Positions 1-64,000 of a stretch of DNA of 64,000 nucleotides are shown here, piece after piece. The translations under genes were made by a program, and so were the position numbers. Under the pieces are notes generated by a model. The model ran no database searches. It saw nothing but the letters and a program-made list of their open reading frames with translations, and was not told the DNA's origin. Source of the DNA: Candidatus Latescibacterota bacterium. Its GTDB lineage: Bacteria > Latescibacterota > UBA2968 > GCA-2709665. The stretch lies in contig OZ241917.1 in the NCBI GenBank assembly GCA_965203805.1, forward strand, positions 4,160,001 through 4,224,000, read 5' to 3'. Positions within the stretch are counted from its first letter, which is position 1. Each line of letters starts with the position of its first letter.

Positions 1-57
1 TGACAGGACAAACTATACCACGTACTTTTCCGCTAAACAACACCGGAGAAGTACACT

Positions 58-297
58 ATGTTACAGAAAATTCTCAGTAATGATTACTTCCAAATGCTCA
101 TCTTTCTATTAGCGCTGACAGGCTTAGTGTGGGGCACCGTGTGGACACTTAATACCAGACTTGAAGACAGACTCACTCAGCGGATAGACAGACTTGAAGA
201 CAATATGAACAGTCGTTTCGAAAAGATCGACGCTCGCCTGGACTCCTTCGGTGAACGTATTGCCAAAAACGAAGCCAGATTAGAAACCTCCCAATAA
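58..297 (+). CDS. Small protein with N-terminal membrane anchor and coiled coil
   Basis: GGAG RBS; hydrophobic segment followed by heptad-like RLEDRL/RIDRLE/RFEKID repeats. Confidence 0.7.
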   Translation: MLQKILSNDYFQMLIFLLALTGLVWGTVWTLNTRLEDRLTQRIDRLEDNMNSRFEKIDARLDSFGERIAKNEARLETSQ

Positions 298-483
298 CCC
301 CCGCCTGCATCTACCCTCTCAAGTTACGTCGATAATCCCCTACCGCTTCTTCTGCGGATCGAAGCTCTTCACTTCCACCTCAAAAACCTCAGCCCGCGCC
401 AACTCCTCTGGCGTAGCGCCTATACTAACGTCCTCCTGTTCGTTCCGTGAGGCGTGGAATATGTCTTCCAATCCGGGTGTCGC

Positions 484-783
484 TTATTTCCTGAAAAATT
501 TCCTCCAAAGTTGCAACTCCCGCTCAATCAGTTCGCAAATCTGGTTTTCCCCGCCAGTTATTTCGATCCTTTTCCTTTTGTTGTTTTCTAATCTGGCGGT
601 GATTGCAGGCTTGAAATCTACTTTTCTGTTTGGGCTTGCCTGTGTGACGCGGACGATTCGAGTGTAGCCACCTCCATCTTCAATCCAAAAGGACCACCCG
701 TATTTAAGTGGTTTTGATTGCAGGTCAGGAAAATTGGATTCGATGATCTCTTTAATCTGATCAACACTCATCGTCGGTTGCAT
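484..783 (-). CDS. Hypothetical protein (99 aa)
   Basis: AGAGG RBS, ATG start, protein-like composition. Confidence 0.6.
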   Translation of the reverse strand: MQPTMSVDQIKEIIESNFPDLQSKPLKYGWSFWIEDGGGYTRIVRVTQASPNRKVDFKPAITARLENNKRKRIEITGGENQICELIERELQLWRKFFRK

Positions 784-1096
784 ATTACCTCTCTATCTTC
801 CCTTCGATTATTTCCAGAACCTTGCTCATGGTATAACCCCCTCGAAAAATTGTTCAGAAAATTCTTGCGTCTTGTCAAGTGAAAATATTATAATGTGCCC
901 GTCTTCATACTGGCAGACCCGCATGTCGGGTAGCCTACCGAATACAATAGCCGACTTCTCAAGGCAAGGGTCGCTCCCTTTCCTGGTGAATACGTAGGGC
1001 CTTCCCGCATACCTCTGCGAGTATGGAGACACTACCCGGCACCCTCTACCGGGGTGCCAAACCGTGCTCACCGTCTCACTCCGGAGGGATGCATTT

Positions 1097-2305
1097 ATGT
1101 ATCGGTCACTCGCATTCGTAGAGATAGAGAGAATGAACAGTAAGCGAATCGACAAACTGGAAAAGCAGGTTCATTATCAGAAGTGGGGTCTTATTGTATT
1201 GATGAGTTTGTTTTTATTTACTTCGACTCCTGGAATTACTGAGATAACGCAAAGGGTTTTATTACCCAAAGAATTACTCACGGAATCACTTTCCGGTATC
1301 TATTCACAAAAAACAATAGGTGATGTACCAGAATCTCCCTTGAGAGTTACACCTGCTAAGAAGATAGCTCAAGCGGCAGGAGATATATTGACTGTCAGTC
1401 AAATAAATGTTGTCGATGCTATAGGTAGAACACTTGCCCAAATTGGATCAGATTCCGATGGTAATGGAGGCATATGGTTATACAATCTTAAAGGCAACGT
1501 AGTAATGTGGTTAGGGAGTGATCAGAATCTACATGGTGCCCTAACAGCTTCCACTAGTAATGAAGTAACTGTGGCAACTATTCAGTCAGTAGTTGATGAG
1601 GAAGATCAGAATATTGTAACGGGAAGGGTAACAGTACAAGGTTCAGGAGATTCTGCGGCAACGCTCGGTGCGGATGAATTCGGAGATGGTTATACAGCTG
1701 TATTCAATAGACAAGGTCAGGTTGTTGCTTACCAGGGTATCGATAGGTTGGGTAATGGTAATATCTTAGCGTACAACAAACAAGGCGAAACTATAGCTTC
1801 TATAGGGGCCTCCAGCGAAGGCACTGGCTATTTGAGCGTGTTCGAACGAGGAAATCTCGTTGCGAATTTGGCTGCTTTTAAAGACGTAGGGGGGGGATTG
1901 CGACTGACGAATAAGAATGGCAGAACAGTTGTTGCGCTGGGGCCCAGTATCGGAAATACTGGTGTCATTAGTGTTATAAGCACAACTGGTGAACCAAGAG
2001 CAATTGCTTTGATAGGCGCTGATTCTGTTGATAGCGGCTTATTGGCTGTTCTAGATGCAACTGGAGAACCAACGGCTTTAATGACCAATAGATATTTGGG
2101 TATTGCTGAACACCAATTTGAAGCGTATATAGATGATAATGGAAACGGTGTGGTCGAAACACGATCAGCGAATGGTGATATTCGCTGGTCTTCAGAAACT
2201 GTAGTGCAGCCATCGGGATTATTGGGCGATTTGGATGGAGACGGTGATGTTGATTTTAACGACTTCCTCGCATTCGCACAGAATTTCGGAAAAGAGGGCG
2301 GTTAA
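1097..2305 (+). CDS. Membrane-anchored beta-repeat protein with C-terminal dockerin/EF-hand-like module
   Basis: GGAGGG RBS 8 nt before ATG 1097; TM segment; ~23-aa GxGxLxLxNxxGxxVAxLG repeats; ends GDLDGDGDVDFNDFLAFAQNFG. Confidence 0.8.
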   Translation: MYRSLAFVEIERMNSKRIDKLEKQVHYQKWGLIVLMSLFLFTSTPGITEITQRVLLPKELLTESLSGIYSQKTIGDVPESPLRVTPAKKIAQAAGDILTVSQINVVDAIGRTLAQIGSDSDGNGGIWLYNLKGNVVMWLGSDQNLHGALTASTSNEVTVATIQSVVDEEDQNIVTGRVTVQGSGDSAATLGADEFGDGYTAVFNRQGQVVAYQGIDRLGNGNILAYNKQGETIASIGASSEGTGYLSVFERGNLVANLAAFKDVGGGLRLTNKNGRTVVALGPSIGNTGVISVISTTGEPRAIALIGADSVDSGLLAVLDATGEPTALMTNRYLGIAEHQFEAYIDDNGNGVVETRSANGDIRWSSETVVQPSGLLGDLDGDGDVDFNDFLAFAQNFGKEGG

Positions 2306-2346
2306 ACAACAAGCCCGGAGAACCATAATCTCTGGGCTTGTTGTTT
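2304..2346. terminator. Bidirectional intrinsic terminator
   Basis: AAACAACAAGCCCGGAGA...TCTCTGGGCTTGTTGTTT inverted repeat at the stop codon. Confidence 0.7.
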
Positions 2347-2364
2347 AACACAATTGTACTTATA

Positions 2365-2433
2365 CTATCGCCGTCTGGGTGGTCGTCGTTTATGGCGTTT
2401 CACGCTAACGATCTTGCGACGTTTTCGTGGAAT
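2365..2433 (-). CDS. Putative Arg/Lys-rich small peptide (IPRKRRKIVSVKRHKRRPPRRR)
   Basis: AGGAGGTGA RBS before an ATT codon (in-frame ATG also at 2472); converges on the terminator. Confidence 0.4.
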   Translation of the reverse strand: MPRKRRKIVSVKRHKRRPPRRR

Positions 2434-2869
2434 ACTGATCACCTCCTGTGGGACGGATTGATGCTCATTCATCAGTCCGTCTTTTTCATATATTATCTAC
2501 GGGCTGATACGCTTTTGGACTTCATGTTTTTAGGCGTCCAGCAATGTGAAAGCGCCTCTCGCCGGACCTGCGGAACCTTCCCAACCGAGCGCCGTAATTC
2601 AGCCGAAGAGATATCTTGTCGGGGTGTTCCTCATTTCCGCTATTCAACAACTCGGCATGAATTTCTCGTGCCGTCATGCCACGATCGCCGCCCACCTCCA
2701 GTAAACCCTCATATCATCCCCCACAAAAAAAGGGACCATAGCCCTAAGTCAAATGTGACTTTGGGTTATAATCCCCTATTTTTCTGTTTCATTTTGCGCC
2801 TCCTGTAACTTCCGTCGAACGTCGAGAGAGGAAGATCAACGACAATCCTTTAAGTTCTCGGTCGTTCCG

Positions 2870-3170
2870 ACAAGAAAGCCGATGCGGTCGAGGCGCCCGC
2901 CAGTCTGCGTGCGTGCTACACCTGCCTGCGCCTGCCTGTCCCGTTGGAACGGCAGACAGGCCAAGCCCCGCGCGGCATGCAGGCGCACAGGCAGGCGCTC
3001 CCAGGGAAGACGGTCGCCATCAGGGCAGGGCCCTGTCCCCCAACCGGCGCGACGATCTGCCTGCCTGCGACGCACAGGCAGGTGCCGCAGTCGCATTTGT
3101 AAGGGCGACCGGCCGGTCGCCCCTACAGCAGAGATTCGTCACGCGGGCGGTTCGCGAACCGCCCCTACAA
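2870..3170. repeat. REP cluster with nested CCTG...CAGG mini-palindromes
   Basis: GTAAGGGCGACCGGCCGGTCGCCCCTAC (3099-3126) and GGGCGGTTCGCGAACCGCCCCTAC; paralogous to 8190-8330. Confidence 0.85.
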
Positions 3171-3417
3171 AATGGCGCAGACATAGCTGACTGAAATCCC
3201 GTGTCCGTATCGTTAACCGGTCTTTACCGTATGCTCTGCGCAGACCACCAAGAAACGCGGACGATCCATGGATCGCCCGCGTTTCTATAGCAAGTGACGC
3301 TGCAGTAGACGTCTTGCTTCTCACTTCAACTGGTTCAGACCGCGAAGCTTCGTCCGCAGAGGCGGATACCTACGGTGAATCGGAGCAAATGGCTAAATCA
3401 GTTCAGTGACCGATCTG

Positions 3418-6400
3418 TCATGCTCCGCTACCGAACTCCTGACCGAAAATCAGAAAGTCGCCAAACCCGATCGTGCCGTCCTGATCCAGATCGTACTTTG
3501 CATCATACCTCGCGTCGCCCCGGCTTGCGCCGAAGTGCATCCCAAGCGCCACAAAGTCCCCGAAATCCACCCTGCCGTCTCCGTTGAAGTCCGGCGTCAG
3601 CTGAGCCAGCCTGAGGGTAACGCCGATATCAGAAGGCGTGATGTTTTCGCGCGTGTCTCCCCGTCCCACCTCAGCACGTACGAGCTGTAGTGTGGTTTCA
3701 GATAGCATGTCCGTGGTGCTGAATCGAGCCGTCCCGACAAGTCCGCTGTCGGACGATGCTTGTCCACCGAATGACACGACACTGATCTCCACAGCGGTGG
3801 GGTTCGTGTGATGTTGCGTAAGAATCTGAGCGGATGGAAGAAGGCTGCCTGCATCGAACCCCTGGTAGGCGACTTGAGCGGCCGTGTATTCGAAGCGCGT
3901 GGAGATCCCGTTTGCTCCCCTGATATCGTGGGCGAAAACCTGAATCGGCACGGTCTCTTCGGCGGAAACGTCGAGCGTTGTAACACGTTGATCTCCGGCA
4001 GCGCTATCGCCATCCAGGGAAATCGAGAATGTGGCAGGGGATGGTGTGGAATTAAATGATATGACTTTCGTGGTCTTGATGTTGTTTGACAACGTCTGGC
4101 TTTCGGCAAGCGTCACGACGTCGATGCCAATGGAAAACTCGCGACCGGTTACGTCCACGACCGTCTTGAATTCTCCACGCGCCAGAAACCCCGAACCCGG
4201 CAAGGTGACATTGTTGGTCGCCGCAAAGTATGTGCCGGTCGCTTGTGGGATATTAAAGCCAAACGCACCACTTTCGGCTTTGACAAAGTCCAGCAGCGAA
4301 GAATCGAAGTCAAATTTGACCAACACGCCGGCCAGCGACGTCTTGACACCTGACGCGAAAACTTCGACGGCAATTTTCGTGTCTTTTCCAGAAGCAGTTC
4401 CCGACGTAACGCCATCATTTATCTTATTTCCGGCCCCGCCATCAGGAATCAGATCGAGCGATAACACCGCATCGGCATTGGAGCCGGAAGTCGGCCGAAC
4501 GGACGGGTATTCTGACACGTCCCACAAGCGTATCGTGTTGAAGGCACTTCCGCTGGCCAGGATACTGCCATCCGGCGAAAACGCAACAGACTTCACTTCT
4601 CTCGTATGGCCAGGAAGTGTCGCGATAGGATACCTTGTAGCCGCCACGTCCCACAGTTCAATAGCACCGCCACTCGTCCCAGCGGCCAGCACTGTCCCGA
4701 GGGGTGAAAACGCGACGGACGAGATTCCACCCCTGCTGGATAGGGCGACGATATGTTCTCTTGTAGCCATATCCCACAGGTTTAGCATGTGGTAATGGAA
4801 ACCCGAGATTGATCCCGAGGCGAGAATCTTTCCGTCCGGCGAAAATGCGATTGAATTGAAACCAAAAATTCCGAGATCGACATTATCGATGATTGTTCCG
4901 GATAATGATAACGAGGCGATATGTCGTTTGGTCGTCACGTCCCACAGTTTTATGGCTCCGTCACCACTGGCCGCTGAGGCAAGTGTCGTGCCGTCCGGCG
5001 AGAATACAATGGAAGTGATCCACCCCGTTGGAATAGCATGTCTACCGAGTGTGCCGATATGCTCTCGTGTTGCCAAATTCCACAATTCGATTGTATTGTT
5101 GCCTCCCCCTACCCACGATCCAGACGCGAGCGTTTTGCCGTCAGGCGAAATAGCAATAGAATTCACAAAACGACCATGCTCAAACGCGGTGATCCATTCT
5201 CTCTTCTCCACATTCCATAGTTGAATCAAGCCGATTTCTTGGTTCCCCCAACCTGTCGCGATTGTTCTGCCATCGGGCGAAAACGCCACAACCCTACCAA
5301 GACCCAATGTGGCTATATGGTCTCTGGCTGCCACGTTCCAAAGCTCGACGTTTCTACCATTGGACCCCGCGGCGAGCATTGTACCGTCAGGCGAAAACGC
5401 TACGGAGGCGGGATCATCAGTAGTCCTTAACGTTCCGATATGGTGTGGCGAAATCTCAATCAGGGTAAAAAAACCTCCGTGTGAGTAGTTCCCTTCAACA
5501 TCAACAGCCCGGACGAAGATATCATGTCTTACCGGATTGGAAAGGCTCGTGCCGCTATCAGATGGCAAAACTCCGTCGTAGTCAAATACAACCGCAGCAA
5601 GTGTTTCCCCTTCCAAAACACGGCAGGCCTTTACCTCAAGGGAGCCGGCCGCGGGATGTGGTTGTTTTGTTCTAACGAACAGGAGCACCTGGTTCAGTCC
5701 ATCTGGATCGCTGACATTCAGCCGGATGGAGACAGTTGTTGAGCCCGTTGGATATTCAACTGGTGAAGTAAGTTCTAAGGTGCCGCCCGTTATTCCGTCA
5801 ATAGGTCCGCTGAAGCTGCCATCCGAATTTCCTGCGACGGGGATATTCGGATTAAAATAGGGATGTACCGACAAGAACTCGGAATGGCATTCGGATAAAT
5901 GACGCTGTCTCGGGCCATACGACATGATGTATTCATTATTGTTGAAATCGTGCGACAACCCGAAGGCGTGTCCAAGTTCATGGGCCGCTGTTTCAAAGCT
6001 AAATGCCCCGTGTACCAGAGCGTGACCGCCGACTTTACCCCATGAGATGCCTGTTCCGCCCGCCCGCCGACCACGTGAAGTACCGATCGCATTACTGCTG
6101 TTGTCAACGACGATGAGATAGACATTCGCATCGCGGTCAAATGCATGTTGAATCTCGTCGGGCACTTCGCTTGATGTGTTGTCAAGATAGAAACTATCGG
6201 GGTGTTGACCGTCCACGCGATGGACGACTGGTTCCCCGGATGCATCCGATTCGACGGCAAACGTCTTGTATCCATATCCGTGCTCCTGCATTTGTTCGCC
6301 GTAGAAGGTTTGAATCCGGCGAATGGCTCTCTTCATCGAATCCACGACGCTGGCGCGGAACGGGCGGTCATTGGGTAGGAAATAGATCATCCGCACCGTG

Positions 6401-6594
6401 CGCGGCGGCCCGACGTTCAGATTCAAGGCCTGTTTGCCAGCGGCAAAGATGCTGTCGCGTGCCTGCATCTCTTCGAGGTCGAGGGGCAGGTAAAAATGGA
6501 CGCTGTCAGCCGGCGCGGGTGAGGCGAGGCCGATAGAGGTGAAGCCACCACTGATAAGCGCGTATAGACACGTCAGAAAACATATCTTTCGCAT
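3418..6594 (-). CDS. Secreted multidomain protein: zinc metallopeptidase + WD40 propeller + two cohesin-like domains + dockerin/EF-hand
   Basis: Signal peptide; HELGHAFGLSH metzincin motif; about 7 SVAFSPDG...LWDV repeats; C-terminal DFNGDGRVDFGDF and DLDQDGTIGFGDF. Confidence 0.88.
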   Translation of the reverse strand: MRKICFLTCLYALISGGFTSIGLASPAPADSVHFYLPLDLEEMQARDSIFAAGKQALNLNVGPPRTVRMIYFLPNDRPFRASVVDSMKRAIRRIQTFYGEQMQEHGYGYKTFAVESDASGEPVVHRVDGQHPDSFYLDNTSSEVPDEIQHAFDRDANVYLIVVDNSSNAIGTSRGRRAGGTGISWGKVGGHALVHGAFSFETAAHELGHAFGLSHDFNNNEYIMSYGPRQRHLSECHSEFLSVHPYFNPNIPVAGNSDGSFSGPIDGITGGTLELTSPVEYPTGSTTVSIRLNVSDPDGLNQVLLFVRTKQPHPAAGSLEVKACRVLEGETLAAVVFDYDGVLPSDSGTSLSNPVRHDIFVRAVDVEGNYSHGGFFTLIEISPHHIGTLRTTDDPASVAFSPDGTMLAAGSNGRNVELWNVAARDHIATLGLGRVVAFSPDGRTIATGWGNQEIGLIQLWNVEKREWITAFEHGRFVNSIAISPDGKTLASGSWVGGGNNTIELWNLATREHIGTLGRHAIPTGWITSIVFSPDGTTLASAASGDGAIKLWDVTTKRHIASLSLSGTIIDNVDLGIFGFNSIAFSPDGKILASGSISGFHYHMLNLWDMATREHIVALSSRGGISSVAFSPLGTVLAAGTSGGAIELWDVAATRYPIATLPGHTREVKSVAFSPDGSILASGSAFNTIRLWDVSEYPSVRPTSGSNADAVLSLDLIPDGGAGNKINDGVTSGTASGKDTKIAVEVFASGVKTSLAGVLVKFDFDSSLLDFVKAESGAFGFNIPQATGTYFAATNNVTLPGSGFLARGEFKTVVDVTGREFSIGIDVVTLAESQTLSNNIKTTKVISFNSTPSPATFSISLDGDSAAGDQRVTTLDVSAEETVPIQVFAHDIRGANGISTRFEYTAAQVAYQGFDAGSLLPSAQILTQHHTNPTAVEISVVSFGGQASSDSGLVGTARFSTTDMLSETTLQLVRAEVGRGDTRENITPSDIGVTLRLAQLTPDFNGDGRVDFGDFVALGMHFGASRGDARYDAKYDLDQDGTIGFGDFLIFGQEFGSGA

Positions 6595-6833
6595 CGGACT
6601 AAACTCCCTGTGCGCTCGATTGATTGAATTCCCTGGCGGTTGAAACGTCACAGTGTAGTTTCAAGGCTGCCGCAAAGTCAATACCAACGTGAGGCGAATT
6701 CCGGGTAGATTGCATTTTCGTTCCATTCAGGGATGTTGTCCAAAGCAGAAGTCGGCGGAAAGGGCAGTTGTCCGGTACCTGACGAAGCGGTTTCCTCTTG
6801 ATCTGGTTCTTTAACCTGCGAAGTCTGGCGGCC

Positions 6834-7649
6834 TTAGATCGAATTCCTGTTTTGCTCATCGCGTTGCAGAAGCCCACAGAGCGCGGACGACCACTTGACC
6901 GCGTCATAGGCCGTCTGGCGGATAGCAGGCTTTGAACCGTGCGTATCTCCCATCGCACGGCGGAGTACCTGGAGCGCGTGCGCTGCGTGGTTGCTTGCCT
7001 TCTTCAGGTGTTGAACTGCCGCTGAAGCATCCTCAGAATCCATCCCGATGCTGACGAACTCCTTGCTCATCTCCTCGAAGACGTCCAGCCGCTTCAGGGC
7101 GGTATTTACCTTGGTCTGAAATGAAGCCGTTCCCGGATTTCCAAGGCCGTGATCTTTGTAAATGGTTTGAGTCACAAGGTCCACCGCGCCACAGGCGGAA
7201 GTGATGGCGCCACTGTAATCGCCATCAATAAGCCGTGACATTGCCCGACCGAGTTCATTCGCAGTAGATCGAGGCAAGAAACGGGCTTCACGTGAATCGA
7301 ACTCCCGTACGGGAACAAAATTGCCATCGATAAACTGATAACCGTGCCGGCCCAGTATATATTGAACACTGGCATCCAATTCAGCGTTTTTTCCTGTAAG
7401 GCGCTCCGCCAGAATACATAATGCCGTATCCTGTGCAGCCTGGCTCATCTCTCCGAATAGTCGGTCCACTGCCGGCATCACCTCCGCTCTGCTGCCCAGG
7501 CCGCTCCGCGCTTCGGCTTTCGCCGTAATCTGCGAGACGTCGAATCCGGCTGCGGCTGCCGTATTTCTGATTTCTTGAACGGGTAGTTTATTGAGTTCGG
7601 AGCGGAGAGGGCCGTACAACCGCGTCCTATCAACGCTTGGTAATGACAT
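6834..7649 (-). CDS. Abortive-infection family protein (Abi_C/HEPN-like C-terminus)
   Basis: AITSACGAVD and LRRAMGDTHG motifs; GGAG RBS. Confidence 0.65.
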   Translation of the reverse strand: MSLPSVDRTRLYGPLRSELNKLPVQEIRNTAAAAGFDVSQITAKAEARSGLGSRAEVMPAVDRLFGEMSQAAQDTALCILAERLTGKNAELDASVQYILGRHGYQFIDGNFVPVREFDSREARFLPRSTANELGRAMSRLIDGDYSGAITSACGAVDLVTQTIYKDHGLGNPGTASFQTKVNTALKRLDVFEEMSKEFVSIGMDSEDASAAVQHLKKASNHAAHALQVLRRAMGDTHGSKPAIRQTAYDAVKWSSALCGLLQRDEQNRNSI

Positions 7650-7856
7650 GGTTCTTCTCCTGTCTGCAATACCGTTGGATTCAACGTGCGCCAAACGGTT
7701 GTGATCCCGGCGTCACTTTACCAATCCCATCTGGCGTCCATGTCGCAGTGCGCGATTCTTAAGAGTCGGGGATATTTCTCTTGAACAGCACGCGTTTAAA
7801 CTGTTACGCACGATTTCGATCTAAAGTGAATCGGCAGCAACAATAGGGCTCGTCGT

Positions 7857-8087
7857 TCAGTTTTCTTCAAGTATTTGCGACAGTTGATTCAGAACTTCCT
7901 GCCATTCCTTTTTGACAAATTCAAAAAGCCCATTTGCTAGTTGGGGCAGGTCACCTCTGTTGTCCGCAAACCAACTCTCGTGGCGTTCCGATACACGATT
8001 GCGATACCCTGAACCTCTGCCCCATTGATCATCGCAACTAACCCAGTGTTTTCCATCGGGTTTCATATATCTGGTCTCAGGCGTCAC
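7857..8087 (-). pseudogene. Probable 3' gene fragment truncated by the repeat cluster
   Basis: Short protein-like ORF with no RBS, adjoining REP cluster. Confidence 0.3.
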
Positions 8088-8164
8088 CGTCCCGGCTGAT
8101 GCGATCCTTGAAGCACCACTATAAAGTGGGGCATTGTTGCGGTACCAGCCATCCTGCTTTCCAT

Positions 8165-8350
8165 CGAGGGCAGGATGCCCTCGTTCCCGGCAAAAAGGCC
8201 GATGCGGGCGAGACGCCCGCGCTCCCAGGGGAGACTGGCCGTCGCGCGGCAGGCAGGCGCCGTCTTTGCATTTCTAGGGGCGACCGGCCGGTCGCCCCTA
8301 CAGCGGCGCACGGGCGGTTCGCGAACCGTTCCATCCTGTTCATCCATGTT
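8165..8350. repeat. REP cluster (empty-site paralog of 2870-3170)
   Basis: GCGGGCGAGACGCCCGCGCTCCCAGGG, TAGGGGCGACCGGCCGGTCGCCCCTAC, GGGCGGTTCGCGAACCG. Confidence 0.85.
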
Positions 8351-8377
8351 GCATCCTTGACGTCACGCATGTCATCA

Positions 8378-9103
8378 TCAATTTTTCGGCTTGTAGTCGT
8401 CTCGCTCATAGTCGACAGGTCGGAAGCCCTTTTCAATGAGGCTGAAATCGCAACGTACTCGCATCCATGCCCGCGCGTATGTCAATACCGTATCAAGGTT
8501 CTGAACGCTCTGGACTTCCAGGTTTACACTTGCTCCCAGAAGACATCTGTAGTGCTTTCGCAAGATGCCGTCCACAATCTTCATGAGATCGTCAATCTCA
8601 GCGTCGTGTAAAGGATAGTCGCTTCCGATTGAATTCGTATTGTCGAAGTATTTCCTGTCCAAATGGACAATCGCTTTGTCTCTGTGCGCCTTTATTCGGT
8701 CTATGGCGTTCTCCTTTGCGTGCAGTTGGGCGATGTGATCATCTATTATGGCGCGATACGATTCGGGCTTTATTGGCTGAATTACTGAATGCGTTGTATA
8801 GTCACCTGTTGGCTTCATTGATTCGGCGTGTTCCCGCGCCTTATTCAACCAGTCTCGGAGCGACCTTTGCTCTGTCTGCGAGAGGAACATTGACAACTCG
8901 ACAAGAAAAATTCGCCATATACTGTACGTGGCATGCTGGAAGAAATAGTGACCAAGGTTGAAGGCATCAATGTTGTCAAGGGACAGCGGATTCGAGTTCC
9001 AGGTCGCAATGCTATTGAGTTGCTGGTCCAGGCTCTTGATGTTGAGATAGCGATAAATGAGCTTCTTGAAATAGTTCCGAAGTTCATCGTGCGGATTTTT
9101 CAT
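8378..9103 (-). CDS. HEPN-like (AbiU2-type) helical protein
   Basis: AGGAGG RBS; HRDKAIVHLD R...H motif; lower GC. Confidence 0.65.
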   Translation of the reverse strand: MKNPHDELRNYFKKLIYRYLNIKSLDQQLNSIATWNSNPLSLDNIDAFNLGHYFFQHATYSIWRIFLVELSMFLSQTEQRSLRDWLNKAREHAESMKPTGDYTTHSVIQPIKPESYRAIIDDHIAQLHAKENAIDRIKAHRDKAIVHLDRKYFDNTNSIGSDYPLHDAEIDDLMKIVDGILRKHYRCLLGASVNLEVQSVQNLDTVLTYARAWMRVRCDFSLIEKGFRPVDYERDDYKPKN

Positions 9104-9199
9104 TAGTAACAACCTCCTATATGTGATTCGGGGATGCTGCGACCGCCATTTCTTCGCTGAATTATGTGTAGTCTTTCCGATGCCCCGATTGAAAAGCAG

Positions 9200-9300
9200 A
9201 CCACCGGCGCGGCGACCTGGCTTGCCCTGTATGCGCCCGTCTGTGCTGCAGGCACGCGCTGTCTTTGCATTGCACGGGCGGTTCGCGAACCGCCCCTTGC
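9200..9300. repeat. Degenerate REP cluster
   Basis: GGGCGGTTCGCGAACCGCCCC plus flanks similar to 3040-3170. Confidence 0.65.
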
Positions 9301-9450
9301 CGTTTCGTCAACGCGTTTGGATTTTCAAGGAACGCGTCAAAAAGGGATTGCTTGCGGCATCGTCGCGTTCTAACATAGTGTAGAGTGCATGGAAGTCGTC
9401 AAAACGGCCCGGGCTATTAACGGCGCCTTCAGCGCGAAAGAGGTGAGGTC

Positions 9451-10818
9451 GTGCGGAAAAATTGGATGGGCAACGTCGCAATCATCGTCCTGGCGCTGGT
9501 AAATGTCGCTCTGTGGGTTGCTTTCACGCCGGCCGATGATGGAACCCGGGAGGGGTACGGTCGTCGGCTATTCTCTGAGATTCTCAGTTCGACCGCGATG
9601 GTCCTGATGGCATCCGCCCTGTTCCTTTCGACCCGGCCGCGGTACCTTGAATCATTCTTCGGCGGCCTGGACAAGATGTATCACGCCCACAAGAACGCGG
9701 CGATGGCAGCCCTTCTGCTGGTCGTGGCCCACTTTCTGATCATGCCCCTGGGCGGCGATGATGATGAATTAGAAGAAGCCGCTGAATCTTTATCGCCCTT
9801 TGTGGAGTTCCTGGCCGATATCTTCGGCGCGTCGCCCGTCCTGGAAAGCCTGGGCGAGGTCCTGGGCCTGGTCGCCTTTGCCGGGCTTCTCGCGCTGGTC
9901 CTGCTGACCGTTGCGCCGAGATTGCCTCTGATCGGGTCATTTACCCGCTTCTCCTACAGCAGATGGCTCAAGACACACAAGTTCATAGGAATCTTCTTCA
10001 TCATCGGGTTTTTTCACTCATTGACGGTTGACGCCCTTGTTCTCGCCGAACCGGTTCTCCTCGTCTATTTGACCGCCGCCTCTATCGTGGGAGCGATCTG
10101 TTATCTGTACACGGAAATACTGGCCGTCTTTTTCAGGAAGAGGTTCTCGTTTGTCGTGGAAGCCGTCCGAAGACTGAACGGAACCACTATGGAAGTAGCG
10201 CTGAAACCGCTGGCGGAAAAGCCGCGCTTCACGGCGGGACAGTTCGCCTTTGTGAGTTTTCCAGGCGATAAGGCGATGAAAGAACCCCATCCTTTCACGG
10301 TATGCTCTTCTCCCAATGAAGAAAATATGCGTTTTGCGATTAAGGCTTCCGGCGATTGGACGCGGCAGCTGAACGCCCACCTGCAGTGCGGGGCTCGGGC
10401 GAGGGTGGACGGCTGCTACGGCAGATTCAACTATAAAACGGGCGGTCGGGAACAGATATGGATCGCCGGCGGCATTGGAATCACCCCCTTCATGAGTTGG
10501 ATCCGGGATTTCGAGGACGGGCCCGATGCCGACGTGGAGATGTTTTACACGGTTCGCGGTGAAGGGGATTTGCTGTTTTCGGATGAGATCGCATCGGCTG
10601 GCAGCCGATATGATCATTTCCGTCACCATATCAAGGTTTCATCTCAGGACGGCAACCTTACAGTCGAAGAGATCGCGTCCCGGTGCCAGGGCGAAATCAG
10701 GGACAGGCACGTTTATATGTGCGGGCCAATTGCCATGATGGATTCAATGGAACGCCAATTCAAGAAAATGCGCGTGCCCGCTGAAAATATCCACTACGAA
10801 GAATTCAACTTCCGTTAG
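9451..10818 (+). CDS. Ferric reductase-like transmembrane, FAD/NAD(P)-binding oxidoreductase
   Basis: TM helices with His pairs; HPFT, AGGIGITP, YMCGP and terminal EEFNFR motifs. Confidence 0.9.
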   Translation: MRKNWMGNVAIIVLALVNVALWVAFTPADDGTREGYGRRLFSEILSSTAMVLMASALFLSTRPRYLESFFGGLDKMYHAHKNAAMAALLLVVAHFLIMPLGGDDDELEEAAESLSPFVEFLADIFGASPVLESLGEVLGLVAFAGLLALVLLTVAPRLPLIGSFTRFSYSRWLKTHKFIGIFFIIGFFHSLTVDALVLAEPVLLVYLTAASIVGAICYLYTEILAVFFRKRFSFVVEAVRRLNGTTMEVALKPLAEKPRFTAGQFAFVSFPGDKAMKEPHPFTVCSSPNEENMRFAIKASGDWTRQLNAHLQCGARARVDGCYGRFNYKTGGREQIWIAGGIGITPFMSWIRDFEDGPDADVEMFYTVRGEGDLLFSDEIASAGSRYDHFRHHIKVSSQDGNLTVEEIASRCQGEIRDRHVYMCGPIAMMDSMERQFKKMRVPAENIHYEEFNFR

Positions 10819-10849
10819 AAGCTACTTGGCCCCATTCATTCATGAGACG

Positions 10850-11036
10850 GAACAAACATGGATGGACAGGATGAAAACCAAAAGCACGAGAAAACGAACA
10901 TCAGAAACTACGAAACACGCGAAAAAAACGAAAAATCCGTGGCTGAAATCAATTGCCACAAGAGGCCTGCCTGCATGCGACGCACAGGCAGGCGTCAAGG
11001 TTGCATTTGTAGGGGCGACCGGCCGGTCGCCCCTAC
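10850..11036. repeat. Intergenic repeat (ATGGATGGACAGGAT type) with mini-palindrome and GTAG REP
   Basis: About 110 bp similar to 17295-17420; perfect palindrome 11009-11036; short copies at 8331, 16415, 54946. Confidence 0.8.
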
Positions 11037-11123
11037 ATAAAGGCATGCATCCGCCCTCCGTATCCATTTTTTCGATTTCGCCGAGACTGGCTACGGTCGG
11101 CCGGTGTCCTTGACCAACTGAGA

Positions 11124-11423
11124 TTACCGATACCCATTCTGTCTTCCCCGTCGCAGCGCGCGTTTCTGGTCCGCGGGGAGTGAGGGATAGGCCGTGATGA
11201 CGCGTTCGTCTCGGATGACGACCTTGCGATTCTTAAGCCGTTCCAGCGTCTGAATCTCCCGTTTTCGGTTCGCGATCTCGCGCGCGACGTCCTGCCTTCG
11301 CATCAGCCACGTATCCCTGTCGACCGGTGTACCGAATTGCTGAATCAGCCGGATATCTCTTCCGCGAAAGCCCCGCTGCTGGGTGCGCGTCCGGCCGTGG
11401 CGGGTGTAGGCGATGGCGCTCAT
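11124..11423 (-). CDS. DUF4258-like small basic protein (putative toxin)
   Basis: YTRHGRTRTQQRG N-terminus and VITAY C-terminus; ATGA overlap with the upstream gene. Confidence 0.65.
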   Translation of the reverse strand: MSAIAYTRHGRTRTQQRGFRGRDIRLIQQFGTPVDRDTWLMRRQDVAREIANRKREIQTLERLKNRKVVIRDERVITAYPSLPADQKRALRRGRQNGYR

Positions 11424-12460
11424 TGTTCGTCTCCTTCGTTTTCGGTTTCGGGCTTGCTCATTCCAGGCTCATTCTCTTCTAACATCTTTTTTGTTTTCGA
11501 GCTTACCAGAACCGGGGCTAATTCCTTCAGGAAATCTGCCAATTCCTCCTCATTCATGCCGCTGAATTTCTCGGACATTCTGTCTTCAAGCCACTTCTGA
11601 CGCTCTTCGTGTTTGGCTTCCTCCATCAATTCCTCAGGTACCTCGGACAGCCGCAAGAATCCCATTTCCAGGGCCGCCCTGCCAACAGGGGACGCGTTGG
11701 TGATCCTGTCCAGTTCCTCGTCGCAGATACCGTAGTACGGGAACCTGAATTCCACCCGAAAGTCGAGTTCGCCATCGTCCACCGTAACGGACTCGGGAAT
11801 ATCGAGGTCGGCGGCCAATATGTGCAAATAATCTGCGAATGGGTTTTCTTCACTCAGATCGAAAAAGTTACGATCGACAAGTGTGCCATCCGGGTCGTCG
11901 AGCAGACGTTTGCCGAATAGATCGGCCCTGCGGATGGATTCTTCTTCTCGATCGACCCCATGGTACACGGCCTCGTGAAGGCCGGTATCCAGCCCCCCCC
12001 GCCAGTACCCGCCGATCTGTTCCAATTGCCGGATTGCCTCTCGCGCTTCTTTTAATTTCTCTCGCCGCCAGGCGAGGCTGCCCTCGGCCAGAAGGGTGAA
12101 CAACAGCGGCGCCATGGTGATTACATCGGTTGCGGTGACGCCGTATCGGCGTTTTATAAGGTCATAAGCGAGTCGGGCTTTGGGGGCGATCTGCGCGCCG
12201 ATACGGACCGGGTCCGGCTCGGTGTCCGGGACCCTATCGGCGTCCGGCATGTCCAACTCGCCTGTGAGCACACCCGGTTCGACGTCGAGTGCTTTGGCGA
12301 GACGGAGCACGGTGTCTTCTCGCGTCGTTTTGCATTTATCAGGTTCTTTTTCCAGGCGTTGAACTGTCCGCGCATTGATACCAGCCATATCTGCAAGCCG
12401 CTGGATTGACAAGGGTTTCGATTTACGCAATCTGCGCAAACATTCATGATCTATTTTCAT
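11420..12460 (-). CDS. XRE-family HTH protein with long acidic C-terminal domain
   Basis: LRRLRK...SIQRLADMAGINARTVQRLE; AAGGAG RBS. Confidence 0.85.
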   Translation of the reverse strand: MKIDHECLRRLRKSKPLSIQRLADMAGINARTVQRLEKEPDKCKTTREDTVLRLAKALDVEPGVLTGELDMPDADRVPDTEPDPVRIGAQIAPKARLAYDLIKRRYGVTATDVITMAPLLFTLLAEGSLAWRREKLKEAREAIRQLEQIGGYWRGGLDTGLHEAVYHGVDREEESIRRADLFGKRLLDDPDGTLVDRNFFDLSEENPFADYLHILAADLDIPESVTVDDGELDFRVEFRFPYYGICDEELDRITNASPVGRAALEMGFLRLSEVPEELMEEAKHEERQKWLEDRMSEKFSGMNEEELADFLKELAPVLVSSKTKKMLEENEPGMSKPETENEGDEQ

Positions 12461-12893
12461 TGGGAAGCTCCTTCGGTTGATTGTCGCGAAGCCCGATTCA
12501 ATTGACACAAATAAAATACCTTGAAAAAATACAAATTACAAGAGGGTATATATTGAAATAATCAAGAAAACTTAAATATTAAATAGGCTATATTTGATAA
12601 AATGTCGGGATTCACGTCCTGCGATCAGGATTCGGCATCCTGCCGAAACGATTTGGTGCAGACATACCCGGACATTTCGTTACCGTACGCAACGAACGGT
12701 ATTCCTCAATGAATGGCAAGCCGGCGACCGGTCGATGAACCGCTGTTTTTCTCTCCCTCTCCCCCGGGAGAGGTCCGCGCCCCGCTGCATGACTTTCTCG
12801 CCGGCGTGACGGCTTTTGTTTATCATGCGGTATATATCCCCGTGCAGGTCGTTTGTGAGCCGTCTCGCCACTCGCTGATTGAACGACAATCTT

Positions 12894-14864
12894 ATGCCTC
12901 GTGAAGGTCCCCCAAGAATTCGCAATCTCGGTATCCTCGCACACGTCGATGCCGGCAAGACGACCCTGACTGAGAATTTGCTGTTTCTCAGCGGCGCCAT
13001 CCGTTCTCCCGGAAATGTCGACAAAGGGACCAGCCTCTCCGATGCGCTCGACGTGGAAAGGCGGCGAGGGATCTCGGTCCGGGCATCGTCGATGTCATTC
13101 GAGTGGGAGGGCGTGAGGATCAACCTGATCGATACGCCGGGGCACGTCGATTTCTCCGCCGAAGTCGAACGGTCGCTTCGGGTGCTGGATTGCGCCGTGC
13201 TCGTTCTTTCCGCGGTCGAAGGCATCCAGGCCCAGACGGAGACTATATGGGCCGCGCTGGAAGCGCTGAACATACCTGTCATCCTGTTCGTGAACAAACT
13301 GGATCGGATCGGCGCGGATACGGCGAGGGTCGTCGATGATCTGAAGCGTCGTTTTTCACGCGACGTGATTCCGGTCAATCAGCCGGAGAAGGAAGGCGAA
13401 TCGGACGCTGGTATCGCCAGTCTGAACCCGGACGGTCAAACCGCCCTCACAGAGAGCGTCGCGGCGAAGGACGATGTGCTCCTGGAGCGATTCCTGAACG
13501 AAAAGCCGATTTCACGAGCAGAGATCGAGAAGGTGATTGCGGCTTGCACGGCAAAGAGAGAACTGTTTCCCATGCTCTGCGGCGTGGCAAAGAACATGAT
13601 CGGAACGGAGGAACTGCTGGGAAAGATCGTGGCCTGGTTCCCCGATGCGGATGCCGACGACTCACGTCCGCCTTCCGGTGTGGTGTTCAAGCTCGACCAC
13701 GATCCGAAACTTGGGCGCATCGCCGGCGTTCGCCTCTATGCAGGACGACTCCAAAACAGGGATATCATCCGGAACGTTACGGCGGATCGCGACGAGAAGA
13801 TTACGCAGATCAAGAAATCCTATCTCAATCGATACGAGGACACGAGTGCCCTCTCCGCCGGCGACATCGGTTTCTTGTGCGGGATGCCTGAGGCGAAGAT
13901 CGGCGACGTCCTGGGCGACCCGGGTTCCATCCCCGGGTCCTGCGAACTCGGAGAGCCCCTGCTGTCGGTTCAGGCAATCCCGGTAGACGAGGCGGATCAT
14001 TCCCGGCTGGCCGCGGCGCTGCAACAGTTGTCGAGCGAAGACCCTCGCCTCAACTACACGTGGTTCGAGGATGAACGCGAACTGCACGTGAGGATCATGG
14101 GCCCTGTTCAGGCGGAAATCCTGAAGGAAATGCTCGATGCGCGATTCGGCATCCAGGCGCGGTTCAATGACCCGATGGTCATTTACAAGGAGACGCCTGC
14201 TTCCGTTGGATACGGTATCGAGCGCTACACGATGCCGAAACCGTGTTGGGCCATCGTGAAGTATCGGATCGAACCGGGCGAGCCGGGAAGCGGTGTCGTT
14301 TATTCGTCACAGGTCGGCGTCAACGATATCAAGGCACGATTTCAGAAGGAGATCGAAAGATCGATCGAGGGCGCGCTCAGGCAGGGAATCAAGGGATGGG
14401 AAGTCACGGATCTGAAGATTACCCTGGTGGAGGGAAGCGATCACGTTCTGCACAGCCGCGCGGGCAATTTCAAACTGGCAACCAATATCGCGGTGCTGAA
14501 AGGGCTGACCGCGACCGGGTCGATTCTGCTCGAACCGATACTGTCGTTCAAAATCTCGGTGGCCGAGGCCTACGTTGGAAGAATCACGTCCGATATCATC
14601 AACGCGCGCGGCGCCTTCGATCCCATAGAGGCAGACGGAGGTGCGCTATCGGTTACGGGACGAGTACCCCTGGCGACTTCAATGGACTATCCCATCCGGC
14701 TGAACTCGTTGACTGGCGGAACGGCGAAATTCTCCTTCAAGTACGACGGATATGAGCCGTGCCCGCCGGGCGTGGGCGTCGTGCGGCCCTACAAGGGGAT
14801 ATCGCCGCTGGACCGGGCGAAGTACATCCTGAAGATGCGAGGGGCGGTAACGGAAGCCGTTTGA
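12894..14864 (+). CDS. TetM/TetO-like ribosomal-protection-family GTPase (EF-G paralog)
   Basis: AHVDAGKTT, RGIS, DTPGH and NKLD motifs; about 656 aa; RPP-like C-terminal tail. Confidence 0.85.
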   Translation: MPREGPPRIRNLGILAHVDAGKTTLTENLLFLSGAIRSPGNVDKGTSLSDALDVERRRGISVRASSMSFEWEGVRINLIDTPGHVDFSAEVERSLRVLDCAVLVLSAVEGIQAQTETIWAALEALNIPVILFVNKLDRIGADTARVVDDLKRRFSRDVIPVNQPEKEGESDAGIASLNPDGQTALTESVAAKDDVLLERFLNEKPISRAEIEKVIAACTAKRELFPMLCGVAKNMIGTEELLGKIVAWFPDADADDSRPPSGVVFKLDHDPKLGRIAGVRLYAGRLQNRDIIRNVTADRDEKITQIKKSYLNRYEDTSALSAGDIGFLCGMPEAKIGDVLGDPGSIPGSCELGEPLLSVQAIPVDEADHSRLAAALQQLSSEDPRLNYTWFEDERELHVRIMGPVQAEILKEMLDARFGIQARFNDPMVIYKETPASVGYGIERYTMPKPCWAIVKYRIEPGEPGSGVVYSSQVGVNDIKARFQKEIERSIEGALRQGIKGWEVTDLKITLVEGSDHVLHSRAGNFKLATNIAVLKGLTATGSILLEPILSFKISVAEAYVGRITSDIINARGAFDPIEADGGALSVTGRVPLATSMDYPIRLNSLTGGTAKFSFKYDGYEPCPPGVGVVRPYKGISPLDRAKYILKMRGAVTEAV

Positions 14865-15059
14865 AGCTATTGCCGGGTATCAGGGAGGCACGGGGCGTGA
14901 GGGACCAAGAAGCGGGGAGACGTGAGCCGGGAGCCGGGAGATGACGTCCTTGCCCAATTGGTTCTTCCTTTGAGCCACAGGCAAGAAATCAATCCGCACG
15001 GGGCAAGCGATCTCTCCCCTCTTCCGTCTTCAGTCTTTCCGCCTTTTGATGGTTGTGTT

Positions 15060-15142
15060 TCCCTTTGTGTCTTTGTGCCTTTGTGTGAGCTGGTTTTCGT
15101 TTTTCTGACCACTGACCACTGATCGCTGACCGCTAACAGCTG
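15060..15142. repeat. Short tandem repeats (CTTTGTGY octamers, CTGACCA/CTGATCG heptamers)
   Basis: Direct reading; related copies at 16160-16201 and 17579-17600. Confidence 0.7.
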
Positions 15143-15310
15143 TTAGCCGACTTTCCCCTCGCCAGAAACCCCTTGTTCCATCTGCCGGAATCAGATATAC
15201 TCCCGTTCGCCCTCGTGATACCCCAAACCCGCTGCGATGGGCGCGTTCCGTGACGGTAGAACGACCCGTCCCGGCGCCGCGCCGTCGCGGTGTTCTCTTT
15301 TGTACCGTGG

Positions 15311-16114
15311 ATGCAAAACTCACCCGTTATTACCGTTGAAAATGCGTGCAAGACCTTTGCCGGGGACCGAGGCGAGGTCCAGGCCCTGGACGGCTTCGAT
15401 ATGGCCGTGCGGGAAGGGCAGTTCGTCTCCATCGTCGGTCCCAGCGGCTGCGGCAAGAGCACCCTGCTCTGGGCCATGGCGGCGCTCTGGCCGCTTTCCG
15501 ACGGGAAGATTACCGTCAATGGGCGGGAGGTCCTGGAACCGCGGCGGGAAATCGGTATGGTCTTCCAGACCTCCAACCTGCTGCCGTGGCGCAATCTGCT
15601 GCAGAATATCCGGTTTCCGTTCGAGATTATGAGGGAAGATCCGGAACAATACCGGGACCGTATCGACGAGTTGATCGAAATCACCGCCCTGAAGGGTTTC
15701 GAGCGTCACTATCCGGGCGAACTCTCGGGCGGCATGCAGCAGCGGGCGTCCATCGTCCGGGCGCTGGCATACGACCCCGGGGTCCTGCTGATGGACGAGC
15801 CCTTCGGCGCCCTGGATGCCTTCACCCGGGACGAAATGAACCTGATGCTCCTCAACATCTGGGAGCAGTCCCGCAAAACCATCGTCTTCGTCACCCATCA
15901 GATTCCGGAAGCCGTCTACCTCTCGGACCGGGTCTACGTGATGACCCCGCGCCCGGGCCGGAACTCGAAAATCTACGACATCGACTTGCCCCGCCCGCGC
16001 CCGTTATCCGTTACCGCCGAACCCCATTTCTTTGAAATCGTCGCCGAAATCAAACAGACCATCTTCCACGACGTCCAGAACGACGCCGCGCCGGCGTTGA
16101 CGTTGCATTCGTAG
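15311..16114 (+). CDS. ABC transporter ATP-binding protein (NitT/TauT family)
   Basis: GPSGCGKS, LSGGMQQR, LLMDEPF. Confidence 0.95.
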   Translation: MQNSPVITVENACKTFAGDRGEVQALDGFDMAVREGQFVSIVGPSGCGKSTLLWAMAALWPLSDGKITVNGREVLEPRREIGMVFQTSNLLPWRNLLQNIRFPFEIMREDPEQYRDRIDELIEITALKGFERHYPGELSGGMQQRASIVRALAYDPGVLLMDEPFGALDAFTRDEMNLMLLNIWEQSRKTIVFVTHQIPEAVYLSDRVYVMTPRPGRNSKIYDIDLPRPRPLSVTAEPHFFEIVAEIKQTIFHDVQNDAAPALTLHS

Positions 16115-16223
16115 GGGCAACCCTTGTGGTTGCCCGTCTTTCGGTCGTTTCCGGTTTCCCTTTGCGTCTTCGTGTCTTTGTGTGAGTTGATCGCTGACAG
16201 CTTTCATTAATGGTTCGACCTAT

Positions 16224-16469
16224 GGTGAATTATTCACGAAAACCCATGGTTTTGGTGTATAACGGGTTGTTTTTCAATAAATTCAGCGAAGTATTATGCG
16301 ACAGCATTTCATGAATTACAAAATTGATTGGTCAGGGTGATGTTTCGTAGCCCACGGAGGCAAGGATCCATCGGTTTGGCCCGAAATCGTGAGCATTTGT
16401 CCTGCTCTTGGTCTTTATCCTGTTCATCCTGTCCATCCATGTAAGTTCATGTTTAGTGAATTATTCAGG
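16224..16469. mobile_element. IS1380-type MITE
   Basis: Ends GGTGAATTATTCACGAA / TTAGTGAATTATTCAGG resemble the IS1380 IRs; CTAT on both flanks. Confidence 0.55.
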
Positions 16470-16471
16470 CT

Positions 16472-17272
16472 ATGACCGATAATCGCGAAAAACAACCCAT
16501 CAACTGGTCCGCGCTGACTTCGATGCGTTTCGCCGGCGTACAGGTGGCCGTGATCGTGGGTGTGGCGGTGGCTGTCGTGGCGGCATCCGAACTCGTGGTC
16601 CGCGCGTGGGACATCCCGTCCTACGTCTTCCCGCTTCCCAGCGAGATCGCTACCGCCCTGTACCGGTCCTTTCCGCTACTCTGGCCGCACCTGCTCGTTA
16701 CGCTTCAGGAACTGGGCCTGGGATACGTTACCGGGGCGGTCGCGGGCATCCTCCTGGCTGCGCTGATCACCCAGTTTCCGTTCGTGGAAAAGATCGTCAC
16801 GCCGTATATCCTGATTCTGGTCACCACGCCCATGCTCGCCCTGGTGCCGCTGCTGATCCTCAAATTCGGCTTCGGCCAGACGCCCCGGGTCATCGCGGTG
16901 GCGCTCGCCGTCGGCCCAATGGTCATGATCAACGCCGCCACCGGCTTCCGCCGGACCGACCTGGCGAAGATCGCGCTGGCCCGCTCGTACGGCGCCTCGA
17001 CGCTCCAGATTTTCCGCAAGGTCCGCTTTCCGCTCGCGCTGCCGATGATCATTGTCGGCCTGATGGTCGGCGGCATCTTCGGCCTGCTGACCGCGATCGG
17101 CGCGGAGATGGTGGGCGGCGGGTCCGGCCTTGGCAATCGCCTGGTCTATTACTCCTCGCTCGCGCGCATGGCCAGCTTTTTCGCAGTGATCATTCTCATT
17201 GCCGCGATCGGGATCGGCCTGTACGTCGCCTTTTACCTGATCGGCAAGAAGTGGGCGAATTGGGAAAATTAG
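16472..17272 (+). CDS. ABC transporter permease (NitT/TauT family)
   Basis: Multiple TM helices; LARSYGAS...KVRFPLALP EAA loop. Confidence 0.93.
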   Translation: MTDNREKQPINWSALTSMRFAGVQVAVIVGVAVAVVAASELVVRAWDIPSYVFPLPSEIATALYRSFPLLWPHLLVTLQELGLGYVTGAVAGILLAALITQFPFVEKIVTPYILILVTTPMLALVPLLILKFGFGQTPRVIAVALAVGPMVMINAATGFRRTDLAKIALARSYGASTLQIFRKVRFPLALPMIIVGLMVGGIFGLLTAIGAEMVGGGSGLGNRLVYYSSLARMASFFAVIILIAAIGIGLYVAFYLIGKKWANWEN

Positions 17273-17294
17273 CCGATTGAAAGCGAAATCAGGA

Positions 17295-17472
17295 CAAACA
17301 TGGATGGACAGGATAGACAGGATGAAAACCAAAAAGCACGAGAAAACGAACATCAGAAACTACGAAATACACGAAAAAACGCGAAAAATAGGTGGCTGAA
17401 GTTCGTTACCACAAGGGGCCTGCCTGCAGCGCCTGTCTGCGTGCGTACACGCACAGGCAGGCAGGGCACTGC
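17295..17472. repeat. Intergenic repeat with doubly nested mini-palindrome
   Basis: Paralog of 10850-10995; nested element 17419-17471. Confidence 0.8.
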
Positions 17473-17663
17473 GCAGGCGGGCACAAAAACAGCTAATCTG
17501 TTACAGGGCGTATAGCCGATAGACAAGGAATACCCTGCAGGGTCACGGCGTTACGACACACGACGTTTGGCGTTTATACCTTTTGTGCTTTTTGTGGCTG
17601 AATTAGCGCTTATCTTTTTCGCATTGAGGTTAAGTATACCGTTACCATAAGGGAGGAAAGCAC

Positions 17664-18776
17664 ATGAGAAGAGACACCTTCACCCGCCGCGAATTTCTGG
17701 GATATTCATCGGCCCTGGGCGTCATGCTCTGTATCCCCGCGAACCCGCTGAATGCAGGGGAAGCCGACAGAATCGTGTGGGTTTCCCCGCGTGGAAACCT
17801 GGAGGTGATGGATGACTTCAACCTGTGGGTGGCCCACGAAATGGGTTATTTCAAGGAGCTGAACCTGGACGTGGTGCTGCAGCCCGGTCCCACGGAAGCA
17901 TTGGCGGTAACCAAACTGGTGGGCCAGAAGCAGGCTGACATGGGTTTCCCGTCTCCCGGCGTTCTGCTATCCAGCATCGACGCGGGGATCCCGGTCGTCC
18001 TCGTGTGGGAGATGGTCATGAAACAGGTCTTCGACTTCGCCCTGCCCGAAGACAGTCCCATCACGAAGGTCCAGGACCTGGCAGGGAAGAAAATCGCCGT
18101 CGCTTCCGAAGGCTGGCGCTTGATCATCGATCCCATCCTGGTTGAAGCGGGGCTCGATCCCAAGTCGGTGACCTATCTGCCTGGCGGCCCGCAATGGGGC
18201 CAGATGGTCGCCCTGGGGCGGGCCGACGCGGGGCTTGCATGGCGAGGCCTAGCGGCCCAGTGGAAGGCCCTGGGAATGAAGCTCAAATTCCTTGTGGGGA
18301 TGGAGTTCTCCAATCATCCTTCCAACGGCTACGCCATCCACCGCGACGATCTGAAAGACGAGACCCGCGTGGGTATCTGGACGCGCTTCTTCAAGGCCAA
18401 CTGTCTGGCGTACGAGTTTACGCGGGCCAACCCCCGTGCGGCCGGTCAGATCACCTACGGCCGGTTTCCGGCGCTGCGGGAACAGATGGCGCCGCAGCTT
18501 GCGCTGGACTCGATGCTCGAGTTGGGCACCATCTACTTCGACGGCGACCGTATCGGGAAAGGGTACGGATACAGCGATATGGCGTCCTGGCAGGCCTACA
18601 TCGACACCGTCCACAAACTCGGGCAGATCGAGAATCACTACAAGGCCGAGGACGTTGTCAGCAACGCCTTCGTCAAGGAAGCCAACAACATTGACCGCGT
18701 CCGCGCCCGCGCGGAAGGGAAGGCGTTCGAACTGAGCGATGACTTCAAGGATCTGAAGGTCAATTATCCGGTTTAA
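17664..18776 (+). CDS. ABC substrate-binding protein (NMT1/THI5-like) with Tat signal
   Basis: TRREFL twin-arginine signal; GYFKELNLDV and DLAGKKIAV. Confidence 0.92.
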   Translation: MRRDTFTRREFLGYSSALGVMLCIPANPLNAGEADRIVWVSPRGNLEVMDDFNLWVAHEMGYFKELNLDVVLQPGPTEALAVTKLVGQKQADMGFPSPGVLLSSIDAGIPVVLVWEMVMKQVFDFALPEDSPITKVQDLAGKKIAVASEGWRLIIDPILVEAGLDPKSVTYLPGGPQWGQMVALGRADAGLAWRGLAAQWKALGMKLKFLVGMEFSNHPSNGYAIHRDDLKDETRVGIWTRFFKANCLAYEFTRANPRAAGQITYGRFPALREQMAPQLALDSMLELGTIYFDGDRIGKGYGYSDMASWQAYIDTVHKLGQIENHYKAEDVVSNAFVKEANNIDRVRARAEGKAFELSDDFKDLKVNYPV

Positions 18777-18934
18777 GGAGGAACGTCGCGGACATACTTC
18801 CGCTTGTCGGTCCTGCTATGGATTCTCTATAGCGTTCCGGCAGGTCGCCTGCCAGCGGACAAACACCTTTTGGAACTAACCTCCGGTAGAACAAGATTTT
18901 AACCTCTCTCACAAACTCTTTTTTTATCTTCGTC

Positions 18935-19490
18935 CTTTTTCTTGTACGCCCAAGAAAAAGGACCAAAAAGAACGGCGCCTGCCTGCCGAGCAGGCTTCGG
19001 CGCAGGCAGGCCGCTCGGCGCGGGGCCGGTTTTTCCGTGAACCACCTCAGTGGTAACAACGGAAATATGCACCCCTGTCACCGGACCAGCCCTGTCGGAT
19101 CTATGTTGCTGGACGGATTTGCACGGAAAAACCCCCCACACCGCCACCGTTCGCCTGACTGGACTGTACGATATTCAATGCATTTTCTGTCTTAACGATT
19201 AAGCGCTTGCGAACCTCTCGCGCTGTCCTCATCATTCAGACGCAAATCGCTTTACGAAGGGATGTCATGACTAGAGGACTACCAGAGCAGAGCGCGCTGA
19301 CCCGTCCAGCGACATGGTTCTATGTGCCACCGAGGGTGTCAGGGCAGAGGATTCTGTGCATCCTCTGAGGGTATTCGCGCTATGCATATGGCAGGCCCCG
19401 CCTGCCTGCCGCGCGGGGCTTGGCGCAGGCAGGCGCCCAGCGGCGACTTTTGGTTCCTTTTGGTCGCTTCAAAAGGAACCCGCCGGAGGC
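18935..19490. repeat. Long MITE-like intergenic element with palindromic ends, carrying two mini-palindrome inserts
   Basis: TTTTTCTTGTACGCCCAAGAAAAAGGACCAAAAAG versus CTTTTGGTTCCTTTTGGTCGCTTCAAAAGG; inserts at 18978-19010 and 19401-19433. Confidence 0.5.
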
Positions 19491-19639
19491 AGGGAATTTG
19501 GGGAAAAGGGGATTTTGACTTTGATTTTCGCTTTTGATTCAAGTTGACGGCTGACGACTGATAGCCTCTCGTTCACGGGAAACCAATTCGTATACGCTCG
19601 AAATGCCTCTTGAGAGGACTTTCACAGGAGACAATGGCG

Positions 19640-20821
19640 ATGGCTGACGAAGGCAGCGCGATCTACCCGGGTATCAGGATCACGGGCGTGGACACGTTCC
19701 TGGTGAAAGGGAACTGCTGTTTCGTTAAGATCAGGACGAACGAAGGGATCACGGGGTTGGGCGAGGGCTCGATCAGCGACAATAAGGTGGGCACCATCGC
19801 GCAATGCATCAAAGACCTCGAGGGACACCTCGTTGGCAAGAACCCCACGGACATCGAGCATCTCTGGCAGGGGCTCTTCCGCTGGAACCGCTGGCACGTG
19901 GGCGTGCTCTTCACCACCGCCCTCAGCGCCATCGACATCGCACTGTGGGATATCCTGGGAAAGATCGCGGGCCTGCCGATCTACAAGCTCCTGGGAGGCG
20001 CCGCGCGGGACAAGGTCCGCATCTACGCCGGCGGCGGGGGGAAGGCGGGCGTGCAGCGCGCCAGAGCCATGGGATGCAACGCCGTCAAGACGGGACCGCC
20101 GGTGACCAGAGCCGGCGACCCGCTCACGGTGCCCATGCCCTGGGACCTGAAACGGGCGGTCCGTCAGATCGAGGAGATGCGGATCGAAGGGGGCGATGAC
20201 TTCGACATCCTCATCGACGCCCACGGTCGTCTGACGCCGACGATGGCGCTTGAGTACTGCAGGGCGGTGGAACCCTACCGCCCCTTCTGGGTGGAGGAAC
20301 CGATCCAGGTGGAAGGATCGAACGACGCGCTCGAGTGGCTGAGCGATCGCACGACGGCGCCGCTGTGCATGGGCGAGCGAAACTTCACGAAATGGGGCTT
20401 CCAGGACATCATCGCGAAGCGCCTGGTGAGCTACCTCAATCCGGACATCGTCCACTGCGGCGGCATCTCGGAGTTCAAGAAGATCGCGGCCATGGCGGAG
20501 GCGCAGTACATCCAGGTCTCACCCCACATCACCTACAGCAGGGTCGGAGTCACCGCCGAGATCCACATGGGCCTGAACTGCCCCAACAGCGTGATACAGG
20601 AGATGGCTTCCTACGCGGACGATCCCACCAGGGAGAAGACCGACTGGCGGGATGATCTGTTCTACGGGCACCGGTACCAGATCGAGGACGGCTTCGTGAC
20701 GTTGCCGGACACGCCCGGTCTGGGGCTCGAGCTGAACGAAGAGGTGGCCCGGGCGCACCCCTATGAACCGGTACTCAGGGAGGAACTCAGGTACGAGGAC
20801 GGATCGGTGGAGGACAACTGA
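19640..20821 (+). CDS. Mandelate racemase/muconate lactonizing family enzyme (galactonate dehydratase-like)
   Basis: SAIDIALWDILGK, DAHG, WVEEP, GER, PGLG. Confidence 0.92.
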   Translation: MADEGSAIYPGIRITGVDTFLVKGNCCFVKIRTNEGITGLGEGSISDNKVGTIAQCIKDLEGHLVGKNPTDIEHLWQGLFRWNRWHVGVLFTTALSAIDIALWDILGKIAGLPIYKLLGGAARDKVRIYAGGGGKAGVQRARAMGCNAVKTGPPVTRAGDPLTVPMPWDLKRAVRQIEEMRIEGGDDFDILIDAHGRLTPTMALEYCRAVEPYRPFWVEEPIQVEGSNDALEWLSDRTTAPLCMGERNFTKWGFQDIIAKRLVSYLNPDIVHCGGISEFKKIAAMAEAQYIQVSPHITYSRVGVTAEIHMGLNCPNSVIQEMASYADDPTREKTDWRDDLFYGHRYQIEDGFVTLPDTPGLGLELNEEVARAHPYEPVLREELRYEDGSVEDN

Positions 20822-20883
20822 AGCGCGGGAAGTCCAAGGACGCTCTGTCCGGCTGAAGGGCCAGGCCCCCCGCCTGGCGCCAA

Positions 20884-23031
20884 TCATGTATTCATCACGA
20901 CCGCCGCGTGGCTGGCCGGGCCGCAAACCCCCGCGCTGTTGCGCGCCTTGAGCCGCAGTTGGTTCAGGCCCTCGTGCAGTTTCCACTCCAGGCAGGGGTC
21001 AGTTTGTTCGCGCCATTCGGCGCTGTCGATCTGCACCAGAAATGCGTCAAAGCACGGCGTCTCGGTATCCACGTCCACGCGCAGGACATCCGGCTCGGCG
21101 GTTTCGCTCAAGTAGAGTTCCGTCCGGTTGAGCGGGGGACTGAAATCCTGCCAGCGCCTGGTGTGCTGGTGGTATTCGCGTTTGCGGGGGAACACGTCGC
21201 GGTAGAAGCAATAGAAGAGATCGCTTCCCCAGTTGCTGGAGAGTCGCCACGGCAGCGGCCATGGACGGCTGGCAAAGTCGTTGCGCAGCACCATCTGCAA
21301 GTGTCCCTTGAGCATCAGGTGCTCCGGCCCTCCGCTCAGGTCGTCAATCGAAAAGGCATTGTCGCCCTGGCGATAGGCAACGCGCGCGGCACGGAGCATT
21401 TCGAGGTCCGGCAGGCGCCATTGGATGGGATATTCCCAGGTCGCCGGTCCCGGCATGATCTCCGCCAGACGCTCGCTGACTTCCACCAGATTCAGGGGAA
21501 TGCCCGTGTCCGGATCGTAAATATAGTAATCGCGCGTCGCATCCAGGAATATCCACTTGTCGAACTCGTTTGACCACACTTCGGCCACTTCGTGTCCGTA
21601 CGTGTGTTTGGTGGAGATATTGACCCAGCGGGCCGGAAAGCCCATGGCCAAACAGGCGGCGATCAGGGTCAGATTGCAGTAGAGACAATGGCCGTCGCGC
21701 CGGCGTTTCCCGTTGTCGCCAGGCTGGCCGGGCCGTCCATTCTCATCCCTATCGAGTCGAGGTAAATCGTAGTAATTCCATTCGTAGGCATCCAGGCGGT
21801 CGATCGGTACTTTGTAGGCCCAGTGCATGAGTTGCAGCTGGGCCTCGAATTCAGTTGCCGCGCCTGAAACCATCGCGTCAAGTTCAAAGCGGCGGCGCAG
21901 TTCGTTCAAGCGGGCGAAATCTTCGTGGACGTAGGGCAGGGACGGGCGAATGACGCGCCCGTTGCGGAGTTGGAGAAGGCGATAACATCCATTGGAGCGG
22001 TGCTCGTGCTCGCGCCGTTGCGCCGCCACGGAAATCCCCTTGAATACCGGCGTCACCAGCGGATTGCGGGCGTACATGACCATCCTGAACTGCAGGTAAC
22101 GTCCAACGGGAGCGGGCCACGTCCTGGCGAAATTCGATACGGATTCGAAAGGGGTCCATGAGGCCGCTTCGGGCACCGGATTATCGCCCAGTCGCGCCTC
22201 TATTTCCACCAGGCTTCCCTCGGGCGCATCCACCTCCCATCCTACCCGGCACGCATCTATATCGAGCAATTTCGCGATTCCCTTTGTGTCCCCTCCTGTC
22301 GCCAGATCGATCACCGGCGAGACAAAGGTTCCCCGCGGTACGCTGCGGTCCAGACTGAGGCGGATGGCGTACTCCCCGTCGATTTCATCTCTCCAGCCCA
22401 GGTGCTCGAAATCCCAGGTGCGGCCTCCGTCCCGGCTCTTGGCGCTGCGGTCAGGGTGGCAGAGCCGCGTTTCAGAGCCTCGCTTGTATTCTCCATCGGC
22501 GGCCACCATGATTTCCCAGCTGGTCTCCTCCGATTCGGACCACAGGACGAACTCATTGGTACCCTGCCTCAGTGCGCCCACGGGCACTGCAACCACGAAC
22601 CAGTTGTCGAAGTGCGAGCCTCCCCAGTCGGTGGTGTAGTAGTGGCGGGCAGTCGGGTGGGCGATCTTGCTCGGAGGTCGGATCAACTGGTGACCATTGA
22701 TGGAGACGTGGAGCGCATGGTCATTGTCGTCCATTTCCCGTCCGTTGAAGACTAGCCAGGCGGCTGTGGCACGAGGATCATCCAGGACCAGATCTTTTCG
22801 CGCCATCACTCCTTTATGCAATTTCTCAAACCACGACCGGTCCTCGGCGCCTTCGGGCCGGCCGATGGCCGGCGCATCGTCTTCGACCAGGAGCATATCA
22901 TTGAGGACGATCGCCTTTCTCAGCTGGCAGTATTGGAGTTGATCGAACTGACCCCGTACTTCCAGCGCAGCGGCATCCAGCGAAAAACGGCAATTACTCT
23001 TTAACGACATTTCTGAACACTCCCCGGTCAT
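20884..23031 (-). CDS. Large transglutaminase-like domain protein
   Basis: GHCLYCN...HEVAEVW...WIFLD Cys-His-Asp triad; ATGA overlap with the dipeptidase. Confidence 0.8.
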   Translation of the reverse strand: MTGECSEMSLKSNCRFSLDAAALEVRGQFDQLQYCQLRKAIVLNDMLLVEDDAPAIGRPEGAEDRSWFEKLHKGVMARKDLVLDDPRATAAWLVFNGREMDDNDHALHVSINGHQLIRPPSKIAHPTARHYYTTDWGGSHFDNWFVVAVPVGALRQGTNEFVLWSESEETSWEIMVAADGEYKRGSETRLCHPDRSAKSRDGGRTWDFEHLGWRDEIDGEYAIRLSLDRSVPRGTFVSPVIDLATGGDTKGIAKLLDIDACRVGWEVDAPEGSLVEIEARLGDNPVPEAASWTPFESVSNFARTWPAPVGRYLQFRMVMYARNPLVTPVFKGISVAAQRREHEHRSNGCYRLLQLRNGRVIRPSLPYVHEDFARLNELRRRFELDAMVSGAATEFEAQLQLMHWAYKVPIDRLDAYEWNYYDLPRLDRDENGRPGQPGDNGKRRRDGHCLYCNLTLIAACLAMGFPARWVNISTKHTYGHEVAEVWSNEFDKWIFLDATRDYYIYDPDTGIPLNLVEVSERLAEIMPGPATWEYPIQWRLPDLEMLRAARVAYRQGDNAFSIDDLSGGPEHLMLKGHLQMVLRNDFASRPWPLPWRLSSNWGSDLFYCFYRDVFPRKREYHQHTRRWQDFSPPLNRTELYLSETAEPDVLRVDVDTETPCFDAFLVQIDSAEWREQTDPCLEWKLHEGLNQLRLKARNSAGVCGPASHAAVVMNT

Positions 23032-24083
23032 TTCCACGCCGCGCGCAGAAGGCGGACCCAGTTTCCGTGCATGATGCCGGCAACGTCGGTCTGCGAGTAC
23101 CCGCGTTTTTCCAGGATGGCGGGAATCTTTCGCAGGTCGGCGATGGTGTCGAGATCCGAGGGGCACTGTTCCTTGCCGTAGCCGCCGTCCAGGTCGGTGC
23201 CGATGGCGGCGTGGCGCGAGTTCCCCATCAGTTGACAGACGTGGTCGATGTGGTCCACCACGGTTTCCAGCGTGATGCCCGTGTTGTCCATGGCGGCCCG
23301 GTCCCACAAGGGGGAGACCATCCATACGTCCATCGCTGCGCCAATGACGCCGCCGCGCTGGGCCAGTGCCTTAATCTGTCGATCGTCGAGTTGGCGGTCG
23401 TGGTCGCACAGAGCCCGGCAGCAGTTGTGCGTGGCCAGCACGGGACCGTTGAAGACCTCCAGGGCTTCCCAGAATGCTTGCTCGGCCAGGTGGCTCACGT
23501 CGAAGATGATCCCAACCGCCTCCAGGGCTTCGAGCATGGGGCGGCCTCTGGCCGTGAGGCCGCCCGGAGCCTGGGTCCCGTGCGAGTAGGCGCTCACCCC
23601 GTAGTGACACAAGCTCACGATCCGCAGGCCTTCATTCCACCACTTCGGTACCTGTTCCGGCGCCACAATGCCGTCCGCCCCTTCCATGCTGAGGACAAAT
23701 CCCAGCGGGGTCGTCTGCGGATCCTCATCCCACTCGGCCAAGTGGGCGTCGAGTTCAGCGCGATCGCGAATCTGGCGCAAGACGCCCCTGGCCTCCATCA
23801 GGCGGTAGTAGGCCAACTCGCCCATGCACCTGGCGTAGGCGATGTCCTGGGTGCGCACCCCGGAAAAGCGATTACCCATCGAAGCAAGCCGGCAGTGCAC
23901 CGTTACGAAGAAGAGTCCGATTCCGCCGCGCCGCAGTTCGGCGAAATTCACCACGTTCATGCCGCGGCCCTTCTGCGTCATCCCTGCCTCGGCCTCGCGT
24001 ATTTCGGCGATGGGCTGGAGCAGGTCCCGGTCCCATTCGAGCGCGTTGTGGGCGATATCCAGGTGGGCATCGACGATCAGCAT
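23028..24083 (-). CDS. Membrane dipeptidase (peptidase M19)
   Basis: VDAHLD, SMEGAD, DVSH, HIDHV, IGTDLDG. Confidence 0.95.
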   Translation of the reverse strand: MLIVDAHLDIAHNALEWDRDLLQPIAEIREAEAGMTQKGRGMNVVNFAELRRGGIGLFFVTVHCRLASMGNRFSGVRTQDIAYARCMGELAYYRLMEARGVLRQIRDRAELDAHLAEWDEDPQTTPLGFVLSMEGADGIVAPEQVPKWWNEGLRIVSLCHYGVSAYSHGTQAPGGLTARGRPMLEALEAVGIIFDVSHLAEQAFWEALEVFNGPVLATHNCCRALCDHDRQLDDRQIKALAQRGGVIGAAMDVWMVSPLWDRAAMDNTGITLETVVDHIDHVCQLMGNSRHAAIGTDLDGGYGKEQCPSDLDTIADLRKIPAILEKRGYSQTDVAGIMHGNWVRLLRAAWK

Positions 24084-24116
24084 GGAGGTTCTCCCATCGA
24101 TAATGTTCCAAAGGCG

Positions 24117-24235
24117 GTGAGACGTAAGACGTTAGACGGTAGAAGACGTATTTGCCCGATTGGTTTTTCCTTTATGCCTCCGGCAAGAAATGAAACCGCA
24201 CGGGGCAATAAAACCGGTAGACGTTAGACGGGAGA
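24117..24235. repeat. GT(A/T)AGAC heptamer repeats
   Basis: 24117-24138 and 24216-24235; inverted copy 28830-28856; further copy near 30578. Confidence 0.7.
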
Positions 24236-24537
24236 AGGTAGAGGATAACGTTACCAAAGTGTTTTCACGCTGACCGTGCCTGTTTCTCTACGGCCCCCGT
24301 CCTCTCCAAGCCTCCCCGTCCTTCCTCCCTACGGTCGGAAGTCCGGGTCCCAGGCTTGTCGAGTCCGACCCCCTTGTGTCCTATATCACTCTAGTAGTAC
24401 CGTACAGAGTGGTTTCTAGGGGTGATGGGGGGACTGACCTACAAAATTAGTTTCACTTAAGTCTGGAGTGATATAGTGCAGTCCCATGCACTATATCATT
24501 CCCAGCCTATGTTTATTTATAAAACGATAGTATTTAG

Positions 24538-26260
24538 CCCCAATTATTCACAAAAAAGGTAGTTTCCTTACCCAAGTCATTGTATTATATTATGGTTAGG
24601 CGAATAACCATAACACAATGAAACAGGAGGAAACTACCGTGGAAGGTCAAGATAGTCAACTCACAGTTCCGTTCGCAAGTGTTTCTGGCAAGCAGGTGGA
24701 AGCCGTCTTCGACGGCGGTGTGCTCACCAGCCTGCCTGCTGCAGGCAGGCGATATCGGGTCGATGTTGCTTCGAGAGGTGGAGTCCAGGATCGGCATTTT
24801 GTCTCGGATCGTCGAGGCGTTACCGGACCGTCGGCATCCCAGTTATGTGGATCACACGATGTCGGATCTGATCAGCCAGCGTGTGTTTCAGATCGCGTGC
24901 GCGTATGAAGATGCGAACGATTGCGATTTGCTGCGCTTTGACCCCGCGTTCAAGGCGGCCTGTGGTCGGTTGCCGATATCAGGGACGCCGTTGGCCAGCC
25001 AACCCACGATGAGTCGTTTGGAAAACGGCATTCGTCGCCGGGACTTATATCGTATTGCCGAGGCCTTGGTGGACGGGTTTATCGCGTCCTACAAGCGGCC
25101 TCCCAACGCGGTCGTTCTGGATATCGATGACACCGACGACGAGGTTTACGGCTGTCAACAGTTGGCGATGTTCAATGGCTATTATGGTGAACGCTGTTAC
25201 TGTCCCTTGCATATCTATGAAGGGCAGACAGGAAGACTGATCACGACGCTTTTGCGTCCGGGCGCCCGTCCTACCGGCAAACAGATTGTCACCGTTCTCA
25301 AGCGACTGGTGAAACGCCTTCGCGAGGCGTGGCCGCACGTGCGACTCTTTTTGCGTGGCGACGGCCATTTTTCCTGTCCCGAGGTCCACGACTTTTGCGA
25401 CGTGCAAGAGGTGTATTTCGTGCTGGGACAGACGGGCAATGCCAGGCTTGCACAACGGGGACACGCGCTGATCGAGCAGGCAAAGGCACAGTATCGGGAG
25501 ACCGGACAGCCTGTGCAGCGATTTACCAGTTTCGCTTACCAGGCAGATTCCTGGGCCGTGCCAAGACGCATCATCTACAAAGCTGAAATCACCGCTTCCG
25601 GACAAGCCAATACACGCTTTGTCGTCACCAACCTGAAGAGTAGCCAACCCTCATTCCTCTACAAAACCGTCTATTGTGCGCGCGGCCTGTCTGCCGGCCA
25701 GGCAGGCAGGATGGAAAACTTCATCAAGAATCACAAAACCTTCCTCCATTCCGATCGTACCTCCTGCCACACCTTCGAAGCCAATCACTTCCGTCTCTTA
25801 CTGCATAGTGCCGCTTATGTCCTGATGCACACCCTTACCGAAAAAGGACTCTGGACCACCCAATGGACGCACGCGCAGTTTAATACCATTCAGAATCGCA
25901 TCCTCAAAGTCGCCGGGAGAGTGTCCGAACTCAAAACCAAAATCAAACTCCATTTGCCAACCTCATTTCCCTTGAAACACCTCTATGGCACCATCCTATG
26001 CAATTTGGCAAAGGCAGTTCCATAACGCAGACGCTTCACGCAGGCAAAGCCGTCCCTTTCTCATCGCCAAAAGTAAGACCAAGGCATCCGTCTGTCCTTT
26101 CCATCCACAAATCAAAGAACTCGACACCCCTCGATGCTGACAGACCACCCAAAATTACGCATTATCCCGTCACCAACACGTCATTTGACTATTTCCCCTT
26201 CTATAGATCACTTTTTGCTTCCAAAAACACTGTTCCGTTCAGTTTCATGAATTAGTCAGG
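24538..26260 (+). mobile_element. IS1380-family insertion sequence
   Basis: IRs CCCCAATTATTCACAAA / TTCATGAATTAGTCAGG; TTAG target duplication (24534-24537, 26261-26264). Confidence 0.92.
24618..26025 (+). pseudogene. IS1380 DDE transposase frameshifted by a 19-bp palindrome insertion
   Basis: FDGGVLTS|DIG, YEDAND, SQPTMSRLEN, LDIDDT, LRGDG and RMENFIK motifs; frame restored by removing 24731-24749. Confidence 0.9.
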
Positions 26261-26309
26261 TTAGTACGAGCAAGCGGATATCTATTAGCGTACGGGTACA
26301 AGGAGGGGA

Positions 26310-26489
26310 ATGATATAGTCCACTACGGGGGAACCAGAACTAACCAAGCTGGAATATTTCACGGCGATGGCTCTGTCGGACTTCTGTACCCAGTATCAAC
26401 AAGGTCCGTATTCCTTTGACGAACTGGCCGAGTGGAGTGTTAAGGCGGGGCGGGCGACATTGAAGCAGTTGGAGCTGTCTGAAGAATAA
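26310..26489 (+). pseudogene. Phage-type small ORF (LTKLEYFTAMAL...) with TAG at codon 3
   Basis: Manual translation MI*STTGEPELTKLEYFTAMALSDF...AEWSVKAGRATLKQLELSEE; resembles the phage GLTKREYFAAMAM motif; hairpin terminator follows. Confidence 0.5.
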
Positions 26490-26637
26490 ACCCTTGGAAT
26501 ATTCATTATTCTGGGGGTTTTATTCTGTCTGTAAGAATATTTATTTTTCTTATAAAGGGGATTGAACTTACTTATAAAATCGGGTATCTTCATGGTAAGC
26601 CGAATTAATCTCCACTTTCACCGTTGGGAGGTTTACC

Positions 26638-27807
26638 ATGTTGAGGCACGTCGTTGTACTCGCGTCGGTAGGCGTTCTGTGGGGTTGCTCGGAGCAGCAT
26701 TCGGTAGATTCACCCGAACCGGTCGCCGGAAGCAAGTTGGCCGTCAAGAGTTTCACGCCTGTGAAGGGTCACGATTATGATCCTTTTAAGGTGTTAAACA
26801 GGGAGGATCGGAAAGCATCGTTGGGTGGAATTGAGGGAGCCACAGCCTATTTTGAATTGGTTGCGGCGCAGTTGGCTAGTGCGATGCATGACAAGGAAGC
26901 CAGGCGTATTATCCACACGGTCATTTCAAGTTGGAAAAAGGGAGACATAAAGTTGTCGGCAGTTGCAATAGAGTATCCGCATTTCGCACAGGTCTTTGCT
27001 ACTGGTTTTAAAGAAGCCATGCAGGATAAACGTCTTTCAAATCAATTGGCTCAAATTGCTCAAAGAAGTGCAACTGACGGTAAGGCGCTGTTCCAGGTAT
27101 TGGGTGCGATGGTAGATATCGAAGTAATTCTGGCTCTTCCCGAGGATCAAAGTTGGGATGGTTCAGAACCCATCGCGGTTATTTGGTCACCCATAGAGCG
27201 TAATCCAGATATAGTTCAGGGCATTGGAACGAATCTAAAGCCTATTCGTTTAAATGCTCATACGGATGAGCCTCCATATCCGTTACTCTCCTTAAATTTC
27301 GATGAGGATCAAACCCCAGAAGAAATAGAGAGCACATCATCGGTACCAGTGAACGATATCTGGAATTGGTCACTTATCACACCGGCGTACGCGCACAATC
27401 CAACCAATCATCCCAATTGTAACCACTTTCCGCTTATCAAGCCTGTGTATACAATTACTATCTTTAAGACACACGAAACTTGGGGTGACGACCCAGAGAT
27501 CTATATTAAGGTCTTGTTTTACAACAACGTTAGAACTGAGCGATTTGATCTTCCGGACGTCAACCGAGTTAACAAACCGTACAAGAATTATCGTCATCTG
27601 AAAACTATCCACGGTCCTTGCAACGGTGGGAGAGTCAAAAAGTTCCATGTCCTTGAGCGTGATTATTGGGGACTCCCTGATGATACCGTGGCGTGTTGGG
27701 AAGATGTTGTGATGACCAGAATGGGTATTCACGAATTGCTTCCCTCTGCTGCTGATTGTGGTGTCGAGGATGCGTGGCTTCATATCTCCTTTACAGGATT
27801 AGATTAA
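26638..27807 (+). CDS. Lipoprotein, hypothetical (possibly DUF3103-like)
   Basis: GGAGG RBS; lipobox LWGC; ETWGDDPEIY...FDLP segment. Confidence 0.8.
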   Translation: MLRHVVVLASVGVLWGCSEQHSVDSPEPVAGSKLAVKSFTPVKGHDYDPFKVLNREDRKASLGGIEGATAYFELVAAQLASAMHDKEARRIIHTVISSWKKGDIKLSAVAIEYPHFAQVFATGFKEAMQDKRLSNQLAQIAQRSATDGKALFQVLGAMVDIEVILALPEDQSWDGSEPIAVIWSPIERNPDIVQGIGTNLKPIRLNAHTDEPPYPLLSLNFDEDQTPEEIESTSSVPVNDIWNWSLITPAYAHNPTNHPNCNHFPLIKPVYTITIFKTHETWGDDPEIYIKVLFYNNVRTERFDLPDVNRVNKPYKNYRHLKTIHGPCNGGRVKKFHVLERDYWGLPDDTVACWEDVVMTRMGIHELLPSAADCGVEDAWLHISFTGLD

Positions 27808-27820
27808 TTGAGGTGTTGTT

Positions 27821-28312
27821 ATGAAACTCTCGATCTTGGGCATCATCGTGGGCGGTGGTCTTTTTGCAGGTGGGTTTGTAGTACATGATACTGACTACAG
27901 TCTCACTCAGTTTACTCATCCAGTCTCCGGAGACCCAGTGTGGGAAGCATCGAATATTTGGCCGCACGCCCACAGTCCTTCCGACAACTGGGAACACCTG
28001 GGCTGGTTGATGGGTGTAACAGGCGCGGCGATCCTCACCATGTCTATTGATCGGATGCAGAACTTGGACAAGACAGTACAGAAAGCTGAATCTAGGTTCC
28101 GCACCAAATGGGGAATGCTTGTTGGAGCCGGAGCCATAGTCGGAGGTCACTTTCTTCACGAACGCGGTGAAGATGATGAACTCCAACTTGTGGCTAGTCG
28201 GTATTACAATGGTCCCGTGCAATGGATCGACGCTCGTAACAACCCACGGGAACACCTGGGATATTTCTTGAGCGCGGCTGGTGCTTCCTGGTTCACGTAT
28301 TCAGCGAGGTAG
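27821..28312 (+). CDS. Small membrane protein with two-fold internal repeat
   Basis: GAGG RBS; VGGGLFAGGFVVHD/VGAGAIVGGHFLHE and EHLGWL/EHLGYF duplicated. Confidence 0.75.
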   Translation: MKLSILGIIVGGGLFAGGFVVHDTDYSLTQFTHPVSGDPVWEASNIWPHAHSPSDNWEHLGWLMGVTGAAILTMSIDRMQNLDKTVQKAESRFRTKWGMLVGAGAIVGGHFLHERGEDDELQLVASRYYNGPVQWIDARNNPREHLGYFLSAAGASWFTYSAR

Positions 28313-28334
28313 GGTATAGGTTCCCTTCCGCACA

Positions 28335-28378
28335 GCAGAAGCCCCTGGTCAGATATAATTTTGCCCAGGGGCTTCTGT
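28335..28378 (+). terminator. Hairpin terminator
   Basis: CAGAAGCCCCTGG...CCAGGGGCTTCTG downstream of the stop. Confidence 0.65.
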
Positions 28379-28910
28379 AAAACACGTCTGGGATCTGAGA
28401 TACAATAAATCTAACACCATTAATAGAGACATCTAAGAACACACTTCTTTCTAAATTGTGTGAACCCCCTTGGGTGATTTCCCCAGGGGGCTGTTTAATT
28501 CATCTTTGTTCTTTGATCTATATTCTTCTATCTTCTTCTCGCTACCAATCAACTATTCATCTCTAAGCGGAGAGGCGGTTATGTCGTCTTGTCAGGAAGA
28601 AAAGAAGAAAGTAGGTTATTTTGAAGATAATGACGGGTACAAGAAGGGGAATGGTGTAGTGCATGTGGACCCGTGGGGTAGGGAAAGCCGTAGCCCAGGG
28701 ACCCGGACTAGACGAGGACGGAGCGTAGCGGAGTCCGAGGATAGTTCGGGGAGGGCGAGGCTGGGAGAGTGGGGGAGGGTTCTCTACCGTTATCGTAACG
28801 ACAAGAAGGACCATAGGGCACATATATCATCTCCCGTCTTACGTCTAACGTCTACCCGATTCAGGCTCACCAATCCAAGCTGAAAGCTCTATCGTACGAC
28901 TGAAGATACA

Positions 28911-30404
28911 TCAGTTTTCAATTCTGTCGAATAACGCCTCGACTTCCGCCTCCTTCTCCTCACTGCGTTTGCTGATGTATCCCCCGCCGAAGTAGATGAC
29001 CAGCGCGACCAGGATCTCCACGCCTGTGTAAATCTCGAACCTGTCGGTGTATTGAATCATGATAAAATAGGTGATCACACCGCCGATAAAAGACAGGACC
29101 GCGCCCCGCGCCGTGGGTCGTTTCCAGATCATCCCGAACATCAGCGGGATCGCGATGGGTGACAGGAGGCCGCCGAACAGCTTCACGGTGAGGGAAAATA
29201 CCTTGTTCATGCCCTGACTCTGGGAGATCACGACCGCGGTCACCAGGACCGCGATGCCGAAAATCGCCGTGATGGTCATCCCCGCCCTGAACAGCGCCCT
29301 GTCGTCGATCTCGCGCCTGAAATTGCGCTGGTAGAAGTCTTTGGTGAACACCGCGGCGAGCGCGTTGATATCGCTGTCGATCATGGACATGGTCGCGGCA
29401 AACATGGAGCATACGAGCAGACCGATCAGCCCGGGCGCCAGGGCCGACAGAATTTTCTGCGTGACGAGGATATAGGTCTGGTCCAGATCGAAACCGGCGA
29501 CCGGCTGCAGGGTCACCGGATCGAAATACTCGGGCATCAGCAGCGGCGCGGCCCAGGCGGGGACGAAGATGACGATGGGATAGAACAGATAGAGAATCGC
29601 CGACAGGAGCGCCGCCCTCTGGGCATCCCTCGGTTTCTCCACCGACACGAATCGCTGCGCCAGGCCCCAGGTGCCCCCATTGTAGCTGAAGATGATCACA
29701 ACCACGTAGACCAGCCAGAAGCTCACGCCGATCCCGCCCGCTTCATTGAAGAATCCGGCGCGTTCCCGCGGCAGGCTGTCCCACATCGCGTTCCAGCCGC
29801 CCACCATATCCAGCGCGATGAACAGTACAGCCAGACTCATGACGAGCTGTACCACGAATTGGACCAGGTCCGTAAGTACGGTCGCCCACAGCCCGCCGAT
29901 AAACACGTAGGCGATGGTAATCAGACCGGAAACGACGATCACGGGCAGCACCGCCCAGCCGGTCACCACGTGGACCACGATCGAGATCGCGAACAACTTG
30001 ATGCCGAGGTCGATGAACTTGATGAGGATCCCGGAAACCGCGATCAGACCCCTCACGGAATTGCCGTAGCGCGCTTCCAGGTACTCCACCGGCGTCAGCA
30101 CTTTCAGCCGCGACCATCTCGGCGCCCAGACAAGGCATCCGATCACCAGCGCCACGAACACGCCGAGAGAAAACAGGGTCCACATGCTGAACCCCGCGAC
30201 TGCCGCGCGGCCGGCGAAACCCACGAATGCCACCGCGCTGTATCCCGATACATGGTGTGAGATCGCCGCCATCCACCAGGGCAACCCGTGCCCCGCCGCG
30301 AAGTACTGTTCCACATTAGCGGACTTCCGCTTCGCCAGAATCCCTATCCATGCCATCAGTACCGCGTACACCGCAATGACGGCATAATCGACTTGTGTCA
30401 GCAT
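28911..30404 (-). CDS. Sodium:solute symporter (SSS family)
   Basis: YFAAG..LPWW, EYLEARYG, TDLVQ, QRF, AATMS motifs; many TM helices. Confidence 0.95.
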   Translation of the reverse strand: MLTQVDYAVIAVYAVLMAWIGILAKRKSANVEQYFAAGHGLPWWMAAISHHVSGYSAVAFVGFAGRAAVAGFSMWTLFSLGVFVALVIGCLVWAPRWSRLKVLTPVEYLEARYGNSVRGLIAVSGILIKFIDLGIKLFAISIVVHVVTGWAVLPVIVVSGLITIAYVFIGGLWATVLTDLVQFVVQLVMSLAVLFIALDMVGGWNAMWDSLPRERAGFFNEAGGIGVSFWLVYVVVIIFSYNGGTWGLAQRFVSVEKPRDAQRAALLSAILYLFYPIVIFVPAWAAPLLMPEYFDPVTLQPVAGFDLDQTYILVTQKILSALAPGLIGLLVCSMFAATMSMIDSDINALAAVFTKDFYQRNFRREIDDRALFRAGMTITAIFGIAVLVTAVVISQSQGMNKVFSLTVKLFGGLLSPIAIPLMFGMIWKRPTARGAVLSFIGGVITYFIMIQYTDRFEIYTGVEILVALVIYFGGGYISKRSEEKEAEVEALFDRIEN

Positions 30405-30475
30405 AGACCTTTCCTGTGAAGATGATTAGTCAGATTAACGATATGTGTGCGCCGTGACCTCGCCCCTCAGGGATA

Positions 30476-30596
30476 CCCTCACCCCCCGGCCTGCCTGCGC
30501 CTGCCTGTCCCATTGGAACGGCAGACAGGCCGAGACCTGCTCGGCAGGCAGGCCCCCTCTCCCAAGGGGAGAGGGGGAGACGTAAGACGGGAGAAA
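30476..30596. repeat. CCCTCTCCC...GGGAGAGGG REP-like repeat with doubly nested mini-palindrome
   Basis: Nested element 30490-30552 interrupts CCCTCACCCCCCGG|CCCCCTCTCCC. Confidence 0.8.
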
Positions 30597-30677
30597 TTAA
30601 CACCGGTCCACCGGACAACGACGTGGCATTGCGAGATAAAACCACGGATGTCCGGTATTGTTGTAGGGGCGGTTCCT

Positions 30678-32414
30678 TCACCAGCCGATCGCATACGACG
30701 TGGAGCGCGGATCCGCGCCGCCGGCGCGTGTGCCTGTCTCAGGATCGACGGTAATTGCGCACACCCTGCTGACCCCTGTGCTCCACTCGTCCTCATCGTT
30801 GACGATGTGCCCGCGGCTTCGCAGATCCTCCCGCACGTGCGGCGCGATGCGGGCTTCGGCCGTGACCTCCCCGGGCAATGATCCATGCGGCCAGAACGAA
30901 TTCGGAAAGCTGTGACTGATGACGCGCGCGGCGTCGATCGCTTCCTGCGGTTCCATTCCAAACTCGATGATATTCAGGAACACCTGCAGCATTCCCTGCA
31001 CCTGCGCATCGCCGCCGGGACAACCGAAGGGCATAAACGGCTTTCCATCCTTAAGGACCGTCGCGGGGTTCGGCGTGAGGCGCGGACGTTTCCACGGCTG
31101 CAGACACGAGGGATGCGCCGGATCGAGCCAGGTCTGCGTGCCCCGTCCCGATAACGGAAAACCCAGCCTCGGCACGACCGGGGTCCAACCGACCACATCG
31201 GACGGGGTCGATGAGAAAGCGTTGCCCTGTTCGTCCACCACACAGAGGTAACTGGTGTCGCTTTCCCAATGAGACAGTCGCTCCGGTTGCGGGCGGTCCG
31301 GATCCAGGATTGGGAAGGGACCGTTTTTACCGCGCGGTTCCGGATGGAATCGCCACGGATCACCGGCGGGCGGCATGTCGGCTGCGGCGCACTGAAGGTC
31401 GATGGCGGCCCGTCTTCCAGCGGCATAGCGCTCGTCGAGCAATCCCGTCAGCGGCACCTGCACGAAATCGGGGTCGCCGAAGTACGCCTCCCGATCGGCA
31501 AACACCAGTTTCATTCCCTCGATGATGGCGTGGAGATAGTCCGCCGATTCGTGCCCCATCCTCTGCAGGTCGACCCCTTCGAGAATCTTCAGCGCCATGT
31601 TCAAGGTTGGCCCCTGGCACCACGGTCCGCATGTATATACATCGTAGCCTTTGTAGGCGATGTGACTCGGCGGTTCGACCCGAACCGAGAAGGTCGCGAG
31701 GTCTTCGTACGTCAACAGCCCCCCTTCCTGAACGTAAAATTCGGCGATTTCCCGAGCGATTTCACCCTTATAGATCAGATCGCGCGCTGCTTTGATTCCC
31801 GCTTCCCGATCGCCCCCTGCCCCTCTTTCGGCGTCGACCATCCGCCGGAAGGTGTTCGCCAGATCCTTCTGGAAGAATATCTCACCTTTCTGCGGTATAT
31901 GTCCATCGGGATTGAAGACGGCAGCCGTGGATGGCGCATCTCCCAGCGTCCCGCCGGCGAAGGCGTGAAACTGATCGTCGACCGGGTGACCGTTTTCGGC
32001 GAGGTCGAGCGCGGGCTGGATGACCTGCTCGAAGGTCATGGTGCCGTACCGCGCCAACGCCGTCAACCACGCGTCGGGCGATGCCGGGGTAACGGTCCGA
32101 AGGATTCCGGGGGGAAGGTCGCCGCCATATTGTTTCCGGAAAGTGTCGATGCTTGCGGCCCGGGGCCAGCGCCCGAGTCCGCTGATGGTTTCAACCGGCG
32201 CGCCCGATCCCGGACAATAGATGATCGGCGCGACACCGCCGAAATGGGTGGACCCCGGTTGGAGCACGTTGATGCAGATACCGGTAGCGACACCGGCATC
32301 GGCCGCGTTGCCGCCGTTTTCGAGGATACGGACCCCGCCCATGGTTGCCAGATAGTGCAGCGATGATACAACGTACCGCTTTCCGAGGATCGACGGGCGA
32401 TGGCTTTCCGGCAT
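30678..32414 (-). CDS. ggt: Gamma-glutamyltransferase family protein
   Basis: GGNAADAGVA, FADRE, DTSYLCVVD nucleophile, PGGDAQVQ, GGADPR. Confidence 0.92.
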   Translation of the reverse strand: MPESHRPSILGKRYVVSSLHYLATMGGVRILENGGNAADAGVATGICINVLQPGSTHFGGVAPIIYCPGSGAPVETISGLGRWPRAASIDTFRKQYGGDLPPGILRTVTPASPDAWLTALARYGTMTFEQVIQPALDLAENGHPVDDQFHAFAGGTLGDAPSTAAVFNPDGHIPQKGEIFFQKDLANTFRRMVDAERGAGGDREAGIKAARDLIYKGEIAREIAEFYVQEGGLLTYEDLATFSVRVEPPSHIAYKGYDVYTCGPWCQGPTLNMALKILEGVDLQRMGHESADYLHAIIEGMKLVFADREAYFGDPDFVQVPLTGLLDERYAAGRRAAIDLQCAAADMPPAGDPWRFHPEPRGKNGPFPILDPDRPQPERLSHWESDTSYLCVVDEQGNAFSSTPSDVVGWTPVVPRLGFPLSGRGTQTWLDPAHPSCLQPWKRPRLTPNPATVLKDGKPFMPFGCPGGDAQVQGMLQVFLNIIEFGMEPQEAIDAARVISHSFPNSFWPHGSLPGEVTAEARIAPHVREDLRSRGHIVNDEDEWSTGVSRVCAITVDPETGTRAGGADPRSTSYAIGW

Positions 32415-32556
32415 TCTGATTGTTCCTTGCAAAGGGCCACTTCCAAGAGATCGGCCATGAAGCTCGGGAGGGTACCCTCCCGCGATGCCATCGATTATGC
32501 CACGGGGTAACGATGTCCGGACCGAGTTGATCGCCGCGCCGGCGTTCCCGGTCAGT

Positions 32557-33315
32557 TCAGAACACACCGGGTATGAGGGCACGGCGATTCGGCGGGTAGT
32601 CCGGGAAGCGTTCCAGGTACCAGCGGTGATTGCTGCGAGCCCGGGGGACCAGATTGGCGATCGTATAGACGCAAAACGCGAACCCGCCGAGCGACCACGT
32701 CGCAATCGCCCAACCCGTCCATTCCAGAATCTCACCGAGGTAGTTCGGACAGGAGACGTACCGGAAGGCGCCGCGATCCGGCACGACATAATCTGTCCGT
32801 CCCCGTCTCCGCATGCTGAGCAGAATATTGTCGCTGTGGTGGTTCAGAATGATGCCGCCAACAAAAACCGACACGCCGATCAGGAAACACGGGTTGTACA
32901 GCCATGAAACACCGTACTCGACGAGATGGGAGACGAACCGGGCGTTGACGTAAGCGTTCAGTACATTGAAGAAGAACCCCGATCCGGCGACAACAAGCGG
33001 CATTCTTCGCTTTGTCCGGGTCCGGAAGGGATAGATTAGCGTCCGGTTCAGGTAATGGCCCTGCCACATCGCCAGAAACACCAGCGACACGAGGCTGCCC
33101 TTCGAGTTCCCCTGCAGATAGACGAACAGGAAGAAGAAGACCGCCGGACATTCCATGGCGATCCAGCCCGTCTTGCTGGAGATGGTCGGCCCCCAGCCGT
33201 AGCCCGGATAGTGGCGCCCATAGGGCGCCGGCCTCCAGAGTAAATACAGGAAGGTCGCGCCGGCCAGGCCGAATATGACCCACACCAGCAGGCGGTATAT
33301 GTCCGGCTCCGTCAT
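32557..33315 (-). CDS. 3-oxo-5-alpha-steroid 4-dehydrogenase (steroid 5-alpha-reductase) family
   Basis: APYGR, WIAME.P, HYLNR, YVSCPNYLGEILEW, NLVPRA..NH.WY. Confidence 0.92.
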   Translation of the reverse strand: MTEPDIYRLLVWVIFGLAGATFLYLLWRPAPYGRHYPGYGWGPTISSKTGWIAMECPAVFFFLFVYLQGNSKGSLVSLVFLAMWQGHYLNRTLIYPFRTRTKRRMPLVVAGSGFFFNVLNAYVNARFVSHLVEYGVSWLYNPCFLIGVSVFVGGIILNHHSDNILLSMRRRGRTDYVVPDRGAFRYVSCPNYLGEILEWTGWAIATWSLGGFAFCVYTIANLVPRARSNHRWYLERFPDYPPNRRALIPGVF

Positions 33316-33622
33316 CTCAGGCGTCCGGAATGTCGATATGCCATTTCGCGTCTCGGATGCCGCCGCCTGATCTCAAGCAGGTTGGTTTCAGTGATCGTTT
33401 CTTCTCCATAGCCTATGTGGACATTTTCCTGATGGGAGAAACGGAGATTTCTCGATGTCGCGTCGCCCAGTTCAAGGAGGGTCGTAATGATGCCTGAAAT
33501 CACCGGATAATCCTCGGTTGGCACAAGTGCATAAGGTGTGATCGGTTCTCGGCGGACGATGCAGGCTGGAGTGTTAGCGAGAGTCGATTCTGGAGCCTTC
33601 GCCGGCCATACTATGGAGGCAC

Positions 33623-34480
33623 TCAAAAGTGTGCGCGGTAGTTGACCGCTTGCAGATGCACGTGACGACCGACGTCTCCCGGCAACTGGAAGAGCCTGGG
33701 TGTCTGGCGAAACTCGAACAGGCGGTAGAGATGGTATGCGTGTTCGTTCGCCTCGGAAAAACGGACCTCGCCAGTGCTGATGTAGAATGGCGTGAGCTTG
33801 CCGTAACGTGTCGTTTTTACCTCGATGAATCGGTCACGCCCGCTGACTTCGTACGAACGAATGTCGTACCCAGCGTGGTCCCCCACGGTTTTGGAGACCT
33901 GCTCGACGTTTCTGGCGAGGCGGTCCTTGCCCTCGCGCAGCAGACGTGCGCGCTCGAACTCCAAAACCAGTGCTTCTCCCGCATCTCCGAGAGATCGATT
34001 GAGCGCTTCCATCTGAAGATAATTGATCGGGGGACCAGGCTGGGAGGAGACGACGTATTCAACGGGTCTCTCACCTACCGAGCCAGAAGCTGGCACAGGC
34101 GGTTCGACACCGATACCGAGCACATCGTCGACGGTGAAACGGTCCTGGAGTGCATTGACATCGGCTACGACCATGTCCTCGACCGACGGAAGGTGCTCGC
34201 GCACCACATCCCTCAGCATGCCCTGGAAGTTGACAAGCGGTTTGTACCCGTTGATATACGGGAATCCCAACTCGATCAGGACCGCGCTGATGTTCTGGTG
34301 TTTGCGCTCAACAGCGCCATGCGTGCGGCCATCCAATCGGGCCTGTAGCGACCTGTTTCGCGCGGCTTTGTTGTACGACTTACCGCGAAGTTCAGAAGCC
34401 AGCATATCGAAATAGTCTCGAACAGTGGCTTCGACCTCCTGGCGGCTCCAATCGCTAAGGCTCGGCACATTTCCCCGCAA
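33623..34480 (-). CDS. DUF3883 (PD-(D/E)xK nuclease-like) domain protein
   Basis: LGDAGE, GYDIRSY, FIEVKTT, FYISTGE; start uncertain. Confidence 0.85.
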   Translation of the reverse strand: MRGNVPSLSDWSRQEVEATVRDYFDMLASELRGKSYNKAARNRSLQARLDGRTHGAVERKHQNISAVLIELGFPYINGYKPLVNFQGMLRDVVREHLPSVEDMVVADVNALQDRFTVDDVLGIGVEPPVPASGSVGERPVEYVVSSQPGPPINYLQMEALNRSLGDAGEALVLEFERARLLREGKDRLARNVEQVSKTVGDHAGYDIRSYEVSGRDRFIEVKTTRYGKLTPFYISTGEVRFSEANEHAYHLYRLFEFRQTPRLFQLPGDVGRHVHLQAVNYRAHF

Positions 34481-34530
34481 GGCGTTTTCAGAATCCCGCG
34501 TAAATCATCTGATATGATTCGTCATGTGGG

Positions 34531-35745
34531 TTACTCCGGCGGGACCTCGAGAACATAAACATCAAAAGTATTCTCGGGGTTGGACAGAAAGGCGATTTTC
34601 CTGCCATCAGGTGACCAGGCCGGATAATACTCGGCAGTCTCTCTATTCGTTAAGCGTTTGACATTCGTACCGTCAGCGTTCATTACATAAAGTGGGCCGT
34701 CTCCCTCAGCTGGGTAAACGACTTTGGCGCCGTCCGGTGACCATGCGGCGCCAACCCACAGATCATCCCAGATATCCTGGAAGGTCAGCCGGGTAACCTC
34801 GCTGCCGTCAGCATTCATCACATACATATCGCCATAGTTTTTACGGGCATTGTCGCGGTTAGACCAGAAGGTGATTCTGGTTCCGTCAGGCGACCACGCA
34901 GGCAGAATACTACCTTCGTTTTCTGCGGTGAGTTGTGTAACCATTGCCGACTCCACATCCACCACAGAAATTGCAGTGAACCTGTTTTCATTGGAATCAA
35001 CACCTATAGATGTAACGGCGATCTTCTTGCTGTCGGGCGACCAGACCGGGAATAAATCGTTGGCGGTACTATTCGTCAGCCTTGAGAGACCTGAGCCCTC
35101 CGGACCCACGACGTAAATTTCGAAGTTCCCGTCCCGGTTGGAAGAAAAGGCGATCCTGGCGCCGTCAGGTGACCACGAAGGGTATATATCTTCCGCGTCA
35201 TTATCTGTTAGACGGGCGAGCCCTTCACCACTTGCACCTGCCTTATAAATCTCTGCATTCCCATCCCGAACAGAGGAATAAGCGATGTGCTCACCGTCCG
35301 GCGACCAGGCCAGCGTCGTGTTCAATTCGGAATCCACTGCAATCGAAGTAGCCAATCTTATTGAATCACCACCATCCGCATTCATCACCCACAATTCCGG
35401 ATCTTCAACACCAGAGAGATAAGCGATTTTTCGGCCGTCCGGCGGTGACCACGTGGGATGTAATTCAATGGTCTCGCTATTCGTCAAACGGGTGAGTTCA
35501 GCAACACAGGGATTGCCAAACAGCTTCGCGAAGGCCAGAAAGTCAGCCATATCAACTGTGCCATTCGTATCCAGATCAAATGCAGCGTTATAGCCCGCAT
35601 CACCCTGCTGAGCCCCGAATACAGCGGCCAGGGCGATAAAATCAGCGAAATCAACCTGCCTGCTGTTGTCGAAGTCTCCTGGACAACCGGAAGCCCGGGC
35701 TGTGATCATCAGGACCGAGAAGAGGACAACGGATCTGAAAAACAT
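34531..35745 (-). CDS. Secreted TolB-like (PD40) propeller with N-terminal dockerin/EF-hand
   Basis: Signal peptide; GDFDNSRQVDFADF and DLDTNGTVDMADF; repeated PxWSPDG. Confidence 0.9.
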   Translation of the reverse strand: MFFRSVVLFSVLMITARASGCPGDFDNSRQVDFADFIALAAVFGAQQGDAGYNAAFDLDTNGTVDMADFLAFAKLFGNPCVAELTRLTNSETIELHPTWSPPDGRKIAYLSGVEDPELWVMNADGGDSIRLATSIAVDSELNTTLAWSPDGEHIAYSSVRDGNAEIYKAGASGEGLARLTDNDAEDIYPSWSPDGARIAFSSNRDGNFEIYVVGPEGSGLSRLTNSTANDLFPVWSPDSKKIAVTSIGVDSNENRFTAISVVDVESAMVTQLTAENEGSILPAWSPDGTRITFWSNRDNARKNYGDMYVMNADGSEVTRLTFQDIWDDLWVGAAWSPDGAKVVYPAEGDGPLYVMNADGTNVKRLTNRETAEYYPAWSPDGRKIAFLSNPENTFDVYVLEVPPE

Positions 35746-35757
35746 AAATGCCTCGCC

Positions 35758-35926
35758 AAAAAAAAGAGTAGCTTCTTTACACAAGTCATTGTATTATATT
35801 ATGGTTAGACAAATAACCAAACAACAATGAACTTGGAAGAAACTACCGCGGAACGTCAAGATAAACACCAAAGGGTGTTTATCGCAAGTGTTTCGGCAAA
35901 GCTCGCAGTAGCCGCCTTTGACGGGG
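35758..35926 (+). mobile_element. IS1380 left-end remnant (first ~33 codons)
   Basis: Aligns with 24552-24718 (CAAGTCATTGTATTATATTATGGTTAG identical); terminal IR lost. Confidence 0.85.
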
Positions 35927-35949
35927 TCTGCGAGGGATCGGGAAACTCA

Positions 35950-36750
35950 ATGCCAAAGGTTGAACGTTACCCACACGGAACGCCGTGTTGGGTTGATCTG
36001 GCGACAACGGATCTGGCGGGGGCGAGAGCGTTCTACGCCGGATTATTCGGTTGGGAGTATGTGGACGAGGAGATGTGGGAGATGGGCATCGGGGTTTATT
36101 CCATGGCCATGCTGGAGGGGTCGGCCGCGGCGGCGATTTATGAATCGGGCGCCGGGCAGATGCGTTCAGACGGGGCAGTGAAGTGGAACCTCTACGTATC
36201 GGTGGATGATGTCGACGCCGTCGTCGAGCGGGTGGCAGCGAATGGCGGGGCGGTGCTGGCGGGTTCAAGAGACGTCGATCTCGCGGGTCGGGTGGCGGTG
36301 GTCGCGGACCCGACGGATTGCGTCGTGACACTGTGGGAGCCGGGCGAGTTCGCGGGCTGCGGCGTGATGTCGGAGGCCGGCGCGTTTGCCTGGTCGGAGC
36401 ATCTGAGCACGGATCGTGCGGCTTCGGTCCGGTTTTTCGAGAAGGTTGTCGGTGTCGAAACCGTGAGGGCCGACGAGGAACAGCCGGTGCCGTACTCGAG
36501 CGTACTGGTGGGTGACAAGGCTGTGAGCGGGATCATGCAGATGCCGGACCGGATGATCGAAGAAGGGGTCGCGTCCGAGTGGTACGTGTACTTTCACGTT
36601 CGGGATTTTGACGAATCGGCGGGATACGTACAGAGGCACGGAGGGCGATTGATGGCCGAGCCCGACGATATTTCCGGTTTCGGGCGAATGGTGGTCGCCC
36701 GGGATCCGCAAGGCGCCGACTTCTGTATCGTCCAGCTGGAGATGGGGTAA
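35950..36750 (+). CDS. Two-domain VOC/glyoxalase family protein
   Basis: HGTPCWVDL.T.D...A.AFY..LFGW; two VOC repeats. Confidence 0.92.
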   Translation: MPKVERYPHGTPCWVDLATTDLAGARAFYAGLFGWEYVDEEMWEMGIGVYSMAMLEGSAAAAIYESGAGQMRSDGAVKWNLYVSVDDVDAVVERVAANGGAVLAGSRDVDLAGRVAVVADPTDCVVTLWEPGEFAGCGVMSEAGAFAWSEHLSTDRAASVRFFEKVVGVETVRADEEQPVPYSSVLVGDKAVSGIMQMPDRMIEEGVASEWYVYFHVRDFDESAGYVQRHGGRLMAEPDDISGFGRMVVARDPQGADFCIVQLEMG

Positions 36751-36781
36751 TCACGCTACTTGAATGATACAGTGCGTGAAC

Positions 36782-37519
36782 TCATGCCCTCCCGCCCGTC
36801 AGAATCGACACGACCTGTGGGACAGCCTCTTCCACGCTTTCATCGAATTTATCGCCTGCCACGGGTGCAAGGTGCGCGCGCAGTTCGATATTCCGGTAGC
36901 CTGCGACGCCGTCAAGGGTGCTCGACCATGCGCCGGCTCCCGAAGGCCTGTGTCTGGCTTCCAGCTCCATTCGAGGATACTCCCACCGCAGGTCCTTGCC
37001 GCGGTAGCGAACCCGGTCCCCCTCCTTCACGTCGCTCAACCTCATCCTGCGGTGTACGCCGAAGTGAATCAGCCTGCGATGGACCCTGTCCGGCTGCGGC
37101 CCCGGGTCCTCCCATCCCTCGACGAGATAGTTTCCTGTGGCATGCGATAGCCTGAAGCCATCGCCATCGCGCTCGATCATTGGCACCCTGCCCGCGGCCG
37201 TGATGTATGCAGTGGGGATGCCTCTCAACTCGAACTCCAGCATATCGTGCAAACTGCACGAACTGGCGCCGCATCAGTCCACGACCCCCATGACAAGCCC
37301 ATCGCAATTCGGAACGATCTCCTCCACAAGCTTTTTTGTGCAGACGCGATAGGGCGATGACTTTTTCCAGGGTCCGACCACATTCGCGCCGTATTCTGCT
37401 GCGAGCCGTTCCCCGACCGCCTTGAGTACGGCTCCCGAAGTACGCTTTCCAGGATCCAGAAGTCCGATCCTGGCGCCGTTCAGGCGGGTCAGCCGGGATG
37501 CGGGTTCGATTCTTGACAC
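36782..37519 (-). CDS. UGSC-like selenoprotein (in-frame TGA at 37274-37276)
   Basis: Two track ORFs in one frame joined by GVVD-U-CGASSCSLHD..E.RGIP; SECIS-like hairpin; AAGGAG RBS. Confidence 0.8.
37245..37261 (-). promoter_or_regulatory. Bacterial SECIS-like hairpin
   Basis: UCGUGC-AGUUU-GCACGA starting 12 nt after UGA. Confidence 0.7.
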
Positions 37520-37724
37520 AGGTCTTCTCCTTTCTGATCTTAACGTCCGGAACGTCAGTGTATAGGGCAGGTCCCCGGGGTTGGATGCGTTCGAGCGCTC
37601 CTACCCTTGATTCCCGGCTAAATATAGCCAATGATAGATTCAATGTCTGCTACGAATTGGCGTGATTACCCTCTTATCTACCGTCTATGCGACCCAGGTA
37701 CCCGAGCGAAATCGAGGAGGATTT

Positions 37725-38462
37725 ATGTTGACTGACGAACAGGTCCGGCAGTTTCGGGAAGACGGCTACCTCGTTTTTGAAGCCCTGATACAGGGCGAAC
37801 GATTGGCCTATTACAAGCGCGTGTTCGACGAACTGGTCGCAGAGGGGCGCACGTTGACCGGAGAGACGCCGCACTGGTCGCTCGAGCTGGACGAACGCGG
37901 CGAACCCCGGGCGGGTCTGTTGCACAAAGTTCAGGGGGTTTGCGTGGTCGATGCCCGCGTGCTGGAACTGGCGCGTGAACCCGCGATTCTGGACCGTGTC
38001 GCAGTATTGACCGGTGATAATATCGATGTGTTCGGCACCAAGTTCTTTCCGAAGTTGCCCAACGGCGGCACGTCGACCGGCTGGCACCAGGACAATTTCT
38101 ATTTTGGCACCGATACGGATCGCATTATCAGTTGCGGGATCTACCTGGAAGATTCAGACGTGGAGAATGGGTGTTTGCGGGTGGTGCCCGGCAGCCACCG
38201 GATCGGCAGGATTGTCGAGCACCGCAAGAATCCGGCCAGGCATGGCAGTTGGACGGAGGTCGATGAATCGAGGGCTTTGGATCTGGTCATTCCCGCCGGC
38301 ACGGTTGTTCTGTTTTCGGCCAATCTCCTGCACGGCGCCTACGATAACCACAGTGAACGCACGCGCTACAGTACGGCCTGGCATTATCTGCCGGAGGAAC
38401 TCAATCCGGAGCGGTTTCCGAAGGGAATTTACGAAGATCGACACATGGCCCGTAAGCATTGA
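37725..38462 (+). CDS. Phytanoyl-CoA dioxygenase (PhyH) family protein
   Basis: WHQD, NGCLRVVPGSH, LHG...N.S...R; GAGGAGG RBS. Confidence 0.93.
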   Translation: MLTDEQVRQFREDGYLVFEALIQGERLAYYKRVFDELVAEGRTLTGETPHWSLELDERGEPRAGLLHKVQGVCVVDARVLELAREPAILDRVAVLTGDNIDVFGTKFFPKLPNGGTSTGWHQDNFYFGTDTDRIISCGIYLEDSDVENGCLRVVPGSHRIGRIVEHRKNPARHGSWTEVDESRALDLVIPAGTVVLFSANLLHGAYDNHSERTRYSTAWHYLPEELNPERFPKGIYEDRHMARKH

Positions 38463-38466
38463 GAGC

Positions 38467-38512
38467 CGGGTCCGTCGGAGGGTTTCCCGCGGCGCTCCCT
38501 CCGACGGACCCG
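38467..38512. repeat. 16-bp perfect hairpin
   Basis: CGGGTCCGTCGGAGGG...CCCTCCGACGGACCCG just after the PhyH stop. Confidence 0.7.
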
Positions 38513-38749
38513 CACCCACAAGCGAACAACCCATTGGGTGCTGCGATCTGCGCACACCCTGCGCTTCGAGATCATCTATCGCGCCGGACGCCTCCTTCGC
38601 CTCGAAGGGCGGCTGACCTTGCGACTCCAGCGGAACAGACTGATCGAAAATCAGTTCAACCACATCAGTGAGGCGTTAGAAAAAGCAGCCTGATTTTGTC
38701 GAATCAAGGTTAAACCGTGGGTGAAGTCGGGATCCACGTACTGGAATGG

Positions 38750-38808
38750 ACCGCCAATCCCCCCCCCCCGGCACCGGTGACGATGGCTGTCCTGTCTTTG
38801 AATCGCAT
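38750..38808 (-). pseudogene. SDR oxidoreductase N-terminal remnant
   Basis: MRFKDRTAIVTGAGGG, then frame lost in a G-tract. Confidence 0.6.
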
Positions 38809-38891
38809 GCTGATCTCTCCTGGTTTTTGGAACGTATAAGAGAATAAAAGGGCTTTTTTGGATCCTTCATCCACGCCACAGCACGGAACAT

Positions 38892-39680
38892 CTAGCTCTT
38901 TGTGGAAGTCGTTGGCGGTTGTTCCGATCCTGCAAGGACGAACGCACAATAATTGAGGAACGCGACGGCCCTGAGGCTGTTCTCCTCGGTGCCGTAATCG
39001 GTTGCTTCGCCATGCATAACTAGATGTCGGTTCAAACCGCTGAAATCGTCGGGCCTATCCTTCTTAGAAAGAACGAGCGGCCAGTCGGGGGTGATGAGGG
39101 CACGCACGAATTCAAGAGAATTAGCATCCTTGACTCGTTTGGCGAGCGCCTTGATCGCTTTCTTAGTGCCACCGCTGAACAAGTTGAGAGCGATCCGGTC
39201 GTGCCATATGCCGTCGGCTTGAGCCAGCAAGACGGGAACAGAAAGATTGTAATTGGACTCCCGATGCGCGTCGAACGCCTCTTGCAAAATCAATGTGCGT
39301 TGAGGGTACTCGACAACCAGCTTTGCTTCGATGCTGTCTAGGCGCTCTCGGAACACCTTCTGCATGATTTCCTCGATCGCCTCAGGCTCGCTGTCCCTGT
39401 ATGACGACAGCAGCGCCAGCTGTATCGGAGCCATCCAGGGGTCGGGGTACCAGCCACGTTCAACCAGGACGCTCACAAGGCGGCTGTCGACCTGAATGAA
39501 GCGTCCAAGTTCATGAACCCTGAGTTCATCCAGTGACACGACAACGCTCGCGAGGACTCCCATCACAGTCTCGCCGTTCTCCTCTAACCAAGTCCGCCAA
39601 GCAGCTGCCGACTTTTCCAAACCGGAGAACCACTCAGGGGGCAAGAAGCGTCGAGCAAGGACATCAGTGAGCGTTGGCAT
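38892..39680 (-). CDS. Hypothetical protein with HEPN-like RHxxxHG motif
   Basis: LLAQADGI and LNRHLVMHG...DYG. Confidence 0.7.
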   Translation of the reverse strand: MPTLTDVLARRFLPPEWFSGLEKSAAAWRTWLEENGETVMGVLASVVVSLDELRVHELGRFIQVDSRLVSVLVERGWYPDPWMAPIQLALLSSYRDSEPEAIEEIMQKVFRERLDSIEAKLVVEYPQRTLILQEAFDAHRESNYNLSVPVLLAQADGIWHDRIALNLFSGGTKKAIKALAKRVKDANSLEFVRALITPDWPLVLSKKDRPDDFSGLNRHLVMHGEATDYGTEENSLRAVAFLNYCAFVLAGSEQPPTTSTKS

Positions 39681-40162
39681 CGTATTCTTTCCTATCGAGT
39701 AAAGGCGGGATACACTCAGCGGGATTCCAACCTGAAACACCCGACCCCGCTGGTCTGCGCCAGACATCCACAAATCAGCCAGGCATCCGATTTCGATTGT
39801 AGGTGTACGCGTAACCGATTCGGCGAACCAGAACACGGCATTCTCTTGATACACCCGGCCTCTCTTCGGGAGCGTCGACACCGGGTATGGCAGCGACAGC
39901 GAGATGAAGAACTCGTTGTCTTACCGTACAAAATAGAGAGCCTTTGGGGGATTCTCTGTCAAGGCGCTCAGCCCAGACTAGGATCAGGCCAACTCCCCGA
40001 TGGTCGCTTGCGAGTCCTTCGACAGGATTCCCCGTACGGTCTGGTTGCGGTGGGCACGTATCTGGCACGGTTGATCAACGGATCTGTACTCTACGAGGCC
40101 CGAGTCCAAGCACGCGGTTCTTGTCCTCCGACCGTAACTTCTCTTAAGGAGATGTTCGAACC

Positions 40163-40558
40163 TTACAACTGTTGACTGACTGCGCGTACGATCCCGCCTA
40201 CTCTACGCACCAGTTTCTTGGATTCTCCCTGTGTAAGCGCCTTCTGAGGCACTTCATAGATGCCATTGGATGTGAGGAATGGATACAGAAGTTTGTTCCT
40301 GATGCCCTCAAGAAAGATTGCCATTTGAGCGATTGACAAACACATCGCCAAGGGTTTGGACCTAACGGAAAACTCGCGCAGTTTGCTTCGGTGGGAAGTC
40401 GGGACCTTTCGTCCAATATGCCGGAGCCAAGCCGCCCCAATGGACTCGAACGCGTGATAGGATGCGAAGGCACTCACTTCATGTGCGATTTTGTTCGAAG
40501 CGTTAGCTGAGGTCTGATACCGATCAGCGATGCCTTGGTATTGCTTTGCATCAGTCAT
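40163..40558 (-). CDS. HEPN domain protein
   Basis: F.SYHAFES...A, SH, RNKLLY pattern; overlaps the upstream stop. Confidence 0.7.
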   Translation of the reverse strand: MTDAKQYQGIADRYQTSANASNKIAHEVSAFASYHAFESIGAAWLRHIGRKVPTSHRSKLREFSVRSKPLAMCLSIAQMAIFLEGIRNKLLYPFLTSNGIYEVPQKALTQGESKKLVRRVGGIVRAVSQQL

Positions 40559-41033
40559 GAGCATCCCAAGAGAGAGCGAGGGACTCAGTAATGAGCCACG
40601 ATGGATTCTGAGCCTCCCGAACAATCTCCTTCAGGTCTTCCGTGATGACGAAGACCGACGGGAAGACACCTGTTTGTAGGAGGACGGGACCGAGAGCTAT
40701 TGACAGGTGTTCCAACTCCTGAAACGGGTGGCCCTCAGGGATCGTAGCGATGACCGGCACGAACATGCGACTTCGGGATCTTTTTTGCAGGTGTTTACCC
40801 GAATCGAGAAACATGATCTGGTGCCAGTTACCGGACCACGCCAGCCTCGTTGCGTCCATTGCGTGGATTAGGAACTCCCTCTCGCCATGAGGAAGTAGCT
40901 CAATCCGGGTTTCTCTTGCATGGCCGTACTGAAGGCTTGGAACGGGGCCTCTGGGAAGGAAACGGCTCCATGGCAGCTTAAGGCTCCGGTAGTGGGTACT
41001 CCAATCGTCGGGGAGAGAGTTCCAGTCGACCAT
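40551..41033 (-). CDS. Hypothetical protein, possibly a degenerate nucleotidyltransferase (MNT)-like partner
   Basis: AAGGAGG RBS; coupled to the HEPN gene; C-terminal half MNT-like but lacks GS and DxD. Confidence 0.55.
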   Translation of the reverse strand: MVDWNSLPDDWSTHYRSLKLPWSRFLPRGPVPSLQYGHARETRIELLPHGEREFLIHAMDATRLAWSGNWHQIMFLDSGKHLQKRSRSRMFVPVIATIPEGHPFQELEHLSIALGPVLLQTGVFPSVFVITEDLKEIVREAQNPSWLITESLALSWDAHD

Positions 41034-41105
41034 CTAGCTTGGCCCTCCTTTTTGTCACCCGCCCTAGGCCGGAACGCCCTCTGAAGAAGCCTAGCCGGAA
41101 TACGG

Positions 41106-41811
41106 TACCTGGGCGTGTCCACAACGCATCGTCTGCAAGTCGGAAGTGACACCGCAAGGTGTCAATATCCGATTCGTGGTCACCAACCTGAAACACGCCC
41201 AAGCGTCATTCATCTACAAAACCGCCTATTGCACACGCGGGAGGATGGAAAACTTCATCAAGAATCACAAGACCTTTCTCCATTCCGATCGCACCTCTTG
41301 TCACACGTTCCAGGCCAATCACTTCCGTCTCTTTCTCCACAGCGCCGCCTATGTCCTGATGCATTCCCTGGCTGCTATCGGATTGCGCGGCACAAGTTGG
41401 ACGAACGCACAGTTCAATACCCTGCAGAATCGACTCTTGATAGTCGCCGGGCGCGTTTGTAAGTTGAAAACCAGGATCAAGTTCCATCTCCCGACGGCGT
41501 TCCCACTCAAACACCTTTATGGTAAGATCCTCTATAATCTGGCAACAGGTGTTACATAACCCATCGACGCGCTGACCCCGCCTTCAAATTTGCATCGACA
41601 CGACCCAGTGCCATGGAGACGTCTGCGCTTTTGACAGCGGGATGCATGGCAACTTGACGCCACAGGTCAATCGTGCTGCCAGCAGGCATCGCCCAAACGG
41701 CTTGAACAAGCAAAATCCGTCACAGTCCGTGCGCTTTCGTTGCTCGTTTCGACCGGAATCTCGTTCTGCCTCCTTAAAATCCATCATCTGACGATTCATG
41801 AATAAATCGGG
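41106..41811 (+). mobile_element. IS1380 right-end remnant (transposase C-terminus and IR)
   Basis: RFVVTNL, RGRMENFIKNHK; IR TTCATGAATAAATCGGG followed by CTAG. Confidence 0.9.
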
Positions 41812-42620
41812 CTAGGGGAGAGCAATTCCGCAATTTCGTCGAGATACTCATTAAGGGACAATCCGTGGCTTCTTGCCAAAATCGCTATCGTGTCGATTCT
41901 GGTCCGCTCCCCCTTTTCAATCCTTCGCACGTGGCGTTCAGAAAGCCCTCGTATATCGGCCTGCTTAAGCCCGCACTTCTTGCGCAATTCGGCAACGGCC
42001 TCTCCGAATCGGAGGTCGTACATCAGTCTTTCCCGATCTTTTTTCTGACGCCATGTTTCGTCTTTCAGGTAGCGAACAGCATCTAGGTCAATGTGTACAT
42101 CGACCTCAGGCCAGTGTATATAACTGCCTTCACTGGAGATGGTAAATGACGAACGCTGTTGGGATGGAATCCGCTCCAGGGCGGGCATTTCGGCAAAACC
42201 CGCTCTGAATAAGGTATGATCGCACGCCATGACAAAGAGTTCCTCACCGACGACCTGTGCATCGGCTATGAGTTGATCAGGGCATCCAAGGCTCCAAGCC
42301 GTTAGCACACGCTTTGGTACATCCTTCGTCGAATGCACAATAATATGTCGGCTGCTTTTGAGTTTTGCCTCGTAAAGCATCTGCGGTAAAAACTGAGCGT
42401 TGCCGTCTTCGCGCACGAATAGGGTTCGAAGATGGTTCCGCTGATTGGCAGCACGGACAAAATCACTTACCGTAGGAAGATCGGCAACAGAAGTTAATAC
42501 GAAAATATACCGAGCGTTCACCTCGCTTTCATCCGGTCTAAAAACGGTGAAAGTGGGCGGAATGATGTCATAGCTAAATTGATCTTGAGCCCAGACAATC
42601 ATTTCAGCAGTCCTTGCCAT
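41796..42620 (-). CDS. DUF2442-domain protein with N-terminal extension and C-terminal XRE HTH
   Basis: FTISSEGSYIHWPEVDVHIDL; LRKKCGLKQ...LSERHVRRIEKG. Confidence 0.8.
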   Translation of the reverse strand: MARTAEMIVWAQDQFSYDIIPPTFTVFRPDESEVNARYIFVLTSVADLPTVSDFVRAANQRNHLRTLFVREDGNAQFLPQMLYEAKLKSSRHIIVHSTKDVPKRVLTAWSLGCPDQLIADAQVVGEELFVMACDHTLFRAGFAEMPALERIPSQQRSSFTISSEGSYIHWPEVDVHIDLDAVRYLKDETWRQKKDRERLMYDLRFGEAVAELRKKCGLKQADIRGLSERHVRRIEKGERTRIDTIAILARSHGLSLNEYLDEIAELLSPSPIYS

Positions 42621-42629
42621 TTTGGCTCC

Positions 42630-42899
42630 TTATATCACTTTGGTTTCCCACTCGGCATAAAGGGCGTCTCTATGCTGAAGCACTAGACTTAACAGTTCTC
42701 TCAGCTCTTTGCTTGATGGGCCTGATCCCGAAGGGGGAAACTTCACATTAAAAGCTAGATTCTTGCGTTTACACGCACGAAAAAAGACGCGTATCTCCCA
42801 TTTGTCCGGTTTGCGTGCGTGAAAATGAGGAGGTTCGTGATCTGAGGAATTGAACCATAATTCCAGGCCTGCCAATTGAAAGCATTCCAACTTTCCCAA
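42630..42899 (-). CDS. DUF4160 family protein (HicA-like toxin candidate)
   Basis: SSDHEPPHFHA...W motif. Confidence 0.8.
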   Translation of the reverse strand: MGKLECFQLAGLELWFNSSDHEPPHFHARKPDKWEIRVFFRACKRKNLAFNVKFPPSGSGPSSKELRELLSLVLQHRDALYAEWETKVI

Positions 42900-43055
42900 A
42901 AGACGGCTCCTTGCTCTCTACCAGAGAACATATCCAAAACCGGACAATTAATCAATTATAAACAAAATTAACAATGTCCGCCATCTGGCTGCAATGATTT
43001 AGTTTGACGGTAGCTGATTGGGTGCCATTATAATCACTGATTCTCAGGTTGTCGT

Positions 43056-43436
43056 TCAGTCCAGAACCATGCCGCCGCTGACGTTTATGGTCTGGCCGGT
43101 GACGTTGCGCGCTTCATCGGAAGCGGGGAGAGAGACCACGTTGCGGATGTCCTCGGGCGACTGTTCGCGTTGCATCGGCGTAGAGTAGGCGATGAACAGG
43201 TCGAACACCTCACGGGCGCCTTTTCTGGCATATGCGGGATCAACCTCGGCGAACTTCTGCGCCAGGATGTGCCAGAAGTTGGTCAACACGAACCCGGGGC
43301 ATACCTCCTTGACAGTAATGTTGTCCGGTCCCAGGTCCTTGGCCGTCGGCCACGTCAGGCAGAGCATCGCGTTCTTGGCCGCCGCGTAGGTCGGCAGGAA
43401 GGTCGGGTCAGGTTCTGCGCCAACGGCATACCCCAC
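43056..43436 (-). pseudogene. SDR oxidoreductase C-terminal remnant
   Basis: YAAAK, VCPGFV.T, VTGQTINVSGG; Rossmann N-terminus missing. Confidence 0.8.
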
Positions 43437-43719
43437 GGGCTGAATCGGCTTTCACCATGCGTTTCACATCAACAGCAGCCTACTTGCCTCACCCTCAAGG
43501 AATCGCAAATCCCATTTAGGCTCAAAACGCCGTGGTCGGATGGGACCAGCCGTCCCCTGCTCTTCGCTATGGATTAGCCGGGCCCGTATCGCGAAGGCCG
43601 GGAGGACGCCACCGCTCGGTGAGCCTCGGCGCGTGTGAGCGTACTTTGATGGAGAGCCGCTCCAGGCCGTCGACTTCCACGTCCGGTCCCCGTCGTTGAT
43701 ATTGCAGAGACCTCCGTGG

Positions 43720-43840
43720 TGCGTGCCGCGCCCTCCTGCCAATCACGTATGCGATCTCCGGTTCCGGCTGATAGGCCAATGCGCCTTCGAGATCGGGTAC
43801 CTCTATCGTCGTTCCCGTGCCAACGATGCTCGTCGCGCCC
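43720..43840 (-). pseudogene. Fumarylacetoacetate hydrolase family fragment
   Basis: SIVGTGTTIEVP...EPEIAYVIGRRAR. Confidence 0.45.
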
Positions 43841-43895
43841 TCCCGTTCCAGGTAGTTCGAGAACGCGCAGAGCATGAATTGTAAACGTGAACGCC

Positions 43896-44603
43896 TCAAG
43901 TGATTTTCTTCGTTAAAATGCACGTGAATTTGTCTCTCTTCAAAACTGAATTGACAACCTTAAAGGGAGATGCTTCCAGTTCCGCGACGAGATCTTTGGC
44001 GAAGAAAAAGTGCAGATAGTGTGGTGCTTTCAGCGCGAATCCATCCCCTTCCTCCAGCGTGTCATAGTTCACAGCAAATCGATGATGGTTATCATCGTAA
44101 ACCTCCTCGTAATTCTTCAGTACGGAATCCAGCACTGTCTGAGACATCAAGACTTCGCCATTGGGATCCAACACGCGCGAGATCTCTTCCAAAAAAGCGA
44201 CCCTCGATGCGCGGTGCGGAACATAACAGTAGACGTTCCCCATGAATCCAGCGGTAAATGAGGCATTGGAAAAGGGCAGCGTCGGCATTTCATATTGAAG
44301 AAATGTCACGTTGACGCGTTCCGTCTCAGCAATTCGCCGTGCCTGCTCAATCTGATTCCTGGCGACGTCAATTCCGGTGACGTTGTATCCAAGCCCCGCA
44401 AGTGCGAAACATAATCGTCCTGTCGCACAACCGATGTCCAACAGGCGGCTTTCTACAGGGTACTTCCCGACAAACGCCTGTTCTTCCTCTCTGATACCGA
44501 TCCTTAGTTCTTCCATTCGGAATTCAAGCTCTGCAGGATCGTTGTACTTTTCCTTTACGGAGTCCAGTAATCTTTGGGATTCTTGTGAAATTTCAGCTTT
44601 CAT
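43896..44603 (-). CDS. Class I SAM-dependent methyltransferase
   Basis: LLDIGCATGR, VTGID, LPFSNASF. Confidence 0.9.
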   Translation of the reverse strand: MKAEISQESQRLLDSVKEKYNDPAELEFRMEELRIGIREEEQAFVGKYPVESRLLDIGCATGRLCFALAGLGYNVTGIDVARNQIEQARRIAETERVNVTFLQYEMPTLPFSNASFTAGFMGNVYCYVPHRASRVAFLEEISRVLDPNGEVLMSQTVLDSVLKNYEEVYDDNHHRFAVNYDTLEEGDGFALKAPHYLHFFFAKDLVAELEASPFKVVNSVLKRDKFTCILTKKIT

Positions 44604-44649
44604 ATGGAAGTTTCACTCCCGATGCTGGAGTCGCCCGGATCCCCACGAA

Positions 44650-45549
44650 TTATCTCAATCCATTGATGTCGAATCTCGAGACAAAATTCCAGATCAGCGC
44701 GCTTGTATTGGCGCCTTCATAGTTGATATCGAACCAGACGTGCCCTCCGTTGATCACCTTATAGTGTTCAACGGAGGTATTTTTATCTCCGTCCGTATAG
44801 GAATGGCGTTCAATCGTTGTTGCGCCATCGGTGATGCGATTCACCGTGGGGGTGGCGCTTGTGTTGTTGAAACCCGTCCAATACGCAAGCACGGCGTCAA
44901 TGGATTTCAGTCCCTCGGTTCCACCATAGGGGACAACCGCATCGGATGTCCCATGGATATTGACCATGGCCGTCGGGTGCGACGGATTACATTCGTTATA
45001 TGTCTCCGCCATCATCGTTCCCGCCACGGATCCGATTGCGGCGATTTTGTCACTATGATAGCACGCAAGCGCGTATGAAAAAAAAGCGCCGTTCGAGTAG
45101 CCGCAGGCATATACTCTCGCCGGATCGATGTTGTAGTCGGAGGAGATTTCATCGATTAACGCTTCCACAAAGCCGAAGTCATCCGCATCGCTCTTGTTTC
45201 TATCGGTTTTCAGACCGGCATTCCAGTGCGGGCTTCCGTCTAGAAGGGTACCTTGCGGATAAACCAGGATGAACGTTCCCGAATCCGCCAATGGCCGCAT
45301 ATCCGCGAATCTCAAATGCCGATCCGCGGTCCCGCCGAATCCGTGAAAGTTGAGCATCAGCGGAACTCTGGAAGTTCCGTCAAGAGAGTCGGGTACATAC
45401 AGGATATATTGTCTTGCCACGCCATTGTGAGAAAGGGTTCGTTTAAAAAGACTTGTTGTATCAGGTGCGTCGAGCGGCACGTCGTCATTGCCTGAACAGG
45501 AACACAGGCCTGACAACGCTACGATGGAAACGAAATATAGCCTCATCAT
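44650..45549 (-). CDS. PHB depolymerase family (LpqC-like) esterase lipoprotein
   Basis: Lipobox-like Cys; FHGFGG, GYSNG nucleophile, IHGTSD, GGH.W. Confidence 0.9.
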   Translation of the reverse strand: MMRLYFVSIVALSGLCSCSGNDDVPLDAPDTTSLFKRTLSHNGVARQYILYVPDSLDGTSRVPLMLNFHGFGGTADRHLRFADMRPLADSGTFILVYPQGTLLDGSPHWNAGLKTDRNKSDADDFGFVEALIDEISSDYNIDPARVYACGYSNGAFFSYALACYHSDKIAAIGSVAGTMMAETYNECNPSHPTAMVNIHGTSDAVVPYGGTEGLKSIDAVLAYWTGFNNTSATPTVNRITDGATTIERHSYTDGDKNTSVEHYKVINGGHVWFDINYEGANTSALIWNFVSRFDINGLR

Positions 45550-45699
45550 CAAGGCCGCCCCCTGCGAACGTCGGGCCGGTCCGCCAGCAATCCGATCGGG
45601 TCCTGGACGTTCTCCTCGCCGGACGCGGCAATGGATTCGAGGCCTTCGCGACGACACGTTACCCGGTGTCCTGTCCCAAAAATACCTCACCATTCAACC

Positions 45700-45795
45700 G
45701 CCGATTCATCCCGTCTCGCAGCGTTGCCATCGCTCGCCGACCTGGCCAGGTCGCCTGCGCTCTGGCGCCTTGCGAGCCGGGCGACTCGACGGCCG
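45700..45795. repeat. Imperfect long palindrome
   Basis: Central CGACCTGGCCAGGTCG with CTCGCA/TGCGAG arms. Confidence 0.5.
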
Positions 45796-45826
45796 AATTT
45801 AGGCAACTTATTTCCGGGACAGAACA

Positions 45827-47521
45827 CTAATAATTCCTGGTCATGAGCTGGATGATGTCGTTGCTGGTGATCGCGCCCAGGAACTTTTCCGAATCCCTTT
45901 CCACAACGGGCATGACGGATAGCGAACTCTCTGACATACGCTGCAGCACGTCTTCGACCTGCTCATCAGGCCAGGCCAATGGGGTTTGGCGGCGTACCAC
46001 AGCGTCGAGCCGGGTCTTGTCCCAGGCGTCCTTGGGCAGGTAGCGGAGCATCTCCAGCGACACGATCCCGACCAGCGCTTCCTTATCTGCCACGACGTAG
46101 TGGGACTGGTGCGGAACGATCCACTGCTCCGTGAAGTCACGCACAGTGACCGAAGACGCAGGATGCCGATGCGAGCGGTCCAGAATGTCATCGATCGTGA
46201 TATCTTCCAGCGCGAAGCGGACGATTCCCGACGGAATGTCGTCCAGTTGCTCCGGCAGGTCGGTCCTGCGGCTGGCCCGGCTCACCGCAAAGTTGATCAC
46301 CGACGGCATGAACAGGATGTAGCAGAACATGACCAGCACCAGGAATGAGAAAACCACCTCGTCGATGATTCCGGAACCCCACATGACCAGCAGCAGCGCG
46401 ATTTCCGCCACTCCCTTACCCATCAGCCCGGTGGCTACGGCGTAGGGGACGGCGAGGCGGGACACGTAAGCGCCGATGAAGGCGCCGGTGAAGTTGCCGA
46501 GCAACGGGATCAGCGCCAACCCCGCCATGGCCCCCAGCGGCAATGTTACGAAGGTAAAGCTGAAGCTCAATCCGGCGGAAGCAAAGAAGAGAGGCACGAA
46601 AAACCCCTCGGCCACGCTGCGAAATCCGGGAATGATCTCCCGATGCACCTGGTAGGGAAGGCTCGACAGCGACGCCCCGAACAGTAAGGCGCCCAGTGAG
46701 CCGTGGAGTCCCACTGCTTCCGCGCAGTACACGATCAGGAAGAGCATGCCAAGCAGCAAACCAAGGGAGAGTTGCGGCACCTGGATCACCCGCTGCAACA
46801 GAGCCACCAACGGCGGCAGCACCCGCGACGACAATACCCAGGTGAGTACCGAAAAACCGGCCACTTTGCCCAGCAGAATCAGTATGCCGACAGGCGAAAC
46901 CTGGTGGGCGTGTTCACCGATGCTGAAGCCGATCAGCAGCAGGGCAATCAGCTCGGCGATGATCACCACCGTGAAAATCTGCAGTCCAACCGGCTGTTTC
47001 AGGTATCCGCCGTCCGTCAGCACTTTGGCTACGATGCCCAGACTGGTCATCGACAGCACGCCGGCCAACGCCAGCGACTCGGTGAAATTCAGCTTCAGTC
47101 CGAAATCGAAAACCAGATCGGTGGTGACCAGCATCGAGATGCTTAACGACACGATCACGGACAGAACGGCCGCGAGGAAGTAATGGCCTTTGAGGGACGC
47201 CATGAAGCTGGAAATATCCACTTCGTCCAGGCCGATCAGGAAAAAGAATATGAACACACCCAGCACCAGAACCAACTGGAGGTGCAGCGAGGGCTCGATC
47301 CACCAGACGCCGGTCAGTTTCATGACCGGCCCAAGAATTATGCCTGTCGCCGCGTAGGCGATGATGGCGTTCAACCGCAGCTTGCGAAAAACGCCCTCGG
47401 CCAACTTGGCAACGATGATGAGCATCCCGAGGGTCAACACCGACTGGTGCAGTTCATTCGTGTGACCAGCGGATCTGAACAGATCCACGATCTCCTGGAG
47501 CGAGAAGCCTGCCATGGACAT
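45827..47521 (-). CDS. Cation:proton antiporter (CPA2) with C-terminal CBS domains
   Basis: Many TM helices, TSLGIVAKVL, FFVPLFF; CBS pair. Confidence 0.9.
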   Translation of the reverse strand: MSMAGFSLQEIVDLFRSAGHTNELHQSVLTLGMLIIVAKLAEGVFRKLRLNAIIAYAATGIILGPVMKLTGVWWIEPSLHLQLVLVLGVFIFFFLIGLDEVDISSFMASLKGHYFLAAVLSVIVSLSISMLVTTDLVFDFGLKLNFTESLALAGVLSMTSLGIVAKVLTDGGYLKQPVGLQIFTVVIIAELIALLLIGFSIGEHAHQVSPVGILILLGKVAGFSVLTWVLSSRVLPPLVALLQRVIQVPQLSLGLLLGMLFLIVYCAEAVGLHGSLGALLFGASLSSLPYQVHREIIPGFRSVAEGFFVPLFFASAGLSFSFTFVTLPLGAMAGLALIPLLGNFTGAFIGAYVSRLAVPYAVATGLMGKGVAEIALLLVMWGSGIIDEVVFSFLVLVMFCYILFMPSVINFAVSRASRRTDLPEQLDDIPSGIVRFALEDITIDDILDRSHRHPASSVTVRDFTEQWIVPHQSHYVVADKEALVGIVSLEMLRYLPKDAWDKTRLDAVVRRQTPLAWPDEQVEDVLQRMSESSLSVMPVVERDSEKFLGAITSNDIIQLMTRNY

Positions 47522-47554
47522 CTTGAGATTCTCCGCAGGTACTGTTTGGGGGCC

Positions 47555-48814
47555 TTATTGCGGGCCTGTTAATTTTTCGACCCCGTGGAACCTGCCGTCC
47601 GGACCAATCACGGTCAGGAACACGGCGTCGGATCCCTGGTTATCGTCCGGCCCGTATTTGAGCTGCATGCCGTCGATTTCGATGGCGCCGGCATCTCGAA
47701 CCGAGCGGAGAAGGCACTCTCGACTCAGGTCGGGACCGCAGGCTATAAGACCGGCGACGGCCAGGCGTCCGGCCAGATAACCTTCCAACGAAACGAACCC
47801 GGGTTCCGCCTGGGGGTCGTACTCGGAGAGTGCGCTGTGGTATCGAGCCACCAAAGGGATGTTTTCATCATCGGGGTGGGGAACGACCTGCGTGACGTAT
47901 ACACCGGCCCCGTCGGGCCCCAACTCGTTCGCGAACGCGTTGCTTCCCACGAAGGAAACCGTCATAAATACCGGATCCAGATCCCGCCGAACCAACTCTA
48001 TGGTCTTGACCACCGGCTTGTACGAGCCAATCAGAATCACCGCTTCGGGATTGGCCGCGGTGATTTTGAGCGCGGCGCCCTTCACAGCACGGGTATTGCG
48101 TGGGTAGTGCGAGGCGGCTACCGGCTCCAGGCCCCGGCGCTCCAGCGCCAATCGCGTGCCCTCCAGACCGTTCACGCCGAAGGAATCGTCCTGATAAAGA
48201 ACGGCAACGCGGGTGATCCCCAAATCCTCTGTAAGCCGCGCCACCATCTCCTCGGTTTCCTGGTAGTACGATGCCCGGACGTTGAGCACATTGTCCAACT
48301 CCCGGTCGCGCAGGAACTCCGCCCCCGTGAACGGAGCCAGGAAGGGTACCCCGGCCGTCCGGGCGAGCGGTGATGCGGCGCGGGACGTGGGCGTGCCCAC
48401 CGCTCCGATCAGCGCGAATACCCCGTCGTTCTCAATCAAGTGTCGCGTGTTGGAAGCGGCAAACTCTGTTTCATAGCCGTCATCCAACGCCTTGAGCTTC
48501 AGTTCGCGGCCATGGACGCCGCCTTCCCGATTGGCCTCGTGGAATGCCGCCTCAATGCCCTGGCGCATCGCCTTGCCCAATTCCCGGGCAGGCCCCGTGA
48601 ACGCGGCGGATTGACCAAAAAGGACGTGGTCGATGGAAATGCCGGGGTCCGTGTGGCCGTCTTCCTGCGCCGGGTGCGGCGCCCGACCGACGTCATGCGG
48701 CTCGGGGGCATCCTGACCCTCCACACAGGCCATGCCAAGGGTCGCCAGCAGCAACCCTGCGATCATCGTACGGGGGGGTATCACGTGAGAAACCAAACGC
48801 TGCGCCAGTTTCAT
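47555..48814 (-). CDS. Branched-chain amino acid-type periplasmic binding protein
   Basis: GQSAAFTGP, GGVHGR, DDGY, VGTPT, YQDDSFG. Confidence 0.9.
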   Translation of the reverse strand: MKLAQRLVSHVIPPRTMIAGLLLATLGMACVEGQDAPEPHDVGRAPHPAQEDGHTDPGISIDHVLFGQSAAFTGPARELGKAMRQGIEAAFHEANREGGVHGRELKLKALDDGYETEFAASNTRHLIENDGVFALIGAVGTPTSRAASPLARTAGVPFLAPFTGAEFLRDRELDNVLNVRASYYQETEEMVARLTEDLGITRVAVLYQDDSFGVNGLEGTRLALERRGLEPVAASHYPRNTRAVKGAALKITAANPEAVILIGSYKPVVKTIELVRRDLDPVFMTVSFVGSNAFANELGPDGAGVYVTQVVPHPDDENIPLVARYHSALSEYDPQAEPGFVSLEGYLAGRLAVAGLIACGPDLSRECLLRSVRDAGAIEIDGMQLKYGPDDNQGSDAVFLTVIGPDGRFHGVEKLTGPQ

Positions 48815-49338
48815 CCTTGCGTTCTCCTCACCGGCCGATCGTGGGCGTCGCATTAGCGTCTTCTTCCGTGATGACAACGGCTGCCTGGCGGATAAACCGT
48901 ATGTAAGCTAAACAACCAAGGTCTCTCCAATCAAGGACATTCGATAGCGGTGAGACGACGTCAGGTCGCGCATGTACCGAAACCGGGAGGAAAGGGGGAT
49001 GGAGCGCTCGCGGGTGGTGACGTCCGCCTCCACCTCACAGCGGCTTACGCAATGGCGGCCGATACGCTGAAGGAAGCGGATTTCGTCCTCGCAGAGGACC
49101 AGACCTGACGTGGTGCGTACTCGTTGAACTGTGGACGGGCGTCCGTGGGGAAAAACATGCGCCAGGTGAGGAGAAAACGATGGGGTGGAGGGCAGACGAC
49201 CCGGTGGCGGATCCGGGAGGCTCGCAATACCGCGATTCATTCCGGCGTCGAGGAAGGGTATCGGGCATGGTACGAGATGCTGGAGCAGCTCATCCTGAAT
49301 CTCGTTCGGGCGTCCCATGGGTCGCCGGGAAATCCGGT

Positions 49339-49791
49339 CTACAGGCTGGCCTCGATCGAGGTCAGAATCGTCTTCCACCCCCGCTCTGCTCGCTCCGTGT
49401 ACTCCGCGAAGGTCGCAGGCATCCTGTGGGTGAGCCTCGCCGAGCAACCGCCCTCGAGGGGGGTGATCTCGATCCTCACAACCGATGACCCCTCCCGCTC
49501 GGACAGCTCCCTTGTAAACCAGGTGGACTGGATGACCGAGGGGCGCTTCAGGGTCAGGTAGGTGCCCCAATGTTGCGTCTCTTCGCCATCACGCATGTCG
49601 CTGAAGATGAAGGCGCCGCCGGGACGAGGATCGACCTCGATTCGAACGATCTCTCCGGAAAGGCCGAACGCGACCAGGGCATGGCTCATCCACCTCCGGA
49701 CGTCCTGGGGGTAGAGCCATGCATCGAAGACCCTTTCCGCCGGCGCGTGCGGGAACGGATGCTCCACCGTGACTTCGACCGCATCACTCAT
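49339..49791 (-). CDS. SRPBCC/AHSA1 domain protein
   Basis: PAERVFDAW..P, DPRPGG, RGW. Confidence 0.88.
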   Translation of the reverse strand: MSDAVEVTVEHPFPHAPAERVFDAWLYPQDVRRWMSHALVAFGLSGEIVRIEVDPRPGGAFIFSDMRDGEETQHWGTYLTLKRPSVIQSTWFTRELSEREGSSVVRIEITPLEGGCSARLTHRMPATFAEYTERAERGWKTILTSIEASL

Positions 49792-49949
49792 TTCATCACC
49801 CTTTCCCTGGTCCTTCCCTCCTGGCGAAGCGCAGTTTCGAAGGCTTGCTTCGACAGGCTTAGTGCAGACAACTCACCAGACAGGATGAATCGGAGGCGGA
49901 ATGGTGGAGCATTCGTCGGGACAGGACACTGGTGGGCGAAGCAGCACGG

Positions 49950-50420
49950 CTAACGGGAGACGTGGGCTTCTGGATTACGATCGGCCACCAGGTTCAGGGC
50001 GATTCCATGTTCCAACCATGCGTTGAGCGCGGCGAGGACGAGAGAGAATCCGCCCATCGAGTCGAGTGCCATGCCGACAACCTCGTCTTCGGTCCCCTGG
50101 AATCGGGTGTTGGTGATCTGAACGAGGGTCGCTTCCGCTCCGAGAGAAGTGAATTGCCACTCGACGGTCGTCGATGGCTCATCCCATTCGATGAGAATTC
50201 TGGCAGGCCGCTCGATCGCCTTCACGTGGACATCCGCGGAGGCGCCGTACATCTCCCATTCCCATGTGACCTTCGCACCCGGTTCCAGCCTGCCGCTGCT
50301 CCCGGTGAACCAGAAGCGGGTGGTGATGGCGGGATCGACGAACGCGTTGAACACGTCGTCGCGCGGCTGCCGGACAAGCATCTGTGCCTGAACAACAGGA
50401 TTGATCACCCTGGCCCCCAA
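49950..50420 (-). CDS. SRPBCC/AHSA1 domain protein
   Basis: VFNAFVDP.IT..FWF; start uncertain. Confidence 0.88.
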   Translation of the reverse strand: MGARVINPVVQAQMLVRQPRDDVFNAFVDPAITTRFWFTGSSGRLEPGAKVTWEWEMYGASADVHVKAIERPARILIEWDEPSTTVEWQFTSLGAEATLVQITNTRFQGTEDEVVGMALDSMGGFSLVLAALNAWLEHGIALNLVADRNPEAHVSR

Positions 50421-50440
50421 CGGTTGCCATCCGGGACAGA

Positions 50441-50917
50441 CTACCGGCCGGACTCGAGCAGCGCCTTGAGCACGGCTGCGCCGTGGCCGGCGGCCCGGGC
50501 ACGTTTCCAGACTTTGGTCAGGACTCCATCCGGGTCGATGATGAACGTAGCCCGCGTCATTCCCTGAAACCGGCGACCGTAGAGGACTTTCTCACCCCAG
50601 GCGCCATAACGTGCGGCGACGGCGGCATCCGCGTCTACCAGCAGGGGAAACGGCAGCCGGTGGCGTTCGCGGAACTTCACGTGCGAATCGGCATCGTCCT
50701 TCGAAACGCCGAGCACGATGGCGCCTTCGGCTTGGATTTCGGCGTGACTGTCCCTGAAGGAGCAGGCCTGGGTCGTACAACCCGGCGTCTCATCGCGCGG
50801 ATAGAAGTAGAGGACAACCGTCCGGCCCTGGTATCCGGCCAGCGAATGCATGGTCCCGTCCTGGTCCGGGAGCGCGAAATCCGGGGCGGGATCACCTGCC
50901 TCAAGCGTAATTGCCAT
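50441..50917 (-). CDS. bcp: Thioredoxin-dependent peroxiredoxin BCP
   Basis: YFYPRDETPGCTTQAC. Confidence 0.93.
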   Translation of the reverse strand: MAITLEAGDPAPDFALPDQDGTMHSLAGYQGRTVVLYFYPRDETPGCTTQACSFRDSHAEIQAEGAIVLGVSKDDADSHVKFRERHRLPFPLLVDADAAVAARYGAWGEKVLYGRRFQGMTRATFIIDPDGVLTKVWKRARAAGHGAAVLKALLESGR

Positions 50918-51023
50918 CGTGGTTCCTCTTTCGACTGTTCATGAAGCGGTCCGCCCGACGCCGGTCGACGCGACCCCACATCCGAAATGCCCTGGAAGCG
51001 GTCGTTGCGGGCACGGCCCTGGA

Positions 51024-53168
<2,145 letters not shown>

Positions 53169-53303
53169 TTAATTGGTTCTGAGTATGGCGCAACCTTCTT
53201 CGTCGCAGACCCGCGATATTTTCGGCGCATGGAGAGAAATAAACTATCTGCGCCGTTCACAGGCAAGGGGAATCTGTTTTCGTGCAGACGTCAATTTACC
53301 GTC

Positions 53304-53612
53304 TCACCTTTTCCACCCAAACCGCGAAAGAAAGGACTGAATCGGCTCCATTGCAGACTCAACCCTGTCTACAACGGATTGCAACGATTGTACAAGTGCT
53401 TCGATCTTTGGAATTGCCGGCTTGGAAGCTTCCAGCATAACCTCGAGCTTGGCAGAAACAGCCTGGACCTGTTCCAAAAGATACAGGTATTCGACATAAA
53501 GACCAATGGCGCCACCAATCAGGAGAATAAGGATCGCTACCAGGACCCACATTATAACGACCAGAATCCGCTTTATATCTTTCAAATATTGCGTTGTCTC
53601 GTCCATCCCCAT
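53304..53612 (-). CDS. Small single-TM coiled-coil protein
   Basis: GGAGGAG RBS; hydrophobic helix then heptads. Confidence 0.65.
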   Translation of the reverse strand: MGMDETTQYLKDIKRILVVIMWVLVAILILLIGGAIGLYVEYLYLLEQVQAVSAKLEVMLEASKPAIPKIEALVQSLQSVVDRVESAMEPIQSFLSRFGWKR

Positions 53613-53736
53613 CTCCTCCGGATGTTGAAGTTTACAACACGTACTCATAACGAACTCGAAGGCGCCGTTTCTCTTTCCGGCGCACTTCGTTCTACAGGAA
53701 TCCTCACCTGTTCTGTCTATACATACAGTAATGATC

Positions 53737-54876
53737 CTACACTCTGACCAACGCATTCGCGAAGTCCGCGCACAGATCCTCGGCGGCCTCGATGCCGCAC
53801 GCCACCCGGACCAGGCCATCGGATATTCCCAATTTCGCCCGATCTTCCCGGCTCATGCCGCTGTGCGAGGTGGCGGCCGGACGCGTGATGAGGGTTTCGA
53901 CGCCACCCAGACTCGGGGCCGTTGCCGGCAGTGTCAGCCCGGACAGCAATCGCTCGGCCGACGCCACGCCGCCGCGCAATTCGAAGCTCAGGACCCCGCC
54001 CGCTCCGGCAAACAACCGCTGTGCCCGTTCGTGTTGCGGATGGCTCTCCAGCCCCGGATAGTTCACCCGGGTTACCTGCTCCTGCCCGGTTAAAAGTCGC
54101 GCCAGCCTCAGGCCGTTCTCATTGTGTTGGCGCATTCTGAGCGTCAATGTCTTCAGGCCCCGCTGCAGCAGAAAACACGCGTGCGCATCCAGCGAACCGC
54201 CCAGATGGTTCAACTTGTGCCTGATGGCCGTAACGTGTGCGAAAGAGCCCGCGACTGCGCCCGCGACGAGGTCCGAATGGCCATTCAGGTACTTGGTCGC
54301 GCTGTGGATTTCGATATCGAACCCGATTTCCAGCGGGCGGAAGTTAAACGGGGAGGCAAAGGTACTGTCGATCAGGCAGACCAGCCCGTATTCCCGCGCG
54401 AATGCCACGACTGCCTCCAAATCGGCAACCTCCAATAGCGGGTTGGTCATGGTCTCCACGTAAATCGCCCGGGTCTCCGGACGGAGCTTGCCCGGCCACG
54501 TCTCCGGCGCGTTGCCGGCGATGAAGTCGAAGTTCATTCCGATGCGCGGCGCATCCTGCGTCACGAAGCTGTGCGTGCCTCCGTAGAGGCAGTCCTGGAT
54601 CAACAGATGATCACCGCTGTTGAGAAGGGTTATTAGGGCCGTGGTGATCGCGGCCATCCCGGAGCCGGTGACGAGGGCGTCCTCGCCGCCGCAGGCAGCG
54701 GCCAGCTTGGTATGCAATGCGCGGTGATTGGGTGTGTTGTTCAGCCGGAGATAGCGGATGTCGTCGTAGTCCTGCTCGTCTTGTGAAACATAGGTCGAGC
54801 TCTGGAAGATCGGCAGCACCACGGCGCCCTCGATGTGTTCCTCACCGGCGTGAATGAGACGGGTTTGCAAATCCAT
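53737..54876 (-). CDS. Cys/Met metabolism PLP enzyme (cystathionine gamma-lyase/synthase family)
   Basis: SGMAAI, ETMTNP, HSATKYLNGHSD, SLGGVE. Confidence 0.95.
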   Translation of the reverse strand: MDLQTRLIHAGEEHIEGAVVLPIFQSSTYVSQDEQDYDDIRYLRLNNTPNHRALHTKLAAACGGEDALVTGSGMAAITTALITLLNSGDHLLIQDCLYGGTHSFVTQDAPRIGMNFDFIAGNAPETWPGKLRPETRAIYVETMTNPLLEVADLEAVVAFAREYGLVCLIDSTFASPFNFRPLEIGFDIEIHSATKYLNGHSDLVAGAVAGSFAHVTAIRHKLNHLGGSLDAHACFLLQRGLKTLTLRMRQHNENGLRLARLLTGQEQVTRVNYPGLESHPQHERAQRLFAGAGGVLSFELRGGVASAERLLSGLTLPATAPSLGGVETLITRPAATSHSGMSREDRAKLGISDGLVRVACGIEAAEDLCADFANALVRV

Positions 54877-54995
54877 GCATTTTCCCTCGGGAAATTAAAG
54901 CGTGACTTCTGCCTGAAATGGATGCATATATCGTGAATTATAAATAAACATGGATGGACAGGATGGACAGGATAAAGTCAACGGCAGGAGAACTC

Positions 54996-56411
54996 ATGCA
55001 CGAAATCAACCCATTGAGAGCAGGCGCGGCGATGATTGACATCACGCCGCCATTGGGGACGCATCTGGCCGGAAGCGGGGCCGGCGAACACCGTCCGGCC
55101 GAGACCGTTTTGGATCCGCTCTTTGCAAAAGCCATCGTCTTCGAAAGCGGCGGGCGGCGGGTCTGCATGGTAATCCTGGATCTGACTATCGTCACGCAGG
55201 ACTACACGGACCGGATTCGCGCTGCTATCGCGGAGCGTACGGGCATCCCTCCGGAGGCGGTCATGGTCCAGGCGACGCAGACGCACTCCGCGCCGAGCAT
55301 GGGCTACTTTATGCTGGATCCGGATTTCCGCCTGGAGACCAGTAAGCAGAACGAGTACCTGCGCGGCGCCGAGCGCGCCTACGGCGACCGGGCGGCGGCC
55401 GCCGCGGTGGAGGCAGCGGTAGAAGCGGCGGGCAGGCTGCAACCCGCGAGCATCGGTCTGGGGCGAGGTGTGTTGGGAGACCTGGCGTTCAATCGCCGCG
55501 GCATCCGGCGGGACGGAACCATCACCATGCCCGCCCCCCTGGGCCGGGAAAAAAGGCCGCTCGGAAACGTGGACGTCTGTTATCTCGAAGGGCCGATGGA
55601 CCCGGAAGTCGGCGTGTGCTGCGTCCAGGACCTGGATAAACGGCCGCTGGCCTTTCTCCTGCACTACACATGTCACCCGGTCAATGCGTTCAGTCATCGC
55701 GACACCTACCGGGCGGTATCGGCGGATTGGCCCGGCGCATGGACGCGGGAGATGCAGCAGGTGTTCGCCTCAGACGCGGTGCCGCTGGTCGTCAACGGCT
55801 GCTGCGGCAACATCAACCCCAGGCATCCCTTCGATTCGGATTACCGGCCGGACCACCAGCGAATGGGGCGCGAACTGACCGGGATGACCGAACGAATCGT
55901 CCACAGTATGGCGTTTGACAACGAAGCCGCGCTGGCATTCAACGTTGAAAACGTCCTGCTGCCGTTCCGCGAAATCCCTGTCGAGCGCCTGCGCGAAGTC
56001 GATGCGATCCTCTCAGAAAGTCCTGAACCGCCGCGCGGGGCAAACGGCCAGGTGGACCCGCAGTGGTTCCGGGCGGCGTCGACCCGGAGCGGCGAGCTAT
56101 GCCGGAAGCGGGACGCCGAGTTCAGCTACGAAATCCAGGCGTTCCGCATCGGCGACCTGTGTGTTATCGGCCTGCCTGGAGAACCCTTTGTGGAAGGACA
56201 ACTCGCGCTCAAGACCAACTCGCCGGCGCCGTACCTCTTCCCGGCACACCTCACGACGCACTATGTGGGCTACCTGCCGACGCGGGCGGCCTACGAGCGC
56301 GGGGGACACGAGGCCAACGAAGACGTGACCTACTGGGCCAAACTCGCGCCGGGCTGCCTCGAAACCGCGGTCGAGCGGGCTCGGGCGATGGTAAATGGGC
56401 TGTTTGCATGA
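54996..56411 (+). CDS. Neutral/alkaline ceramidase-like N-terminal domain protein
   Basis: DITPP, ATQTHSAP, YTCHP, SADWPG, PGEPF, GYLP. Confidence 0.85.
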   Translation: MHEINPLRAGAAMIDITPPLGTHLAGSGAGEHRPAETVLDPLFAKAIVFESGGRRVCMVILDLTIVTQDYTDRIRAAIAERTGIPPEAVMVQATQTHSAPSMGYFMLDPDFRLETSKQNEYLRGAERAYGDRAAAAAVEAAVEAAGRLQPASIGLGRGVLGDLAFNRRGIRRDGTITMPAPLGREKRPLGNVDVCYLEGPMDPEVGVCCVQDLDKRPLAFLLHYTCHPVNAFSHRDTYRAVSADWPGAWTREMQQVFASDAVPLVVNGCCGNINPRHPFDSDYRPDHQRMGRELTGMTERIVHSMAFDNEAALAFNVENVLLPFREIPVERLREVDAILSESPEPPRGANGQVDPQWFRAASTRSGELCRKRDAEFSYEIQAFRIGDLCVIGLPGEPFVEGQLALKTNSPAPYLFPAHLTTHYVGYLPTRAAYERGGHEANEDVTYWAKLAPGCLETAVERARAMVNGLFA

Positions 56412-56604
56412 GCGAATTGTCACCAGCGAACTGGTAATCCACACCATCATCACGCACGGATCTGAAGGCGCGGTCAACGGTGTCATTAAGACGGAGCTGG
56501 GCGGGCAATTCGCTTTCTGTGAGGTCTACCGGGTCGCGTCGGCATCCGGCAGGAAGATCAGGTCGATGATGTCATACACGATCCAACAGAACGGGGGACA
56601 ATGA
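56410..56604 (+). pseudogene. C-terminal remnant of an NTF2/SnoaL-like gene
   Basis: IITHG..GAVNG...FAFCEVY...I.SY; 5' part missing. Confidence 0.45.
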
Positions 56605-56607
56605 GCC

Positions 56608-57084
56608 ATGCAGAAAATCGTCACCAATCTGTGGTTTGACGGACGGGTCGAGGAAGCGCTCGAGCTCTATACGTCGTGCTTCGAAAACGCGCGTGTAACG
56701 AACATCACACGCTACACTGAAGAAGGCATGGGCAAGACCGGCGATATCCTGACTGCCGAGTTTGAACTGGCCGGGCAGGAGTTCTGCATCATCAACGGCG
56801 GTCCGATGTACACACACAGCCCGGCGATGTCGCTCCTGGTCAACTGCGTCGATCAGGACGAGGTGGACGCGTTGTGGGAACGCCTGACGTCAGATGGCGG
56901 CGAGGAGGGCCGATGCGGGTGGCTCACAGACCGCTTCGGCGTCTCCTGGCAGATTGTGCCGGTTGCGCTGGGGAAGATGCTGGCGAGCGACGATGCGGCC
57001 GCGGTGGAACGCGTCGCTGCGACATTTTTGAAGATGAAAAAGCTGGATATCGCCGTACTGGAGAGGGCGTTTCGAGATGAGTAA
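56608..57084 (+). CDS. VOC family PhnB/3-demethylubiquinone-9 methyltransferase-like protein
   Basis: MQKIVTNLWFD, NGGP, CGWLTDRFGVSWQIVP. Confidence 0.93.
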   Translation: MQKIVTNLWFDGRVEEALELYTSCFENARVTNITRYTEEGMGKTGDILTAEFELAGQEFCIINGGPMYTHSPAMSLLVNCVDQDEVDALWERLTSDGGEEGRCGWLTDRFGVSWQIVPVALGKMLASDDAAAVERVAATFLKMKKLDIAVLERAFRDE

Positions 57085-57186
57085 GCCCTGGGCAGGCGTG
57101 TCACGCGCCGCCCGAACCCTTTGTCCGGCTGTCAGCGGGCGCCGATGCGCTTGAATTCTCAATCGACACCAGAGGGAGTAGATTAT

Positions 57187-57561
57187 ATGACGAAGAGTAA
57201 CCGCTATGAAGCGGGCCGCAGAGTTCTCTCGACGATGCTCGGAGAGGCCGCTGCAGAGGCCTCCGCCAGGAAGATGCGCACACTTCATCCGGAGTTCGAG
57301 CGACTCGTGATGGAGCAGGTGATGCATGACCTGTACGGACGGGACGGGCTGGACATCAAGACTCGTCTGCTATGCACGATCGCGGCCTTGACGGTTCTCG
57401 GCAGGCCGCAACAACTTGCCGTTCACATCGCCAGGGCCCTTGGTTGCGGGTCCACGAGGACGGAGATCGAGGAGGTCATGTTGCAGATGAGCGCTTTCGG
57501 CGGATTTCCGGCGACGTGGGATGCACTGACCGTTCTCCAGGGACAGAACCAGGGGGAATAG
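57187..57561 (+). CDS. Carboxymuconolactone decarboxylase family protein
   Basis: RDGLDIKTR.L.TIAAL, H...AL..G, EIEEV..Q...GFP. Confidence 0.9.
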   Translation: MTKSNRYEAGRRVLSTMLGEAAAEASARKMRTLHPEFERLVMEQVMHDLYGRDGLDIKTRLLCTIAALTVLGRPQQLAVHIARALGCGSTRTEIEEVMLQMSAFGGFPATWDALTVLQGQNQGE

Positions 57562-57615
57562 CATGGGAATGTTGGTTTTTTGAGATCGTCGGTCGCAATC
57601 TGATGCCGGTTCATT

Positions 57616-59166
57616 TCAACGGCCCTGTTGGAAGTGCTGCGCCTGAGCACGAATTGCGAGCGGCAGCTCGTAGCAGGCGGCCTCGCTATCCGTGCGCACC
57701 AACAGATAGGGTGCGGCAAGGGACGGAGGATTCCAGGTTTTGCCCGTGAAGGCCGTCATGCGCGCCAGTTCGACGTGGCGGTCGGGGCGGGCCTCGACCA
57801 GTACCACGTCGCCCGATTCGCTCATGATCAGCAGGACGTCGTCGATCAGGATGAGCTGACCGTGTCCGTAGCGCCCGCGCTTCCAGCGGCGCTTGCCGTC
57901 CTGCGGGTCGAGGCAGACCAGCACCCCATCGTCGAGGCCATAGACAAAACCATCGCGAGAGACCATGTTGGCGAACTTGGCCTTGAGCCGTGGGCTTTCC
58001 CAGACGATATCGCTCGTTAAGCCCCCGTCGGGCGCGGCATTCACCTGATACAGCCTGGCGCCAATCCCGTACCCGGAGGAGACCAGAACCCGGTTCCCGG
58101 GCAAGGGCAGGGGGTTGGCAACGCATTCGACCTGATCCCAGGGCTGACGCCAGAAGAGATCTCCGCTGTGCGGATCGTGTGCGGCGACGCTATGGCTGTT
58201 GAAAATCAATATCTGCTCGCGTCCGGCCAGTGTAACCAGACGCGGCGAGCTGAAGCCGGCCCTGTCCGTGCCCCCGCCCCAGACAAATGCGCCGGTTTGG
58301 TGGTGATAGGCCACTAACGAGCGTTCATCCGGGCCTCCGGCACTGACCACGACCAGGGTGTCGAGGACCAGCGGCGAACAGCTGATTCCCCACCAATGGG
58401 CCTTAGCCCGGTTGTCGGCGAGGATATCCCGCGACCAGATCAGAGCCCCGCTGCCCAGGTCCAGGCAATTGAGGATGCCGGTCGCGCCCATGGTGAAAAC
58501 CCGGTCTCCAGCGATGGTCGGCGTAGCACGCGGACCGACGCCGGCTACCGCGCTCTCGTAGCGGGTCGAGTCGGCGTGTTGCCACAGCTTGCGGCCCGTT
58601 GCCAGGTCGTAGCAGACGACCTGCTCCTCTGGGCCGTGTTGCTCCTGAGTGACGGCCCGGCCGCCGACAATGGCAAACGAGGACCAGGCGGCGCCGACCG
58701 GGCGACGCCAGATCTCGCGCGGCGGGTGCCTGACCCAGTCACGCTCGAGGTGGACGCCCCGGAGGCGGTTGTCGCGCTCCGGGCCGAGGAATTGCGGCCA
58801 ATCGCGGGCGTTGAGCGCGGTGGCGTCCCCTCCTTCCGCGACGGTGGCTTCGTCTTCGGCATGCCAACGCCATTCGAGGATCGGCACGAAATCGCCGCTC
58901 ATCCCCTTAATGCGAAAACACCCGACGCCGAGCGCAATGACGAAGACGATGCCGCCGAAATAGCGCAGGCGCTGTCCCCAGGCCAGCCGCGACGCAAAGA
59001 GCAGCCAGAGCAAACCAAGGAAAATGGCGAGCATGAAGATGCCCATGGTGCGCATCACCTGTTGCTGGCGATGGAGGGATTCGGGCAACCAGATCAGCAG
59101 AAGCGCCAGGACGATGACGCCTCCCAGCAAATAGAGAGGCCATAAGCGAGGGCGGGTCGAGGACAT
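57616..59166 (-). CDS. Membrane-anchored PQQ-like beta-propeller protein
   Basis: N-terminal TM helices; DWPQFLGPER, GPRATP, repeated G..LW. Confidence 0.9.
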   Translation of the reverse strand: MSSTRPRLWPLYLLGGVIVLALLLIWLPESLHRQQQVMRTMGIFMLAIFLGLLWLLFASRLAWGQRLRYFGGIVFVIALGVGCFRIKGMSGDFVPILEWRWHAEDEATVAEGGDATALNARDWPQFLGPERDNRLRGVHLERDWVRHPPREIWRRPVGAAWSSFAIVGGRAVTQEQHGPEEQVVCYDLATGRKLWQHADSTRYESAVAGVGPRATPTIAGDRVFTMGATGILNCLDLGSGALIWSRDILADNRAKAHWWGISCSPLVLDTLVVVSAGGPDERSLVAYHHQTGAFVWGGGTDRAGFSSPRLVTLAGREQILIFNSHSVAAHDPHSGDLFWRQPWDQVECVANPLPLPGNRVLVSSGYGIGARLYQVNAAPDGGLTSDIVWESPRLKAKFANMVSRDGFVYGLDDGVLVCLDPQDGKRRWKRGRYGHGQLILIDDVLLIMSESGDVVLVEARPDRHVELARMTAFTGKTWNPPSLAAPYLLVRTDSEAACYELPLAIRAQAQHFQQGR

Positions 59167-59332
59167 AGGATCTATACACCTCCGGTGACGGTCTCCAGGC
59201 GGCCCCGATCGCCGCCGAACACTTGGGTACCTTTACCGCGAATTGCATATTGCCGAAATCGGTGCGATATTATCCTCTGCGGGCGCGATGGATCATCAGA
59301 AGAAAAAGCAGCCATGAATTCTGCCCCGGGGT

Positions 59333-60091
59333 TCACACCACGTCGAGGATATAACGCGCCAGCGGCGAGAGCCGTCGGGCGGTTTCCGGCCGCAAGTACT
59401 CGCGCTGGTTGGTCTGTTGTGCGTGCTCCCGGGCGATAAAGGCGCAATGCAGGGTGCGGCGAGGGGCGTCGGTGCGATTGCGATATGAGCCGTGCCAGAG
59501 GCTGCCGTTGAATACGGCGACCGAGCCGGCGCGCCCGGTCAGTTGCACCTGATCCGGGTGATCGGCCATGGAGTCGGCCACGTGGTCCGAGATCCTGTCG
59601 GGCTTGCGGTGGCTGGCGGGGACGCAGCGGGTCGCTCCGTTGGCCCGGGTGAAGTCGTCCAGCATCCACATGGAGTTGACGACGTGGTAAGGTCCGCCGG
59701 GCGCGGTGGGCTGTCCCCAGTCCGTGTGCAGGCCCTGCAACCCGCTGCCGGGTAAAGGATCGTGCCCATTGAGCGAGTGCAGCTTGAACGGCCGCTGCAG
59801 GACGTGCCAGACCGCCGTCAGCAGCGCGGGCTGCAGGTACACGGCGTCGAAGACCGTTCCCTTGTTGACCAGGTCGGCAAGGCGGCGCACGCCCTCCATC
59901 CGGGCGACCTCAACGCCGGCCTTGTCGCCCTCGCGGGCGAAGATCTCGTCAAACGCGTGGCGCAACCCGGCCAGCCAGTCAGGCGCGATGATATCTTCCA
60001 GGATAAGGAAGCCGTTGGCGTCCAGCGCGCCGGTTTGCGCGGGCGTCAGCGGCTCAGGGACAAATCCCCGTTTCAACAGTTCACTGTCCAT
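59333..60091 (-). CDS. Phytanoyl-CoA dioxygenase (PhyH) family protein
   Basis: LHTD, NGATRCVPASH, WHG...N. Confidence 0.92.
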   Translation of the reverse strand: MDSELLKRGFVPEPLTPAQTGALDANGFLILEDIIAPDWLAGLRHAFDEIFAREGDKAGVEVARMEGVRRLADLVNKGTVFDAVYLQPALLTAVWHVLQRPFKLHSLNGHDPLPGSGLQGLHTDWGQPTAPGGPYHVVNSMWMLDDFTRANGATRCVPASHRKPDRISDHVADSMADHPDQVQLTGRAGSVAVFNGSLWHGSYRNRTDAPRRTLHCAFIAREHAQQTNQREYLRPETARRLSPLARYILDVV

Positions 60092-60120
60092 TTTGGATAA
60101 TCCTCAGAAATGTGCACATT

Positions 60121-60714
60121 ATGCCGCGCAAAAGCAGAGTTCTCAGTATTGGTGACACGGCCCCACCATTCGATCTGCCCTCGCACCAGCAGGGGTACGT
60201 ATCGCTGGCGACGCTTCTTGAAAAAGAACACGTTGTCCTGACGTTTTTTCGGGGGACCTGGTGAAGACGAAGCCGTCGTCAGTTGGCGACTGTGCAGGAA
60301 CATGTCGACGAGTACGCCAAACGTAACGCGGCCTCCATCGCCATTGCGGCGGGACAGCCGCTTTGGGAGATGCGCGAATACGCGGAACGCAGCGGCACTA
60401 CCTTTCCGCTATTGGCGGACGAAGACTGGAGCGCCATCAGGAACTACGGGGTGCATCACTGGTTCGGCCTGGCGCTGCACAACTTCGCCTATACCATCGT
60501 TCGTCCCGCGACGTCGATATTCGGCAATCCAGGCCGCCGTCTTCACAAATGGACCGGCCTGGCGGATCACAGCCTGAGCAGGAGCATCGCCCGACCGGCG
60601 ACGTTCATCATCGATCAAACTGGCATCGTCAGATATATCTACATCGGCACGAATCAGTACGATTTGGCCGACCAGGAAGAAATTCTCGAAGTCTTGAACT
60701 CGCTGGCGCAGTGA
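60121..60714 (+). CDS. AhpC/TSA (peroxiredoxin-like) selenoprotein, in-frame TGA at 60262-60264
   Basis: MPRKSRVLSIGDTAPPFDLP...VVLTFFRGTW-U-RRSRRQL in frame with track ORF 60283-60714 (FPLLAD, RPATFIID). Confidence 0.85.
60275..60290 (+). promoter_or_regulatory. Bacterial SECIS-like hairpin
   Basis: GUCGUC-AGUU-GGCGAC starting 10 nt after UGA. Confidence 0.65.
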
Positions 60715-60838
60715 CGTCCGGCTGCTTTTTCTCGTTGCCGCGACCCTTAAAAACGGCCGCGGTTGCAGTTGATCCGGGCTGAATCGCGCCTTGCGTAGAA
60801 CCACATGACCAAATTAACCCATCCATTGAGATCGCGCC

Positions 60839-61270
60839 ATGTAGAAAATCGTCACCAATCTGTGGTTTGACGGACGGGTGATCCGCATAACACGCTACAA
60901 GGATGCCGGCATGGGTGAAGCCGGTGAAATCATGATCGCCGAGTTCAAACTGGCAGGGCAGGAGTTCTGTATCATCAACGGGGGTTCCCACTTTACGTAC
61001 AGCCCGGCAATGTCGCTTCTGGTCAATTGCGTCGATCAGGCCGAGGTGGACGCGCTATAGGAACGCTTGACCGCCGATGGCGGCGAGGAAAGTCAATGCG
61101 GGTGGCAAACTACAGACCGTTTCGGCGTCTCCTGGCAGATTGTGCCGGTCGTGCTGGGGAAAATGCTGGCGAGCGAGGATGCGGCGGCGGTCAAACGCGT
61201 CACCGAGGCATTCCTGAAAATGAAGAAGCCGGATATCGCCGAGTTGGAGAAGGCATTTCGCAATGAGTAA
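60839..61270 (+). pseudogene. Decayed duplicate of the PhnB-like VOC gene
   Basis: Highly similar to 56608-57084; TAG at 60842 and 61058; about 50-bp deletion. Confidence 0.9.
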
Positions 61271-61643
61271 GCCCGACCCGAACCGCCACGTTCCGCGGGA
61301 TAACGACGCATACGTGGCAGCGCAAGCGTCCGGTTTTCCCGCTACGCTCAAGCAGTTGCGAGCCGTTGTCAACGCGGCCACGCCAGATTGTACGGAATGC
61401 GTCAGCTACAGGATCCCCTTCTTCCGGCTGAGGAAGGACTTCGTCGCCCTATCTGCCGCGAAGCGCCAAAGCGGCCCACATAACATGAGCAAAGCCATAC
61501 CGGCCGAAATGAGAGAAAAACTCGAGGCAGCTGGCATTTCGACTTCAGGTACAACGCTCGAATTCGAACCTGGCATCGACTTGCCGGTCCCGCTGGTAGA
61601 GATAGTCCTGCGCGCTCGCCTTTCCGACGTGAACGGCGTATAA
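61263..61643 (+). CDS. DUF1801 (YdhG-like) protein
   Basis: DAYVAA...TLKQLRAVV..A.P...E.VSYRIP. Confidence 0.75.
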   Translation: MSKPDPNRHVPRDNDAYVAAQASGFPATLKQLRAVVNAATPDCTECVSYRIPFFRLRKDFVALSAAKRQSGPHNMSKAIPAEMREKLEAAGISTSGTTLEFEPGIDLPVPLVEIVLRARLSDVNGV

Positions 61644-61769
61644 CTGCAGTCGTATAGGCGATGCTGAACCTGCCACGCCAACGGCATACACGTAGGTTGG
61701 CGGAACGGCTAATCAGAGACCGTTGACCGGTCACATCCGCCTTGCATTAGGTCCAAGGAGAAAATGTGA

Positions 61770-64000
61770 ATGCCTACCAACGCAGATGTAAGAGATACAA
61801 CAAGGGCTTCTCGTGAAGGCCACTGGTTCCACGAAGCATGGACAGCGCGCAAATGCATGCAACTGCTCCTTCCGAAAGACGGCCTTATCGGTATCGCCGT
61901 TGAAGGCCTCTCAGAGGAGGATCAGTCGCGGGCCTCGGCTGCAGCCGTCCAAATCGCCGATCTGACGGTCTACTACGGCAAGGATTCCAGATTCCAGGCC
62001 GCGGATAGGGTGGAGACGATACAGTTCAAGTATTCGCCAAAGCTTGCCGAGAAACCATTTCGGGCAAGTGATGCGAAGAAAACGTTAGAGAAATTCGCGG
62101 AGTCGTATCGCGATTACAAGAAGAACTATGGACCCGTGGCGGTCACCAAAAAGCTATCCTTCGAACTGATTACGAATAGGCCAATCTTTCCTCCCCTGCA
62201 CCTAGCAATCGATGGCATTGCAGTGGGTAGGCGACTCACCGGGCGCGCGAAGGCACAGGGTGAGCAGTTCGAGAGAGCGACAGGCCTAACCGGCAAACAC
62301 CTTGCAGAGTTTGCAAACAAGTGCCGGATAAGCGGTCTGGCTGGGACGCTGCTTGGCACAGAGACGGATCTCTGGAAAATTGTCGTTGACTGGTCAGCGA
62401 CTGTTGACGCGCAAGCGGCCGTGCGCCTCGGCGCGATGAAACACATGGTTGCCAGAAAGGCCCGGTACGACGCGCAGAACCAGAAGGTGATCCGGCAAGT
62501 TGACGTTCTTGACGTGCTGGGTCTTTCGGGTGTCGATGAGCTTCTGCCGTGCCCCGAGAGTTTGGCGAGAGTCGATCACGTCGTTGAGCGTGAACAATTG
62601 GCAGAAGCGGTATCTCTTGTACCGGCGATCACGAAACCTCTGATCGTTAGTGCCGACGGCGGCATCGGCAAAACTGTGTTTCTGCAGAGTCTAGCTTCGC
62701 AACTTTCGCATCAGCACGAGGTCGTCTTCTTCGACTGTTTCGGGGGTGGAGCTTATCGGTCACCTGAAGACGGACGACACCTTCCATACCGTGGACTCGT
62801 ACACATTGCCAACATACTCGCTTGCCGCGGGCTTTGCGACCCAATCCTTCCAGGCAGCGAGAACACCGAAATGCTCTTCGGTCGATTCCGGAAAAGGCTT
62901 AAACAATGCGTCCGAACACTAAATGCCGTATCGCCGGGCAGAGAACTCATCCTATTCATCGATGGGATCGACAACGCGGCCGAGTATGCAATCGAACGAG
63001 GGCAGCAGTCGTTTCCGACTCGACTTTTGGAAAGTGTCCACCTATCGGGCCCTATACCCAGAGTAAAAATAGTTGCTTCGGGTCGGACGCACCGTATAAA
63101 GGAGCACATTAGTGACGTTCTCTATCAAGAATTCGAACTACACTCCTTCACCTTCCCCGAAACCACTTCATACGTGTGCTCACGAATGGCGGATGTCACA
63201 ACGACCGAGATAAATGTCGCACAATCGAGGTCCGAGGGCAATGTGCGCATTCTCGAACACCTTGTAACCAGCGACAGGGGACTGCTCGATCCTTCCGAGA
63301 TCGATAACCCAATCGTGCTTGATGAACTGCTGAACGAACGTATTGAAACGGCCCTCGAGGAGGCCATAAGACTAGGCTACAAGGAGCAAGATATCAATGC
63401 GTTTCTCGCAGGGCTATCGGTCTTGCCGCCTCCGGTACCACTTGACGAGTATGCCGGTGCGTATGGCATGAACGTCGGAGCCATCCGGAGCTTTGCTGCC
63501 GATCTTGCGCCTCTGCTCGACAGGACGCAGCAGGGAATGATCTTCCGTGACGAGCCGACCGAGACACTCGTTCGCGAGAGCTATGGGACTGACACACGGG
63601 CACTAAAACGCGTTGCCAGGAACCTGCTCGCGCGACAAGCGGAATCCGTCTACGCTGCACAGGCTCTTCCGGGCCTGTTGCAGAAGCTTGGCGACGGCGA
63701 GAAGCTTTTTGGTCTCGCGTTCGACGAACGTCTTCCTCCGACGATCACCAGTACAATCGGCCAGCGCAGAATTCGCTACGTACGGCTTAAGTCGGCCGTA
63801 TTGTTCGCGGCAAATGCTGGCGACAACAATAGCTTGGTCCGTTTGCTTGTTGAGCTCTCAACAATCGCGGGGAGCGACCAAAGGGGTGCTGCCTATATTC
63901 TTGAGAATCCGGATCTTGTCGTTCACGCCCGTGAAGCCGATGCCCTGCGGCGTTTATACGAGACCCGCACAAGTTGGCCTGGATCACGGCATGCTCGCTT
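61770..64000 (+). CDS. Avs (AVAST)-like STAND NTPase with N-terminal Cap4-like nuclease; truncated by the window end
   Basis: Manual translation: RASREGHWFHEAWTARK, ADLTVYYG, IQFKYS, Walker A ADGGIGKT, Walker B LILFIDGIDN; absent from the track because no stop is reached. Confidence 0.82.
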   Translation, partial: MPTNADVRDTTRASREGHWFHEAWTARKCMQLLLPKDGLIGIAVEGLSEEDQSRASAAAVQIADLTVYYGKDSRFQAADRVETIQFKYSPKLAEKPFRASDAKKTLEKFAESYRDYKKNYGPVAVTKKLSFELITNRPIFPPLHLAIDGIAVGRRLTGRAKAQGEQFERATGLTGKHLAEFANKCRISGLAGTLLGTETDLWKIVVDWSATVDAQAAVRLGAMKHMVARKARYDAQNQKVIRQVDVLDVLGLSGVDELLPCPESLARVDHVVEREQLAEAVSLVPAITKPLIVSADGGIGKTVFLQSLASQLSHQHEVVFFDCFGGGAYRSPEDGRHLPYRGLVHIANILACRGLCDPILPGSENTEMLFGRFRKRLKQCVRTLNAVSPGRELILFIDGIDNAAEYAIERGQQSFPTRLLESVHLSGPIPRVKIVASGRTHRIKEHISDVLYQEFELHSFTFPETTSYVCSRMADVTTTEINVAQSRSEGNVRILEHLVTSDRGLLDPSEIDNPIVLDELLNERIETALEEAIRLGYKEQDINAFLAGLSVLPPPVPLDEYAGAYGMNVGAIRSFAADLAPLLDRTQQGMIFRDEPTETLVRESYGTDTRALKRVARNLLARQAESVYAAQALPGLLQKLGDGEKLFGLAFDERLPPTITSTIGQRRIRYVRLKSAVLFAANAGDNNSLVRLLVELSTIAGSDQRGAAYILENPDLVVHAREADALRRLYETRTSWPGSRHAR

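Follow-up and report, generated by a model that had tools for sequence, protein, structure and literature searches.

How do palindromes of 19 and 21 bp come to lie within a transposase gene, and what moves them? The question was raised by a window of 64,000 nucleotides, the whole stretch of DNA analysed here, from the genome of a Candidatus Latescibacterota bacterium (G000), a single-contig assembly originating from sponge or marine metagenomes. The evidence presented below concerns the mobility of these palindromes, the junctions that they form, and the enzymes that might be responsible.

Two inserts in an IS1380 transposase

The window contains a copy of an IS1380-family insertion sequence on the forward strand (24538–26260), which was recognised from its sequence and its transposase (Pfam PF13701), had its ends placed through alignment of nine copies from the same genome, and is bracketed by a 4-bp duplication, TTAG (24534–24537 and 26261–26264). 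The initial annotation claimed two tiny inserts within the transposase, and both were found. The first, the 19-bp palindrome CCTGCCTGCTGCAGGCAGG (24731–24749), is inserted at CCAG^CGAT and frameshifts the transposase N-terminus, which is thereby divided between two frames (ORFs at 24618–24908 and 24679–26025). The second, the 21-bp palindrome CCTGTCTGCCGGCCAGGCAGG (25686–25706), is inserted at GCGCGG^CAGGATGG and adds LSAGQAG in frame, between the R-G and R-M-E of YCARG|RMENFIKNHK; we take this stretch to correspond to the catalytic Y-(2)-R-(3)-E-(6)-K motif.

A second IS1380 copy had been put forward as an empty site. There is indeed no insert at the position homologous to the 21-bp insert (41240/41241), where the sequence reads CTRGRMEN; however, this locus preserves only the 3' part of an IS1380-like transposase gene that has diverged (41146–41559, forward strand; 73% amino acid identity to the inserted copy), and better empty sites exist elsewhere. 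Among the nine aligned copies, the 19-bp site was filled in two, recombined in one and empty in six, while the 21-bp site was filled in four and empty in five, and it is not the case that all IS1380 homologs carry these segments. Another copy (c433) had acquired two further inserts, of 33 bp at TATGTG^GATCAC and of 21 bp at AGTCG^CCGGG. In sister IS1380 copies, four separate inserts (19, 33, 21 and 21 bp) could thus each be matched to an exact empty site, and every junction was exact.

A genome-wide family of palindromes

Across the whole genome there were 275 palindromic units, arranged in 239 composites at 149 distinct sites, the last being the count after similar flanks were collapsed. The units end in CCTGYCTG(C)...(G)CAGRCAGG, with terminal arms of 8–9 bp and variable cores; they range from 19 to 45 bp in length, most being 27–37 bp and the commonest 33, 31, 30 and 27 bp. 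The search pattern proposed in the initial annotation matched 271 times genome-wide, against 43, 101 and 63 matches for three rearranged control patterns. Folded as DNA, the units produced z-scores of -1.5 to -3.7. Unit length was a multiple of 3 bp at 101 of 149 sites, as it is in the 282-bp element described below, which fits a life inside reading frames. An Rfam family search of the window returned nothing, and no published paper with these palindrome sequences was found.

The window is enriched for the family: under the strict pattern it holds 11 units in nine composites, plus two degenerate outer shells, where 2.6 composites were predicted from the genome average (Poisson P = 0.0015). About 13 members had been claimed for it, and all those listed were present. 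The most elaborate (2900–2995) is a three-layer nested composite, resolved by peeling the sequence layer by layer into an inner 30-bp unit (2931–2960), a middle unit (2921–2930 plus 2961–2983) and a degenerate outer one (2900–2920 plus 2984–2995). Two simple intergenic units were identified by pattern, one of 23 bp (3060–3082) and one of 27 bp (10966–10992; DNA fold -9.4 kcal/mol, z = -3.7). Two-layer composites occur at 17419–17481, where a 30-bp unit (17432–17461) lies at CAGCG^CAGGG of a 33-bp unit that has 24 empty sites and a right end decayed to CAGGCGGG, and at 30490–30552, where a 30-bp unit (30500–30529) was placed at CCTGCCTGCG^CCGAG of a 33-bp unit, with 22 empty sites. Finally, a 33-bp unit at 18978–19010, which belongs to the subfamily whose arms also bracket a GIY-YIG gene, is inside a larger intergenic repeat with three empty paralogous sites, and another at 19401–19433 is inside a different intergenic repeat with 13. 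When Logan contigs from four runs in four studies were compared with positions 2500–22400 of the window, one contig per run skipped exactly 33 bp at 18976–19010 and one X15 contig skipped 19399–19433; the matched flanks in these cases were just 21–30 letters, and empty paralogs are known for each of the two host repeats, so that these skips do not amount to allelic polymorphism.

Mobility and insertion sites

Ungapped paralogous empty sites were present elsewhere in the genome for 108 of the 239 composites. Nesting was up to three deep: once the inner unit was removed, 30 second-layer and five third-layer units were rebuilt, most of which regained a standard family length. An identical 33-mer was present at 13 distinct sites, inserts in unrelated genes consisted of the palindrome alone, and the methylase gene copies of four relatives displayed an orthologous empty site (GARA^SRPH). 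Judged from these sequence comparisons, i.e., from empty sites, nesting, and orthologous filled and empty alleles, units as short as 19–33 bp do move. They are discrete inserts without a gene of their own and much smaller than MITEs, as the initial annotation had proposed.

Were the small units immobile, their copy number would have to come from larger repeats or insertion sequences that carry them, together with gene conversion. In the 31-bp subfamily, 37 of 40 copies have the same sequence immediately on either side, and a single clustered site accounts for 34 of the 40; moreover, 46 of the 239 composites are in long repeats, and the intergenic mosaics are absent from relatives. However, the number of distinct sites, the bare palindromes in unrelated genes and the empty host repeats all conflict with this explanation, which we consider most improbable; spread within larger repeats accounts for only part of the copy number, and as a full explanation it is contradicted.

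The junctions were strongly biased. At 82 of the 149 distinct sites (55%) the junction was G^C, whereas GC accounts for 8.5% of dinucleotides (binomial P = 8e-48). Target bases were neither duplicated nor lost at insertion, and at 25 of the 149 sites the boundaries could not be shifted at all, so that duplication is impossible there; units had entered genes and each other without target duplication, as originally claimed. Microhomology was no greater at junctions than at control GC positions (2.79 vs 2.74). Such blunt, duplication-free junctions would suit end-joining, and it is conceivable that no dedicated enzyme is involved: host repair might capture excised hairpins or short duplexes at breaks, or replication might switch templates, with the GIY-YIG gene as unrelated cargo. 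However, identical exact ends at 149 sites and a strong G^C preference, without microhomology beyond G^C, are not expected from random capture, and we regard this account as unlikely.

The targets comprised intergenic repeats, which hold most units, other units, and dispensable genes, transposase genes foremost among these. Once two copies have been inserted, recombination between them can delete the intervening DNA. All five distinct 19-mer sites, and 9 of the 15 at which units measure no more than 21 bp, were in transposase reading frames; long repeats constitute just 2.4% of the genome. As the initial annotation anticipated, these units disrupt mobile-element genes and add short peptides of the PAC..QAG type to proteins. 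Several inserts are 0–4 codons from what are presumably transposase catalytic residues. The concentration of short units in transposase frames, so close to such residues, could indicate that a host function is the main reason why palindromes are retained, either to silence insertion sequences or as recognition sites that limit incoming single-stranded DNA, in the manner proposed for NTS/Ssn. The available text of Chenal et al. (2025; PMC11893778) describes modulation of transformation by Ssn/NTS, in keeping with the latter. Nevertheless, tolerance of insertions in dispensable genes accounts for much of the pattern, and intergenic repeats hold the majority of units; a predominant host function is considered quite improbable.

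There was no indication that hairpins are targeted, as empty sites folded no better than local controls (mean -16.7 vs -15.7 kcal/mol, P = 0.12), nor was replication-strand bias of the sites significant (30 vs 19). Some empty sites were nevertheless situated within another hairpin, in its loop or at its 3' foot. The 33-bp unit at a transglutaminase-like gene of G008 sits upstream of the true start, and it does not represent a clean insertion.

The search for a mobiliser

The initial annotation saw no mobiliser in the window, which agrees with the present analysis, and suggested spread by an HUH/RAYT-like enzyme. HUH enzymes (IS200/IS605, TnpA-REP) insert without duplication and act on elements with hairpin ends. 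Duplication-free insertion and hairpin ends would thus be typical features if the palindromes were REP-like elements, moved by a RAYT (HUH Y1) transposase via single-stranded hairpin intermediates. There were two Y1_Tnp matches in the genome (RAYT1 and RAYT2), and a third type, RAYT3, in relatives; RAYT1 or RAYT3 was present in 10 of 11 family genomes with at least seven palindromes and in none of 10 with two or fewer, but these genomes are not mutually independent. However, the flanks of the RAYT genes did not bear out this suggestion. No CCTGCCTG palindrome was present within 1.5 kb of RAYT1 across five orthologous loci; a CCTGCCTG unit occurred near RAYT1 only in the G000 copy, and on one side. 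At the four loci tested (G000 and three orthologs), RAYT1 was instead flanked on both sides by a different hairpin, CGAGGGCA-TCC(C)-TGCCCTCG. RAYT2 is a domain inside a methylase, where the palindrome is a late in-frame insert confined to G000, the copies of four relatives being without it. RAYT3 was flanked by GTAG-tagged REPs, and the CCTGCCTG-type unit was absent at four loci. Hence, two of the three RAYT types are flanked by other REPs and none by this family. Nor do the units carry the GTAG/CGTC tags: GTAG was within 6 nt of a unit end in 1 of 275 cases, and for CGTC the count was 9 or 10 of 275, according to the orientation considered. Movement by RAYT is therefore held to be improbable.

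Other searches were negative. Orphan end motifs, which would mark larger elements with the same ends, were at background (355 and 349, vs a median of 368 for permuted octamers), and among genes recurring between neighbouring palindromes no mobiliser stood out. An integron was considered for the repeat-rich region at 3.24–3.47 Mb and rejected, there being no integron integrase (best match 93 bits, vs a cut-off of 265). No palindrome was found within 700 bp of the tRNA-Leu(CAA) of G000.

A palindrome-armed element encoding a GIY-YIG nuclease

A Pfam search discovered a 282-bp element with palindromic arms and a GIY-YIG reading frame inside the type I methylase gene hsdM (G000:C1:5397827–5398108), about 1.24 Mb from the window. 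Its loop is a 93-codon reading frame for a small GIY-YIG nuclease (Pfam, 53 bits), the only GIY-YIG match in G000 besides a uvrC-like one. The element begins CCTGCCTGCGCCGAGT and finishes GCTCGGCAGGCAGG; compared with the 33-bp subfamily (CCTGCCTGCGCCGAGT..CTCGGCAGGCAGG), its arms are identical over the first 16 nt of the 33-mer and match at 13 of the last 14. Like the mini-palindromes, it has blunt junctions, and it is in frame within hsdM; its junction, however, is A^T rather than G^C. A member of another genus (G016) has the same element at the same hsdM codon, while the orthologs of G012, G001, G011, G006, G009 and G035 read GACGA^TGGTGAACC, without the element. Hence, among eight aligned orthologs the site was filled in two and empty in six, with identical junctions. 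The association with GIY-YIG nucleases that the initial annotation raised was thus positive: in both G000 and G016 the gene is enclosed by arms that belong to one palindrome subfamily.

The association extended beyond these genera. Four nuclease homologs, 74–80% identical, came from Chloroflexota and Kiritimatiellia MAGs and from metagenomes; in these, and in a partial fifth (P0006), the nuclease was followed by the right-arm peptide GRARQAGG and the hsdM C-terminus PFE(E/D)KM. The left-arm peptide LPAPRPG was kept in homolog P0002, the others being cut at their N-termini. The nearest solved relatives of the nuclease were UPF0213 proteins (1ZG2, E = 5.5e-10, and 1YWL).

The distribution of the nuclease was nevertheless narrow. 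It was present in 2 of 41 related genomes (G000 and G016), and was not found in the palindrome-rich G001 (173), G015 (121) or G011 (71), which is what capture without a dedicated enzyme might predict; against that account, the same arms bound the nuclease gene in two genera and arm peptides accompany it in other phyla. By a crude pattern match, a GIY-YIG-like small ORF was within 700 bp in just 2 of 120 metagenome contigs bearing the exact 20-mer of the family. Other small GIY-YIG genes of relatives were not flanked by these palindromes, and no relative of the nuclease was found in viral contigs.

Proposed mechanism

On balance, we favour as the best explanation as a whole that the mini-palindromes are miniature mobile elements, derived from the 282-bp GIY-YIG parent and moved with its nuclease. 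In this view the 282-bp element would be the parent that codes for the protein, and the mini-palindromes would have arisen from it by internal deletion and would depend on it in trans, much as MITEs relate to insertion sequences. On the strength of shared arm sequence, the small GIY-YIG enzyme probably moves them. It would recognise a hairpin or cruciform formed by the arms and cut at its base; this putative cut may release or admit the element, leaving the donor's G and C neighbours joined. Since GIY-YIG enzymes are nucleases, and to our knowledge none joins DNA, the insertion step would be without a known catalyst. The nuclease gene might instead have entered a palindrome as a passenger, without being its driver.

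A bolder reading is offered tentatively, as possible but doubtful: that these 19–33 bp palindromes form a class of mobile DNA which spans phyla and is the smallest known, and that its driver is a GIY-YIG nuclease encoded in the loop of one such palindrome, in frame within restriction-modification genes. A cut at the hairpin foot, followed by blunt, duplication-free re-joining, would then differ from any described transposition pathway, and the shortest forms may preferentially knock out transposase catalytic motifs.

Comparison with known systems

Free-standing GIY-YIG genes, such as the phage T4 Seg and I-TevI types, are known as homing endonuclease genes. The hsdM element resembles them in being a selfish GIY-YIG gene at one conserved host-gene site, which is filled in some close relatives and empty in others. 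However, there is no intron or intein around it, it is translated within the host protein, and its bounding palindrome recurs at unrelated sites in hundreds of copies that contain no gene; homing by recombinational repair cannot account for 149 such sites. The likeness to MITEs is in non-coding units, whose terminal inverted repeats also bound an element with a protein-coding gene, the proposed parent, and in the proposed dependence in trans; the differences are that the units are 5–10 times smaller, that they lack target-site duplication (as the ungapped empty sites demonstrate), and that the protein of the proposed parent is a nuclease instead of a transposase. The SDR repeats of heterocystous cyanobacteria are reportedly 'very small mobile repeated elements' of 21–27 nt that are hairpin-like, occur within other repeats and have no known mobiliser. 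The palindromes described here have other sequences and come from another phylum, and a candidate protein-coding parent has been identified for them.

REP, BIME and REPIN sequences, according to the available text of Bertels and Rainey (2011; PMC3116915) and Di Nocera et al. (2013; PMC3733652), are likewise imperfect palindromes of 20–40 bp in high copy, mostly extragenic and at times in frame or within other palindromes. By comparison with what is described there, the present units are without a GTAG/CGTC tag and flank no RAYT; fixed doublets are not seen (21 of 238 gaps were below 200 bp), and both ends are paired and symmetric.

The closest parallel is with the small GIY-YIG Ssn nucleases. 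The available text of Chenal et al. (PMC11893778) reports that these bind their own hairpin repeats in single-stranded DNA and cut beside them. The repeats (NTS/SRM) are 20–50 nt long, exist in hundreds of copies, flank the nuclease gene and are enriched in symbionts; the authors remark on a likeness to insertion sequences. A role in limiting incoming single-stranded DNA has been proposed for NTS/Ssn. In G000 and G016, too, a small single-domain GIY-YIG nuclease is physically linked to a hairpin repeat. There are differences from the system as that text presents it. The Ssn gene is between two repeats, whereas here the gene is in the loop of a single palindrome, and is no separate gene but read in frame within hsdM. 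By inspection, the units are symmetric, without the oriented GTC head of the SRM pattern (HGTCWY...). Repeat mobility is shown here via empty sites and nesting, but not in the available text of PMC11893778. Ssn corresponds to the CDD family cd10448; the present nuclease may be likened to it by size and repeat linkage, its closest solved proteins being UPF0213.

Significance

These observations are sequence-level proof of movement by DNA elements as short as 19–33 bp, and supply what 'orphan' hairpin repeats had previously been missing, namely a specific enzyme as candidate and a parent element that can be put to the test. GIY-YIG nucleases were recently described as partners of hairpin repeats; the present observations carry that pairing further, towards true mobility, and describe a new lifestyle for a selfish nuclease gene: in frame, within a palindrome, within a methylase gene. 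A nuclease–hairpin pair of this kind might be developed into a tool that acts on single-stranded DNA with sequence specificity. For annotators, the palindromes account for odd short in-frame peptides (PACRQAG, LPAGRQ and similar) and for frameshifts, both of which are to be expected in many MAGs.

Insertions in IS1380-family elements

The genome under study (G000) is a single contig of 5.87 Mb with 59% G+C, and the window covers G000:C1:4160001-4224000. Near-identical DNA was present in metagenome runs of nine studies, from sponges, corals and marine samples. Window positions 24538-26260 were occupied by an IS1380-family element flanked by a TTAG duplication and encoding a PF13701 transposase (Pfam). 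The two inserts described for it in the initial annotation were confirmed: a 19-bp sequence, CCTGCCTGCTGCAGGCAGG (24731-24749), which shifted the transposase frame, and a 21-bp sequence, CCTGTCTGCCGGCCAGGCAGG (25686-25706), which added LSAGQAG. Alignment of nine G000 copies of the element identified four independent inserts, and comparison with empty sites, i.e., the same target without insert, gave exact junctions in sister copies for each. These comprised 19 bp at CCAG^CGAT (filled in two copies, empty in six), 33 bp at TATGTG^GATCAC (filled in one), 21 bp at GCGCGG^CAGGATGG (filled in four, empty in five) and 21 bp at AGTCG^CCGGG (filled in one, empty in eight). The 21-bp insert common to four copies (window 24538-26260, c433, c4028 and c1368) split what we take to be the Y-R-E-K catalytic signature of the transposase. 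These four copies spread after the insert arose, presumably in trans through four identical, uninterrupted copies (91% identical).

In copy c1368 (G000:C1:1368671-1369876), approximately 100 bp between the first two insert sites was gone and one hybrid palindrome was left; therefore, inserted copies recombine. IS630-like copies at 1663562 and 2176237, when compared with that at 4564458 (all G000:C1), had likewise lost 87 bp through recombination between two inserted palindromes, with a single hybrid palindrome left in each.

Family size, nesting and junctions

The observation of mobile mini-palindromes was confirmed and extended. The search pattern of the initial annotation matched 271 sites genome-wide, compared with 43-101 for rearranged control patterns. 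Units were counted through stepwise removal of the innermost units from the G000 sequence; successive rounds yielded 240, 30 and 5, for a total of 275. Most outer units regained the standard 33-bp sequence once the inner unit was excised, and nesting was thereby shown to be precise and to reach three layers, for example at window 2900-2995. Every nested insertion lay just within an arm of its host unit, at a distance of 10-13 nt from one end. Sixteen subfamilies had at least three members, with common arms and different cores.

The joined flanks of 108 out of 239 composites (single or nested units) occurred as ungapped, contiguous sequence elsewhere in the genome. Insertion is precise and neither duplicates nor loses target bases, as the earlier claim of insertion without target duplication had it. 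Once similar flanks were collapsed, 149 distinct sites were left; the junction was G^C at 82 of these, against a GC dinucleotide frequency of 8.5% (P = 8e-48), and T was nearly excluded at +2 (2/149). The boundary was immovable at 25/149 sites, and microhomology at junctions was not above that at control GC positions. Unit length was a multiple of three at 101/149 sites, which are not independent in this respect because length is a subfamily trait.

Genomic hosts

Most units were held in intergenic DNA, often within larger repeats that were multicopy too. Relatives lacked these intergenic mosaics where gene junctions were compared (G001 and G002): the first two genes of the searched stretch abut in G001 and are spaced by 358 bp in G000, while the gap between the second and third was 10 bp in G002 and about 845 bp in G000. 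The mosaics at window 17273-17630 and 18780-19625 were composed of multicopy repeat families with units of roughly 95, 154, 235 and 340 bp; at the corresponding gene junctions, both relatives lacked these stretches or had much shorter ones. Matches to the arm motif were most concentrated at G000:C1 about 3.24-3.47 Mb (90 and 50 per 100 kb), where composite repeats of about 75 nt (a CCCTYTCC hairpin, then a 31-bp palindrome, then GGGGAGAGGTCTGCG) lay between many small genes and flipped orientation near 3.33 Mb; a search for an integron integrase was negative.

Coding hosts were chiefly transposase genes (PF13701 twice, PF01609, PF13358, PF05598 and a Mu-like family); a few host genes were hit as well, encoding a TPR protein, ImuB-like and TolC-like proteins and a DUF1156 methylase. 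Long repeats make up 2.4% of the genome and contained 19/149 sites. Transposase frames contained all five distinct 19-mer sites and 9 of the 15 sites of units no longer than 21 bp, two of the nine being assigned by inspection. Several inserts adjoined what we assume to be catalytic signatures in IS1380 (R-G^R-M-E), an IS5-like gene (R-A-R-V^E), IS630-like genes (W^LNQIE) and the DUF772 type (RMD^S). Two diverged IS630-type transposase genes (G000:C1:4551729 and 1663562) carried the 19-mer at an equivalent point, directly before GCTCAAC (W^LN.IE), which suggests site preference or repeated hits.

Distribution among genomes and metagenomes

Distribution was assessed using a strict pattern, CCTGCCTGC-N(1-30)-GCAGGCAGG, and its reverse as a control, which had zero matches in every same-family and sister-family genome searched. 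The strict pattern occurred in 15 of 21 other same-family genomes, at 0 to 173 copies, and in 2 of 19 sister-family genomes. A wider draw added 150 genomes from the phylum, with matches in 15 of 18 from the same family and 9 of 132 from outside it, one of these having 8 copies and the rest 1-2; the control pattern matched none of the 150. Matches also occurred outside the phylum, in at least 120 viral contigs. Among the viral matches listed (85 in 80 loci), 24 were 20-mers, 23 of them the perfect palindrome CCTGCCTGCCGGCAGGCAGG. This exact 20-mer encodes LPAGRQ, has three copies in G000 and was found in at least 120 metagenome contigs. In one viral contig (locus L184, about 2239-2330) the 20-mer lay within a 92-nt tRNA-Met call, and so gives the appearance of having inserted into a tRNA gene.

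Candidate mobilisers

The initial annotation had proposed an HUH/RAYT-like mobiliser. This was not borne out by the three types of RAYT-like (Y1_Tnp) genes, which were rejected because RAYT1 and RAYT3 were flanked by other repeats and RAYT2 was accompanied by a family unit solely in G000. RAYT1, a 201-aa ORF, had a family unit within 1.5 kb in none of five orthologous loci, and a single unit lay downstream of it in G000 only; where its flanks were tested (four loci, in G000, G001, G008 and G016), they carried another hairpin, CGAGGGCA-TCC(C)-TGCCCTCG. RAYT2 was a Y1_Tnp domain read in frame within a DUF1156-type methylase of 1252 aa (G000:C1:4546926-4550681; locus L025 3927-7682), and this fusion also occurred in G008, G011 (two copies) and G016. 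The G000 copy alone had a 27-bp unit (PACALHADR), the others being empty (GARA^SRPH). RAYT3 (250-291 aa; loci L065-L068 in G015, G001, G012 and G003) was not present in G000; in these relatives it was flanked by classical GTAG-tagged REPs (GTAGCGCAAACTGTTCGTTTGCGC), with no family unit within 2.5 kb.

The linkage to GIY-YIG nucleases, which the annotation had named for testing, was positive. There were two GIY-YIG matches in G000, one of them uvrC-like as judged by eye from its sequence. The second (5397883-5398083) was the sole tblastn match of the small GIY-YIG proteins of relatives, and formed residues 497-562 of a 623-aa HsdM frame (HsdM_N, N6_Mtase). It belonged to an element of 282 bp, or 94 codons (GACGA|CCTGCCTGCGCCGAGT...GGGCTCGGCAGGCAGG|CGGCGAACCC), the arms of which were those of the 33-bp subfamily CCTGCCTGCGCCGAGTTCTGCTCGGCAGGCAGG; the nuclease frame took the place of the loop. 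G016, which represents another genus and has 110 palindromes, carried an 84%-identical element at the same hsdM codon. Empty hsdM orthologs (GACGA^TGGTGAACC) were identified in G012, G001, G011, G006, G009 and G035, that of G012 being 97% identical as far as the insertion site.

Nuclease homologs with 74-80% identity occurred in Chloroflexota and Kiritimatiellia MAGs and in other metagenomes. They continued via GRARQAGG into the hsdM C-terminus, (I/E)PFEEKM; in one (P0002), the left-arm peptide LPAPRPG was retained at the start, and the N-termini of the others were truncated. By hand count, one homolog shared about 54% identity with G000 over the hsdM tail and 75% over the nuclease, a difference that hints at movement between alleles.

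The RAYT2 fusion likewise places a nuclease or transposase domain within a DNA methylase gene and is the second such case. In addition, the G016 hsdM (locus L346, G016:C1:2296105-2299383) contained a further mini-palindrome and, by eye, an in-frame segment resembling a DUF559 (Vsr-like) endonuclease, flanked by peptides from CCCCTCTCC/GGAGAGGGG hairpins. A similar 126-aa frame at G000:C1:3336058-3336744 had a hairpin of CCCCTCTCC/GGAGAGGGG type on both sides, suggesting another nuclease-hairpin pair.

Proposed mechanism and comparison with known systems

A GIY-YIG-linked mechanism most likely replaces the RAYT mechanism. The small units would derive from the 282-bp element by internal deletion and depend on it in trans, and the nuclease would recognise the arms as a hairpin or cruciform and cut at the foot of this structure. 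The flanking G and C can pair at most sites, making the stem longer by one base pair, so that the two cuts would face each other; re-joining of G to C would restore the donor. For the joining step at the new site we know of no catalyst. The weak points of this mechanism are that the nuclease was found in just 2 of 41 relatives, and not in the palindrome-rich G001, G015 and G011; that a crude screen of 120 listed metagenome contigs with the 20-mer placed a GIY-like ORF nearby in only two; and that the nearest solved proteins of the hsdM nuclease were UPF0213.

The nearest 'very small mobile repeats' are the cyanobacterial SDRs. For the GIY-YIG palindrome element, the closest published system is Ssn with its NTS/SRM repeats, in which the repeats flank the gene of a small GIY-YIG enzyme that binds its own hairpin repeat and cleaves the adjacent single-stranded DNA (PMC11893778). 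Compared with Ssn as described there, the GIY-YIG gene here is enclosed by a single palindrome and read as part of hsdM, the repeats show symmetry and no oriented tag, and their mobility is documented. The family is like REP/RAYT systems in repeat appearance but fails on the tag and the flanked transposase; REPs in genes and in palindromes were already known (PMC3733652). Full-text literature searches for the 19-mer, the 20-mer, LPAGRQ and PACRQAG returned no paper, supplementary lists (which may include related motifs) being outside their scope, and nothing relevant was found on Latescibacteria and palindromes or on nested, duplication-free hairpin insertions. The contribution made here consists of diversified 33-bp subfamilies, exact junction rules, nesting and inter-copy recombination, along with a putative parent element in hsdM that has both filled and empty orthologs.
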